Shown here piece after piece: positions 1-64,000 of a DNA stretch of 64,000 nucleotides (the first letter of the stretch is position 1; every line of letters begins with the position of its first letter). The position numbers were made by a program, and so were the translations under genes. The notes under the pieces were generated by a model. The model had not been told where the DNA came from. It was given only the letters and a program-made list of their open reading frames with translations, and ran no database searches. Source of the stretch: Takakia lepidozioides (taxonomy: Eukaryota; Plantae; Bryophyta). The stretch lies in the NCBI GenBank assembly GCA_030704615.1, contig CM060731.1, positions 58,404,001 through 58,468,000 of the forward strand, read 5' to 3'.

Positions 1-780
1 AGGAATGGGGCCTCGCAGTTTGGGAGATCTCAACGATGACACAAAGCACAATAAACTATCTTTCTTCTATATTAGTATTAATCATTACATTTGTTTCAAG
101 AATTGTGGAGTAGCCTAGTGGTATGGAGATACTCGTGGTGTAGCTAGTCTCAAGTTCAAATTTGTGCAATGAAATATATGTATTTTCAAAGTTTTTGGAA
201 AACTCCAAATTGCATGGTGATTTGAACCTACGATTGATGTCGTGACAATGCTAATCCTTACCACTATGCTACCCTCTTAATCATTCTAACCCCTTGCTGT
301 AGACTTATATTTAAGGTATTGTTTACCCCCCTATGTATGTATAATGTTGTACATGGGGGGGTTAAAAATACCCCTCCTGTGCACGCATGTGGCTGGTACA
401 TGTTGGCTAGGGTGCACCCCCCAAGGATGGAGTATACAACTAGATACAGTACTTTTGTGTATATCCGTTATTAATGTTGCAAATCTAGATAATCTACCTT
501 ATTGTATCTAAGCTTGAACTATACTTGAGCCATATGAGGGCCACCTTACCATTGTATGAAAAAACTCTCGGAGGTTGAATGGTAGCTACCCACAAAAATA
601 GAAATAGAAAGAAGAGAGATTTGTGTGTTTGAGAGTTATTCAAGCGTCCACAATCAAAAGCTTATCTTCATGTAGCCCAAAGTTCTACAGATTAGAGACT
701 AAATTCTATCACCAAGGAATATTGGCTAGTGCATTCGAGGTAAATACATGTATTAGTGATCCTGAACTGATTTGGTCCAG

Positions 781-3093
781 GGATCCATGCAGAATATAAA
801 ATCTGTGGATATGCAAAGAAGATTGAGCGATATGACAATGAGTATCATCACTCGCATAGTGCTTGGGAAAAAATGGTTTGGAGTAGAGACGACTACTGAG
901 GAAGGTCAGGAGTTTAAGAGCCTACTTGTAGAACTTTTTAACCTCTCTGGTGCTTTCAACCTTGGTGACTACATTCCATTCCTAAAGCCTTTGGACCTGC
1001 AAGGCTATGAAGCCCGCATGAAAAAAGTTGCTGCAAGCATGGATCGCTTCTTTAGTATGATGATCCTAGATCATCGGAAAGAAGGAATAAACAATTCAAA
1101 TGCCCAAAAAGACCTTGTAGATGTATTGTTGTCTGTTGTTGGCGAGGAGGGTGCGGAGTATACGGTTGACGACTCTTCTATGAAAGGACTCATGATTGTA
1201 AGTATATTCATCTCCTCCACATGTACTCATATTTTTATTTTTTTTTATGTAAGACGTTGTCCATATGTTGGATTCTCTCTGGCTTCACTCTGTCTCTATT
1301 GTTTGGGCGTAGATTCCCTCTGGACAGACCAATTTTCTCTGTAACATTTAATACCGTTACTAGATTACAGCTTACTCTGTATTGCAATTTTCTCAAGATT
1401 GTTTAAAGGTTGGCCATTATCCATTTGGGCTCTTGATCGGAAACCTAGATCATCAAGAAAGTACACATGTAAGTCTCAAGCATATAATAACTTTGTAGAT
1501 ATGATGGATCACATAAGACCGACCAAATCAGCAAATTGGGACCCACCATTAGATGAAATCGAGGACATGCCAAACACTCGAAAGTGGCAACTAGAATTTA
1601 CTTACTTTAGCTCTAACCAGGTTTCAAAACCCTTTTAATCTGTCACTATCACAAATCACATATCATCTTTTCATGACTTTCTTGGATTTGAATTGTTTGT
1701 CACAATGGCGGAGCACCATGGATAGGGATAGAAAAATATAGGATAAAGACCGTGTGTGGATATCTTACACCTCTCCTTTGTTAGGACAGAAATCCATAAC
1801 CTAGCTTTTGACGCAATTTCCTATGTCTCAAAATTAATTGCGTTTGAGCAATCGAGCTAGTGACATGTATACAACTATCTTCACATATATTTACCTGGAA
1901 GAAAATTTGGATGCAAATTTTGATGAAAACCGCTTATAACTAGGTTATGTACAATATCCACCAAGACTACCTAGTGCTTGGCTATGGGATGTAGCCTCAT
2001 GGGTAATCATAATCCTTTGGTCACCAACCCATCCCACCAATTGGAAATGGAATCCACAACCCCAAATAGAGAACATCAAGCTCTAACCAGTAATCTACCT
2101 CATTCATCTTGATTTTTAGTGGATAATATTATTAAAACTGGATAATAGAGGATGTTTGAGCACTGTATGCCGCTTGTATGCCGTGCAGCCTTATGAGGAC
2201 AAGGTTGTACTAATTTGGAGGCCACAAGTGATATTGCTCTTTAGGCACCTTTAATCTTTTTCTTTTTCTTTGAGTACCTTCTATTCCGACCAAGCAAGGG
2301 TACAAAACATGTAATCCTTTATATCTGGAAGCCCTGACTGATGCTAGCAAAGCCACAAAGTCAATAGATCTTTACATGACTCAAAGAGCTCGTCAACTCT
2401 TAAATGCACACATAGACTGGTTAGAAATACTCGAGATGATTTATCTCATCGTGTTGATTCTTGATGCAGGATATTATTGCGGGGGCCACTGACACATCGG
2501 CAACAACTATAGAATGGGCGCTCACACATCTCTTGCGACATCCCAATGCAATGAAGAAAGTTCAAGAAGAATTGGATGATGTGATTGGGTGTGATAGGTT
2601 GGTGGATGAAGCCGACATTCCTCGGCTCCCTTATCTTCAGGCAGTTGTGAAGGAGACCCTACGCATCAGCCCTCCAGCTCCTTTCCTGCCGCATGAGAGC
2701 ATTAAAGCTTGCCAAATAGCAGGCTACCATATTCCTGCAAAGACACTGACAATGGTAAATGTATGGGCTATTCATCACAACCCATCTGTTTGGCAGAAGC
2801 CTCATGAATTCATTCCAGAGAGATTTGACAACAGTAATATGGATTTGAAAGGCCACGATTTTGAGCTCTTGCCATTTGGATCAGGGCGACGAGGTTGCCC
2901 AGGCTTGCATTTAGGTTTGATTATGGTTCAAAGCAGTCTGGCTCAACTACTCCAAAGCTTTACATTCGCGCTTCCAAACGGCCAGCATCCCCAAGACTTG
3001 GACATGAGCGAAGTCTTTGGGATCACGACTCGCAGAGTTGTTCCATTGCAAGTTGTCGTGAAAGCTCGCTTGCCTCATCACTTGTATACTTAA
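781..3093 (+). CDS. Cytochrome P450, CYP71 clan (A-type), 3' exons: 781-1197 and 2470-3093; N-terminal exon(s) not in the window or lost
   Basis: First exon encodes FNLGDYIPFLKPLDLQG and DLVDVLL, then GTAAGT donor at 1198 and TGCAG acceptor ending 2469 (phase-0 intron just before the I-helix, the conserved A-type position). Last exon has DIIAGATDTS, KETLR, FIPERF and heme motif PFGSGRRGCPG. The 5' boundary 781 assumes the CAG at 778-780 is an acceptor. Confidence 0.9.
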
Positions 3094-3099
3094 TTACTT

Positions 3100-3276
3100 A
3101 ACAACCAACATATAGCCCAGTGGTAAGGGCATATACACTCTTACGAGTGGTTGTGGGTTCAAGCCACCCTGTTGGTTGTTACAAAGGTGTCCACCTTCCT
3201 ACCGCAAGGCAGTAGCCTTTCTGGCTCAAGTGACACCATAAGTTACGCTTGCTTCGGCAATGCGTCCACCTTCCTT
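3100..3276 (+). mobile_element. tRNA-derived SINE inserted at the P450 stop codon
   Basis: 11-bp TSD CTTAATTACTT (3089-3099 and 3277-3287). A-box TAGCCCAGTGG and B-box GGTTCAAGCC. Absent from the paralogous site near 63204-63214. Confidence 0.8.
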
Positions 3277-3489
3277 CTTAATTACTTCGTATTCCCACAT
3301 ATGGTTTATATCTTTTTGATATCTATTAATAGCTTATTTGACTAGAGCTACTAATAGCTGATGTGGAGCATTCACAACTATTGATGAAGAGTTGTCTCTT
3401 CACATGTATCAAGTTCTTTTACAAACTTTAACTGCATCTACAAACTTTAAGATTCCATTCAATGAACTGGTGAAATCATGTGCATGCAT

Positions 3490-3900
3490 ATTATGCGATC
3501 GTCACACTCCTCCACACCACATTTCGTTGAGTCATATTGTCCAACACTCCCTTTGCATCTTCAATCTCTAGAATTGGGTGTCCACCAGGGGCCTGAATAT
3601 TCATAATGACATATGGTACAGGTCCAGCTTTGATGACTAGCTGGTCACCTGCATTGACTCGTTGCCTTTTTCCAAGTCTTCTAGGCTCGCACACGCATTG
3701 CAAACGCTAACAAATGTAGGGCATTTGGGCTTCACCCATCCTTGCATGATTTGCTCATATGTCTCCAAAGCATTCCTACCACGCCCATGCTTTGTAAATC
3801 CTGCCATCATTATATTCCTTGTGATCAAACATCGTTGAGGCATTATGTCGAACGTTTGGTGAGTATCCACGATGCTCTCGCATTTGACATACATGTACAA
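3490..3900 (-). pseudogene. Degraded PLS-class PPR gene fragment
   Basis: Frameshifted motifs MMAGFTKHGRGRNALETYEQIMQGWVKPKCPTFVSVCNACASLEDLEKG and IEDAKGVLDNMTQRNVVW. Confidence 0.75.
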
Positions 3901-5424
3901 GTGTTGTGTAGAAAAACGTTCAAGGCTTGAATCCACTTCAAATGGATAGTGTGAGCGTTTTAGGCCTTTCATCTTGATGTACTGATGCAAGAGACAGACA
4001 TATGTATCTAAATATTATGAGACACATCATTGGTTCAACATTTGCAGAGCCTCTGTGAGTTGTCATGGACCTTATATACTATCCTTATATGCCCAAAAGC
4101 GCTAGAAGAGAACTTCCCTCTCTTGGTCATGTCTCCAAATTGGTGGTCGTGGTACTGGAGGTGCCTGATTTCATCAATTGTGCTACCACTGCTGCTTCCA
4201 ACTACCCATGCAGGATTCTTGTAGCCATCAATCCACATGGCCTCATTGGTACTCAAGATTGTGCTTGAGAACCGGCCCTCTTAGATGAATCTGGGTTGAC
4301 ACTCCATGCATGTCACCTTCAGCTATCCCTGCCTCGGCACCAAAACCAAACAGGTCCTATCCATTGCTACTACATTTTTGGCTGCAAAGTCTTGTGAAGT
4401 GGACTAGGGATAAATTTTGCGTGCACCTGTGTGCTTAAGATAGACCTGCTAGCCATGAAAGTAGCATTAGACATTACGAAACATGCCAAATCATTTTTTC
4501 TTGCCTAGACGTCGATATTTGCCATTATTTTTTAACGTCTTGACATTTGAATGCGAAGGGCAGCCGCTCGCTACCCTCGAAAATACCATTGAAGGCTTCA
4601 ATTCTCAAGCCATCACCTCAAAGCCCGACTGCCTTTCTGTAGCTGTGGAAGGAGCTGAGTTTTAGAAGACAGCTCCACTGACCCGCTCAATGCTGTTTTC
4701 AAGATATATGCATATAGCTTGACCTTCTCCTTGCAAGGCCAACCATATTACAAAACACAATACACTTCCGATGTTTTCTTCCATAACTCCACTCCCATCA
4801 ATATGACTGCATTGATGGCTTATCAAACAGTTTTAACTTGAGAGAGATTGAATCATTTAGCAGAGTGCATTAGTGCGAAGAAATGAAGGTGTTGGCTCCT
4901 TGCATCCAATCAGATGGAGAAGCGGAAACATATCATGAAACCACTTGAGGATGTAGTACACATGATAAGCATCTGGAAAATAGAGGAGGTTCTGAAGTAG
5001 AGGCTAACAGTCCAATGATTCTTCTCTTTATGAAGACAAAAATAATTCTCTTCTGAGGCTTGTAATGTCTTCTCATACATTGATTTGTTGATCCAGTTGT
5101 CCAATGCTGCTTGATGGTCATGGTGGTTAGATAATCAACACTAAAAATGCTTACAAAAATGTCATAAAAAAGTCTTGAATATGAAGTATGCTTACTGGTT
5201 ACTATCACTAAAGATCAGTGGCATCTGGAGTCCGAGGTCCTTCGATGCTGCCAGCCAACAACCTAATCACGTCAGCGTGGGTATGCACTGCCTCACTCTG
5301 TGCATTGTATTCTATCCAATGGCAACAATCAAATTCACTTCATCATACAGTTCAATCCATATTGCGGAATCAACATTTAAATGAATCTAAACCTCCGTAG
5401 CACTTCATCCATAGCAGGTCTGAA

Positions 5425-6165
5425 GGGTCATTTGGCACCAGCATAGCTACGGCGTGAGCCCAGCCCCATGAGCCTGGGAGCTGAGCTCACGCTTTAGCCA
5501 CGAAGCGTGAGGTATATATATGGCCACCACCCGAAAAAGGGCAATAGCCACAAGTAAACTGGCTCTTAGTTATGTTGGCTATGGCCTGAGACTTCTCTGG
5601 TCTACTAATAAGTCTAGAGAGTATTGCACTCCAATGAAGAATTTGAGGGAGGAAGAACAAATTATAGACCTATATGCACACATTAATATGATAATAACAA
5701 TTATTTTGAGTTTGATTTTAAAGTTGAGAACTGGTTTTGTGTATTCTTATCAAATGGTACGTTTCACATATATAAGTCTTGTAGGAATCCCAAAGTGACA
5801 AAATCATACGTATTGAAACACAAATGAAAATATTTCAATCCATTCCATGAAAATTGTACATGTTGATATTTGTACAATCATGGTAAGAGATACTTAAAGT
5901 TGGGTCCCTACGAGTCAGAGGAAAAACAAAACAAAAAAAATCGTCAACGATTGTGCTTTTGCCCCTGTCAGGATGATTGCCCTGAACACTGCTTTAATTT
6001 CCAATTACCCGCGAATAGGATCTCTTGGCCATGTCCACGAGTATATGCTCTATTTCCTTACAACAACACCATGCGCTCACTCTTAGTGGGTGAAACGTGA
6101 GCCCAGCTCATAGGCTCACAGGGCTTGGCTCACGCCGTAGATACACTATTGCTATACCAAATGAA
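5425..6165. mobile_element. MITE with long imperfect terminal inverted repeats
   Basis: CTACGGCGTGAGCCCAGCCCCATGAGCC... (from 5447) is the reverse complement, with about 6 mismatches in 45 bp, of ...GGGCTTGGCTCACGCCGTAG (ending 6140). Similarity extends outward to TCATTTGG/CCAAATGA. AT-rich noncoding interior; TSD not resolved. Confidence 0.65.
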
Positions 6166-7424
6166 GGGATCATGTAGGGGAATTAGATTGCCCTATCTCT
6201 CACTGCCATGCGCTGGCTTGACATGATCTTTTACTTACGGTTCCAATATATGATGGTGATCTCATATGAGTAAACAAATTTTTCTCGTCTGCTTAATATG
6301 TTGTAGAGAGAGAAGACTCTGGCTGAAGTCGGCGTAGAGCCACTTTGCCTCACGGCTACTGGCCCCTTTCGGGGTGGGCCCTTAACATGTTGTATTAAGA
6401 AAGCTATTCGTTTTGTGGTTGTTTTGAAATATTTAAATTTGACTTTGTCACTTTTGCGAGTTGTTCCTTTGCGCGGACCTCTGTCTTTGTTGTGCATTGC
6501 ATGTCCTTCTAAGCGTGCACCCCCTCCAAATATGAGTTCACCCTTTGAGAGAAAAAAAAATCCCATCTATGCTAGAAATTGAACAATCTCATCATAACCA
6601 AAGAGGGTCTATCATTTGTCATATTTACACTATGGATCTAGCCTAAGCTGTACTATATATTTATACCGATCCTTAAAGCGAAATGAAGACTCCTTCCAAA
6701 TCTGGCATAATTTACGTTGTCACTTCACCCCAATGAGGGCTTCTATGAGGGCCTTCGTGATGAAGTCTTAGTATAATGTGCAGTGTTCTTTGTAATGTCC
6801 GCAAAAATAGGGTATCTATCCAACCACAATCCTTGGATGTAAAACTCTCAAAGGCTTGGGCAAGCGTAAATGTAACATCATGTCATCATTTTCTAGTAAT
6901 GGTTGCATAATATTTTTTAAACATAATGTTATGTAATTAGACTTGTAGTCATGGAGCCATAATTATGTGACTAGCCTTTGTTGTGCACTCATTATAGCTT
7001 TTTTGAAATTCTCATTCAGTCGTATCATAATACCTCAATCCAATTGGATATGTGATGCATTTCTCTATCATGTTTGATGTTTCCCAATTTGCCATATATG
7101 CTAAATAATTGTCATTGTTTTTTCATCTGCAAATAAAAATTAATTCAAGGATTTATACAATTCTGATAATACACATGAAAGAGGTGAGAAACCCTCTACT
7201 AAGTCCTCCAGGTAAGCTATTCATCAAGCTTAGTAAACAAACCTGATTATTGAATATAATGGTATGCTCTAAAATTCAAAATGTATCATGTTGAACCATC
7301 TGGCACAAGTCCCTCCTAGAGAATACTATTCTTTTCTTTGCATTCTTCAGGGGAAGCATCATCTTCTCTCCATGATTTGATGATGGGTCGAAGAGAGAGA
7401 GATGACGTCAACCAAAGTTAGCAA

Positions 7425-8970
7425 TTATAAGAGCCTCTTGCCCTTCATGGGTCGAACAATTTTCAGGTTTGACACATTGCAAGCTTCACGAGGATCATTC
7501 ACTTTGCATTCAATGGGAATATTAGCCGTCGAACAAGTCTCGTTTGGGAGTTGCAAGCACCTCCCCTATTAGCATTGACAAACGTCTCTTGCCCTTGATG
7601 GGTCGAACAATTTTCAAATTTGACGCATTGCAAGCTTCACGAGGATCATTCGCTTTGCATTCAATGGGAATATTAGCCATATTTGTGTCGACCAAGTTTT
7701 GTGTGGGAGCTGCAAGCACCTCATCTGTTGGAGTCGATAAGAGCCTCTTGCCCTTGATGGGTCGAACAATTTTCAAATTTGACGCATTGCAAGCTTCACG
7801 AGGATCATTCGCTTTGCATTCAATGGGAATAACCGTATTTGTGTTGAACAAGTTTTGTCTGGGAGCTACAAGCACCTTGTCTGTTGGAATCGATAAGAGC
7901 CTCTTGCCCTTGATGGGTCGAACAATTTTCAAATTTGACGCATTGCAAGCTTCATGAGGATCATTCGCTTTGCATTTAATGGGAATATTAGCCGTATTTG
8001 TGTCGAACAAGTTTTGTCTGGGAGCTATAAGCACCTCGGCTGTTGGAGTCGATAAGAGCCTCTTGCCCTTGATGGGTCGAACAATTTTCAAATTTGACGC
8101 ATTGCAAGCTTCATGAGGATCATTCGCTTTGCATTTAATGGGAATATTAGCCGTATTTGTGTCGAACAAGTTTTGTCTGGGAGCTATAAGCACCTCGGCT
8201 GTTGGAGTCGATAAGAGCCTCTTGCCCTTGATGGGTCGAACAATTTTCAAATTTGACACATTGCAAGCTTCACGAGGATCATTCACTTTGCATTCAATGG
8301 GAATATTAGCTATATTTGTGTCGAACAAGTTTTGTGTGCCGGGAGCTGCAAGCACCTCGTCTGTTGGAGTTGATAAGAGCCTCTTGCCCTTGATGGGTCG
8401 AACAATTTTCAAATTTGACGCATTGCAAGCTTCACGAGGATCATTCGCTTTGCATTCAATGGGAAAATTAGCCGTATTTGTGTCGAACAAGTTTTGTTTA
8501 GTAGCTGCAAGCACCTCGTCTGTTGGAGTTGATAAGAGCCTCTTGCCCTTGATGGGTCGAACAATTTTCAAATTTGACGCATTGCAAGCTTCACGAGGAT
8601 CATCCGCTTTGCATTCAATGGGAATAACCGTATTTGTGTCGAACAAGTTTTGTGTGGGAGCTGCAAACACCTCGTCTGCTGGAGTTGATAAGAGCCTCTT
8701 GCCCTTGATGGGTCGAACAATTTTCAAATTTGACGCATTGCAAGCTTCACGAGGATCATCTGCTTTGCATTCAATGGGAATAACCGTATTTGTGTCGAAC
8801 AAGTTTTGTGTGGGAGCTGCAAACACCTCGTCTGCTGGAGTTGATAAGAGACTCTTGCCCTTGATGGGTCGAACAATTTTCACATTTGATGCAATGCAAG
8901 CTTCATGATGATCATTCGCTTTGCATTCAATGGGAATAACCATATTTGTGTCGAACAAGTCTCGTATAGG
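7425..8970 (-). repeat. Coding minisatellite, 10 units of 156-162 bp
   Basis: Recurring GATGGGTCGAACAATTTTCAAATTTGACGCATTGCAAGCTTCA on the + strand. The tenth unit (7425-7535) is out of frame after an 8-bp deletion. Confidence 0.95.
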
Positions 8971-9126
8971 ATCAGTTGCAATCACCTCGTTTGTCTCGGG
9001 TTTGGAGAAACCCCTAAGACCCCGTGTAGTTGGGACATTTGAAGCTGTCACGGTACAATCGATGTTGAGTGCAATGACAATAGCTGCCACGACTAGTACC
9101 CACATAGCTCCATTGAGGCGCTCCAT
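7522..9126 (-). CDS. Secreted tandem-repeat protein, candidate multi-core Cys-loop peptide precursor (534 aa from ATG 9126)
   Basis: Hydrophobic signal-like N-terminus MERLNGAMWVLVVAAIVIALNIDCTVTA, then 9 in-frame units of consensus NLFDTNT(A)xIPIECKANDPREACNASNLKIVRPIKGKRLLSTPTDEVLAAPTQ. Indels between units are multiples of 3. Confidence 0.8.
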   Translation of the reverse strand: MERLNGAMWVLVVAAIVIALNIDCTVTASNVPTTRGLRGFSKPETNEVIATDPIRDLFDTNMVIPIECKANDHHEACIASNVKIVRPIKGKSLLSTPADEVFAAPTQNLFDTNTVIPIECKADDPREACNASNLKIVRPIKGKRLLSTPADEVFAAPTQNLFDTNTVIPIECKADDPREACNASNLKIVRPIKGKRLLSTPTDEVLAATKQNLFDTNTANFPIECKANDPREACNASNLKIVRPIKGKRLLSTPTDEVLAAPGTQNLFDTNIANIPIECKVNDPREACNVSNLKIVRPIKGKRLLSTPTAEVLIAPRQNLFDTNTANIPIKCKANDPHEACNASNLKIVRPIKGKRLLSTPTAEVLIAPRQNLFDTNTANIPIKCKANDPHEACNASNLKIVRPIKGKRLLSIPTDKVLVAPRQNLFNTNTVIPIECKANDPREACNASNLKIVRPIKGKRLLSTPTDEVLAAPTQNLVDTNMANIPIECKANDPREACNASNLKIVRPIKGKRRLSMLIGEVLATPKRDLFDG

Positions 9127-9235
9127 GCCTTTGAGGCAGAAGCTTAAGTGAATGACGTCTTTTATGTTTCTCAAGTGAAATAAATGAAGAGAGCGAAAAG
9201 ACACAGATAATACATGGGAGGGGGAAACACGAGAT

Positions 9236-9242
9236 ATTTATA
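9236..9242 (-). promoter_or_regulatory. Putative TATA box of the repeat-protein gene
   Basis: TATAAAT on the minus strand ~110 bp upstream of the ATG at 9126. Confidence 0.45.
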
Positions 9243-9822
9243 CAATCTATCTATATTTTATAATTAATAAAATACTAGTATAATGTGATGTACTATGCTT
9301 ATTAATACATATTTTTTTGTCTTTTTGTTTTTTTTGAATAAGAAACTAAGAAAGAAAAGTTTGACCAGCACAAACTTTTCATTAGATTTTTTTGGTTTTC
9401 CTAATATGTTCTAAAATTGACAACCAACTTTACGTATCTACTACGATGATTGTAAGAAAATCAACGAGTGTACAATTTTCATCTAATGGATTGAAATGTT
9501 TTCATTGGTGTTTCAGTACGTATGATTTTGTTAGTAGGCCGGTGTCGAGTAGTATTTATGCACGTAGGTGGACTGGGCATGGTTTCATGGTGTAGTAGGG
9601 CAAAGACACAGAAATAGCCATGGCAGGGTGGCATGGTCTAGGGTCGCCTTCCATAAATAGACCAAACCAAACTAAGTCTATGTGCTGGAAATTGTTTTGT
9701 GCATGGATGTTGGTAGGTGATGAGCGGGTGAGTAGGTGAGTGGTGGAGCCCTCTTGAATGAATCTGGACCCTACCTACCACACACTAGTTCCTATGCTGA
9801 ATTGCTCGGACCAAGACTTTAA

Positions 9823-10659
9823 CCCCTAATGGACGAGGCGACCCGTTTTGGGTCGCGTCAGGGTCGCATCAAAAATCATCCACGATGGCAAATCGTTGGA
9901 TGACCTTGGATGAAAAAACTTTCTGAACGAAAGTTGTGCACCTTGATGTCATGCACCTACTCGTCTTTATGACACCCTAAAATAATGAAAGTCCTGTCGT
10001 CAATAATTTTTTTTAGTGTGCAGGGGTGCCCAAAATTGGTCGTCCAGCAGCTTTGACTTAGTGACGTGGCAGGCTGAAGGGGTGACAACAAGGCAAAAGT
10101 ACAAATGGAAACAAATGCAAATCTCTGCCTGAATTTTTGTTAGAATTCTGAATTTCTTTTTGGAGGTAGTAGTTCATCATTCAAGGAACACTTTCACCGC
10201 AACAATTGTGATTCCAAGGAAATTTCGACCCCCTAAGCCTGAATTACATGTCATTTGAGCTTCATGGTGTGTTTTGACCCCCTATTTTTTCCATACAAAG
10301 CAACCTTATCAAGATTTTGGAATTCTGCTTTGAAATTTTGGGGCAACATGCTTTAGGTGCCACATAATTGGAATCTGGATGGGGTCTTGCGAGGAAAAAA
10401 TATTTTGTCGATCCAATTTCCTGGTCAAACCATTTTTCCACTCTAAATTTGGAGTGTACCCCAAATTTGGGGCTTGACGGATGAGGGTATATCTCTCAGG
10501 AAACTAACATCCACAGTGATGAACCGTATGAATGGGAGGCTACCTACTTCATCCAACTTCTGTGAAAATTTCAGCTCATTCCACCGTGTCGTTTCGAAGA
10601 TTATAAGAAATGTCCTGTTTTGGAGGGGGCCCACTAAGAACTGCCTCGTCCATTAGGGG
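9823..10659. mobile_element. Non-autonomous piggyBac-type DNA transposon (837 bp)
   Basis: TTAA (9819-9822), then CCCCTAATGGACGAGGC ... GCCTCGTCCATTAGGGG, then TTAA (10660-10663): perfect 17-bp TIRs with CCC/GGG ends and TTAA TSD. No transposase ORF. Confidence 0.8.
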
Positions 10660-10848
10660 TTAACAATGTGCCATTTTGTTGAACACTCCATTTGCAGTCT
10701 GGATGCTCCCACATGTGGCATCAATTTCAGAATTTAAAGTAAGAGTTTTAAGTAAATAAAATATTAATTTAAAAATGAAAACCCATTAAGAACGGTTGAA
10801 ACATTTTCTTTTTCGTAGTTCTTCTTCTTTTATCGAATTCCAGTCTTG

Positions 10849-11618
10849 TTTTTTTTTTTTTTTAAAGAACACTGGGATTGTAGCCCTATAAATTTATTAA
10901 AAATGTAAGGAAAAAATAACCTTACATAGTCTTTCTTGCTTTTATATTTAGCGTAGATGACCATAGAGTCCATTAGTCATCATAAGACTATACAGTCCAG
11001 TCGCCATTAGACCATAGAGTCCATTAGTCAACCTATTTTAATTGTTTTTTCAAATCACAAATCAGGCCCCTTAATTATAGTGAGAGGAGAAAATAACTTC
11101 TTTCATAGCAACCTCGCCTTGAAGGCTTGCCAATGGAACACCGCCAAAGAGAAAAGGGAGAAGAACATACCACACCCAACGATGTCGCATGATTTGACCC
11201 CAGAAACATCTGGCTAGCACTCAGTGCACTTGTCGTGCACCTAAGCATCGTGCCACAACATACATCGCTGTCCACCACACATTCTACGTACACAATCCTA
11301 GAAAGCTATGCCACAAAAGTGGACGACAAAGATAACGAAAGTGGACATAATGGAAACACTCCACTCATGAATCCACTCAATCACATAAACTAAGTCAAGC
11401 CAAGGGCACCCTTGCTAAGGGAATCCACCCTACAAAGCCCTCACCACACTCCCTCTCAATACCTAGAGCTATGGAGGTGAGAGAGGCTCATGAAGGCTCA
11501 ACTACAAGAAGATGAGCCTCCTCTATCCTCACAAGGTGAAAACCTATCCCCATGTCCCAAGTGAGGCTCAACACCTCACTTGGCATGTGAGACCAAATGA
11601 AGTCCCAACACACAAAAT

Positions 11619-11653
<35 letters not shown>

Positions 11654-13560
11654 ATGTCATAGTTAACTAGAAGTAGGTAATTCTAGTTAACCATGACTAT
11701 AACCATAACAGCTGTCGTGCACCTAAGCATCGTGCCACAACGAGGCCACAACATACATCGTTGTCCACCACACATTCTACGTACACAATCCTAGAAAACT
11801 ATGCCACAATCGCCTCCCTAGCTGGTGATTAGGTCGCTCTAACACCTGATAGCTGACAAGTATCCATCCCAATACGATCCTCGCTGGGTCTTCAATTACA
11901 CATGTCCCGATTTTCTAAAGTCTATGGATCAAGAGGCCGGGTGCAAAGAGAGCCCCGTCGTTAGTCGCCTACTTGCAATCCATGATCTTCAATCGAGTAT
12001 CCATGGCATTGAGCTCCCATCAGCTAGACCGGGGATCACTTGTCAACCTCACCATTGTCATGTCCACTATCTTTGTCCAAGGCATCGTGGACACAACCAT
12101 TCTCCGCTAGGAACCTCCTCAAGTGGCGGTGTGATTGTTGCCCACCTGCGTCGTATTGCTTGCTAATTCGTCATGAGAGTCCGAGGAAGTGGATGAAGAT
12201 CCCAACAACTTGGTTCTATTGATGTGCTCATTGGTCCTTTGTATTTCTATTTTACAGTTGTCTTGATCCATTTCAGACTCTAGGTGGGTCCCCAGTAGCT
12301 GAAATCCACTCACCAAAGTGTCTTGATTGCGTATTTGCAATCTGTGACTCCCACCCGGAGCAGACAACCATTCTTCGTAAGTCCAGATTGCCTCTATATA
12401 GTATAGGTGGAGGCGCAGAGTAGATTTCTGCATCCTCTACAAGGGCCAGAATGTGAGTTGATGGATTGACACTTAGTACAGGGTGATCTTCCATGTACGC
12501 TCCCCATGAGATTTTTGTAAATGGTGATAGCGTGTAGTGAGGCTGCGATTTCTGGAAATATTCCTGAATTTTGTATTTGAACAAGATCTCTGGGCTGCTG
12601 TTGGGGGGGGGTTTGATTGCACGAAATGTTTGATGTCAGCAGTAGTAATCCATAGGGACTCTACACATTCAAAATCATTTGATGTAATCAGAATAGCTGG
12701 AGGCTTACTTTTTCTGAATATGAGAGGGGTAACACAAAAAGCCTTTGGTGCTTCCACAACCTCCAGTGTCGAGCAGCCCTTGAGATCCAACTGTGGGGAT
12801 GAGCAGGTTTGGAGATAGGCATTCGCAAAGCTGGAATTGCAATCTATTCCAGTGGTGATTTTTGGAAAGGAGTTGCTGGTTGGAAGCGTCAATCTGACTA
12901 TTCGCTGCGTCTTGCCATCCTTTTTTTTTTTCCCTTTCTTATGAGGTAGTAGCCACCAGCTATTGATGTTTCTTCTGTTTTGCCTTTCTTTTGGAGATTG
13001 ATACCTCCGGCTGTTGATGCACCAGTAGTTCCATTTGCATAGGATCCCTGCTACTGTCTTCTTTGGCAGTATACTTTTGGTAAGGTCTGAGTTGGTTTGG
13101 TGTATTATGCAGGGCCTGACCAGACTGAGCATTTGGGGGAAGCACTGAGCCTGTGGTGGGAGACCCCAATTCCCGCCTTCGATTGGTACATGTTGCTGAA
13201 AGCACCCCTTGTTCTTGAGGCTGAGGGTTGGGAGGTATATTAGGCTAGGAACGTTTGCATTTGGCCGTGGGGCAGTCCAATTTGATGTGACCAAGCTGGC
13301 CGCAGTTGAAGCAAGCTACATAGGTAGTGTCTTCTATGAGCCGAATTGTAAAATAGTTACCCTCCTCGTCAATGGGCAATTTGACAAATTGCGGTAGAAT
13401 ATCCTCATCTGGCATCATCAGCACAAACTTGGCACACCCTGTCTCATGAAGGCGTGATGCAATGGTCACCGATTTCCATCCTAGATCTTGCCTTAGGTTT
13501 TGTGTACACATTTGGGATCAAATACTGCCAAGCACCCAAGGTATGATCGAAAATGATTAG
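10849..13560 (-). mobile_element. Degraded LINE-like remnant (ORF1-like zinc knuckle, poly(A) end)
   Basis: CFNCGQLGHIKLDCP knuckle in ORF 13245-13511. Poly(T)15 at 10849-10863 with a minus-strand AATAAA just upstream. No recognisable RT, and the two ends may not belong to one element. Confidence 0.4.
11231..11809. repeat. ~86-bp direct repeat flanking an LTR-like fragment with a (CA)n(TA)n microsatellite
   Basis: TGTCGTGCACCTAAGCATCGTGCCACAAC...CTATGCCACAA at 11231-11316 and 11713-11809. The intervening sequence ends ...CCATAACA (TGTTATGG on minus). Confidence 0.6.
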
Positions 13561-13616
13561 CAATGTCCGCCAAGTTAACCAGGTACTGATCTGGGATGTA
13601 AGGAACGGAGACAGTG

Positions 13617-13692
13617 TGTCGGACGGCTTTTACTCACCCATCCCTTCGCTATCCGAGGTGGAAACTCCAAGATAGAAGAGTTGGATATCTCT
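13617..13692 (-). mobile_element. Terminal 76-bp fragment of a family A LTR
   Basis: Near-identical to TGTCGCGCGGCTTTTACTCACCCATCCCTTCGCTATCCGAGG... at 34988, 41985, 43349 and 55082. Confidence 0.85.
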
Positions 13693-16079
13693 TGTAGTGT
13701 GAATGCAGGGGGTAAAAATTCAAGTTTGGCATCAGGTTTCGGCACTACTACAAAGGGAGTGCCCTTCGTGCTAATGAAGGGGAGGAATTGTCCATAACTT
13801 GAGGTAATTCCATGGAAAAACTATGCTATTGATCTGCCAAGAACAAAATATGGCTAAATTATGACATGCACCTTTTTCATCCCTAGGATGAATGATTTTC
13901 ATCCATGATGTTGAACCCTAGAAGCAGGATGTGAAATTCGAAGGGGAAGAGTGCGTGCATCTTTTCGCAGCTGCTGCAGTGGTGTTGGCAGCACAGGATA
14001 TCTGAGAAAGTTCCACCTACGCAAAGGGTATCAGCTTGCTTTAAAGAGAAACGTTAAGAGCTCCTGCTTGGCTTTCTGTGCAAGAAGAAGCGGTGCCGCC
14101 TTCTTCGTAAGCAATGATCAAACCTGAGGGATCAGGTTTGTGATAAGGGCGGTGCACCACTGCTGTCGCCATTGTCTTGATGAGCACATTAATGAGGAGA
14201 TGGAGCGGCTCAGCAGGTGTTGGGGGATGAGAAGTGCAGGCTGGTGTGTATAGCGCCTCAGGTTGTCTGTGACCAAATCTTGTAGCTGCTGTCTGTTTTA
14301 GCTTTAGGACCAGATCACTTTGTAAGGGAAGAGAGTAAGCATCTTTTCGCAGCTGCTGCAGTGGTGTTGGTAGTACAGCATATCTTAGGAAGTTCCACCT
14401 ACGCAAAGGGAATCAGCTTGCCTTAAAGAGCGATGTTAAGGGATCTGGCTTGGCATTCTGTGCAAGAGGAAGCGGTGCCGCCTTCTGGTGTGTATGGCGC
14501 TTAAGCTATCTATAATTAAGTTTTGTATCTGCTCTCTGTCTTAAGGGCTGTAGGACCAGATCACTTCATAGGGAAGAAATGCACATGTAGAAGGATAGGG
14601 TAGAGGTTGGCAGGCACAAGGATGTGCCAGCAGCTGAAGCAGAGCCGTCATGCCTTAATGAGGACTGGAATCACGATAAGAAGAAACGTCGGAAATGGCT
14701 GACGAGGGAGGTGACAAGGTGCCTTCTTGACAGGCAGACCCACCACTTCAATGAGTATAAGACAGATAAGTTCGAAGAGTGTTGGCTTCTTTTTTTTGGC
14801 ACTTAGGAATGACTTTGTGAAGTTTTTGGAACTGTCTCTTGTATCTATTGAAGGGGACAGAAATGTGAGGAGTAGAAAAGGCCTTTGAAAAATGGAATGA
14901 AGACACTGGAATTCAAACCAGGATAGGGTAGAGATGGATGCACCTGTTGTTACACTGTTATTAGGAAAATGAGAGGGGACAGGGATATCTCACCTCAGGG
15001 TCAGAATGGTTGCTGTTCTTGTGTTCCTTTTCTTTGTTTTCAGTGTCTTCAGCCAGCAAACCAAGGCAGCCTTGGATGTTAAAACAATGGAGCCAGTGTA
15101 GAACTAGCTTAGTGGAATGAGGAAAACAAGGATGGTCATTCAGAAACTGAGTTGAAGAGCTAAGAAGGGATGACGTGGATGGGGAAGAAAAGTCAATGTT
15201 GTTTTGGGCTTTGGATCTGATTTCTAGAAGTGTTCTCAACATGTGAATGACTGATGTTCGAAGTTGAGGAGAAAAGGAGAGCTGTCAAGGTGTGTGATTC
15301 GAGATTTGTAGAAGGGTTGTGAAGCACCTTGACCAAACAGGATCCACTTGGGAAAGGTAGTGCAAGGACCAGTCACTGGAAAGAGAGAGAGAAAAAGACT
15401 GACAGAGGGGCAGATTGTCTCTTGTGTGACCAAGGTTGACTTCAATGATGGATGCACTGGATGCCTGGCTGGATGTGCATTGCATTGCATAGTAGCCATG
15501 CTGTTGTGGAGAAAAGTGAGGAATCCACACATGAAAGAAAAAGAGTGTGAGAGAAAGAAAAAGTGAAGAAGGGAGAAAGGATTGATGAGGGATGGACAAA
15601 TGGAGAGCCAAGGTCAAGAAGACATGAACCCTGAATGATCAAACTAGTGGGCCTGCAGTTCATGGCAGATCTGAGCTGCCCATCCACCTAGACCGTGATC
15701 TCATTACAAAAAGGGGCTTCCGACGTGTTGCTGACCAAGGGAACTGCCCACAAGGGCAGTGTTTCATCACTGACATAGGGCTGATTGCATCACTGAATAC
15801 ATCGCACCAGCATAGCTGGTGCTGTACCTGCAAGCAGGGGATGTTGTGTAAAAGGTAGAACCAAGAGTGAACAACAATTTGACTCCCCATCCATGTCTTC
15901 TCTTCCGCTGCGGCGTGGATGAGGATTGCGTGAACTCTGATCACGAAGGAGCTGAGGGAAACCCACAGCCAAGTGACGACAGTTGGACAGACTGGAACAA
16001 CGTTTCTTTCTTTTGCTCCGCTAAAAATGGAGGGGAGCACAATTAGAATTATACAAAAGGGGATTCACGCCCCTTCTTT

Positions 16080-16091
16080 TGGTATCAGAGC
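16080..16091 (+). promoter_or_regulatory. Primer binding site (tRNA-iMet) of family B
   Basis: TGGTATCAGAGC. Confidence 0.85.
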
Positions 16092-16148
16092 TAATGTTAA
16101 ATCTTGATTTCTACTAGCTAGGGATCTTGACTGGTATTGGATGGTTTG

Positions 16149-16460
16149 ATGGCAGGAAGAGACCACACACTGATTCCTGATGAACCAAGCATTGGAGATG
16201 TGCTGATTTGCTTCAGCAGACGCACACCAAATGCACACGCAGACCCTTGTTTGTACTTCTTCAACCCTGCTTGGAGAATAGCGAATGGTGATTTATGTCT
16301 TAGAGTGATACATACTGGTGGAAGAACAACCATAGCACTTTGGATAAGAGAGTTAGGAAGGTGGGTGAAGATAAATACCATGGCACGAGAGGTAACATGG
16401 GGAGGTAGAGTAGAGATGTTGCGAAATGGACAGTGGGAGTGGTATAGAGGTCAACATTAA
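16149..16460 (+). CDS. Small Trp-rich extra ORF between PBS and gag of family B
   Basis: 103-codon sense ORF MAGRDHTLIP...WEWYRGQH ending 71 bp before the gag ATG; no motif recognised. Confidence 0.4.
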   Translation: MAGRDHTLIPDEPSIGDVLICFSRRTPNAHADPCLYFFNPAWRIANGDLCLRVIHTGGRTTIALWIRELGRWVKINTMAREVTWGGRVEMLRNGQWEWYRGQH

Positions 16461-16531
16461 GGGAGTTGCAGGAAAATTAGAGTCAGAATTAGGTGTTGAA
16501 ACAGTTTGAACTTCGACTAGAGTATAGAAGG

Positions 16532-19500
16532 ATGACCAGTCCAACTAGCATAGATGCGCCTTATCATGGTAGGAATAGTGAAGATGTAAATGACTGGCTG
16601 GAGAGAATTCAGATGGAGGCAGATGTCAGGGATTTGAATGAGGACAAAACTTTCAAGATAGCAAGGCTCAACCTGAGAGCCAAGGCTGATGAATGGTACC
16701 GTAAACAAAACCCTAGGCCAGACAACTGGGAAGACTTCAGGGCAGCCATTTCAGCCAAGTTTGGTATCGTTGACTTGGCAGAGATTAGGCTAAGAATGGA
16801 TACCATTAAACAGGAGAATAGACAAAGGGTTCGAACATACTTCGATAGGTTGAACCGGTTATTTATAAGAGGTGGGGCGTCTGATTTGGAACAAAGGCGT
16901 AGATTTGCAGCGGGTTTGAGACCTGAAATAGCAAGAGTAATGCTGGGCAGGCGCTTCCTTGATGTGGAGGAAGCACTTGACACAGCCATTGAGATTGAGA
17001 GGGGTCTGGGAAGGTTGGGAGAGATACCTCTAGAGCCATTGGAAGGAGATGATACAGATGAGTCAGTTGTGTTTGTCAACCCTGTGGACAGAAGACTTGA
17101 TCAGCTGAACACTACCCTACAGAAGTACTTTGATAGGGGACCAGTCATAGGAGAAGGCTCGAGATCTAGAACACCACCTCGTGTTCGCCTTTGTAATGTT
17201 TGTCACAAAGAAGGTCACATAGCGACATATTGTCATGAAGGAAGAACCCAAGCTAAGTGTGACAAATGTCACCGGTTCGGGCATTCCACGGAAATGTGTG
17301 GTGTGAGATGCAACTTTTGCAAGCTACTCGGGCATACAGAGAGTGAGTGCAGTAGAAAACTCGACCAAACTATGATGGGAACTCCGGGAACTAACTTTGT
17401 AGATGTGTTCTATGATGATGAGGATGATGTACTCGCAGAGATGACAGATCTGATGTCACGAAATAGTATCAATGAAGTCAGACTTCCAAGGACACGCATA
17501 CCTGTCCAGAGTCCGATTGTTGAACCTACAGGGTCACCAGAAAGGAATAGTGAGAGCAGTGAACAGCCAAGCAAGACCAAGAGTGAAATCTACCCAAAGA
17601 ACAATTTCAAGAATGCTATAGAAGGAGGTACGAAATCCAGAATCTTGAACCACTTCTACAAAGGGAGAATATCGTTGTCTCCCATGGACCTAATCATGAC
17701 TGTACCCGGAGAACTAGACAAATTGAAAGGGCTGGTCAAAGTGGTGGAAAGAGCAATGGTCCAACAAAGGGAGACAACTCACAGTGTAGAAGTTGTGAAG
17801 GATGTACCAAGGCCTTTGTACTCAGCACACGCTGAGCCCACGATCTCGTATGCTTATACTGGTAAGGTTAAAGCGCTTCATGTAATGATTACAATGGGAG
17901 ATTACCAAGTATTAGGCGAGATTGACACCGGTGCCATGCTTTCTGTAATATCAGCTAGTACAGTCAGGGATCTTGGTTTGATGGGATCTGTCATTACTAG
18001 TAAGGATGTGAATTACAGAGTAGCCTCAGGTGCTCTTGAGACTGCAATGGGCAGACTTGAGGACATCAAGGTCAAAGTAGGAGAATTGACCAATCGTTTG
18101 TCCTTTATGGTGGTGAACACGGATACATATCACATGCTGCTGGGATTAGACTTTCTCAAAAAGTTTGGCGCTGTAGTGGACACCGAAGCTGAAACAATTC
18201 GCGTACGCTATGGGCCAGGAAAGGATTTTGCTCACTTCCCTTTGCACACCATCAATTATAATGAGCCTGCAGTTACCAAAACAGCCTACCATAGAGGGGT
18301 CGAGAGTAGAATGAGATATGCAAGCAGTACGTCAGCAGGTAATGTCTTAACCCTGACGTCAGATGAACAGTACCTAGGCTTGTGGGAGAAGAAAAGAAAA
18401 CCAGAGGAAGAATATGAGGACACGGAGGAAGCATCCTCAGGTTCTGACACCTCTAAATCTGATAAAGATGAGGAGATGGGAGGCTCTGAGGAGAGTAAGG
18501 AGGTAGAAACAGCACTGAGGGATGTTGAGGAAATAATAGACGATGTCAACCTAGGGGAGGACTTGTTCGAGGACCAAGGGATGTCTGAACTCCTTCAGGA
18601 AGAGACCCATAAGAGCATGGCTGCTGCCATAATACAGGAAGCTTACCAGAAAGCTTGGAATGGTGAACTAGGAAACAACAACCTAGAAATAGAGGATGAC
18701 TTCCATGATTGGAATCAGGTTATCACACAAGAGGAAGGACAGAGAATGGCTAACTCTGTAAGCCAGGTGGAGGGAAAGAATTGGGAACCCAGTCAAGAGG
18801 AAGAAATGGAGAGTCGTTGGAGAAGTCTGAAATCCAGACTGCACATCAACCCAGAACTGGCCCCAGAACATAGGATAGAGCTGGAGCAAGAGCTGAAAGC
18901 AAACCAGGAATGCTTTGCTCTTAGCAAGGCTGACTTGGGATACTGCAGTGAGGTGGAACACACAATTGACACACAAGGTTTTCCCCCTTGCAGAAGTCGT
19001 CCCAGCCGCCTATCAGAATGGGAGGAAGACGAGGTCCAAGGACAAATTGAGACTTTGATCTCACAAGGCAAGATGAGAGAGAGTAGTTCAGAATGGTCGT
19101 GTCCAGTTACCCTTCCACCAAAAAAGGATGGATCCAAGCGGTTTTGTGGTGATTTTAGGCCAGTAAACCGTTTAACCAGAAGGGACTCTTACCCTATGCC
19201 ATTAATTCAAGATGTTTTAAACCAGTTGGGGAAAGCCAAGTGGTTTTCTGCGCTGGATTTACAATCTGGTTTTTGGCAGATCAAAATGGACGACCGAGAC
19301 ATAAGCAAAACAGCAGTGATCACAAAGAAGGGATTGTATGAATGGCTAGTCATGCCATTCGGACTAAAAAATGCCACTGCTACCTTTCAGAGAACAATGA
19401 ATAGGGTGCTCAAGGAAGAAATCAAAGATTGCGCTAAAGTTTTTGTAGATGACGTCAATATCCATAGCAAGGACTGGGGAGATCACGTGGGACATATAAA

Positions 19501-20854
19501 AAGAGTACTGAGCAAGGTTAGAAAGGCTAATCTTAGGCTCAATCCGGACAAGTGTTACTTTGCCAACTTACAGTTGGTATTCCTTGGGCATGTGATCTCT
19601 GAAGAGGGAACGTGGCCTGATCCAGATAAGATAGCTGCTATTGAAAGGTTTCCCTTGCCCAAAAACCACACTGCTCTCAAAAGCTACTTAGGCATGACAG
19701 GGTACTATAGGCCCTATGTCAAAGGATATGCTGGAGTGGCAGTACCCTTGTTCACTCTAACCAAGAAGGATGTGAAGTTTATCTGGAGTGCAGAGGCACA
19801 AAACGCCTTTTCTGCCTTACAGGTGAAGTTGGTAACTGCTCCCATCCTGGCAAGACCAGATTTCTCAAGACCGTTCGTCTTGGATGTTGACTGGTCCATC
19901 AAAGGAGTAGGGGCAGTCTTGTCACAAAAGGAGTATAAAAAGGAGAGGGTCATTGCATACGCCAGTAAGGTACTATCTGATGCTCAGCGCAAATATCACC
20001 CTATGGAAGGTGAATGCTATGCCCTGGTGTGGGGAGTATTACACTTTCGGCAGTACCTGTATGGAACCCCTTTTGTAATCAGGACTGATCACAAACCACT
20101 AGAGTGGTTGGCAACGGTAAGTGACGCATATGGACGCAGGGGTAGATGGATCATGATGTTACAAGATTTTGAGTTTAAAATTGTTCACAGAGCAGGTGCT
20201 AGGCATGCTAACGTAGATGCACTAAGCAGGTATCCAGTGGGACCAGCTGAGGAAACCGAGGAAATCGAGGTATACTCTACTTCTCCGTATAGTCAGAAAA
20301 GAGAAGGAAGAAAGAGGGATGGAGCCTATCTTCTTAAGCTAGCTTGGGATAGGGGTGCCATCAATGCTTCGTGCCTTGGGCACTCAAGGGTGCTTCAGCC
20401 CCCGTACCTATCGCTGCTACTGCCCCCACCACAGGGGCAGCCCCTCTTGTGTCTCGACCTCCCTGCCCTCAAGGCAAAGGGCCGCGACACACTGCTTACA
20501 AACTGCCACAAAAACAGTTTCACAGGACTTACAGATGATTGGTGGAAGGCAAGGCCCCTCGCCATGGGCCAGATTAATTGTATGTTGCAGCCCAGAACAA
20601 CGACGGGAAGTCATCTAGGGCAACAAACCCCATCTTGGCAGTGTCTTTTGTGTGAGAGAAGTCAAGCTAAACCTGCTCATCATATCGAGTGGGATGGACC
20701 AGATGTAAAGCTGCCAAGCCAACCACACTCATATTCGCACTCAAGCAACATAAGCTGGAGCCATTTCCAGATTATGAGTACCCGTGTTTTAAGAATACTC
20801 CTTCTTCAACTTGCGGTGAACGGGCAGAAAACTTCACAATGTGCAGCAGATTAA
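16532..20854 (+). CDS. Gag-protease-RT-RNase H polyprotein of family B (genuine part ends near 20300; the tail is read-through into foreign DNA)
   Basis: Three CCHC knuckles, protease IDTGA/MLLGLDF, RT DLQSGFWQI/MPFGLKNA/FVDD, RNase H DWSIKGVGAVL/TDHKPL/NVDALSR. Confidence 0.9.
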   Translation: MTSPTSIDAPYHGRNSEDVNDWLERIQMEADVRDLNEDKTFKIARLNLRAKADEWYRKQNPRPDNWEDFRAAISAKFGIVDLAEIRLRMDTIKQENRQRVRTYFDRLNRLFIRGGASDLEQRRRFAAGLRPEIARVMLGRRFLDVEEALDTAIEIERGLGRLGEIPLEPLEGDDTDESVVFVNPVDRRLDQLNTTLQKYFDRGPVIGEGSRSRTPPRVRLCNVCHKEGHIATYCHEGRTQAKCDKCHRFGHSTEMCGVRCNFCKLLGHTESECSRKLDQTMMGTPGTNFVDVFYDDEDDVLAEMTDLMSRNSINEVRLPRTRIPVQSPIVEPTGSPERNSESSEQPSKTKSEIYPKNNFKNAIEGGTKSRILNHFYKGRISLSPMDLIMTVPGELDKLKGLVKVVERAMVQQRETTHSVEVVKDVPRPLYSAHAEPTISYAYTGKVKALHVMITMGDYQVLGEIDTGAMLSVISASTVRDLGLMGSVITSKDVNYRVASGALETAMGRLEDIKVKVGELTNRLSFMVVNTDTYHMLLGLDFLKKFGAVVDTEAETIRVRYGPGKDFAHFPLHTINYNEPAVTKTAYHRGVESRMRYASSTSAGNVLTLTSDEQYLGLWEKKRKPEEEYEDTEEASSGSDTSKSDKDEEMGGSEESKEVETALRDVEEIIDDVNLGEDLFEDQGMSELLQEETHKSMAAAIIQEAYQKAWNGELGNNNLEIEDDFHDWNQVITQEEGQRMANSVSQVEGKNWEPSQEEEMESRWRSLKSRLHINPELAPEHRIELEQELKANQECFALSKADLGYCSEVEHTIDTQGFPPCRSRPSRLSEWEEDEVQGQIETLISQGKMRESSSEWSCPVTLPPKKDGSKRFCGDFRPVNRLTRRDSYPMPLIQDVLNQLGKAKWFSALDLQSGFWQIKMDDRDISKTAVITKKGLYEWLVMPFGLKNATATFQRTMNRVLKEEIKDCAKVFVDDVNIHSKDWGDHVGHIKRVLSKVRKANLRLNPDKCYFANLQLVFLGHVISEEGTWPDPDKIAAIERFPLPKNHTALKSYLGMTGYYRPYVKGYAGVAVPLFTLTKKDVKFIWSAEAQNAFSALQVKLVTAPILARPDFSRPFVLDVDWSIKGVGAVLSQKEYKKERVIAYASKVLSDAQRKYHPMEGECYALVWGVLHFRQYLYGTPFVIRTDHKPLEWLATVSDAYGRRGRWIMMLQDFEFKIVHRAGARHANVDALSRYPVGPAEETEEIEVYSTSPYSQKREGRKRDGAYLLKLAWDRGAINASCLGHSRVLQPPYLSLLLPPPQGQPLLCLDLPALKAKGRDTLLTNCHKNSFTGLTDDWWKARPLAMGQINCMLQPRTTTGSHLGQQTPSWQCLLCERSQAKPAHHIEWDGPDVKLPSQPHSYSHSSNISWSHFQIMSTRVLRILLLQLAVNGQKTSQCAAD
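20371..20489 (-). mobile_element. Fragment of a family C LTR 5' end
   Basis: Reverse complement of about 31895-32013 (TGTCGCGGCCCTTTGCCTTGAGGGCAGG...). Confidence 0.85.
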
Positions 20855-21179
20855 TGAACCAAGATGCGGAGCTGAATTGGGTATCCAGTTAGGCAATGCT
20901 GGTTTCAAAACCCCGTTCCATCCCTACGTTTCGAAGATCTGGCTTGAATGGGCACACTCCGGCAGTGGAAGGCTCACGGAGTAATGAGTTTCAGCTGATA
21001 TGCATGCTGACATGCCATGCCGGTGCAAAGAACAACGTTCTGAGTGGCGATTGTGATCTCAAAATCTGCCCCTGCATTCAAGCTGATTTCTCTCTCGAGC
21101 AGAGCCGCCTTGTGGATGTTCCAGCCAGTGTCCAAAAACAGCTCAAGTGCAAGACAACATCATCAACAAGGCATGGTTA

Positions 21180-22074
21180 GCTAAGCAAGGTCATGGTGGA
21201 GAGGCATTTGAACTCTCTGAACGTAATGTGGTCGGACTTCACCCCCTCCCACATCAACTGCTCATAGGTCTCCAAAACCTGCAATCCCCGCCCCTGTTGT
21301 GCATGTCCTGCGATCATCACTTTCCACGACACCACATTTCGCTCAGCCATATTGTTGAACACTCCCTATCTAGAAGGGTATTCATGTTCAGAATGACATC
21401 TACCACAATTCCAGCTTTGACGATGCAACCATGGACCTCTTTGCCCTTCTCCAACAGGCTCGCACATGCACTACAAACACAAACAAACATAATGTGCTCG
21501 GGCTTCACCCCCTAGACCCACATCATTTGCTCATAGGTCTCCAAAACCCGCAATCCCCGCCCATGTTGTGCATGTCCTGCGATCATCACGTTCCACCACA
21601 CCACATTTCGCTCAGCCATATTGTTAAACACTCCTTGTCCACAAGGGAATGCTCCCACGTTTGGCATACATGTCGACGAGGTATTGTTACATCTGGTACA
21701 GTTCCAGCTTTGACAATGTCACGATGGACCTCTTTGCCCTTTACCAAGTCTCCAGGGCTGCCAGGTTTGCACATGCATTGCAAACACAAATGAACGTGAC
21801 CCGGTCAGGCTGCACCTCTTCTCAACATTTGCTCATATGTCTCCAATGCCCTCATCCCGCACACATGCTGGCCATATCTTGCGAGATTCAGCGTGTTCCT
21901 TGAGACAACATCTTGTTCAGCCATGTTATCAAACTCTCCCTTCGCAACTTCATAGGTCTCCAAAGCCTCCATCCCACGTCCCTGCTGTGCATACCCTGCA
22001 AGCATCGCACTCCACGACACTACATCTCGGCAAAACAGGCTGAAATAGCTCAAAGAAGAAGGTGCCCTCACCAC
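21180..22074 (-). pseudogene. Degraded PLS-class PPR gene
   Basis: Several frameshifted motifs: DVVSWSAMLAGYAQQGRGMEALETYE, FVCVCSACASLLEKGKEVHGCIVKAG, RNVVSWKVMIAGHAQQGRG. Confidence 0.85.
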
Positions 22075-22847
22075 ATTGTCCTCTACCTTGTGTCATGACC
22101 CATTGCGGATTAGACTGACCATGAACCCAAGAAGACCTCTTGTGCGTGCTGCTTGTATCTCTAGTCAGGTAATGTGGGATTGGTTTGTAAGAACCACCAC
22201 GGTGCAGCTAAGCGGGCAGAGATTAAAATATGGGTTGCTAAGACCAAGCTGATTCCCCCAAGAACCTTGTGATCATCAGGAAGAATACCAAATCATGGTA
22301 CAAAGGGGAGCCAAGAGCCCACATTTGCACATAATGCGCCCTTGACGCCATAAACGCTTGCAACAACAGGACATGGGCCTCGATTTGGTCTTCATCCTTC
22401 TCGCATCACTTGTTTGTCTCTCTCTCAAGCCTCCATCCCTCTCCCAACACTTGGACAAATTCAGGCAAAGGACAAAGTTACTCTTCCACCCTTAGATCAT
22501 TTTACATCCGACGATTAGAACAATCTCTATGAGCCACACAAGCCCTAAAATACATTAAAATATTCCAATTCATGAGCCATGTGGAGCACTTATAAAAATT
22601 CCATTTTTGAATAGGGTGTGCAATGAATGCCTAGTTGTTAAGAGTCGTTCTCTAGTGCTTAAAACCACTTGTAATTGCTGTTTAAAAAAAAAACAATTTA
22701 CGTAATTGAATTAAATCGCCGCGAATATTGTGCCGACTGCGGAGTCATTGATGCAACTTCTATCCGCCATTAGAAATGTGAATTTATCCGTTACGACTGT
22801 GCAGTAGTAACAAACATCTCAAAGTTGTTCCCTTAGTGGTTTTGGAC

Positions 22848-25800
22848 ATGCAGTCGATTCGGAAAAGACACGAATGCTTCTAGTGAACCATCCCTCCCCA
22901 CGTCTTCAACCAACCCTGGATGGAGGAGGCCCTCCCTCCTTTCCACATAACACTGATGCGTTTTATCCCCCTGGCATTCAGAGGTATGCACAGTATGAAC
23001 AACAGACTGCTCATGTTCCAGCCGCCCCTGAAATTCACCCGCCCTTTTCTCAGTCGTACAATGCAAACAGCCCGTCAGGGGAGAACCGGACATGTGCAGT
23101 TCCGTGTGGGGCATTTCCACAAACTGGGGAAGCACAACATGCTCCTGTTCAGCATGGGCACTACCACGAAGGTGTGTGGTACCCTCACCCCAACCCTCCC
23201 CCACCTGCGCATCCTCCCCAAGCAACGTATCCCAGAAGCCCCATGTATAGTGCGCCGTTGCATGGCCCTTATTCCAGGCAGCCCATAGCTTCACCCAATT
23301 GCAACGCTTCGCGGCCTCTTCAATTCCCAAGCTCACCAGCTTTGAGCACAGGTTATGTTCCTGCCCACCCCACACCCCACGTTGGTGCGTGGCAAGGTTC
23401 ATGTCCGCCCGAAGGGCCCCATGTTGCAGGTTGTGAGGGAGGAGAGGAGGCCCGTGATTCCAATATGACTCCAGATGCGCAACATTGACTGGCAAGGACA
23501 GAGCCAATTTTTTGCGCAAGGCGAGGAGAGTAGCACGGAGAGGGTTGAAGGAAACGTCTTGTGCAAATGTAGCTGCTGGGCAAAAGAGATTCATAGTTGC
23601 GTGTGGCAAAAAGGGCCCATGCGGGGATGCACGAAATGACTGGCTGGCAGCCCTGCGAGGGCAATGCCAACGTGTGCTGGACTGTTCTGTGCCCATCCAT
23701 CTTCAACCTCAAAGTCTGATTGACGAGGTGGGTGAACTATTAGCAGATGATTGGGAATATTTACCTCCTGGGATAACTGGCGCCCAACTTCGAACTGAGA
23801 TTGGAGGCGTCATTAAATACCAGCGCATCAAACTGTTTAGAAAAGTGTACTCCCGTGGCAAACCTAAGCCCCACTATGTTGCGGACAAGACTTGGGCAGA
23901 ACTTGTGAGGCATTGGAACACGCCCGAATGGCAAAAGAGTCGTGATGATGGCAAGCATGCACGGGGGCATGTTGGTGCCCCTTCGAGATCTGGACGCAGT
24001 GGCCTTAGCGGCGTTGAGGAACGTCTGGTAAATCTGCCTGTCTCATGACATTGCCAATATATTCAGGTAGTGAGGTGTCTTGTCATTTGTATCTTACTCT
24101 TAGAGGATGGCACTAATATTCCCATATCATGTCCATGTGTAGGCTAAGACAAGTGGTCGTCCTCCACTTCTATCCGAAATTCGGGGAGCAAGAATAGCAA
24201 CAAGGGGTATGGTTCTGATTCAGCAGGGGCCACCCGATTTGTAAGTAACTAACCCACCTGCATTTGTTGCAATGATGTGCTTGTCAATTATTTATGGTTT
24301 TGCCTTCCTGTGTTGTTGTCCAATAAATTACCTCGCATGGCTAGTGCGATAGATGTATTGAATCGTATTTGCACTCTTTTTGTGGCAGGGCCTTGGAGCA
24401 TTGGCTTCTCGGCTTGATGGCTTGGAAGGATGGAAACATACAATGGAGGCCAGCTCAATGGAGCACAAATTGGAATTGCAGGTAGTGAAATCCATGTTTG
24501 CCGCTGCAGTATCTAAGACAGACAAGTTCAACATGGCATTGGCAGCGAAGCTCGGTTTGGACCTGCCGAGGGGTGAATCTCCATCAACATCAAACATTGT
24601 GTGTGAGTTGTCGCCCCCTGTTCATGGTGTTGTCCCACCTGCGACTACAGTGGAAATGACAAGTACAAGTGAGCAGCCTCCTAGCAGTGGAGGCAGTGGA
24701 CAAAGGAAAGGGGGCAGTATTGTGGAAGAAGATGCCACAGGTGAGGACAAAGTTCAGAACATGGCATGTGACGATCCTTGCCTTAATTATGGTGCCAATG
24801 ATGACCTATCCCCCCTTATTGAGAAGGGAGTGCCTGTACTGGAGGATCACACCGGCAGTGAACTTAGACAGAGTGCCCAAGACATAGGGGCAGGGGCTAA
24901 GGGCACAGGAGTGGTTATTGTTGGGGCAGGGAAGAACATTGATTCAACAACAAAATTGGCCGTTGTACGGAAGGTAAGTACTCGTGTTCCTATATTCTTG
25001 TGCAGTTCCAAGTCGATTATGCAATACCTGCAGGCCGTTCATGACTTCTGTGTACATGTGTGGGTTTCTATTGATTCAGAAGCCACCAAAGGAAATTGTT
25101 GCGGTGAATATGAGGAAGAAGTCCGCAAGACTTGCTGCCAGCAACGTTGATGGGAGCCGTATGGGAAGCTTCAAAGCGCCGGCACCTGTTGTAAGTTTTC
25201 CTTCGTGGAAGTACATCCGTATTTTGTTTGTAGGGCTATATGATGGTATCTCGCGTTTTCCCTGTCCATAACTGTTGCATGTGCATAACAAATGACAAGG
25301 GCACACATTGGTGGTGTTGGCTGTCCCAGTTTCAGGTTGGTGACAAGGTCACAATGTTTGACCCCAATGCACCCAAACGGAAGGCAGGCGTGGGCCATAT
25401 ATTGGGCATGTCGACTGACTGGCTGGCTTATGTCGTTCATGCCGATTATCATGTTGTCTCTGTTGAATCAGTACATGGGGCAGATGTTGCTCTACCATAC
25501 CCCAACAATGATGTTAGGCCTCCCATTGTGATGCTCAGTGACACTGTAGGCATCACGGCCCTGTGGTCTGCCAAGTTCCTCAAACTGACCCGAACATGAG
25601 GTTGTGGGGGATCCTCAATTTGAAGGCAATTTTGACTGAACGCCACTTCATATCGATTTCACCTTTTTTTCGTTATTGTGCGCATCAATGTAGGATTTGG
25701 GTACATTGTGGGTTGTGATCAGCAGTGCAGACTTTGCAATACTTGCATGTTCAGACTAAACTTTATTTGGGCAATGAAGGGCGCACCCAACTTTGAAGCA

Positions 25801-26833
25801 CCCTTGCATCTGGTCATTCTTTCTGTTGTTCTGGCCATGCTTAGTCAATTGTCCATGTCATGAGCAGGTTGTTGCCGCAGTGCTTTGGAATTGTGTTTAT
25901 GTATATGAGTCATATTTCACATGGACTGTGAAACTGACAGTGTGGACAGTATCACGATTTGTGATATGATCATGATGCCTATGGAATAATTGTGCACACC
26001 ATGACGTCACAAATATGTGAAATCAACCGTAGCTTGCTTGTGGCATCTTCCACATTTTTGTGGAATGACCTACAACATCAGCAGTAGAATATTTCAGACC
26101 CACTATGGTATGCTCCTGTGGCTATGTGGAATGACCTACAGTATAGGCAGTAAAATACTACACACCCACTCCATGCAGATTACGCCACGTGCCGTCCTCT
26201 CCAAAATACACGCGTTGCCCATACCGTTGCCCACATGTCGTCAAGCCCAGGTAACAGGGTGTCGCATCATTTTCCCGTAGGTGTGGACAAGTCCACACCC
26301 TTTGTACGTTTAGGATCCACGTGGCGGTGTTTGCCATGGAACACGTGGCCCCCAAACTTGCTGAAGCTGTGAAAATAGCTAGTGGATGGTCTCACACCGA
26401 ATGGCTTTTTTCACACCCACATGCCACGCCAGACACGCGCTCCACATAAGTGCACATCGCCTCTTTGTCTCCATACACGTGTCATCCCCACAAAAATACA
26501 TGTGTTGCACACACCGTTGCCCAGATGTCGTGAAACCCTGGTGACAGGCAATCGCATGGTTTTCCCGTAGGTGTGGACAAGTCCACACCTTTGTACATCT
26601 ACGATCCACGTGGCAGTGTTCGCCAAAGCACACGTCGTTCGTGGAAAAAGCCATGAACCCCGTGAAAAGGCCACCCGTGGACTTTTCCACAGGGCCACCC
26701 GAGAGCCAGGCCGTCCACGGGGTGTCCGAAAGCACTCGTCGTTTCTTACACCCACGGCAGGTGTGGACTGGGGCGGATTCCACAGGAAAAAGTGTGAAAA
26801 AAACCGTGGAAAAAGCCGTTTTTTCTTCTAGTG
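22848..26833 (+). mobile_element. CACTA (En/Spm) transposon 3' half with a degraded, intron-containing TnpA-like gene
   Basis: KPHYVADKTWAELVRHWNTPEWQK...GRSG resembles Ptta/En/Spm Transposase_24. ORF 25240-25599 (VSVESVHGADVALPYP...GITALW) resembles the TnpA C-terminal domain. 3' terminus TTTTCTTCTAGTG ends at 26833 with subterminal CCGTGG/CCACGG repeats. 5' CACTA end not found. Confidence 0.75.
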
Positions 26834-27548
26834 AGTGTTCAGTGAGCGGGAGATAGGGGAGTACTGCTTTGTCTCTACCTGGCAGAAAGAGGAGGAGGGT
26901 TGGTTAGAGCGAGCTACTGTAGCTTGGGACAAGGTTAGTGGCAGGTTTCTGGACATAGATATACCGCCTACACCTTACCATCATGCATAGCGAGGCACTT
27001 TGAGAGAAGTCTGGCAGTTGATAGCATAGATCAGGATTAGATCTTGCTTGGTCGGGCTTCTATTCTTCCCCTCCATCTCTTTACTATTTTCATTACTTTA
27101 TACTTGTAGTTGCCAAAGCCTCTCTTGGTGGAGGCCAGTCAGTCCGGGGTTTTGGGCTGGGATATTCTGCAGGATCAACATTGCAGATGGATTTTGGTGT
27201 GGGGGTGTTGATGTTTTGATTTCTTGTGTTTGGATCCCCCCCAACACCTGCATGCTTGACTGTGCGCCATGTTGGTTTGTGTGGGCGCTTGCTTTCATAG
27301 GGATTAGGCCGGATTTGATCACCGGTCAATCCTAGAGTATGCTGTCGGTGGTGAGGCTGGAGTGATGACCAGCAAGACCACCAGTGTTTCTTCTATGGTG
27401 AGACTGGGTTGATGACCAGCCAACCATAGGAGTTCTTGCGGTGGATGCAGGTGCAGGTGCCCCGAGCCACTGGGATATGACCCTTAAACTGCAACAGGTA
27501 CCTACCCGTGTCACTATTAGAATTAGTACTAGAGCCTTATAGTGTCAC

Positions 27549-30500
27549 GTGGGGGAGGTGCACATTGAGAGTGTCATCACGGAGTTACCCAGGGGTTCTA
27601 AGGGGAGTACGGCTACAGGCAGTAGCAGTGAGAGTGGGTTCACCAGACGAGGTGTTCGTTTCAGACCACCTTCACCTCTACCCTCAACTAGTGCAGAGTC
27701 AGACACAGACTTGGAGGCTTCATCAACAGGTGTGCAGTTTCATTCGCCATTATTGTGGGACGACATAGAGGAGATGTATGGAGCTACCAAGGGGCCTTGT
27801 AGGTACTCTAGAGCTGTGGGCATAATTGAGTTGGATGACTTTATCCAGGAGTTTGATAGCTGGTGTGATTTGCAGCAGATGCGCAATCCACAGCTATTCA
27901 CCCCATTCATGGCGTGGAAGGGACTGTTCCAACATTTGGAAAGCCCGCCTATGGACGATTACCACGAGTTCAGGCGAGGACATGAAGCAGAGATTGAGGA
28001 GTGGAGGATGTATTGGTCACCTGACTACGTCTCCATTACTCGAGGCACGACGCGACCAGTAGCTGCATCAGTACCAATATCTCCCACTGCCAGCACTAGT
28101 AGTGGAACAAGTAGTGTCGGTACTTCTGCAGGTGGTACCAGTTCAAAAGGTGCTACTACTCCTTCTGCCACGACTACAACACATGTGCCTGGATTCAACC
28201 CGGTGGTGGAGTTCTTCCAGGAGTTGCGGAGGAACTACCAAGGTGTACGGACTGAGAAGCTGCGAAGTTTGCAAGACTTCCAGCGCAAACCAGTGAGAGC
28301 CTGCGAGAGGCGTACACTCGTATGAGGCGCTTGATAAGTGTGACCCAAGGGGTTACTGAAGCTCAGGCAATCCAGTTTTGGTATGGAATTCTGGACAAGG
28401 AGCTCAAGAGAAGGGTGCGAGATGCAACTCTATTACAAGCAGCCCAACCCACATTAGCAGATGTATTTCTGCTGGCTGAGCGGATTGAGCTCAACATGGT
28501 GGAGGAGCGCATTGTTACCATTGGATTTGGCAAGGACATGCCTGCACGAGGCGCAGCTGCCAGCCCACATGCACAAGGGACTGCCCAACAGCGTGGTCAG
28601 GGGGGCAAGGTTTCCCAACCCAAGTTCCATGGAGCTTACAGGGGACCTCAGGTGCAGAGGCCCGTGGCATCTTTTGCAGGCCAACAGCAATCAGGGGTGA
28701 TATGTTGGACATGTGGAGGACCCCATGTCAAGAGAGATTTCCCAGAGAGTGGCAAAAGGCCGGCACAAGCACAGCTTGCACAGTTGCAGTGTGGGCATTG
28801 TGGCAAGTATGGGCATGGAGATGCCCAGTGTTATGACTTGCATCCTGAGTTGCGCCCAGGCCAGTTCCAAGGGAACAATGGTGGCCGGGGGCGAGGTGGA
28901 CCAGCCCAGAGAGGACGAGGTGGCCGGGCACAAGGTGCAAGCCAAGTGCAAGCTCAACATGGCCAAGGACGCGGAGGTCAGGGTGTTGACCAAGGCATGG
29001 CCAACCGACTTCAGCAGCTAGAGCAGAGACTCGCTGCCATGGCTACAGCTCAGGCGGTACCGGCTCCCAGGCGGGATGGTCCACCTCTTGCGCCTGAGGG
29101 AGGAGATATGGGAGACATGGGATTCATGTGCGGAGCAGCACTACCACTAGTGCAGGTGGAGTCTGCTGCAGCTGTGACTCGAGGAGCAGCACGAGTTCCT
29201 GAGCCACGAGGTGCAGAGGTGGAATTGGATCCACAGCGTGGGAAGGCAAGCCGTCAGGCGAGGCTTCCTCAGTCATTCACATTGGCGGAGACTGTGTCAA
29301 CGCCATCCATGGCACCTAGTTCTCGCCCGACTGTTACCGAGGCGGAGGTTACTATGCCATTGGGGAGAGCTACACGTGCAGCACTGACACCTGCTACCAA
29401 GGCTAGTGCAGCCGGTGTGTTGTTGGGGGCAGCCACCTCTGTGTGTCAAGCCCCACTATTCTCGGCAACCATGATTGCGACGCTGGGGGTAAGACTAGCT
29501 GCAGTGTTCAAACTAGCAGCAACACTCTGTGAGAGTGGGGATGTCACTTCATCTTCTGCGGAGTTAGTGGAAGGTGTAGTGGCAGAGGGATCCTCGGATT
29601 TGAGGGTCAAGACTACCACGACTGCGCCATGGCAAGCTGCAGCTGCCAGGTTGACGGAGCTGCCAGCTAGGCCAGCCTTTGAGCGCGCCATGGTGACACC
29701 TGGAGTTGTCTTGTTAGACAACCAGGATGACATTTTCACTTTGAGTGGACCGGCAAGCAAGAAGTACCGGCCAGTGCGGGTCTTGTTGAACTCGGGAGCT
29801 CATCCACTGATGTTGGGCAGAGCTGCTATTGCAGGTTTGGGCCTCATGGAGGTGGATATGGAGCCTTGTCCTTTCCAGATACATACATCTCTGGGAGGAT
29901 CAGAGCAGGCTCGGGGCATGACACGGCGTGAGTTGGCCATTGGACTACAGCCGGATCACCCTACAGATGGCTCAGTGATGCGAGCCAATTCCATTGTGAC
30001 AGACGCGGTCTCGTACGATGTCCTGGTTGGTGGGGCTGTGTTGTACCCCATGGGCTTCATCCTGGATTTTTGGGAGGAGTCAGCTTCCTATAGGCCTGGA
30101 TGGCAGTCAGGGGAGGGTCGTCGTGTACAGCTCCCTGTGACATTCATTGGAGGTATTGCGGCTGCCCAGCGGGGCAGGATGCCAACACTAGCCGCCTTTA
30201 CAGCTGCAGTTAGTTGGCCTGGAGAATTGTTGGAGGGCAATGCCCATGCAGAGGATGTGCCACCTCCCGCAGAGCAAGATGACATGCATGGTACGGCGGA
30301 GTTGCCTGCCATGGTTGCTCACACTCCATTGTGGGGTACGGGCAAAGATTTGCAGCAGGCTGCTGATGGACGGGTGCAACAAGCCTGGGTAAAGGCCTTT
30401 GTACCGTCAGGGGAAGAGGAGAGTGCGGTGACTGCACCAGGAACACCTCAGTTGTTGCCATTGGACACCACACCTCTTGTGTGGCAGTGCCCGGATGAAG

Positions 30501-31894
30501 GCATATGCCTTCTGGACTTGTTTGGCGGGATCAGCACTGGATTGGCTGCAGTGCTGCAGGCAGGTGTACGAGTTCGACGTTACCTGTATGTGGAGAGGGA
30601 TGAGACTGCACGACGTATCTCACTGCGCCATGTTGCTCAATTGGTACAGCAGTACCCTGATTTGTTGCCAGTGTCTGCAGTTCGTGGATACCAACAAGCC
30701 TTGCCAGCAGACATTTCGTTGCTGGGGGCGCAGGATTTGGAGCAGGTTGGCTCCATTGATCTGGTAGTGGCAGGTTGGCCCTGCCAAGGGCATTCATCAG
30801 CCGGGCATGGCAATGGATTGCGAGACTCGAGGACGGGTCTGTTTTGGGAGATGGTGCGGATTTTGCGCCACCTGCAGCTTCATCAAGCTGTACCTCTAAC
30901 ATACATCTTGGAGAATGTGCCACTGATGGGTGATTCTCGGGCCAGGGTGATGGACAGTGTGCATCAAGTCCGGTCATGGCTTGGGTCAGCAGTGTTGTTG
31001 GATGCAGCTGCAGTGGGGTCACGGGCTCATCGTCCACGGCTTTGGTGGACTAACTTGATGCCACCCGCACTGCTCAAGCGTGCATTTGATGGGGTGCAGC
31101 GGCCAGCACACCTCACAGTGGATAGCATTTTGGACACAGGGAGGCAGTCTCAACGTGTGAGACACAATGACCGTTCGCCTTTGGTAGTGGTCAACAGGAT
31201 GGGTCAACCATAAGCAGCATTACCTACACTGCTCAGCTTCCCAGGATCCCATGCTTTTCGGGATGGTGGACCTGGCCTCTTGTGGGATAGCCAGTTGCAA
31301 CAATTAGTGGAGCCCACTGCTGACGAGCACAAGCGGGCGATGGGTTTTACCACTAGTACCATGGCGGTGCCCTCTTTTTTTTGAGGCATCACGTCATCAG
31401 GTGTTGGGGCAAGCAATGGATCTCAATTGCTTGACCTGGATCATCAGCTTGGCTATGGCTGAGCAGCGCAGAGTGCGAAGTATACTTCCCTTCATGGTCT
31501 CCCTGCCTACCGAGATGGTATAGGCAGCGAGTGGGGGCGAGCAGGTGGGGACCACAAGGTGCAGGCCGCATCCATGGCACACGTGGGAGGTGCTTGAGGT
31601 TCATAAGGAGTTGGCAGCCAAGGCGGCGGTGATGGATCAGGTTGGGGATTTTTCTCGGGTTGAGGAGGACCTCAAGGATGGGATGATGGGGCAGGGTGAG
31701 ACATTGTCACGGACAGAGGAGGCAGTGGTCACTGCTCATGAGGTTGCAGCATAGCAACCACGGGACGCGTCTTCTACCTCTAAGCCTGCTGGACTCAAGG
31801 TTGCAGTCACGGAGGACAACTGGGAGCCTGATATTGGACCTATAGTCACCGGAGGAGAGAGATGACGTATACGGTGGTTCTTGAGGGCTTACAG
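27549..31894 (+). pseudogene. Gag-PR-DNMT polyprotein, disrupted by a frameshift near 28293, a stop at 31211 and a frameshift at 31375-31382
   Basis: Gag (ESLREAYTRMRRL), knuckles CWTCGGPH and CGHCGKYGHGDAQC, protease VLLNSGA/YDVLVG, then the MTase domain. Confidence 0.85.
30503..31450 (+). pseudogene. C5-cytosine DNA methyltransferase domain
   Basis: Motif I LDLFGG (30512), II YVERD, IV AGWPCQ (Cys at 30782), VI ILENV (30911), VIII AHRPRLWWTN. Past the stop, IX EHKRAMGF; past the frameshift, X VLGQAMD (31404-31421). Confidence 0.92.
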
Positions 31895-32532
31895 TGTCGC
31901 GGCCCTTTGCCTTGAGGGCAGGGGGTCGGGACACAAGAGGGGCTGCTCCTGTGGTGGGGGCAGTGGCAGCGATAGGTATGGGGGGCAGAAGCACCCTTGA
32001 GTGCCCAAGGCACTCAAGGAGGCGGAGGCACTCACTAGGTGGAGCCCCGCACACCGGGTTGCGGTGGGGGTGGCTCCACAAGGGGTGGTGGTAGCTTAGC
32101 GGGACCGTGGTGGGTGGGCCAAGACTCACCGCGACTCATCACCGGGAGTCGAGGGTGTTCGTGGTGGTTCGCCATAAAATGACATGGTTGTTTGTGAAAC
32201 CCCCGCGGACAGCTACAGAAGTATATATAGGGAGTAGTAACCTCGAGAACGGTGCAAGTCCGTTAGTGACCAAAAACTAGTGAGTAAGCGAGCGAGCCGG
32301 AAAGCGACCAAAGAGTGGGGAGCTGTTTCGGACTGCCAACTACCAAAGGGAATTCCGCTGGTTCCAAATCGTTGGAGGGTTCTTTGGGAGATCAAAGGGG
32401 GGACCGTTATGCCCCGGTGAGCAGCCGGAGCTCCAAGTTGGCCCGGCGGCCAGGTTGGGAGTTAGGCGCGCGTATCCAGCGAGTAACTATGACTTGAGGG
32501 GGGGAGAGTTTACCGAAGTGAGGTGCGCGACA
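31895..32532 (+). repeat. Family C 5' LTR (638 bp)
   Basis: 7-bp terminal inverted repeat, followed by PBS TGGTATCAGAGC at 32535-32546; its start matches 58647-58796. Confidence 0.9.
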
Positions 32533-32587
32533 TTTGGTATCAGAGCTTAGAGTTCAGTACGCGATCGTCTTTGGGATTGGCCTCATC

Positions 32588-34987
32588 ATGGGGTCGGGCA
32601 AGCCAAAGCGAAAGCGGAACGGCCCAAAAGATGATGATCCTGGTGAGCCCGATGGGGGCGACGTGTCATCGAGGCGGCCGTTTGAGGGAGCGATACATGT
32701 TTCCGAAAACGAGGCCGCTCAAGAGCGGGAGGAATCTGAAGAGTCGGAGCCTGAGGAATCCTTGAGAGCTCCGACCGACCAACAGATGCCTCCCATGCCG
32801 GCAGCCTTTTGGGAAGGGTTGTTGGCGCAAATTTGGCGGGACGTTGAAAGACGTGTTGAAGGCGGCTAATGCCACTTCCACTAAGGCAAAGTTTAAGGTG
32901 AAGCCTAAGGAACCCGGCACCTTCGAGGACGTCCGAAATCGGAAGGCACTCAACACCTGGCTCTTGGAGCTAGAGCAGTACTTCCGGGTGGCCAAGTTGA
33001 GTGACGAGGATCGGGTGGAAGTGGCTCCCACCTATTTGAGGGGCTATGCTCAACAATGGTGGCAGAAACGCCTTCACGACCGAGGTCCAAGCCCGGAAAC
33101 CTTGAACTGGAGTGGGTTCAAGGAATTGATGAAGAGGCAGTTTGTGCCCCTCAACGCGTCCTGGCTTGCCCGGGACAAGATGAGGAATTTGAAGCAAACA
33201 GATGACATTCAGGGATATGTCCAGGCTTTAATGTGCTGTTGCTCAAAGTCGCGGACATGACAGAACCAGAAATGGTCTTCAACTTTGTGGCGGGACTGGC
33301 CCCATGGGCCAGGCGGAAGTTGGAGGAGAAGCCACCTAAGACTTTGAACGAGGCAATTGAGAGGGTTGAATGTTTCTCGGATGTCCCTAAGGGTGAAAGA
33401 CAAGGCCGTACGGAGCTGAACCATAAGAAGACCCGGCGGGAAGGTGACTCCTTCCGACCGGAAAAGAAGTGGGATAGGCCACGCGGCAACAATGGCACGT
33501 GGAAATCGAAGGGAGGGCCTTTACAAGTCAAGGCGGCACCCGATGCTTCGAAAGGAAAAGCGGGTGGAGCGGCCTATGGCGGACAGAAGGCGACCTTTGA
33601 TGGAGTGTGTTTCAATTGCGGGGAGCCCGGGCACATGGCCAAGAAGTGCACGCAATTGAACATGACTCGGGTGACCACAGAGCTGTCGGAAGATACCATC
33701 AGTCGCTTGGTGGAAGCGGTGGTCGCGAGGACTTGCAAGGTAGGCAAATTTTCTTGTGAGTTGTATCAGGAAACTGGCACCTTACGTAAAGGGAGTCAGT
33801 TATTGTTCGTGGATGGGGTAATATCCGGAACTAACGTGTCGTTGTTGGTGGACACAGGAGCGTCGCACTCCTTCATGACACCGGCAACGGCACAAAAACT
33901 GGGACTCCCGACAAGTGACGTGGGGGCCTCTATTCAGGTGCATTCTGCCAAAGGAGAACCGCAATTGGCGACAAGGTTGGCGTTGATGTTCCTCTTCAAC
34001 TGGGGAGTTGGGAGGGACGTGAGAACTTCACCATCTGCGAGATCGATGGAGTGGATCTCATTTTGGGGATGACCTTTTTGAGCAAATCCGGAGCGGTCAT
34101 AGATGGCCGCAAGAGAGTAGTCACGCTGCCATGTGGGAATGGTGGCGAGGTCTTACGAGTGTCGGAAACGCCCAAACCCGTGGGAGGGAGAATAAACCTT
34201 CTGTCAGCAAGGGAGTGGGCCGTGGAGGAGGCACACGAGCCCCAGTTTTTGCTCTACATTAGAGAAGTGAAGGGAGAAGGCGATGGGGAGCCGAGCCCAG
34301 ATTGGATCAAGGGGATTTTGGAGAAGTACCAGGATGTGATGCCGGAGGATTTACCAAGCGGCTTGCCACCGCAAAGAGGAGTTGACCACAAGATTGAGGT
34401 GATACCGGGATCGGAACCACCTGTCAAGGCGCCCTACCGGTTGAGCCATAGAGAGTTGGTCGAGCTGAAGACTCAGCTCAAAGATCTAATGTCAAAGGGG
34501 TACATCCAGCCGAGTAAGTCACCTTACGGAGCCCCGGTGCTATTCGCAGACAAGAAGGATGGGACGCTGCGGATGTGTGTCGATTACAGGGCTTTGAATA
34601 AGGTGACTATCAAAAACCGGTATCCTTTGCGAAGGATCGACGACCTTTTTGATCGGTTGGCAGGAGCGAAGTATTTCAGCCGGATCGATCTGCGCTCCGG
34701 CTATCATCAAATTCGAGTGGCGGAAGAAGATGAGGAGAAGACCACGTGCAGGACAAGGTATGGTTCATATGAGTTCTTGGTGATGCCTTTTGGACTCACC
34801 AACGCTCCCGCGACCTTTAGCACGCTGATGAACAGCCTTTTCCAGGAGTGGTTGGATGACTTTCTGATCGTGTACATCGACGACATCTTGGTGTATTCAA
34901 AAACAAAGGAGGAACACCTGGAGCACCTCAAAAGGGTGTTCCAGAAATTGCGGGAAGGGAAGCTGTATGCCAAAGCTTCAAAGTGCG
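32588..34987 (+). pseudogene. Family C gag-protease-RT (frameshifted, 5' part)
   Basis: [49 protein letters not shown]. Confidence 0.9.
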
Positions 34988-36097
34988 TGTCGCGCGGCTT
35001 TTACTCACCCATCCCTTCGCTATTCGAGGCGGAAACTCCAAGATAGAAGAGTTGGAAATCTCTAAGTACTCAGCCCGCGCAGAACAATCAGTCATGACCT
35101 ACAGCTAGTGTATCATGGGGGTGTTTCCTATTTGTTTCCCTTTTGGTATTCATGTTAGCTATCTTACCATTGATAATTAAATATCAGTTTGCTTTATCAA
35201 TCTATTGGATTCCATCAGCTCATCCATTCATTTCACAGACCTGCATAAGGCTGTTATCCACCAAGTTGCTTGTGGTCCCCCTGAGAGTTTGCTCCTCTCT
35301 TAGCTTGTGCAATTCCAACTGCTGTTGTAAAGCCTCCATCAGCTCATCCATTCATTTCACAGCTTCACTCAGATCTCTCTACACAGTGTGATTGTATCGT
35401 AAAAGTATCCGATTATGATTTATAAGGTATCAGGCCGAAGCCATTGTGTCTCTAATCTCCTCTACAATATCATTACAGCCTTGCATATATCAAGCATCTA
35501 CTCATCATCTCTCTATCTTCATCTCTGTCCTTCATCTCTGTCCGATCCCCTCTCCTCTCTCACCAAGAAGTCCTCCTCTGAATGATTTCCCTCAATTCCC
35601 CGTTTCTCCCTTTATCTTCCTATCCGCGGTTCTAACCGTTTCCCTCGCTAACCGTCGTCTGTGAACTAACATGTTCCCTTTGCAGGTGTTGTTCCCCACA
35701 GTCGTTCCCTGTCCTTCTCTTCGTTCTCTATGATCGTGACAGCTGTGTCAAGCTGTGACTGGCTGTGTGAAACTGTGACGGGCTGTGACTGGCTGTGCGA
35801 CTGTGTTTGGCTGTGTCGGGCTGTGTCGGCTGTGTCTGCTGTGACGACTGTGACGGGCTGTGTTGGCTGTGTCGGCTGTGACGACTGTGACGGGCTGTGT
35901 CGGCTGTGTCTGCTGTGACGACTGTGACGGGCTGTGTAACCCCCCTCTACAGTGCGCTGCTGTCACCCCTAAGGCTCCTGTTGGTCTTAGTCTGTGCAAA
36001 AATTAAGGGTACCCTACAAATCCCGTATAAGTGTCTAAGTCCCCTACAGTCCTCTAACATTACCCCTTCCCCCCTCAAAAAGCCGTGTCCTCACGGT

Positions 36098-39000
36098 TTA
36101 CTGATTTCGACTAGCAAACCTTTGTGAGTGAGCACCTTCTTGACGTTGAGAGTTTCGTGGCGGACTGTGTGTACAAGCCCGAGGTCTGTCTCTGGTTGAC
36201 GGAGATGGTTGATCACTACCTAGATAAGTGAGGCCCTCTGGAGGCTGATATGGAGGTAACCTTTCCGGCATAGGAGACCCCCTTCGCTTCTTCTCTGCCA
36301 TCTGAACTGCATAGTCTTCTCCCATGTCTAAAGAATTCGGTGAAGAAACAGTTGTATCAGAATCCTCATCGCCTCTCAGGTGTTTTAATTTTCGAACTTT
36401 TTGTGGAATCATCTGGGGCATACAATGCTGTCCTACCATGTCTGGAAGTTTGTATTTTACAACTTGGTGTAACCGCTGAACAGCAAAATTGGTGTAGACA
36501 CTGAGCTCCTTGTCTGTCCAGGTGAGTGGGGTACCAATTACTGGTGCAGCGTGCAAGTACTTCCATGCCACATGTCCCTTATAGAAAATGTCATCAATGC
36601 CGAATTTCTGTGTTGACAAATGGTTGCAGGCCGCTTGAAACCATGAACGAATTTGAGAATCCTTTTGCATCATAACTTTTGGGTCATATAGGTACATATG
36701 AGGTGGCACCGAAGGTAATACCCAATGATCTCCACTGGAATAACTCAGAAAGCGTGTTTGCATCTTTTGTTGCTCAATGTGGTAACGTACCAGGAAACAA
36801 GCAGCGTAGTATAACCCGCACCCCATGACAATACTTGCTATCTCCTTGGTCTTGGTATAAATGAGTCCATGTACAACCTGGAAAGCAATCAATTCCCTCA
36901 ACATGGTACCTGCTTCATGCCAGTATTGTGCAAAGTGATGATCTTCAATATGTCGATTGTTTGGAAGAACTTTAGTCCTAGTTGCCACTGGCAGCCATAT
37001 ACGCATGATTTGGTAGTAATGTGCGAATGACTGCGGAGGACTAAATTCTTTCCAAGCCAAATCCAACATGATGGGAATTTGGTTGAAGGGCATAATCATA
37101 GCCCTACTGTACTCCCTTGCAGCTGGAGTTTTAGGTGGGTTAAAAGCGGCATTGCCCCATACCTCCGGCTGTGGTGGCTGTGGTGTGATTGTAGTAACCA
37201 CAGGTTCAGCTATTGGTACAGTGACTTGTTGTGGTGGTGGTGGTACTGGCTCTTGTATCATTGGCATCTCCTGCCCCTCCTGTGAAGACTTAAAAGCCAA
37301 AGTTCTGGCTTGTAAATAAGAAGCCATTAGCTGTTCCTGAGGGATATAGACTCTTTGGTCGATGTTTGAAGTGAGGTCTTCCACTTGAGTCTGCAGTCCG
37401 TCTACATCCTCTTGTAACTCTGCTATCCTACTATAGACATTGTCTATAGTAGTTGTGGCAATGTTCTGCACCTGCAGCCTGAGCTCATTCATCTCACTTT
37501 GGGTGAGCTTCCGTGGTGCTTTGCCCTCTACTGGCCCTTGTGCTAACCAGACCTGCATAAGGCTGTTATCCACTAAGTTGCTTGTGGTTCCCCTGAGAGT
37601 TTGCTCCTCTCTTAGCTTGTACAATTCCAACTACTGTTGTAAAGCCTCCATGCGCTTCGCCTGAGGTTCAACCAATTGCGCATAAGCAACAAGTAGATTA
37701 TTGGCTTCCTTCCAAGCCTTGTTATTGACTGCGATTTCATTTTTATTGGCCATGATGGTTTGTTGCAACTCCACGATGTGCTTCTCTTGATCAGCTTCAA
37801 TCTGCCTATATTGCTTGAAAGTATCTTCATTGCGACAGATTGTATTCTTCATATCGACAATGAGCTTCATTTGCTCAACATTCTCTTCTTCTGCCTTCGT
37901 ACATTTTTCCGCTTGACTGTTTATTTCTTTTGTTGATTGGTCAAGCATAGTTGTAAATGTAGCACATTGTATCGCCATCCTGTTATGCACTGTCTGCAAC
38001 TCCGTATGTAGTGCATTCAGTTCTTGCAACTTGCTTTCATGCTGCACCTGCATTTGGTATAGCTGTTGCTTATGTGCTTCGTGCAACTGGTCTTGCGCGA
38101 GGCCTGCCGCAATCAATTGTTGCTTGGCCAATTGCAAAGCCATTTCTGTATTTCCCAAGTCCTGCTTCATCTTGAGAGTGACCTCTTCATCGACCTTGTT
38201 TGCACACTCAGTGGCAAGTCGAGCCTCAAACTCCTTCCTGAGTTCCTCTTTCAAGGCTGTCAATTGGGTAATTGGAACATGGGATTTGACATAAGTCCCC
38301 AACAAATTAAGTGTCCTGCCTATGGAACTCATCAGCATTGCCTGTTGAGGGTCATCATGGTGAGGTTGCTGCTGTTCCTCCTGATCTTCAACAGTGTGAT
38401 GTCTCACTAACCATTCAGACCATTGTCCCACCGGATTTTCTTCCTGAACTACTTCATTTATGACCGGTGCTACAGTGTCATGGCCTTCCGCCTGTGGTAC
38501 CTCCGACACAGGTGTGTGCATTATATGTACCTCAGTATTTCGCTTGGGCAACTGTTGCACCTCTGGGATTTCTGTCTGCTTGACCAGACCAGAATATTCA
38601 TAGAGAAGGTCCCCTTTCTCTATTTCTGCCACTATCTGTTCTGTAGTTGGAATATCTAACCCTTCACTTTCCAAATCAATTATTTCTGGTTGAGCTGCAT
38701 GGATAACTTGTGACCTTGTGACAAGTCGTTCAGGTGGCTGTGATGGTTGTGATGCAGAAGTAACTTCCTCCTCCCTCTCCGAAGGTCCTGCTTCCAGTAA
38801 TAGCATTTCTCTGTGCTGCTGTGCCCCTTCCTGGCCATGAGCTTGGGAAACATTATCATGCGGTATCCGTGAAGCCAGTGGATCCGCCACTACAGTCTTT
38901 CCCCTTCTCTGCCTCTTAGTCTCGGGTTGTGCTGCTAGTCCACCCTCACTGTGTGAAGAGCCTTGCTCTTCCATTGCAGTTGTTTCTGGCTCAAACACTC

Positions 39001-39863
39001 CCATTTCCTTCCTTTCTTGTGCATTAAGTATGCCAGAATTAAGGATTATTTGAGCAATGATTGGGCCAGACACAATGATAGGAGACTTTGCGGTAGTACC
39101 TTGTAATCTTTTCATCTCCTCTACTAGTGCGTTGTACATTATGTCCGCCCATTGTACCTCTTGTCCCTTCAGGCCTTTGAGTATTTCCTCTGTGAAGGAT
39201 CTGCTCAAATATTGTTGGTTCTGTTTCAGGGCAATCAGAACGTTCAATACCTGGCCTATCTCTTTTAACCCTGGGTACACAGCTTTGGTACAAGCATAAC
39301 CCTGAGTTTTAAAGAAACTCCCTTCTTGGAATAAGTCCCCTATTTGCAGTCTTGCCTGTGTTCCCCCACATGCACCTGACCTGCTGGCAATCGAAACAAT
39401 TGCTGGAGGTATAGGGGAGTAATCATTAATTCAACTCCCTTCACCGTTGTTGTTCCTGTCCTTGGCTCAAAGTTCTGCAAAAATTGTAACATGTACTGTG
39501 TATGGTGTAGTGTCCAATCTAGGCTTTGCAATCCTTGCAATCTCAGCTCCTCCAGTATCTGTATCGCCTGTGGGGTAGCAATCGTTTGTTTCTGCAGAAT
39601 TGTGGTGCTCTTCACCCTGATTTCCTCCATTCCTCTCACTCTCTTCATTTTAGACTCACAGAACTGTTTTGGATGTAACAACTGCAGGAATGCCTGTAGT
39701 GCACAAAGCATAAACGTATGGTTGTCGCAGAAAGCTATGGGTAATTTCTTGTAAGCCTGCGGGGCTTGCAAGCATCGCTCAAGAGAAAAGCTCCGCTCTG
39801 TCCTGTCGTGTCTATGCCACTGCGTAAGTAATATTGCGAGCGTATAGTCTGTTAGTTCCTCCA
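36098..39863 (-). pseudogene. Large extra 3' ORF (~1200 aa) of A1, with one frameshift (~39350) and one stop (37631)
   Basis: Colinear with the A2 copy. N-terminal VKGVELMITPLYLQQLFRLP...VQWADIMY block, acidic linker, long Gln/Glu coiled-coil-like region, aromatic-rich C-terminal domain. Confidence 0.75.
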
Positions 39864-41984
39864 TAGTTTCCAAGGTATAGCATTGATGGTCTGTCCTGTC
39901 GAGACGCCCGTTACTCAGAACGACGCCGCCTCTTGCGCTCAATTTCCCTCCATTTTCTTGATCCTTTCTCTGGTTTTCTATTGGCTGTATCCGCTGTGAC
40001 TGGATTTTAGATTTTATCTTCTTTAGTGGACTTTCCCTGTTGGATAGTCCACTAGGATCACACATGTGACAAGAATTCCGCTTTTCTGTACTTGCCGTTC
40101 GTTCCGTTTCCCTTTTTCCGTATTCATTAATGGGCCCGCCTTTCATCCCTTTTGACGGCCGTTCTTGTCCTCTTTCTTTTTGACACCTGTTCTTGCACTT
40201 CATTCTCGGCTGTGTGTCGCGCCCTAACCTCCACGTGTCTATTTTTAAAGTAATTTCCGTTTCCTCTTCCGTCAGCCATTTTCCTGAAGTTATTATGTGT
40301 CCACTTGTCACTGATTCTATGGATCGTGTAATTTTAGTAGGCTGTGTTGAGCTGTGACAGGCTGTGTCATACTGTGTTATGCTGTGATAGGCTGTGATGC
40401 ACTGTGGTAAGCTGTGATAGGCTGTGACACGCTGTGGTAGGTTGTGATAGGCTGTGTTGCGCCGTGCTGGGCTGTGATAGGCTGTGTCACGTCGTGATGG
40501 GCTGCGATAGGCTGTGTCACGTTTGTTTTGCCCACCCTGGTCATATATGCTGGGCCTAGCGACAAGTGTTCCATACTCCATTCGTAACACTGGTGCAGCC
40601 CGTGACTGCTCTTGCGGTTCAACATGCAAATCATGCTGCAGGGGTTTGTCATGGATACCACTGTACCCTTTCAACTTATTTGCATTGACTCTTCCCAACA
40701 TTTCTTTGTTAATGGTTTGTAACATGGCGGTGTTGTTATCATACATCTTTTGTATGACATAAGGTCCTTTCCACGGTGATTTAAGCTTAGAAGCTTGAAT
40801 CTTTCCTTTCTTCTGCAACCATAGAACCAAATCCCCCGTCTTAAAAGTCTTTAACTTGCCTTCATCAAACTGTTCCTTTCGCTTCATCTGAATTCTGGTC
40901 ATATTATCAGCTGTATCAGCACGTACTTCTTCCACATGGTATAATTCATGTTTCCTGACCTTGATGGAGTCTTGCAATTCCATTCTTTTTCCCCACTCCG
41001 TTCTCATGGTAGGTAACAGGAATTCCACTGGAAGTAAGGCTTCCATACCATAAACTAATTGGAATGGTGTATACTTAGTGGTGACTTTATATGAAGTCCT
41101 GTATGACCACAAAGCTGTCAGCAGCTTTGTATCCCAATCCGTTCTGTTTGCATTGACTATCTTAGCCAAGATAGTACATAATATTTTGTTGGTAGCCTCT
41201 GCCTGCCCATTACCCTGTGGGTAATATGTTGTACTCTTTCTATGCACAATCATAAACTCTTTAGTCAACAACTCAATGGTCGCATTCATGAAGTGACTTC
41301 CTTGATCACTGATAAATTCTAAGGGACAGCCAAATCGTGTAAGTATGTTCTCGTACAGGAACATTGCTGTGGACTTGGCTGTGTTGTCCCTCAAAGCTTT
41401 AGCTTCCACCCACTTTGTAGTATAATCAGTGGCTGTAATTATGTACATGTTTCCTGTATTCTTGGATGGTGGGTTAATTGGTCCAACAAAGTCTAGTCCC
41501 CATTTCTGAAATGGTTCCGTAGGCATTGTAGGATGCAAGGCCATCCTTCCTGATCTCTGCAAAGGTCCTAGCCTCTGACATTCATCACACTTCTGACAAT
41601 ACTCGTGTACATCTTTGAACAAAGTAGGCCACCAGTATCCTGCGAGTAGTATCTTTCTACTGGTAGTCTCTTCTCCAAAATGACCTCCAGCCACTCCTTT
41701 ATGAACTTCCGCCAAAACTTTATTCACTTCATGGTGGTACAAGCATCGTTTTAGTACTCCATCAGGTCCTAACTTATACATTCTGCTTCCTACCATAGTA
41801 TAAGGTAAAGCTTTGATAGCGATTCTCTTCCTCTGCTCTTTACCATAACTAGGTGGGCACTGACCATGAACAAGGTAGTATCTGATTGGCCACTGCCAAT
41901 CTAACCAGTCATCTGCACTTCCCTGCACCTCCACTGCAAAGAGACTCGCATCTGGTAATTGATCATCTATTCTTGTGGCTGGTT
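39864..41984 (-). pseudogene. A1 integrase followed by a repeat-containing spacer
   Basis: Part of ORF 39340-41934: HHCC, DDE core, WKGPY; then 30-bp repeats at 40340-40522. Confidence 0.85.
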
Positions 41985-43695
41985 TGTCGCGCGGCTTTTA
42001 CTCACCCATCCCTTCGCTATCCGAGGTGGAAACTCCAAGATAGAAGAGTTGGAAATCTCTAAGTACTTAGCCCGCGCAGAACAATCAGTCATGACCTACA
42101 GCTAGTGTATCATGGGGGTGTTTCCTATTTGTTTCCCTTTTCGCATTCATCTTAGCTACCTTATCATTGATAATTAAGTATTAGTTTGCTGCATCAATCT
42201 ATCGGTTTTCTTCACTCATCCATTCAATCCACAGCTTCTCTCAGATCTCTCTAGACAGTGTGATTGTATCTTATAAGTATCAGATTATGATTTATCAGGT
42301 ATCAGGCCGAAGCCATTATGTCTCTAATCTGCTCTCCAATATCACTACAGCTTTGCATATAACAAGCATCTACTAATCCTCTTTTCTCCTTCACCGTGCT
42401 CTCCATCTCTTGCCTCCGATCTCCGCTCCAGCCTGACTCAGAAGTCCTCCCCGAATAATGATGATCCTCCTTCATTCCCCCTTTCTCCCTTTATCCTCAT
42501 ATCCGCGGTTCTAACCGTTTCCCTCTCTAACCGTCGTCTGTGAACTAACATGTTCCCTTCACAGGCGTTGTTCCCCACAGTCGTTCCCTATTATCGTGAC
42601 AGCTGTGTCAAGCGGTGACTGGCTGTGTTTGGCTGTGTCGGGCTGTGACTGGCTGTGTGGGCTGTGTCTGCTGTGACGACTGTGACGGGCTGTGTGGGCT
42701 GTGTCTGCTGTGACAACTGTGTGGGCTGTGTCGGCTGTGACGACTGTGACGGGCTGTGACAACTGTGACAACTGTGTAACCCCCCTCTACAGTGCGCTGC
42801 TGTCACCCCTAAGGCTCCTGTTGGTCTCAGTCTGTGCAAAATTAAGGGTACCCTACAGATCTCGTATAAGTGTCTAAGTCCCCTACAGTCCTCTAACATT
42901 ACCCCTTCCCCCCTCAAAAAGCCGTGTCCTTACGGTTTACTGTTTTCGAGTAGCAAACCTTTGTGAGTGAGCACCTTGTTGACGTTGATAGTTTCGTGTG
43001 GGCTGTGTGTACGAGCCGAGGTCTGTCTCTGGTTGATGGAGATGGTTGATCACTACCTGGATAAGTGAGGCCTTCTGGAGGCTGATATCGAGGTAATCTT
43101 TCCGGCATAGGAGATCCCCTTTGTTTCTTCTCTTCCATCTGAATTGCATAGTCTTCTCCCATGTCAAAAGAATTCTGTGAAGAAACAGTTGTATCAGAAT
43201 CCTCATCGCCTCTCAGGTGTTTTAATTTTTGAACTTTTTGTGGAATCATCTGGGGCATACAATGCTGTCCTACCATGTCTGGAAGTTTTGTATTTTACAA
43301 CTTGGTGTAACCGCTGAACAGCAAAATTGGTGTAGGCACTGAGCTCCTTGTCGCGCGGCTTTTACTCACCCATCCCTTCGCTATCCGAGGCGGAAACTCC
43401 AAGATAGAAGAGTTGGAAATCTCTAAGTACTCAGCCCGCGCAGAACAATCAGTCATGACCTACAGCTAGTGTATCATGGGGGTGTTTCCTATTTGTTTCC
43501 TTTTCCGCATTCATCTTAGCTACCTTACCATTGATAATTAAGTATCAGTTTGCTTCATCAATTTATCGGTTTCCTTCACTCCTCCATTCAATCCACAGCT
43601 TCACTCAGATCTCTCTACACAGTGTGATTGTATCGTATAAGTATCAGATTATGATTTATCAGGTATCAGGCCGAAGCCATTGTGTCTCTATTCTC
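41985..43695 (-). mobile_element. Family A copy A3: 3' LTR 41985-42898, 450 bp of internal 3' end, then another LTR from 43349 into the gap
   Basis: LTR termini and PPT as in A1; the internal part matches about 36060-36510. Confidence 0.85.
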
Positions 43696-44195
43696 NNNNN
43701 NNNNNNNNNNNNNNNNNNNNNNNNNNNNNNNNNNNNNNNNNNNNNNNNNNNNNNNNNNNNNNNNNNNNNNNNNNNNNNNNNNNNNNNNNNNNNNNNNNNN
43801 NNNNNNNNNNNNNNNNNNNNNNNNNNNNNNNNNNNNNNNNNNNNNNNNNNNNNNNNNNNNNNNNNNNNNNNNNNNNNNNNNNNNNNNNNNNNNNNNNNNN
43901 NNNNNNNNNNNNNNNNNNNNNNNNNNNNNNNNNNNNNNNNNNNNNNNNNNNNNNNNNNNNNNNNNNNNNNNNNNNNNNNNNNNNNNNNNNNNNNNNNNNN
44001 NNNNNNNNNNNNNNNNNNNNNNNNNNNNNNNNNNNNNNNNNNNNNNNNNNNNNNNNNNNNNNNNNNNNNNNNNNNNNNNNNNNNNNNNNNNNNNNNNNNN
44101 NNNNNNNNNNNNNNNNNNNNNNNNNNNNNNNNNNNNNNNNNNNNNNNNNNNNNNNNNNNNNNNNNNNNNNNNNNNNNNNNNNNNNNNNNNNNNNN
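43696..44195. other. Assembly gap (500 N)
   Basis: Run of n. Confidence 1.
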
Positions 44196-44375
44196 GCATG
44201 TTATGACTTAGCCATATTTTGTCCTGGCAGAGCAAGAGCAAGTGTTCCCATGGAATTACCTGTAGGCCTGGGTAATTCCCTCCCGACATTAGTACCAGGC
44301 ACTCCCTTTTTCATCAATGCCGTAATTTGATGCCCAACAAAATTTTCAATGTTACTCCCCTGCATTCACACTACA
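44196..44375 (-). mobile_element. 5' end of a family B LTR inserted in the RNase H of A2
   Basis: Reverse complement aligns with 13693-13868 (TGTAGTGTGAATGCAGGGG...AAAATATGGCTAA). Confidence 0.85.
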
Positions 44376-46090
44376 GAACTATAGCACAACGGAAAGAGAA
44401 GCATTGACAATGATCTATGCAGTGAAGAAATTCAGGCATTACCTGTTGGGTAAGAAGTTTATGTTCTATGTGGATCACCAGGCTCTGATATACCTGGTAA
44501 ACAAACCTCTGATAAGCGGAAGAATAGCAAGATGGTTGATAATCTTGCACGAGTTTGAGTTTGAGGTTGTTTACAAACCTGGGAGACTGCATCTTGTGGC
44601 GATCACTTGTCACGGTTATCAACAGGAGAACCAGCCACAGGAATAGATGATCAATTACCAGATGCGACTCTCTTTGCAGTGGAGGTGCAGGGAAGTGCAG
44701 ATGACTGGTTAGATTGGCAGTGGCCAATCAGATACTACCTTGCTCATGGTCCGTGCCCACCTAGTTATGGTAAGGAGCAGAGGAAGAGAATCGCTATCAA
44801 AGCTTTACCTTATACTATGGTAGGAAGCAGAATGTATAAGCTAGGACCTGATGGAGTACTAAAACGATGCTTGTACCACCATGAAGTAAATAAAGTTTTG
44901 GAGGAAGTTCATAAAGGAGTGGCTGGAGGTCATTTTGGGAGAAGAGACTACCAGTAGGAAGATACTACTCGCAGGTTACTGGTGGCCTACTTTGTTCAAA
45001 GATGTACACGAGTATTGTCAGAAGTGTGATGAATGTCAGAGGCTAGGACCTTTGCAGAGATCTGGAAGGATGGCCTTGCATCCTACAATGCCTACGGAAC
45101 CATTTCAGAAATGGGGACTAGACTTTGTTGGACCGATTAACCCACCAGCCAAGAATACACGGAACAGGTACATCATTACAGCCACTGATTATACTACGAA
45201 ATGGGTGGAAGCTAAAGCTTTGAGGGACAACACAGCCAAGTCCACAGCAAGGTTCCTGTACGAGAACATACTTACACGATTTGGCTGTCCCTTAGAATTT
45301 ATCAGTGATCAGGGAAGTCACTTCATGAATGAGACCATTGAGTTGTTGACTAAAGAGTTCATGATTGTACATAGAAAGAGTACAACATATTACCCACAGG
45401 GTAATGGGCAGGCAGAGGCTACCAACAAAATACTATGCACTATCTTGGCTAAGATAGTCAATGCAAACAGAACGGATTGGGATACAAAGCTGCTGACAGC
45501 TTTGTGGTCATACAGGACTTCATATAAAGTCACCACTAAGTATACACCATTCCAATTAGTTTATGGTATGGAAGCCTTACTTCCAGTGGAATTCCTGTTA
45601 CCTACCATGAGAACGGAGTGGGAAAAAGAATGGAATTGCAAGATTCCATTAAGGTCAGGAAACATGAATTATACCATGTGGAAGAAGTACGTGCTGATGC
45701 AGCTGATAATATGACCAGAATTCAGATGAAGAGAAAGGAACAGTTTGATGAAGGCAAGTTAAAAACTTTTAAGACGGGGGATTTGGTTCTATGGTTGCAG
45801 AAAAAGGAAAGATTAAAGCTTCTAAGCTTAAATCACCATGGAAAGGACCTTATGTCATACAAAAGATGTATGATAACAACACCGCCATGTTACAAACCAT
45901 TAACAAAGAAATGCTGGGAAGAGTCAATGCCAATAAGTTAAAGGGGTACAGTGGTATCCATGACAAACCATTGCAGCATGATTTGCATGTTGAAACGCAA
46001 GAGCAGTTAAGGGCTGCACCAGTGTTACGAACGGAGTATGGAGCACTTGTCGCTAGGCCGAGCATATATGACCAGGGCGGGCAAAACAAA

Positions 46091-46372
46091 CGTGACACAG
46101 CCTATCACAGCCCATCAAGGCGAACCACAGCCTATCACAGCCCATCACGACGTGACACAGCCTATCACAGCCAATCACAACGTAACACAGCCTACCACAG
46201 CCCATCACGACGTGACACAGCCTATCACAGCCCATCACGACGTGACACAGCCTCTCACAGCCCAGCACGGCGCAACACAGCCTATCACAGCCTACCACAG
46301 CGTGTCACAGCCTATCACAACCTACCACAGCGTGTCACAGCCTATCACAGCCTGTCACAGCTCAACACAGCC
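46091..46372 (+). repeat. Tandem array of 9 x 30 bp built from 10-bp CACAGCC-type subunits
   Basis: CGTGACACAGCCTATCACAGCCCATCACGA repeated; a shorter homologous array lies at 40340-40522. Confidence 0.95.
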
Positions 46373-46833
46373 TACTAGGGTTACACGATCCATAGAATCA
46401 GTGACAGGTGGACGTATAATAACTTCAGGAAAATGGCTGACGGAAGAAAAGACGGAAACTAGTTTAAAAATAGACACGTGGAAGTCAGCGCGACACACAG
46501 CTGAGAAGGAAGTGCAAGAACAGGTGTCATAAAGAAAGAGGACAAGAACGGCCGTCAAAAGGGATGAAAGGCGGGCCCATTAATGAATACGGAAAAAGGG
46601 GAACGGAACGAATGGCAAGTACAGTAAAGCGGAATTCTTGTCACATGTGTGATCCTAGTGGAGAAAGTCCACTAAAGAAAATGAAATCTAAAATCCAGTC
46701 ACAACGGATACAGCCAATAGAAAACCAGAGAAAGAATCAAGAAAATGGAGGGAAATTGAGCGCAAGAGGCGGCGTTGTTCTGAGTAACGGGCGTCTCGAC
46801 GGGACAGACCATCAATGCTATAGCTTGGAAACT

Positions 46834-49800
46834 ATGGAGGAACTAACAGACTATATGCTCGCAATATTATTTACGCAGTGGCATAGACACGAAAGAAAAG
46901 AGCGGAGCTTTTCTCTTGAGCGATTCTTGCAAGCCCCGCAGGCTTACAAGAAATTACCCATAGCTTTCTGTGGCAACCATACGTTTATGCTTTGTGCACT
47001 ACAGGCTTTTCTGCAGTTGTTACAGCCAAAACATTTATGTGAGTCTAAAATGAAGAGAGTGAGAGGAATGGAGGAAATCAGGGTGAAGAGCACCACAATT
47101 CTGCAGAAACAAACGATTGCTACCCCACAGGCGATACAGATACTGAAGGAGCTGAGATTGCAAGGATTGCAAAGCATAGATTGGACATTACACCATAGAG
47201 AGTACATGTTACAATTTTTGCAGAACTCTGAGCCAAGGACAGGAACAACAACGGTGAAGGGAGTTGAATTAGCAATTACTCCCCTATACCTCCAGCAATT
47301 GTTTCGATTGCCAGCAGGTCAGGTGCATGTGGAGGAACACAGGGCAAGACTGCAAATAGGGGACTTATTCCAAGAAGGGAGTTTCTTTAAAACTCAGGGT
47401 TATGCTTGTACAAAGGCTGTGTACCCAGGGCTAAAGGAGGTAGGCCAGGTATTGAACGTTCTGATTGCCATGAAACAGAACCAACAGTATTTGAGCAGAT
47501 CCTTCACGGAGGAAATACTCAAAGCCCTGAAAGGACAAGAGGTAGAATGGGCGGACATAATGTACAACGCACTGGTGGAGGAGATGAAAAGATTACAAGG
47601 GACTACCGCAAAGTCTCCTATCATAGTGTCTGGCCCAATCATTGCTCAAATAATTCTTGATTCTGGCATACTTGATGCGCAAGAAAGAAAGGAGATGAGA
47701 GTGTTTGAGCCAGAAACCACTGCAATGGAAGAGCAAGGCTCTTCACACAGTGAGGGTGGACTAGCAGGGCAACCCGAGACTAAGAGGCAGAGACGGGGAA
47801 AGACTGTAATGGCGGATCCACTAGCTTCACGGATTCGCCCATGAATGTTTCCAAAGCTCATGTGCAGGAAGGGGCACATCAGCATAGAGAAATACTATTA
47901 CTGGAAGCAGGACCTTCAGAGAGGGAGGAGGAAGTTACTTCAGTATCACAACCATCACAGCCAGCTGATCGGCTTGTCACAAGGTTACAAGTTGTCCATA
48001 CAGCTCAACCAGAAATCATTGATTTGGAAAGAGAAGGGTTAGATATTCCAACTACAGAACAGATAGTGGCAGAAATTGAGAAGGGGGACCTCCTCTATGA
48101 ATATTCTGGTCTGGTCAAGGAGACAGAGATTCCAGAGGTGCAATAGTTGCCCAAGGGAAATTCTGAGGTGCATATAATACACACACCTGTGTCGGAGGTA
48201 CCACAGGCAGCAGGTCATGACACTGCAGCACCGGTGATAGATGAAGTGGTTCAGGAAGAAAATCCGGTGGGACAATGGCCTGAGTGGTTCGTGAGACATC
48301 ACACAGTTGAGGATCAGGAGGAACAATAGCAACCTCACCATGATGACCCTCAACAGGCAATGCTGATGAGTTCCATAGGCATGACACTTAATTTGTTGGG
48401 GACTTATGTCAAATCCCATGTTCCAACTACCCATTTGACAGCCTTGAGAGAGGAACTCAGGAAGGAGTTTGAGGCTTGACTAGCCACTGAGTGTGCAAAC
48501 AAGGTCGATGAAGAGGTCACTCTCAAGATGCAGCAGGACTTGGGAAATACAGAAGCGGCTTTGCAATTGGCCAAGGAACAATTGATTGAGGCAGGCCTCG
48601 CGCAAGACCAGTTGCACGAAGCACATAAGCAACAGCTATACCAAATGCAGGTGCAGCATGAAAGCAAGTTGCAAGAACTGAATGCACTACATACGGAGTT
48701 GCAGACAGTGCATGACAGAATGGCGATACAATGTGCTACATTCACAACTATGCTTGACCAATCTACAAAAGAAATAAACAGTCAAGCGGAAAAATGTACG
48801 AAGGCAGAAGAAGAGAATGTTGAGCAAATGAAGCTCATTGTTGATATGAAGAATACAATATGTCGCAATGAGGATACTTTCAAGCAATACAGGCAGATTG
48901 AAGCTGATCAAGAGAAGCACATCGTGGAGTTGCAACAAACCATCATGGCCAAAATCGCGGTCAATAACAAGGCTTGGAAGGAAGCCAATAATCTACTTGC
49001 TGCTTATGCGCATTTGGTTGAATCTCATGCGAAGCGCATGGAGGCTTTACAACAGCAGTTAGAAGTGTACAAGCTAAGAGATGAGCAAACTCTCAGGGGA
49101 ACCACAAGCAACTTGGTGGATAACCACCTTATGCAGGTCTGGTTAGCACAAGGGCCAGTGGAGGGCAAAGCACCACGAAAGCTCACCCAAAGCGAGATGA
49201 ATGAGCTCAGACTGCAAGTGCAGAACATTGCCACAACTACTATAGACAATGTCTATAGTAGGATAGCAGAGTTACAGGAGGATGTAGACGGACTGCAGAC
49301 TCAAGTGGAAGACCTCACTGCAAATATCGACAAAAGAGTCTATATCCCTCAGGAACAGCTAATGGCTTCTTATTTACAAGACAAAACTTTGGCTTTTCAG
49401 TCTTCACAGGAGGTGCAGGAGCTGCCAATGATACAAGAGCCAGTACCACCAACACCACAACAAGTCACTGTACCAGTAGCTGAACCTGTTGTTACTACAA
49501 CCACACCGCAGCCACCACAGCCTGAGGTATGGGGCAATGCCTGCTTTTAAACCCACCTAAAACTCCAGCTGCAAGGGAGTACAGTAGGGCTATGATTATG
49601 CCCTTCAATCAAATTCCCATCATGTTGGATTTGGCTTGGAAAGAATTTAGTCCTCCGCAGTCATTCGTACATTACTACCAAATCATGCGTATTTGGCTGC
49701 CAGTGGCAACTAGGACTAAAGTTCTTCCGAACAATCGACATATTGAGGATCATCACTTTGCACAGTACTGGCACGAGGCAGGTACCATGTTGAGGGAATT

Positions 49801-50536
49801 GATTGCTTTCCAGGTTGTACATGGACTCATTTATACCAAGACCAAGGAGGTAGCAAGTATTGCCATGGGATGCGGGTTATACTACGCTGCTTGTTTTCTG
49901 GTACGTTATCACATTGAGCAACAAAAGATGCAAGCACGCTTTCTGAGTTATTCCAGTGGGGATCATTGGGTATTACCTTCAGCACCACCTCATATGTACT
50001 TATATGACCCAAAAGTTATGATGCAAAAGGATTCTCAAATTCGTTCATGGTTTCAAGCGGCCTGGAACAATTTGTCAACACAGAAATTCGGCATTGATGA
50101 TATTTTCTATAACGGACATGTGGCATGGAAATACTTGCACGCTGCACCAGTAATTGGTACCCCACTCACCTGGACAGACAAGGAGCTCAGTGTCTACACC
50201 AATTTTGCTGTTCAGCGGTTACAACAAGTTGTGAAATATAAACTTCCAGACATGGTAGGACAACATTGTATGCCCCAGAGGATTCCACAAAAAGTGCGAA
50301 AATTAAAACACCTGAGAGGCGATGAGGATTTTGATACAACTGTTTCTTCACCGAATTCTTTTGACATGGGAGAAGACTATGCAATTCAGATGGCAGAGAA
50401 GAAGCGACGGGGGTCTCCTATGCCGGAAAGGTTACCTCGATATCAGCCTCCAGAGGGCCTCACTTATCCAGGTAGTGCTCAACCATCTCCGTCAACCAGA
50501 GACAGACCTCGGGCTCGTACACACAGTCCACCATGA
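46834..50536 (+). pseudogene. Large extra 3' ORF of A2 (fragmented)
   Basis: ORF pieces 46564-47844, 47841-48146, 48147-48329, 48528-49550 and 49529-50536 are colinear with the A1 pieces. Confidence 0.75.
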
Positions 50537-51648
50537 AACTCTCAACGTCAGAAAGGTGCTCACTCACAAAGGGTTGCTAATCGAAATCAGTAAATCGTGA
50601 GGACACGGCTTTTTGAGGGGGGAAGGGGTAAATGTTAGAGGACTGTCTGGGACTTAGACACTTATACGGGATCTAAAGGGTACCCTTAATTTTTGCACAG
50701 ACTGAGACCAACAGGAGCCTTAGGGGTGACAGCAGCGCACTGTAGAGGGGGGTTACACAGCCCGACACAGCCGTCATAGTCGTCACAGTCGTCAACAGCC
50801 GACACAGCCAACACAGCCCGACACAGCCGTCACAGTCGTCACAGTCGTCAACAGCCGACACAGCCAACACAGCCCGTCACAGTCGTCACAGCAGACACAG
50901 CCACACAGCCAATCACAGCCGACACAGCCAAACACAGTCGCACAGCCAGCCACAGCCCGTCACAGTTTCACACAGCCAGTCACAGCTTGACACAGCTGTC
51001 ACGACCATAGGGAACGGAGAGCAGGACAGGGAACGACTGTGGGGAACAACACCTGCAAATGGAACATGTTAGTTCACGGACGATGGTTAGTGAGGGAAAC
51101 GGTTAGAGCCACGGGTAGGAAGATAAAGGGAGAAACAGGGAATTTGAAGGGGGATGATTCTGAGGAGGACTTGGGGGGTCAGGCATGAGAGGAGATCGGG
51201 CGGAGAGAAAGATGGGAAGCAAAAGATGGAGAGCACGGTGAAGGAGGAAAGAGGATTAGTAGATGCTTGTTATAGGCAAAGCGATAGTGATGTAGTAGAT
51301 CAGATTAGAGACACAATGGCTTCGGCCTGATACCTGATAAATCATAATTTGATACTTATACGATACAATCACACTGTGTAGAGAGATCTGAGTGAAGCTG
51401 TGGAATAAATGGATGAGTTGATGGAATCCAATAGATTGATAAAGGAAACTGATACTTAATTATCAATGGTAAGGTAGCTAACATGAATGCCAAAAGGGAA
51501 ACAAATAGGAAACACCCCCATGATACACTAGCTGTAGGTCATGACTGATTGTTCTGCGCGGGCTGAGTACTTAGAGATTTCCAACTCTTCTATCTTGGAG
51601 TTTCCGCCTCGGATAGCGAAGGGATGGGTGAGTAAAAGCCGCGCGACA

Positions 51649-54471
51649 GAATACCCTGGCCTGTTTCAGCCACGGACGTCCCAATAATAAGGAGTAAGCC
51701 TCCATGACTTCATCCATCTTCAACACAGTTACTGTGATCATAAAGATCATCTTCTGTATCTGTATCTTAACTCCTCTTATTAATCCCAATGGCTGTACAC
51801 TTCTTTGATCTGCCATTGTTACTGTAAATGGGGCTGGTTTCATGTTACTTAGACCAAGATTCTTTCTTAATTGGTCTGTCATGATATTTACTCCAGAACC
51901 TCCATCTATCAGTACATCAGTTACTTCTGTGCTTCCAATTCTCAATTGGATTACTGGCATAGAATCATCAAAGTCCATGACTGTTTCTCGCCCTTCCAGC
52001 TTCACATTATAACTAGTCACCTTGCTGTTCAGGTCTGTGTTTCCTGTCTCCTGGGCAATTCGATTGATTGCTTGATACAGCCTGTGCCTACAATAAGGTG
52101 CCACAGCCAATAGCTGTCCAATGGTAATCTCTGCTTTGGTCTGGCATATTACTTCAGCCAAAGTCTCTTCATTACTTTGCATGTCTGCATCTTCTTTCTT
52201 CCTTTCATCCTCACTCACTTCTTCTTCTCCATCAGAATCAGAGGAATCTGCCACAGGAATATCAGTACTCTTCTGCATTTCCCTTATGGTATCTGCCACT
52301 TCCTTGTGCAGTTCCTTCTCATCTCTCCAAGCCTCATCATCTTCAGGCACATCACTGCCACCTTCATTATCATCATCTTCCTCAACTACTGGAGGTATTA
52401 GTTTGACTTTGCTTCTGGTTACTATCATTGTACTTACTTCTGGTACAACACATGGCCTAACCATGTGAGCTGCCACCACTGGGCCCTCATTCACAGGAGC
52501 TCTCATCTCATTCTGGTGTCTTATCCAGAATGAACAAGCTGCCCTGCGATGTCCTGGCTGATTACAATAGTAACATAGTTCTTCACCATTGGGTCCTTGC
52601 CCTTGGTCTGTTCTTGGATTATTTCTGTAATTCTGATTCCCGGGCTGGTAATTCCCCCTTGGATTACCCTGATAGTTGCCTCTGGAATTTCCTTGGTAAT
52701 TCCCTCTTGAATTACCTCTCCCTTCCATGCCATTGTTATAACCACCAGACCTACCATAATGGTCCTGATCATTGTTTCTTCTTGGCTGGGGCTGCACCTG
52801 ATGCACCCTTACTTGCCTAGGTTCTCTTGCAGCTGTCCTTCTGTTGTAGTAACAATTCTCAGTAGAATGGTTATCCATTTTACAGATAGTACAGTGTTTC
52901 TCCTTCATGTGGCATTCTGTGGTGGTATGGCCTTCATTCTGGCACTTTGCACACCATACACCCTTCCTCCAATGTGTTGCAGCCTCTGTGGCATACTTCT
53001 TCAAGATTTCTTCCAATCTTTTTTCATAGTTATCCCTCTTCAGCTTCTCCTTTCTCTTACTCTTTCTTTTTAGTTCTTGCTCTTCTTTTTCATCTGACTC
53101 ATCCTCAGAGTCCTCATCATCCCTTTTCTCTCTCCTGAGCATTCCCAATTGCTCAATTCTGTTTGTAGTTTCAAATGCCTCCTCCACTGTATTATGGGGT
53201 AACATATCCACTTTCTTTTGCAACTCTGGTCTTAGTCCACTCACAAACCAAGTCTTCTGTAAACCGGGTGCTGGTACTGCAGCCAGCTTTTTCATCATCA
53301 ATTCCATCTTTTCCATATACTCCTCAACAGTTTCATGCTTCTTTTGCTTTAACTGTTGTAAACTTCCATACACTTCATCCTCAGTTTTACTTGTCCTGAA
53401 CCTATTTCGAAATGCTGTATTCAAGCCATTCCAGGTTAGGAAATGATTATCAGGGAATCTTGCATACCATTCACTTGCTTTCTTGATAAGTGAACAAGGA
53501 AACAATCTCATCTTGGCATCATCGCCATTCTCATTGTTCACTATACACATGTGCTCAAATTGGCTAATGTGTACATCGGGATCCCCTTTTCCTGAATATA
53601 TTGGAAAGGGTGGTTTTGACCGTGTTGGTTGTAACGCCATCTGTGGCCCTACCTTCTGCCCACTGACAGGTGCTGGCACCCTTGCTGGTGCTGGTCCTTC
53701 TGGACCTGTTGTTTTTGTGGTGGATCTTCCACCAAGTGGTGGCCCTTGAGCACTCCCTGCTACTGGCCCCACGATATTCACAGTATTCCTAGCTTCAGTT
53801 GCACTACTTCCCACACTCCCTGTCCCCCCAGAGCCAGATCCAGGCCGCCCGCCTGATCCCCTTGAGCCGACACCTTCGTTGGCCTGTGATCCAAGTGCTC
53901 CACTTGATCCAGGTCCAACGGGTTGGGATGTCCTGGTTGCAGTCTCAACCTCAGCTGTTGGGTCTACTTCTTCATATTCTTCCTCTTCCAATTTCTTCTC
54001 TCTGTTTTCATCCTCCAAGTTCTGTCCTTGGGTTTCTTCTTCACTCATGTAACTCAACTGTAATGGTGTTGGAGAGTCTGAACTCTCCGTTGGCTCTGCC
54101 ACATCCTCTTCTCCTTCTTCACCTTCCGCTTCAGAAACTGGAGTTCCTGCTTTTGGTGTTCCATGCCAACTCTTATCAAAGATTTCTGTCAAATCTTTTA
54201 TCCAGGGATGTACCTCAGATCTTTCACCTCGTGATTGATCTTCTTCTCGCACCAATTCCCTTAATCTTTCTTGCAAAGAAACAGAAGGAGTGGCATCCAA
54301 CTCTAGTTCTTCCGGTATGGGTGATGTACTCTTTGATCTTAATGGTGTGAGAGGTCCAGATGATTCCCCTATGTCTATTCCTCTCTCCCAAAGATATGGA
54401 TAATTAGCTTTCAGATAGCTTTCTCTTTTTGCTGAATATCTCTGGCGTCTAGCTTCTCTTTCATCACTCAT
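51649..54471 (-). CDS. Family A Gag-protease (truncated by nested insertion)
   Basis: YSGKGDPDVH...RLFPCSL gag core, three CCHC knuckles, protease LIDGGSGVNIM and LLLGRPWL. Confidence 0.9.
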
Positions 54472-54493
54472 GTCCCATGTCTTTCATTTCTTT

Positions 54494-55189
54494 TTAATGT
54501 GGCAATAACCAAAACTCTCTCCTGTAATATCTCTCGTATATGCCTGGGTTTCTTTCAAGCTTCAATGCACCCTTGGCTATACTTGAAGTCTCCGTTACCA
54601 TATAACCATATGGCAAACAAGTCTGAAAAGCCGTTCTTGGTGTGAGTTTGATCCACAAAATATCCTTTGGAATCCAATTCTTTACCAGTACAAGCTCTTC
54701 ATGCATATGAGTATAAACATTCACCTTTCTTTCCTCCCAGCCTTCAAACTCTACTCGCTTAATGGATAGCAATGCTATCACATAAACCAATGTTGGTAAC
54801 CAACGTGCTCTTCCTCTACAGGCTACCTGATAAATCTTTATCACTCCTTTCTCCAGACCCCATTCCGGATCAGCATCATGCACTCGCTTAAGAATATTTT
54901 CTTTACAACCGTCTGGCAATTCCAAGAACCTTTGAAAGAATTGTTTGGACAATCTTTCTTCCTTCGTTCCACAGGGAATTTGATTCACTTCAAATTCTTT
55001 AATGGTCCAACCATCATGATCCCACCAGATGCCTGTCACATTTGGTTGTTCATGACTCAGTTCCCCAGTATGGTCGCCAAATGTCGCGCGGCTTTTACTC
55101 ACCCATCCCTTCGCTATCCGAGGCGGAAACTCCAAGATAGAAGAGTTGGAAATCTCTAAGTACTCAGCCCGCTCAGAACAATCAGTCAT
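54494..55189 (-). CDS. Extra 5' ORF (ORF0) of family A upstream of gag
   Basis: 231-codon sense ORF starting at an ATG within the LTR, crossing the PBS and stopping 22 bp before the gag ATG; no motif recognised. Confidence 0.5.
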   Translation of the reverse strand: MTDCSERAEYLEISNSSILEFPPRIAKGWVSKSRATFGDHTGELSHEQPNVTGIWWDHDGWTIKEFEVNQIPCGTKEERLSKQFFQRFLELPDGCKENILKRVHDADPEWGLEKGVIKIYQVACRGRARWLPTLVYVIALLSIKRVEFEGWEERKVNVYTHMHEELVLVKNWIPKDILWIKLTPRTAFQTCLPYGYMVTETSSIAKGALKLERNPGIYERYYRREFWLLPH

Positions 55190-56089
55190 GACCTACAGCT
55201 AGTGTATCATGGGGGTGTTTCCTATTTGTTTCCCTTTTCGCATTCATGTTAGCTACCTTACCATTGATAATTAAGTATCAATTTGCTTAATCAATCTATC
55301 GGATTCCATCAACTCATCCATTCATTCCACAGCTTCACTCAAATCTCTCTACACGGTGTGATTGTATCTTATAAGTATCAGATTATGATTTATCAGGTAT
55401 CAGGCCGAAGCCATTGTGTCTCTAATTTGCTCTACAATATCACTACAGCTTTGCATATAACAAACATCTACGAATCATCTCTCCTCCTTCACCGTGCTCT
55501 CCATCTTTGCTTCCGTTCTTGCTCTCCGCCCGATCCCCTCTCATGCATGACCCAGAATTCCTCCCCCGTGAAGTGCTTCCAAGAATCCCCCGTTCTCAGT
55601 CCTTGCTCTCCCTTTATCTTCCTACCCGTGGCTCTAACCGTTTCCCTCACTAACTGTCGTCCGTGAACTAACATGTTCCATTTGCAGGTGTTGTTCCCCA
55701 CAGTCGTTCCCTGTCCTGCTCTCCGTTCCCTATGGTCGTGACAGCTGTGTCAAGCTGTGACTGGCTGTGCGACTGTGTTTGGCTGTGTCGGGCGGTGACT
55801 GGCTGTGTGGCTGTGTCGGCTGTGACGGGCTGTGTTGGCTGTGATGGCTGTGTCGGGCTGTGACGAGCTGTGCTGACTGTGTCTGGCTGTGTCGGCTGTG
55901 ACTGACTGTGTGGCTGTGTCAGCTGTGACGGGCTGTGTTGGCTGTGTTGGACTGTGACAGACTGTGTAACCCCCCTCTACAGTGCGCTGCTGTCACCCCT
56001 AAGGCTCCTGTTGGTCTCAGTCTGTGCAAAAATTAAGGGTACCCTACAGATCCCGTATAAGTGTCCAAGTCCCAGACAGTCCTCTAACA

Positions 56090-57801
56090 GGCATGTGATT
56101 ACATAAGATGGGATCAAAATGGATGATAGAAAGGTGAGGGCGATCTTGGACTTGGAACCTCCGACTTCGGTCCCGGGAGTGCGATCCTTCTTAGGACTCA
56201 CCTCCTATTACCGAAAGTATGTGAGAAATTTCGCCAAGATTGCGGGGCCACTGTCAGACCTTTTGTGTAAGTCCAAGGTATGGGTATGGAACACTTTTTG
56301 TGGCCAAGCTTTTGCCGAGTTGAAGCAGCAGATGGCATAAGCTCCAGTCTTGAAAATCCCGGAGTTCGACCGTCCATTTGAGATTCATACAGATGCGTCG
56401 GACTTCGCAATCGGGGGTGTGCTCATGCTGGATGGACGTCTAATGGCTTACGAAAGTAAGAAACTGCATGAAGTGGAGCGACGGTGGCCTACGCACGAGA
56501 ACGGACAATGTCACGGTGAAGTATTTTGCCACACAGCCTAAGTTGTCCCCAAAACAACTTAGGTGGCAAGACACCTTGGCCACGACGGAGCCAAGCGCAC
56601 CGCGGCACTCTTGAAGAAAGAGTATTTCTGGCCCAAACTGAGGGAGGAGGCCGAGGAGTATGTCAAGACATGCACCACATGCCAACAAAACCGGAACGAG
56701 TAAAAAAAGCAAGCGGGGCTGTTACAACCCTTGCCGATTCCAGAGGGGTCTTGGGAAAGTGTCTCGATGGATTTCATGACTGCTTTGCCACTGTCAAAAG
56801 GATTCGATGCAATCATGGTGGTGGTGGATAGGTTCAGTAAAATGGGCCATTTCATCCCCACCAAGGAGACGGCAACGACGCAGGAGACGGGGCGACTTTA
56901 CTTTGCCCACGTCTTCAAGCATCATGGACTCTCGAAGGATATTGTCTCGGACCGCGATCCAAAGTTAAAGAGTGAACTCCGTGGTGAAGCAGATCTTGCG
57001 GAATTATGTATCGGCAGACTAGTTGGACTGGGTGGAGCACTTGGATGCGGCAGAGTTCTGTTATAATAGCACAAACACTCCGCAACGGGAGTTTCCCCTT
57101 TTGTATTGGTCTATGGAAAAGCACCTCTGATGCCGACAAGTTGGGCCGCCCAGGACGTTGAGGAACCGGCAGCAGCGGCAGTGCTAGAAGAACGGGAGCG
57201 TTTGTTGAAGCTCGCAAAGTGCAACATTGCCAAAGCTAGGAAACGGTATGAACGACAGGCGAATCGGAAGCGGAGGGAAGTTAAGTTTGAGGCAGACACG
57301 GAGGTCTGGTTGAACATCAAGAATTTTCGACTACCTCCGGAAGTGAGTCCGAAGTTCGTACCTCCGTATGCGGGGCCCTTTTGCATCCGGAAGGTTATGA
57401 ATGATGATGTGTATGAATTGGAGCTGCCGGCAAAGAGCAAGGTGCATCCGGTATTCCACGTTTCTTTTTTGAAGCCTTACTTCAAAGATGAAGCGCGTCC
57501 GAATCGGCATCAAGTGTTGCGTCCGCCACCCGTGCTGTTGGATCATGAAAATGAACCTGAGTATGAGGTGGAGGCAATGCTTAAGTCGAGGAGGTTCAAG
57601 AATCGAGAAACGGAGTATCTCGCGAAATGGAAGGGCTATCATCATGTGGAGGCATGTTGGGTGCGTGCCTCAGAAAATGGGAAACGCATCCGAGGCGGTT
57701 GCAGCTTTCGAAGGGCGACCTCAAAAGCGGAAGAAGCGTTGATGGGGACATCAACCTTAGATCGTGGGGGAGGAAATGCATGCTTAGCCCGGTTTAGCTA
57801 G
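56090..57801 (+). pseudogene. Family C RT end, RNase H, integrase and chromodomain (internally deleted, frameshifted)
   Basis: GHVI, VRSFLGL, HTDASDFAIG, SMDF...VVVDRFSK, SDRDP, YAGPF, VHPVFHVS, EYEVEAML...YLAKWKGY. Confidence 0.9.
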
Positions 57802-58646
57802 CTCAGGAATTCGATTGCAAAAACTTGTATTGTACAAATTTTGTTATAAATGAAATGGTTTCCAAATGTTGTACGTCCTATTTTGTTTGGAATGGTGATG
57901 CATGGTTTGTTTGGCTAGTGTGTAGAATGCATGCTAGCTTACAAAAGGGGGAGAGGTAAATTGGATTAACAGTGTGTTTGCGTAGTGCCGAAATCGGGTG
58001 ACTCCCATCCAAGGAGCAAGGAAACTTGCACCTTCTTTGGGAGTTCAGGTGCTAGTGCACACCTGGCGCGTGCGCGTACTATAACTGCGCTACCGAGGGG
58101 GTTGCCTTGTAGTGCGGGCTAACACGGAAGCTACGTGCTTCCGTTCACGTACTATAATCGTGTAGCCTCGGGATGAAGTCGTAGTGCGGCTTCGGCGTGT
58201 TCCCGTACCTCAGGCCAGCATTCCAAGGCGAACCCAATTGTAGTGATTGGGGCGCACGGTTGGTTCAAGGTTATTTTCCTAGTAAAAAAAGGTTCAAGGT
58301 GAACCCTTGCTCAAGGTGATGCCAAAAGCGGCATCACGAGTGGTCGTAAGCAATATTGTTGCAGTAAGGCGATTCGATCCTTGAGGAGGATCGTTCCTTG
58401 GCCTTGAAGTGGGCCAAGAAGAGTGCACTGGGAGGAGCTTGAAAAGCTCCGCCCTTGGCTGGGACTTGGAGGAAGTCGGCCGAACTAGCTGGTGGAGAAT
58501 CGAGTCAAGTGGGGGTTTGGTTCTTTGCCATGGGACGCCATGGTACGGAAACAAACTCCTTGATGTTGGACGCCACAACTTGGATGTTCGTTTCTATAAA
58601 ATGGACAGGTCGATGAGGACATCGACTCCCTGTTGGTAGGGGTGTG

Positions 58647-58796
58647 TGTCGCGGCCCTGTGCCTTGAGGGCAGGGGGTTGGGACACAAGAGGGGCTGCCC
58701 CTGTGGTGGGGGCAGTGACAACAATAGATGCGGGGGCCGAAGCACCCTTGAGTGCCCAAGGCACTCAAGGAGGCGGAGGCGCTCACTAGGTGGAGC
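58647..58796 (+). repeat. Family C 3' LTR, first 150 bp only
   Basis: Matches about 31895-32045; preceded by G-rich GTTGGTAGGGGTGTG. Confidence 0.85.
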
Positions 58797-59591
58797 GAGG
58801 TTAGCTATTTCATGAGCATAAGCGGCATGAGCGGAGTAGTAAGACAATTGGTTTTCATGAGCAGAAATACAAATTCTGGAAATAAAAAACATAAAAAACA
58901 TTATTTTAATGGAAAATGTGTCAGAAAAGCCAATATAATATTCATTGTTTGAAGTAGAAATTGTAGTTTTGAGAGCAGGGCTCATGATAGTTCGTCTTCC
59001 GCTCATGCGAATTCCGAGCGACATCTGCAAAAATGGCGCCGAATTTTGCGGTAATAGGTTCCGCAAGCGGAGAAATCGGCGACGTATTGCGCGGTAATAG
59101 GTGTCTCCGGCGAAAAATGGTGCTGAATTTCGCGGTTATAGGTCCCAACTTGATTGAAGTGTAAGCCCAAAATTTGGAAATGTGGCGCCAAATTTCGGTA
59201 CATGGTGCCGGGCATTGCACAAATGTTGGGCAGTTCTGGGCCATGTAACTGGAAATTCGGCGCCATTTTTCCAGACATCGTTCCCGTACATGTTGGGACT
59301 TAGCCAGTTTTCGGCCCAAAATAGGGAAATTCGGTGCCATTTTGGAACTCAGTTTTCTGGAAGATTTGCAAATTTTTCCTGCCGCCATCTTTGTATCGAT
59401 TTGGTTTCGACATTGAATTGCCACTGGACGTCAACGGATATCCAGCAGTCCATAGTGTTTAAAAGACATCACTTTAATATTGTCTGTCTCATTCCAGGAG
59501 TTTTGGGGTGCAATTCATTACACTGCAAAACAAAGTCTAATGCATCAAAATGCAATTGCAAATATCCATATGGTGGATTCTCTTTGCCCCA

Positions 59592-60185
59592 TCAATGATT
59601 TCTAGAATCCCGACAGAGGAGTTTGTGCAGCTCGTTCACGCTCAACGCTGGTGCATGAATAAAGTCATCAATAGTCAAGTTCATCCTCAACCTCTTCAGG
59701 TAAATGTAATACAGATGCTTGCACGGATAATACTTTGACCCATTCTTTGCTTCCATCAACGATAAGTCCGTACAATTGCAAGTCGGCTCCACTCCAATTG
59801 TAATTGTGTATACGTCGTCGTGTACAGCTGAGCCGACCGTTGCCATCCGATAAACATGCCCAAGATCAGGTGGGGGTACGTCCACGGAGCTCTGAATAGT
59901 GCAAGCCATCCCAAGAGCATTGGCAATGTGAATCTCATTCAACTTGTTGGGAGGGTGTCGTCTCTTCACTCTTCCGAATCGCATTGTGGGATGTGTAGAA
60001 GTGTCCAATCCGTCTCTACTGGACCGAGCAGTCTGCAATGGCTGGGTCTGAGGAACTGGAAACGAGTGGGCCGGGACGTCTGTGCATTGCACCATTTGAA
60101 ATCCTGTTGCAGAAAGAGCATCCGCTTCATTCTGAGAGAGGTTGCAACCCGGTGCAACAGGCCAGACGCCCGGAGGCTCCGGCAT
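59592..60185 (-). CDS. SWIM zinc-finger ORF fragment, probably DNA-transposon (MULE-like) derived
   Basis: YTITIGVEPTCNCTD...YYPCKHLYYIY fits CxC-xn-CxH. AAATGGCGCCGAATTT-like repeats lie downstream at 59030-59390. Confidence 0.6.
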   Translation of the reverse strand: MPEPPGVWPVAPGCNLSQNEADALSATGFQMVQCTDVPAHSFPVPQTQPLQTARSSRDGLDTSTHPTMRFGRVKRRHPPNKLNEIHIANALGMACTIQSSVDVPPPDLGHVYRMATVGSAVHDDVYTITIGVEPTCNCTDLSLMEAKNGSKYYPCKHLYYIYLKRLRMNLTIDDFIHAPALSVNELHKLLCRDSRNH

Positions 60186-61562
60186 TCCCTGAATCCCGTA
60201 CTTGGGCTTGCCAAAATGTCGTGCCTACAGAATCAAAACGTCTGCATTGTGGCGTGAGAGAATGTGGGAGTCAAAAGTCTGCCGCTGAAACAAGGTGCAG
60301 GTACAACGAAAATACTTAGTACTAAAAAATAATGGCCCAACTCCCAGCTTAGCCCCTGCTACAAATCCACGATGACTCGGGGCCGCAGGGCGTAGCTTTT
60401 CGCGGGCCACGATATCCGTGTGGGTTCCTCCGAATCATCTCACCACAGCGTGCTCTCGTATCCACCCGGATGGCGCAGCACTTCCCTCGAAATGCCGGCA
60501 ATGTCCTTGCAATTCTCCACTGTGACTCCGACACTCTTGTCTCCACAATGGGTATGTTGTACTACGTTACTACAGATGGCTCGTTATGTTCCTCAGGCAC
60601 GTGCCCTGTGCTCAAAGGAGATGACAATCTTGAACGTGCAGGACTTGCGGTGCTCGACGAGACCTCCTCGGGCAACATCATGGAACCACGAGGGATCGTG
60701 CAAATATTCTTGTCAGCTCGCCATGAATCCTCTTTTCCACCAGGTGCCTCGTCAAGTCTTCGTCTCACTGGACGGGTGTGAACATCTCCTTCCAAGTGTT
60801 GGCCTCTTCGAAGCAATGGCGTGTCCCAAAGGCCCTCTCGCAAGGTTGCCGCCTACTTGCGTGACCTCTTGACGAAATGAATAGGTTGAGCTCTATAGAT
60901 AAAATGGATCACATAATACCCAAATCACCAAACATAGATATATATGACCCACCATTAGATGAAATTGAGGACATGCCAAAGACTCGAAAGTGGCAAGAAT
61001 TTACTTACTCTAGCTCTAAACAGGTTTCAAAACCATTTTAATCTGTCACCATCACAAATCACATATCTTCTTTGGATGATTTTTTTGGATTTGAATTGAT
61101 TGTCACGATGGCGGACCGGAGCACCATGGGTAGGGATCCAAAATATAAGAAAGTAATCTTACATCTCTCTTTCGTTAGGGCAGAATTCCATAACTTGGCT
61201 TTTGATGCGATTTGCCTATGTGTCAAAATTAATTGTGTTTGAGCAAACGAGCAACTAAAGTGACATGTATATAACTATCTTCATATTTCTTGGTAGAAAA
61301 TTTGAATTTAAATTTGGATGAAAACCGCTTATACCTAGGTTATGTACAATGTCCACCAAGACTACCTAATGTTTGGCTACGGGATCATGTAGCCTGGCAG
61401 GTAATCATAGTCACTTGGTCACCAACCTGTCCCACCAACTAGAAATGGAACCACAACCTCATCTACCTCTTTCATCCTACAAAATTTATGATTTTTATTG
61501 GACAATATTATTAAAACTGGATAATAGAGGATGTTTGAGCATGCATCGTATGCCGTCTATAT

Positions 61563-62204
61563 CAGTGTTGGACTGGTATCGTATTTTCAACACACCAGAC
61601 TGGTACTGGTATATAGACCTCTGGCCAATTGTGATACCAGGGAGGTACTTGTATTGGCAAAATTATGAGATTTGGATACCATGGTGGTATCAATAATACA
61701 TGATTGGTGTGGTGTTTTACGGATATCAATAACAATACTATTTAGAATCTGATACCAGGGTATTATCAATACTGGTCTGGTATCAAACAAAGTCACGATA
61801 TGGTAATTTTGAAAGGCCCACTTCTCATATAAATGTGTACAAGCATGCTTCTCATTGAATTTGAAGGCCCGACGGTACAATCACAGATGACACCCCCAAG
61901 ACCTGATTTCTATTTTGCTTATTGAAAGCTGCTCCATATCGTGTATAGTGCATATTGCGCCGTCAATATTGATACCTAGGTTTTCTTCACAAAAATGGAT
62001 TTGGTATTGGTATCAAGTACCAGATTTTGAACCACCTACCAGACTTGTAGGGTACCGTCCACAATTTTAGGAAGCAGATACCAGGCCAATACGGGTATAT
62101 GCTAGGTAGTGGCATGAAGTGATACCAGACTGGTCTAGTACTTCATACCAGTATACATACCAATATTGATATCAGTTTCCTATCGGTATACCAGTCCAAC
62201 ACTG
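61563..62204. mobile_element. hAT-family MITE (642 bp) in the intron of the second P450 copy
   Basis: Perfect 17-bp TIR CAGTGTTGGACTGGTAT/ATACCAGTCCAACACTG. 8-bp TSD GTCTATAT/GTCTGTAT. Many internal TGGTAT/ATACCA motifs. Empty site in the paralog near 2172-2179. Confidence 0.88.
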
Positions 62205-62585
62205 GTCTGTATGCCTTGCAGCCTCATTAGGACAAGGTTGTACAAATTTGGAGGCCACAAGTGATATTGCTCTTTAGGTACATTCAATTTTTTTCTTTCT
62301 CTTTGAATATCTTCTATTCTGACCAAGCAAGGGTAAGATGGTTAGTCATTCTTCTTTGGGTAAGTTTATATGTGTGGGGTCATGTACCACAATCATGGGG
62401 GACTTCTACAATTTGCAATTACAGCGCTACGGATGAATTCCTATCTGGAAGCCTGGCTGATGCTAACAAAGGCACAAAGTCAACAGGTCAACAATCTCAA
62501 AGAACTCGTCAACTCTTAAATGCACACATAGATTGGGTAGAAATACTCGAGATGATTTGTCTCATCGTGTCGATTTTTGATGCAG

Positions 62586-63208
62586 GATATTATTTCCGGG
62601 GGCATTGACACATCAGCAGCAACCATAGAATGGGCTCTCACACATCTCTTGCGACATCCCAACACAATGAAGAAAGTTCAAGAAGAATTGGATGATATGA
62701 TTGGTGTGATAGGTTGGTGGATGAAGCCGACATTCCTCAGCTCCCTTACCTTCATGCAGTTCTGAAGGAGACCCTACGCATCAGCCCTCCAACTCCTTTA
62801 TTGCCGCATGAGAGCATTAAAGCTTGCCAAATAGCAGGCTATCATATTCCTGCAAAGACACTGGCGATGGTAAATGTACGGGCTATTCATCACAACCCAT
62901 TTGTTTGGCAGAAGCCTCATGAATTCATTCCGGAGAGGTTTGATGACAGTAATATAGATGTGAAAGGCCACGATTTCGAGCTCTTGCCATTTGGATCAGG
63001 GCGACGAGGTTGTCCTGGCTTGGCTTTAGGTCTGCTTACGGTTCAAAGAGGTCTGGCTCAATTGCTCCAAAGCTTTACATTCGAGCTTCCACAAGGCCAC
63101 CATCCCCAAGACTTGGACATGAGAGAGGTCTTTGGGCTCACGACTCGTAGAGTTGTTCCATTACAAGTTGTCGTAAATGCTCGCTTGCCTCATCACTTGT
63201 ATACTTAA
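62586..63208 (+). pseudogene. Cytochrome P450 (CYP71 clan) last exon, frameshifted paralog
   Basis: DIISGGIDTS...KETLR...PERF...PFGSGRRGCPG. 1-bp deletion near 62703 (ATTGGTGT vs ATTGGGTGT). No upstream exon found in the window. Confidence 0.88.
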
Positions 63209-63409
63209 TTACTTGGTATGCACACACATTGTTTATGTTTTTTTGATATCTATTAATAGTTGATTTGATAGGTACTAATCCTTGATGTGGAGCATTTACA
63301 ACTGTTGATGAAGAGTTGTCTCTTCACATGTATTGTGTTCTTTTGCAAACTTTAACTACATCTACAATCTTTAAGATTCAATTCAATGAAGTCGTGAAAT
63401 GTTGTGCAT

Positions 63410-63850
63410 GCATATCAATCATCACGTTCCACGACAGCACATTTCGTTCAATCATATTGTCAAACACTCCCTTTGCGTCTTCAATATCCGGAATTTGGGT
63501 GTCCACCAGGGGCTTGAGTGTTCAGAATGATATATGGTACAGTTCTAGCTTTGACGATGTCACCTGGATTGACTCTTTGCCTTTTTCCAAGTCTTCTAGG
63601 CTCGCACACGCATTGCAAACGCAAACAAATGTGGGGCATTTGGGCTTCACCCATTCCCCTATCATTTGCTCATATGTCTCCAAAGCATTCCTATCACACC
63701 CATGCCTTGTAAATCTTGCCATCACTATATTCCTTGTGATAAAAAATCGTTGAGGCATTATATCAAACGTTTGGTGAGTATCCACGATGGTCTCAAACTT
63801 AACATACATGTACAAGTGTTGTGTCGGAAAACATTCAAGGCTTGAATCCA
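63410..63850 (-). pseudogene. PPR fragment, duplicate of 3490-3900
   Basis: MARFTRHGCDRNALETYEQMIGEWVKPKCPTFVCVCNACASLEDLEKG. Confidence 0.75.
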
Positions 63851-64000
63851 TTTTGGATAATGTGAGCGCTTTAGGCCTTTCATCTTGATGCACATACACA
63901 TGTATCTGAATATTCTAAGTCACATCCTTGGTTCATCATTTGCAGAGCCTCTTTGAGTTGTCCTCCCTCATATACTGTCCTTACATGCCCAGAAACGCCA

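Follow-up and report, generated by a model that had tools for sequence, protein, structure and literature searches.

A Takakia lepidozioides gene with nine tandem Cys-x8-Cys units is a candidate precursor of secreted one-disulfide peptides

The Ib-AMP precursor of Impatiens has acidic spacers. Like the multimodular alpha-hairpinin precursors Tk-AMP-X and Sm-AMP-X, it is a secreted plant protein that yields several basic Cys peptides (PMC4695807), with cores that carry four Cys (CC..CxxxC or CxxxC-CxxxC). RALFs, which are cut by S1P/SBT6.1 at RRxL, and PROSCOOPs, which are cut by SBT3.5 at RxLx/RxxL, combine a signal peptide with basic-x-L sites, and each releases a single mature Cys or cationic peptide. 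Proven plant subtilase sites are RRIL/A in RALF23 and RRLR/S in GLV1 (SBT6.1/S1P) and GRRLM/G in PROSCOOP12 (SBT3.5), with a consensus of RxxL/RxLx (PMC13082318). Maturation of CLEL6 takes two steps, the first by S1P and the second by an Asp-dependent subtilase. CTNIP/SCREW phytocytokines are secreted peptides reported from angiosperms, with a single core in which two essential Cys (spacing, 9 to 11) form one loop (PMC9191895). In fungi, KEX2-processed repeat proteins (KEPs) have a signal peptide and near-identical, dibasic-bearing repeats (PMC6339444, PMC7329392).

We analyzed a window of 64,000 nt from the moss Takakia lepidozioides (contig CM060731.1); all coordinates are window positions. 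An earlier note on this DNA had proposed a secreted precursor that frees about nine looped peptides. We found a single minus-strand open reading frame (ORF), running from an ATG at 9124-9126 to a TAA at 7522-7524, that requires no intron (Table 1). Plus-strand ORFs over the array were rejected as shadows, with at least four stops per frame. An upstream GTG start at 9204 was also dropped; it lies near the expected transcript start, and we preferred the ATG at 9126, which has a good context. The leader is hydrophobic at aa 7-20, with a peak Kyte-Doolittle value of 3.1 over 11 residues, and the V-T-A ahead of residue 29 agrees with the -3,-1 rule. On these two grounds, the precursor likely begins with a signal peptide. 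Hydropathy and the R-G-L-R at aa 35-38 thus bear out the earlier description of a signal-like N terminus followed by a short pro-region with RGL.

Table 1. Features of the candidate precursor gene (window coordinates)
Feature	Coordinates	Strand	Remark
Intron-free ORF, 534-aa precursor	7522..9126	-	The other five frames contain stops across the array
TATA-box-like hexamer, ~115 nt upstream of ATG	9237..9242	-	Consensus match only
Second TATA-box-like hexamer	9257-9262	-	Consensus match only
Predicted signal peptide, aa 1-28, with an extra Cys24 inside	9043..9126	-	Predicted from hydropathy and the -3,-1 rule by eye
R-G-L-R, aa 35-38, RxLx subtilase-type site in pro-region	9013..9024	-	Resembles SBT6.1 site of GLV1 (PMC13082318 Table 1)
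Unit 1, most diverged; ends GKSLL; without sequon	8845..9012	-	
Unit 2, 52 aa	8689..8844	-	
Unit 3, 52 aa; protein identical to that of unit 2	8533..8688	-	
Unit 4, 53 aa	8374..8532	-	
Unit 5, 54 aa; 3-nt insertion	8212..8373	-	
Unit 6, 53 aa	8053..8211	-	
Unit 7, 53 aa; DNA identical to that of unit 6	7894..8052	-	
Unit 8, 52 aa	7738..7893	-	
Unit 9, 53 aa; ends GKRRL	7579..7737	-	
Unit 10, broken by 8-nt deletion; 18 aa translated	7425..7578	-	Assembled sequence

Tandem Repeats Finder reported one array at 7427-8960 (period, 159; 9.8 copies; 92% matches). We split the protein at G-K-x-x-L, which gave a 94-aa leader-plus-unit-1 segment, eight units of 52 to 54 aa, and an 18-aa tail. Each unit runs from a variable, mostly acidic spacer (charge, -1 to -3, with one at +1) through a basic Cys-x8-Cys core (+2 to +5; ~3.5 kDa) to G-K-R-L-L. 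The 31-aa core, counted with its GKRLL end, is encoded by the last 93 nt of every unit. All nine in-frame units have the Cys pair 9 apart (x8), and an N-x-S sequon stands immediately after the second Cys in units 2 to 9 only. The terminal motif is GKRLL in units 2 to 8, with variants in units 1 and 9. Hence, the earlier note was right about the unit lengths (a range that holds for units 2 to 9), the two variant ends, and the sequon in all units but the first. It had counted 9 to 10 copies in 7425-9126; exactly nine are in frame, whereas the tenth has lost the frame, so that translation ends at 7522. The deletion in unit 10 falls after plus-strand position 7529, between short AC repeats; it is known from the assembly alone, and the read contigs of all runs leave 7543-7590 uncovered. 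The tenth core lies in another frame and ends in G-K-R-L-L-stop (TAA, 7425-7427).

Neighboring units are near-identical in two cases (2/3 and 6/7) and the terminal units diverge most, as expected from unequal crossing-over. In the 10 nt from the old stop codon (7416-7427, minus strand), 8 match the start of the unit-10 spacer, and the old stop reads TAA where units carry TCA or TCG. This likeness may be a trace of the array's origin, either from a once longer array or from a single-unit gene that was duplicated across its stop. In the latter case, GKRLL began as a natural C terminus and is a less certain linker site; the motif may be just the end of one ancestral unit, passed on to each copy as the unit duplicated.

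We next asked how the units differ from one another. Length differences among units 1 to 9 are all multiples of 3 and keep the frame. Pairwise DNA difference between copies is 5.0% in the 31-codon core and 13.9% in the spacer. Counted as distinct changes relative to the consensus, amino-acid-changing events are rarer in the core (12/72 sites) than in the spacer (16/39 sites; Fisher P = 0.006, with few events and a core/spacer boundary chosen by eye), whereas silent events show no such contrast (7/21 in the core versus 2/12 in the spacer). The dN/dS ratio of the core is ~0.5, not significantly below 1 (P = 0.12). Both Cys are invariant, as had been pointed out earlier, but not beyond chance (P ~0.40), given just 12 amino-acid-changing events among young copies. 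The predicted cleavage site of unit 9 has four base changes and still keeps a basic-basic-L motif. The observed/expected CpG ratio is 0.84 in the coding sequence versus 0.51 to 0.58 in the flanks, and hence there is no sign of methylation decay. We concluded that the coding constraint is real, given the sole open frame, the frame-keeping indels, and a core-versus-spacer contrast beyond chance. A conserved core with a freely evolving spacer is what plant multi-core secreted precursors have, and read from sequence it is the pattern of a conserved product plus a dispensable pro-piece.

In window orientation, the gene is flanked 4.3 kb upstream by a plant A-type cytochrome P450 gene with an intron (772-3093; Pfam p450, exons scanned one by one) and downstream by ~45 kb of LTR retrotransposons together with an En/Spm fragment. 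In a tandem segmental duplication, a second copy of the P450 gene with its 3′ flank (1496-4102) starts at 60896 and is followed to 63998 with 79 to 91% identity; nested retrotransposons separate the two copies. Since the second copy runs off the right end of the window, the peptide gene may have a paralog just beyond that end. The En/Spm (Ptta) transposase-like fragment (23485-24048, plus strand) has a weak Pfam match (E = 0.0003, below the cutoff). An LTR-retrotransposon ORF at 28322-31213 (plus strand) includes a C5-cytosine DNA methyltransferase domain (Pfam PF00145; E = 1e-13; aa 797-906). Several 9- to 10-nt CTGTG-rich minisatellite arrays lie inside retrotransposon copies at 35742-56000, some of them read in frame in long ORFs, and two opposite-orientation copies of one retroelement surround an assembly gap of N at ~43700-44200. 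Closer to the peptide gene, 5444-5511 is repeated in opposite orientation at 6076-6143, and an inverted copy of 5798-5903 lies at 9424-9531. Short dispersed repeats occupy 6069-6202, 6270-6403, and 7392-7423 in the 3′ flank; the first two are at ~40x single-copy depth in read run X1.

Six read runs from three studies contain the stretch or part of it, and none is recorded as RNA. We compared four of them (X1, X2, X5, and X6) over 5600-7590, a region with one unit only. X1 and X2 are DNA and matched the flank without differences. Core depth in these two runs was ~12 to 14x single copy, which would allow for cores beyond the ten of the assembly, either at this locus or at a paralog. A second copy of the 3′ flank (roughly 90% identical) is present in X2 contigs at 6977-7106. 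In X6, a plant metagenome, one contig carries two consecutive cores 156 nt apart, which is independent support for the tandem layout. X5 comes from an independent study and is guessed to be RNA; it contains the units at a summed depth of 117 to 152 per bin, and the single-copy flank is absent. The core in X5 was at ~3 to 4x the depth of the dispersed repeats, compared to ~0.15 to 0.45x in the DNA runs X1, X2, and X6, contig depth being a poor measure. Its word share of 0.38 is compatible with the leader being present or absent. As to the transcript that the earlier note had asked for, X5 shows internal-unit alleles, but neither unit-10 alleles nor the 3′ UTR of this locus. These data suggest that the units are transcribed, possibly from a paralog or another allele; expression of the exact locus is suggested.

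We searched for relatives of the protein. Word-based searches for homologues gave no match with any of three queries, namely the entire protein, its N-terminal 146 aa, and its N-terminal 94 aa. Homologues keeping the Cys pair and the KR site, which the earlier note had proposed as a check, did not appear when a unit HMM was compared to 1.84 billion representatives (0 matches at an E value of 0.001). Back-translated motifs gave no confirmed match in JGI metagenomes. A degenerate Cys-x8-Cys..GKRLL pattern hit 45 loci there, all single matches and many with stops, which we attribute to chance (best HMM E value, 0.15). There was no usable match in the ESM Atlas and no match to PDB sequences at an E value of 10, and the exact protein is absent from a 15-billion collection. 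Whole-protein Pfam matches (Cys_rich_CWC, Ig_J_chain, and others) are artefacts of summed repeats; no stretch passes alone, and they vanish on single units. These searches are blind to a 31-residue core at less than ~50% identity, and distant single-core relatives could be missed. AlphaFold gave no confident fold for one unit (pLDDT 52) or three units (pLDDT 40), which is compatible with a non-globular precursor, weakly so at such alignment depth. The earlier note had recognized no family, and our sequence, profile, metagenome, and structure-sequence searches turned up no described one.

The resemblance to described systems lies in layout. No sequence similarity to Ib-AMP or alpha-hairpinins was detected, and their four-Cys motif is absent from the units; the Takakia core has instead two Cys (x8), a sequon, and a GKRLL end. 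RALFs and PROSCOOPs release one mature peptide, whereas the Takakia precursor has nine cores, each with the site at its C terminus. The proposed single loop is like that of CTNIP/SCREW, but the spacing is 8 in all units and the CTNIP motif is absent. The analogy to KEPs and KEX2 processing, drawn earlier, holds for the layout of a signal peptide (by hydropathy only) with at least three near-identical repeats. It fails for the host, a land plant (the flanks are plant, and the piece extends at least 19 Mb further), and for the site, K-R-L-L with one K-S-L-L variant in unit 1; no fungal homologue was found. Judged from sequence, the multi-core precursor layout is known in plants and the core is new, and the combination of loop, sequon, and C-terminal subtilase-type site is without a match in our searches. 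The gene is real, probably functional, and an orphan.

We favor, as moderately probable, a processed plant secreted multi-core precursor that is cut by subtilases and releases cationic one-disulfide peptides for defense or signaling; predicted cleavage is the best reading of the leader, nine units, and constrained core. The signal peptide would carry the precursor into the ER, where each Cys-x8-Cys pair would close a 10-residue loop and the adjacent N-x-S might be glycosylated. An S1P/SBT6.1-like or other RxxL/RxLx subtilase would then cut at R-G-L-R and at each K-R-L-L/S junction, freeing nine ~5.8-kDa units that each end in KRLL like the original last unit. The N-terminal 21 to 23 residues, variable and mostly acidic, would be a pro-piece, trimmed at Asp or Asn sites before the core. 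The end product would be a cationic peptide of ~31 aa (3.5 kDa; net charge, +2 to +5; one disulfide) that acts in the apoplast. Asp/Asn residues do precede each core, and trimming to ~31 aa is plausible by analogy to CLEL6. The likeness of the basic-basic-L-L motifs to plant S1P/subtilase sites, noted before, extends to RxLx matches in units 2 to 8 (R-L-L-S), unit 9 (R-R-L-S), and the leader (R-G-L-R), so that the junctions appear to fit subtilase RxxL/RxLx motifs better than KEX2. Against this reading, a cut after K-R-L-L would put Lys at P4 rather than the canonical Arg, and the site of unit 1 is without any Arg. The absence of a homologue in our searches, and hence of cross-species conservation, also counts against it. 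Defense, through an antimicrobial or an immune signal, is slightly favored over a developmental role, since multiplication of near-identical cores raises dose and an acidic-spacer/basic-core layout is typical of plant defense precursors.

The same points about the sites are consistent with an unprocessed secreted repeat glycoprotein, in which the units stay joined, each with a disulfide loop and an N-glycan, as a wall or mucilage component or a multivalent binder or inhibitor. A sequon is present in 8/9 units, which small peptide ligands do not usually have; the old C terminus retains GKRLL, although no cut is needed there; and a faint beta-hairpin is predicted around each loop (pLDDT <50). 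We regard such a glycoprotein as unlikely, given the free spacer and constrained core typical of a pro-piece plus product, a protein not rich in extensin/AGP motifs, and no confident repeat fold. It is improbable, in our judgment, that unequal crossing-over has recently expanded a small secreted-peptide gene in this lineage and that the array is now neutral or in decay, with a paralog as the expressed copy. That account would fit the 92% identity of the units with two pairs nearly or fully identical, the frameshifted last unit, the lack of the locus's 3′ end in X5, the second genomic copy of the 3′ flank in X2 contigs, and the duplication of the neighboring P450 block 60.9 kb away, but not 534 codons without a stop, indels in units 1 to 9 that all keep frame, the core/spacer contrast, or the CpG ratio of the coding sequence relative to its flanks.

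The remaining alternatives concern the peptide itself. The IP-x-C loop start and the R-P..G after the loop loosely recall RALF; in addition, RALFs are released after RRxL and CTNIPs need two Cys. The core might therefore belong to a known Cys peptide family, as a multiplied and strongly diverged clade-IV-like RALF half-peptide or CTNIP/SCREW-like ligand that acts through a receptor kinase. Such a relationship is very improbable, as Pfam RALF gave no match at E values up to 10, each unit has two Cys only and no YISY (RALF has four Cys), and the Cys spacing of 8 differs from the 9 to 11 of CTNIPs, which are reported from angiosperms. The earlier note had also read G-K-R as an amidation signal, with peptides ending ...IVRPIK-NH2. 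G-K-R does follow every core but that of unit 1 (8/9; unit 1 has G-K-S), but amidation is unlikely, since all land plants, mosses included, are reported to lack the enzyme PAM (PMC6529398). We give almost no credence to processing of the animal and Chlamydomonas type, in which a KEX2/prohormone-like cut at K-R would be combined with C-terminal amidation directed by Gly.

For the processed precursor, we tentatively propose that its products are an undescribed bryophyte family of cationic, N-glycosylated peptides with one disulfide, nine per subtilase-cut polyprotein, which may be antimicrobial or ligands of an orphan receptor kinase. If this is true, bryophytes could routinely use polyprotein peptide precursors, which size-limited small-peptide screens would overlook. 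A published survey states that angiosperms are to date the only plants with identified lineage-specific peptide families, and its moss screen kept ORFs of <200 aa (bioRxiv 10.1101/2024.05.13.593875), so a 534-aa polyprotein would be missed. If processed as predicted, the precursor would provide a new, synthesizable scaffold of 31 residues with one disulfide, suited to antimicrobial and receptor assays. With its nine sites, it would also be a natural substrate on which the specificity of subtilases for Lys or Arg at P4 could be probed in a non-vascular plant.

Follow-up and report, generated by a model that had tools for sequence, protein, structure and literature searches.

A lineage of retrotransposons that carries its own C5-cytosine DNA methyltransferase (MTase) and is related to an element of Klebsormidium persists in land plants, as a sequence-only reading of this DNA had proposed; the relationship is suggested by a shared gene fusion and a common clade. 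The window (the whole stretch of 64,000 nt analysed here) contains a Gypsy-type copy with Gag, two knuckles, a protease and an unrearranged DNMT3-like C5-methyltransferase (PF00145). This copy is dead and doubly interrupted, and it is likely to belong to an abundant Gypsy-type family of a moss-like bryophyte. The fusion itself was already published in 2018 as KnitGypsy-Dnmt3; what is added here is its occurrence in land plants and a conserved stop codon between the MTase and the reverse transcriptase (RT). The copy and its 3' interruption comprise:

26835..27542, + strand, 5' non-coding part; a CACTA-like transposon, which ends at 26834, has displaced the real 5' end
27543..28325, + strand, Gag N-terminal part; first ATG at 27774, frameshift near 28289
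28256..29692, + strand, Gag C-terminal part, knuckles and linker
29693..30145, + strand, aspartic protease; alignable to the Marchantia LDSGA protease
30491..31466, + strand, DNMT3-like C5-cytosine methyltransferase (PF00145); linear motif order I-IV-VI-VIII-IX-X
31467..31751, + strand, linker closing ORF1; the stop at 31521 is private to the window copy
31752..31760, + strand, conserved amber stop plus CAA CCA, in agreement with CAR YYA; putative site of programmed readthrough
31761..31894, + strand, ORF2 start (pre-RT segment); matches the ORF2 start in relative L001 and in Marchantia
31895..32534, + strand, 5' LTR; belongs to an unrelated Gypsy element with a chromodomain and interrupts the MTase-bearing copy just before RT

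A single open frame of 985 codons (28256-31213) holds the Gag C terminus, both knuckles, the protease and MTase motifs I (DLFGG, 30515), IV (WPCQ, 30776), VI (ENV, 30911) and VIII (RAHRPR, 31022), confirming that these motifs are in frame with the protease. The earlier proposal of one frame from Gag to MTase stands from the Gag C terminus onwards, but the N-terminal part of Gag, which is 58% identical to residues 1-166 of Marchantia Mp_4g09160, lies in a different frame owing to the frameshift near 28289. Motif IX (a like sequence at 31325-31348, beyond a stop at 31211) and motif X (GQAMD, 31407, beyond a frameshift in the T8 run 31374-31381) can be recovered, as had been claimed. Both CCHC knuckles are present, but the first (28703-28741) is degenerate and lacks its final Cys; the second (28790-28831) is complete. 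In the protease active site (LLNSGA, 29783-29800) Asn replaces the catalytic Asp, and the protease of the unbroken relative L053 matches Asp_protease_2 (E 2e-4). This substitution and the stops and frameshifts, including a private stop at 31863, bear out the description of the copy as dead, but the stop at 31752 is conserved across the family and does not reflect decay.

At the 5' side, the depth of related contigs climbs in the bin 26702-26935, and contig X5 of the same family aligns from 26834 and continues into other sequence; the CACTA-like transposon has a Transposase_24 match at 23458-24045 (E 3e-4, below the curated cut-off). At the 3' side, a pre-RT segment followed by an insertion had been predicted, and the ORF2 start is indeed cut at 31894 by the unrelated LTR. 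The first 153 bp of this LTR are repeated at 58646-58796, a Chromo domain lies at 57070-57798, and the interrupting element has what we take to be a tRNA-Met-type primer site at 32535. The RT, RNase H, integrase, far end and LTR of the MTase-bearing element were not found in the 64,000-nt window. The placement of the MTase between protease and RT is thus visible in relatives and in contigs X5 and X8, which run on past 31893/4 into RT, but not in the window itself. Neighbouring sequences, a CYP71-clan exon (best single-domain matches: Sphagnum 61-66% identity, angiosperms no more than 55%) and PPR fragments, indicate an embryophyte-like host, in line with the original interpretation.

The proposed HMM check gave a PF00145 match at E 8.5e-15 on an unbroken 240-aa stretch of the domain. 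Comparison with the PDB returned DNMT3A as the best matches (E 1e-17), with DRM structures far weaker (E 1e-8 to 1e-6), and the fold of the L001 MTase resembles DNMT3A (TM 0.73/0.83). The domain is intronless, unrearranged and embedded in a Gypsy coding region, and motifs I, IV (Cys-Gln), VI and VIII are present in all 20 of the long ORF1 proteins checked. We rejected identity with plant DRM, whose motif order is permuted where that of the window is linear and whose structures score lower. A host DNMT3 gene was also rejected: the Pfam search gave no DUF3444 match in the window ORF or in ORF1 of L053. Host PpDNMT3a/b (Yaari et al. 2019, PMC6453930, accessible part) share the DNMT3-type domain and linear motif order but carry a C-terminal DUF3444, whereas the window domain sits in a Gag-protease frame.

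Between families the MTase domain is under purifying selection, with dN/dS about 0.11-0.14. Three pairs among L053, L054 and L059 give 0.107-0.135 (dS 0.25-1.3); the window MTase compared with nine others gives 0.106-0.132 in six near-saturated pairs and 0.286 in one, two being saturated. Selection is visible only at this level, because decayed copies within one family give 0.32-0.98 (10 pairs). The CpG observed/expected ratio of the element (0.47) falls within the range 0.22-0.87 obtained for the four further Gypsy stretches measured there, and CpG depletion was therefore discounted as evidence of self-methylation.

Marchantia, Calypogeia, Sphagnum, Closterium and Klebsormidium all carry the same fusion, and Scenedesmus has it with the domain at another position. 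The window domain is 69-70% identical to its best Marchantia matches, 72% identical to Calypogeia and, over 72% of its length, 45% identical to KFL_009030040 of Klebsormidium, which has the order PR-DNMT-RT-RH-INT. In Marchantia, the motifs of protease and MTase are preserved in four ORF1 proteins (1278-1281 aa), whose C termini lie 97 residues past motif X. An unbroken ORF2 of 1047 aa (RT-RH-INT-PHD) is present in L053, L059 and L110; in L053 and L059 it has rve (PF00665) and H2C2 integrase matches and a PHD finger (E 2.6e-10 and 4.3e-10), with no Chromo match, and no tyrosine recombinase match was found in the ORFs of these two elements. In an MTase tree the window domain groups with the copies from bryophytes (SH-aLRT 100), and this group falls within a clade of 53 rows of green-lineage retroelements that also contains the Klebsormidium domain; the tree sets the 53-row clade against seven phage MTases without host DNMT3 or DRM rows, and so allows independent captures. 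The RT tree has no named lineage references and leaves out rows with stops or short matches. We rejected bacteria or phages as the source of the domain, because the 30 viral loci match weakly (E 2e-15 or weaker) over partial lengths and the sole prokaryote locus, L110, is a near-complete copy of the same retroelement in a cyanobacterial bin. The ESM Atlas returned generic phage MTase clusters only and was uninformative on domain origin.

A single polyprotein had been proposed; instead, a conserved stop splits Gag-PR-MTase from RT. An in-frame stop followed by CAR-YY separates the MTase from RT at every one of the 43 loci that could be tested (those with both the MTase end and the RT start, across families with saturated dS), and additionally in L110, compared with 15 of 936 other in-frame stops. 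The window, L001, L053, L054, L059 and L110 carry the full UAG CAR YYA consensus; 39 of the 43 loci have CAACCC or CAACCT, off CARYYA at the sixth base, and these 39 are a single family in which some are one insertion sampled twice. Other copies in the host keep the stop, with no variant at 31752..31760 among the rows listed. CAR-YY stays while flanking codons drift, and the MTase-RT linkers (288, 330, 399 and 408 nt) leave both frames aligned. RNA folding 3' of the stop gave no consistent signal (z < -2 in two of six folds). CAR YYA after UAG promotes readthrough in plants, reaching 32% for TMV in one reporter, according to the accessible part of PMC2754532. The stop at 31752 resembles this TMV-type signal and is a likely candidate for readthrough, from which we infer that the MTase probably accumulates at Gag level. 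In-frame amber stops followed by CAR-YY(A) are likewise described for SIRE1, Tca2 and MuLV in the portions of PMC2754532 and PMC2194720 at hand; those stops lie at gag/pol or pol/env, whereas here the stop follows protease and MTase and precedes RT.

Paired LTRs had been expected, but relatives start with A and finish with B in the layout A-internal-PPT-B-A-B, with TGTC...GACA ends, and so depart from canonical paired TG...CA LTRs; the window copy lacks both ends. Target duplications are 4 bp in seven of nine end pairs and agree at three of four bases in the other two. In the Sphagnum-type family the 3' end is B-A-B in six loci and single B in 12, and L053, L059 and L110 share a B|A junction motif. 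A self-complementary primer site was found in relatives only; its complement was not found in the window copy, both of whose ends are missing. The 5' UTRs of five elements were largely unalignable. These elements are not DIRS, Ngaro or PAT, given the integrase matches, the 4-bp duplications and the lack of recombinase in L053 and L059; not chromoviruses, as ORF2 of L053 and L059 has a PHD finger instead of a C-terminal chromodomain; and not Troyka, which has CG...CG termini and 3-bp duplications and is confined to animals (PMC12440569, part available). Because the ends are permuted, standard LTR annotation would miss this abundant family.

On balance we favour a model in which the Gag-PR-MTase frame ends at the conserved amber stop, RT-RH-INT-PHD is made by readthrough and the packaged MTase methylates cDNA. 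Most ribosomes would halt at the amber codon, so that MTase would be produced and enter particles in the same proportion as Gag, to be freed by the protease, and occasional readthrough would supply RT, RNase H, integrase and the PHD finger. Self-primed reverse transcription would yield cDNA with B+A as the true LTR, which would circularise and be cut by the DDE integrase at an internal GACA-GC-TGTC palindrome, giving permuted ends. Judged from its sequence, the element-borne enzyme is predicted to methylate the element's own new DNA, probably at CG, so that the cDNA would enter chromatin pre-marked, and the PHD finger may tether integration to chromatin. In the accessible text of PMC5890265, the related SymbioDIRS-Dnmt3 domains show de novo CG methylation in yeast; the Klebsormidium domain gave no methylation there, a result that its authors judged inconclusive. 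We hold only tentatively the broader proposal of an ancient, green-plant-wide Gypsy-like lineage combining leaky-stop MTase loading, self-priming, circle methylation, palindrome-cutting DDE integration and PHD guidance.

The same element and stop could instead serve an MTase that targets host chromatin or integrated copies, for self-limiting silencing or suppression of competing elements or viruses. Expression at Gag level would suit any abundant role, and an antiviral role of transposon-borne methylases has been proposed (PMC6338049, part available), but fusion to Gag and protease should, from Gypsy biology, place the domain in the particle, and the Klebsormidium methylome is plant-like; we consider this unlikely. 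Retention of the domain for binding DNA or RNA, or for guarding or positioning the circle junction, with catalysis secondary, would accommodate the lack of yeast activity of KnitGypsy-Dnmt3 and the co-occurrence of MTase and permuted ends in Klebsormidium and the Sphagnum-type family. Motifs I, IV, VI and VIII in all 20 ORF1 proteins and the confident DNMT3-like fold make it quite unlikely.

If the stop were a true terminator, RT-RH-INT would have to be expressed by splicing or re-initiation. An ATG does lie two codons past the stop in most Sphagnum-type copies, and the Klebsormidium and Closterium gene models P0033 and P0064 join MTase and RT in one predicted protein; this ATG is missing in the window, L001, L053, L054, L059 and L110, and the aligned frames and the persistence of CAR-YY amid drifting codons also argue against such expression, which we regard as improbable. 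Finally, an isolated capture event involving a host DRM/DNMT3 gene, or contamination by an alga, is hardly credible. The tree compares retroelement and phage MTases and so leaves some room for a host source of the domain, but the fusion recurs in named proteins of liverworts, mosses and algae, which contradicts a single capture, 400 clusters match at E 1e-30 or better, and the linear motifs, lack of introns and of a DUF3444 match, and land-plant-type neighbours all point the other way.

As far as the available text of PMC5890265 goes, KnitGypsy-Dnmt3 of Klebsormidium nitens likewise has a Gypsy polyprotein with a Dnmt3-like domain that is intronless, unrearranged and under purifying selection, and its A-coding-B-A-B repeats resemble the ends of our relatives; it also has the Gypsy order PR-RT-RH-INT and a DDE integrase, again as in relatives, the window copy being cut before RT. 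Its domain was placed as an acquisition 'in the K. nitens lineage', whereas here the element is abundant and in land plants. 'Marchantia' has no occurrences in that text and three supplements searched as text, 'PHD' has none in the text, and we found it silent on target duplications, self-priming and any stop ahead of RT. SymbioDIRS-Dnmt3 of Symbiodinium (same source) has a Dnmt3-type domain in Pol and A-B-A-B repeats, but uses a tyrosine recombinase, unlike the DDE integrase (PF00665) and 4-bp duplications of our relatives. Tcn1/Tf1-Sushi chromoviruses of mosses (Neumann et al. 2019, PMC6317226) share the Gypsy domain order and predicted self-priming with no tRNA primer, but have ordinary paired LTRs and a chromodomain in place of the permuted ends and PHD finger of our relatives; the survey, in its accessible part, scored only elements with paired TG...CA LTRs and mentions neither PHD nor Marchantia.

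We found no report of the element in land plants, the MTase-RT stop or the permuted-LTR mechanism in the literature searched, mostly outside subscription journals and Repbase. According to the accessible part of PMC6338049, land plants 'such as tracheophytes' lack transposons that encode methylases; the present result goes against this, at least for bryophytes. Copies raise the apparent number of DNMT genes in bryophyte proteomes and turn up as contamination in prokaryotic bins. In 2018 the difficulty of working with the hosts kept the role of such MTases unsettled; cDNA self-methylation becomes directly testable in Marchantia polymorpha, since this genetic model has methylation mutants and unbroken Gag-PR-MTase frames, annotated as hypothetical proteins. 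The conserved leaky stop predicts far more MTase than RT per particle. If the model is true, a distinct replication mode has been overlooked by LTR finders and can be tested in Marchantia, and bryophyte genomes may possess a second source of de novo methylation.

In the window, a dead copy of a Gypsy-type retroelement joins a DNMT3-like MTase to Gag, knuckles and protease. The sequence-only reading had placed an MTase domain in the Gag–protease frame, and this is a real feature: motifs I, IV, VI and VIII are present and the unbroken 240-aa MTase stretch matches PF00145 (E 8.5e-15). The proposed single frame holds from the Gag C terminus to motif VIII, whereas the Gag N terminus lies in another frame.

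Features of the window (window positions)
2467–3090: CYP exon; among 48 hits, top identities are to Sphagnum proteins (61–66%), with angiosperm CYP71-clan proteins at 55% or less
21180–21718: PPR fragments; matches score under the curated cut-offs, type judged as PLS by eye
26834: end of a CACTA-like element, which displaces the 5′ end of the DNMT element
28256–31213: open frame; Gag C terminus, two knuckles, protease, then motifs I, IV, VI and VIII of the MTase
near 28289: break; Gag N terminus in a different frame
31211: stop ahead of motifs IX and X
31374–31381: frameshift in a T8 run, ahead of motif X
31895: start of the LTR of another Gypsy element

Motifs IX and X indeed lie past one stop and one poly-T frameshift. 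The copy is dead, as had been claimed: the protease has Asn at its catalytic position, stop and frameshifts interrupt the coding sequence, and both termini are missing. Nowhere in the 64-kb window was the RT, RNase H or integrase belonging to this element found. From the CYP exon and PPR fragments, the host is likely a moss-like bryophyte.

Profile comparison identifies DNMT3A/B/C as the closest solved relatives of the domain by sequence (E 1e-17), with DRM (E 1e-8 to 1e-6) and M.HaeIII (E 4.5e-7) weaker. The natural unbroken domain of a related locus, L001 (68% identity), is predicted with pLDDT 91.9 and pTM 0.91, and the model aligns with DNMT3A from end to end (E 3e-20, TM 0.73/0.83). The window MTase differs from plant DRM in its linear motif order, and no DUF3444, described as typical of host plant DNMT3 in the available part of PMC6453930, was found with it. 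Over the first 240 MTase codons, dN/dS is 0.107, 0.114 and 0.135 among the related loci L053, L054 and L059 (dS 0.25–1.3); for the window against nine others it is 0.106–0.132 in six pairs (dS 1.8–2.5), 0.286 in one and saturated in two. Decayed copies of the Sphagnum-type family give 0.32–0.98 for MTase (10 pairs) and 0.44–0.70 for RT (three pairs). These sequence comparisons indicate that the domain is under constraint in replicating lineages and decays once inserted.

Searches with the domain returned 38 and 64 proteins, the top homologues 73–75% identical and Calypogeia fissa next at 72%, followed by many Marchantia polymorpha gene models, Sphagnum, Closterium and Klebsormidium KFL_009030040. 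Marchantia Mp_4g09160 is 52% identical along 970 residues of the window ORF. In a 60-row tree of retroelement and phage MTases, the window domain falls with the copies from Marchantia, Calypogeia and Sphagnum (SH-aLRT 100). That group lies in a retroelement clade of 53 rows, and the seven phage MTases fall outside it. The suggestion that a retrotransposon C5-MTase lineage has persisted in land plants is supported. A one-off capture would leave the fusion unique; a metagenome scan instead turned up 79 loci, many ordered Gag–knuckle–PR–DNMT–RT–RH–INT. Two copies of this plant retroelement, L110 (CADCWO010000201.1) and protein P0052, sit inside bins labelled Synechococcales and Obscuribacterales, probably through eukaryotic contamination. 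In the RT tree, Marchantia RTs nest among Sphagnum-type copies with end branches of ~0.05–0.1 changes per site, short for the liverwort–moss split; horizontal transfer is possible.

A profile search yielded 400 clusters with E values of at most 1e-30. Among the best 150 of these, DNMT alone is visible in 55, and in most rows with other domains the DNMT follows RNase H and precedes integrase; 27 have a complete RT–RH–DNMT–INT–PHD, and 10 have PR–DNMT ending after DNMT. Scenedesmus is the species name on one of 10 clusters of this kind that were looked up. Either the DNMT shifted position within the polyprotein or there were two captures. The homologues P0240 and P0067 belong, with many of these 150 clusters, to a wider family most of which has the RT–RH–DNMT–INT–PHD order; many of its members carry WECQ instead of WPCQ at motif IV. 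The element family can be read as highly amplified: run X1 places 70,905 contigs on 26000–33000, with a summed depth, which is not copy number, of ~450,000–1,260,000 over element coding bins versus 7,600–10,200 over three flanking CACTA bins.

A conserved stop separates MTase from RT. At all 43 of the 79 loci with MTase end and RT start inside 600 nt, an RT-frame stop (29 TAG, 14 TAA) lies 17 or 23 codons upstream of the RT match and is followed by CAR-YY (CAACCC 38, CAGTTA 2, CAACCT 1, CAACCA 1 and CAATCA 1). A further copy, L110, has TAG CAATCA. Among 936 other in-frame stops that lie within domains, CAR-YY comes next at only 15. Of the 43, 39 belong to one family, including some repeat samples, so that the independent evidence is four families, between which dS is near or at saturation. 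The window copy reads TAG CAACCA at 31752. Its stops at 31521 and 31863 are not shared by the host's other copies (~98% of depth differs); among the 40 of 69 variant rows listed for those copies none falls at 31752–31760, nor do any of the 23 substitutions in a single contig of another set, X8. Four Marchantia proteins (1278–1281 aa) terminate at the corresponding point. Downstream, ORF2 is unbroken (1047 aa) in L053, L059 and L110, with a PHD finger at its end in both ORF2s scanned. The TMV readthrough signal in plants is UAG CAR YYA (available parts of PMC2754532 and PMC2194720). We infer that the main product is Gag–PR–MTase, with RT–RH–INT–PHD made by readthrough; a leaky stop would thus set MTase at the Gag level.

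The paired LTRs expected for the family gave way to another layout: by self-comparison, relatives start with repeat A and finish with B-A-B (six loci) or a single B (12 loci). Single-B ends may reflect assembly collapse, recombination or one-repeat circles. Of the 23 loci where a 5′ A can be seen, not one has B ahead of it. The termini read TGTC...GACA. Seven of nine pairs carry 4-bp duplications, and the other two agree at three of four bases; one of the pairs combines ends from two loci. A purine tract directly precedes B, and B and A meet at GACA-GC-TGTC, a junction that L059 and L110 share and from which L053 differs by one mismatch. In eight of 10 copies the bases directly 3′ of the 5′ A can pair with a site in A over 9–17 nt, shortly 3′ of a TATA-like box in six of the eight; 1000 shuffles gave at least 9 nt in 59, the longest 13 nt. 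Together these features suggest that B+A functions as the true LTR, that the element probably primes itself, and that what is inserted is a circular permutation. A cut behind each CA of the GACA-GC-TGTC palindrome would produce the two-base overhangs typical of DDE integrases, an established part of retroviral chemistry, and element DNA would integrate as a circle.

Elsewhere, a CYP71-clan P450 tandem duplicate (766–3093 and 62496–63208, 92–94% identical, ~60 kb apart) with adjoining PPR remnants encloses a transposon nest. A 5′ UTR stretch of GATGACC/GGCC repeats and TGCAGGTGCAGGT, possibly splice acceptors or a packaging signal, is common to window 27340–27510 and L053 850–1000, although MTase identity is 47%. 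A 571-codon ORF (7522–9237, minus strand) has a signal-peptide-like start, about nine 52–54-aa repeats with two Cys each and weak Pfam matches only. Another LTR family occupies 34987–56089, with nested copies in both orientations, long extra ORFs 3′ of integrase and tandem arrays (10-bp GCTGTG); an assembly gap spans 43696–44195. The minus-strand ORF at 59592–60224, adjoining a truncated 3′ LTR (58647–58796), has no Pfam match and a CxC...CxH motif that resembles a SWIM zinc finger.

The element is of the KnitGypsy-Dnmt3 kind. De Mendoza et al. 2018 (PMC5890265) treat KnitGypsy-Dnmt3 as acquired in the Klebsormidium lineage, and they describe for it the repeat layout seen in the relatives here. 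When they expressed the two domains in yeast, that of KnitGypsy-Dnmt3 produced no methylation, a result the authors call inconclusive, and SymbioDIRS-Dnmt3 methylated CG. Morozov et al. 2019 (PMC6338049), in the part available, describe land plants such as tracheophytes as without methylase-encoding transposons, and Neumann et al. 2019 restricted scoring to paired-LTR elements. Accessible portions of PMC12344493, PMC11244446, PMC10952607, bioRxiv 10.1101/363937 and 10.1101/2021.11.30.470311 contain no land-plant case, and we found no published report of the element in land plants within an incomplete coverage of the literature. MTase activity, readthrough and circle integration are what we infer. 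New here are the element's abundance in land plants, its reach into chlorophytes with the DNMT domain in a moved position, its end anatomy, and a candidate leaky stop that would set MTase at the Gag level.
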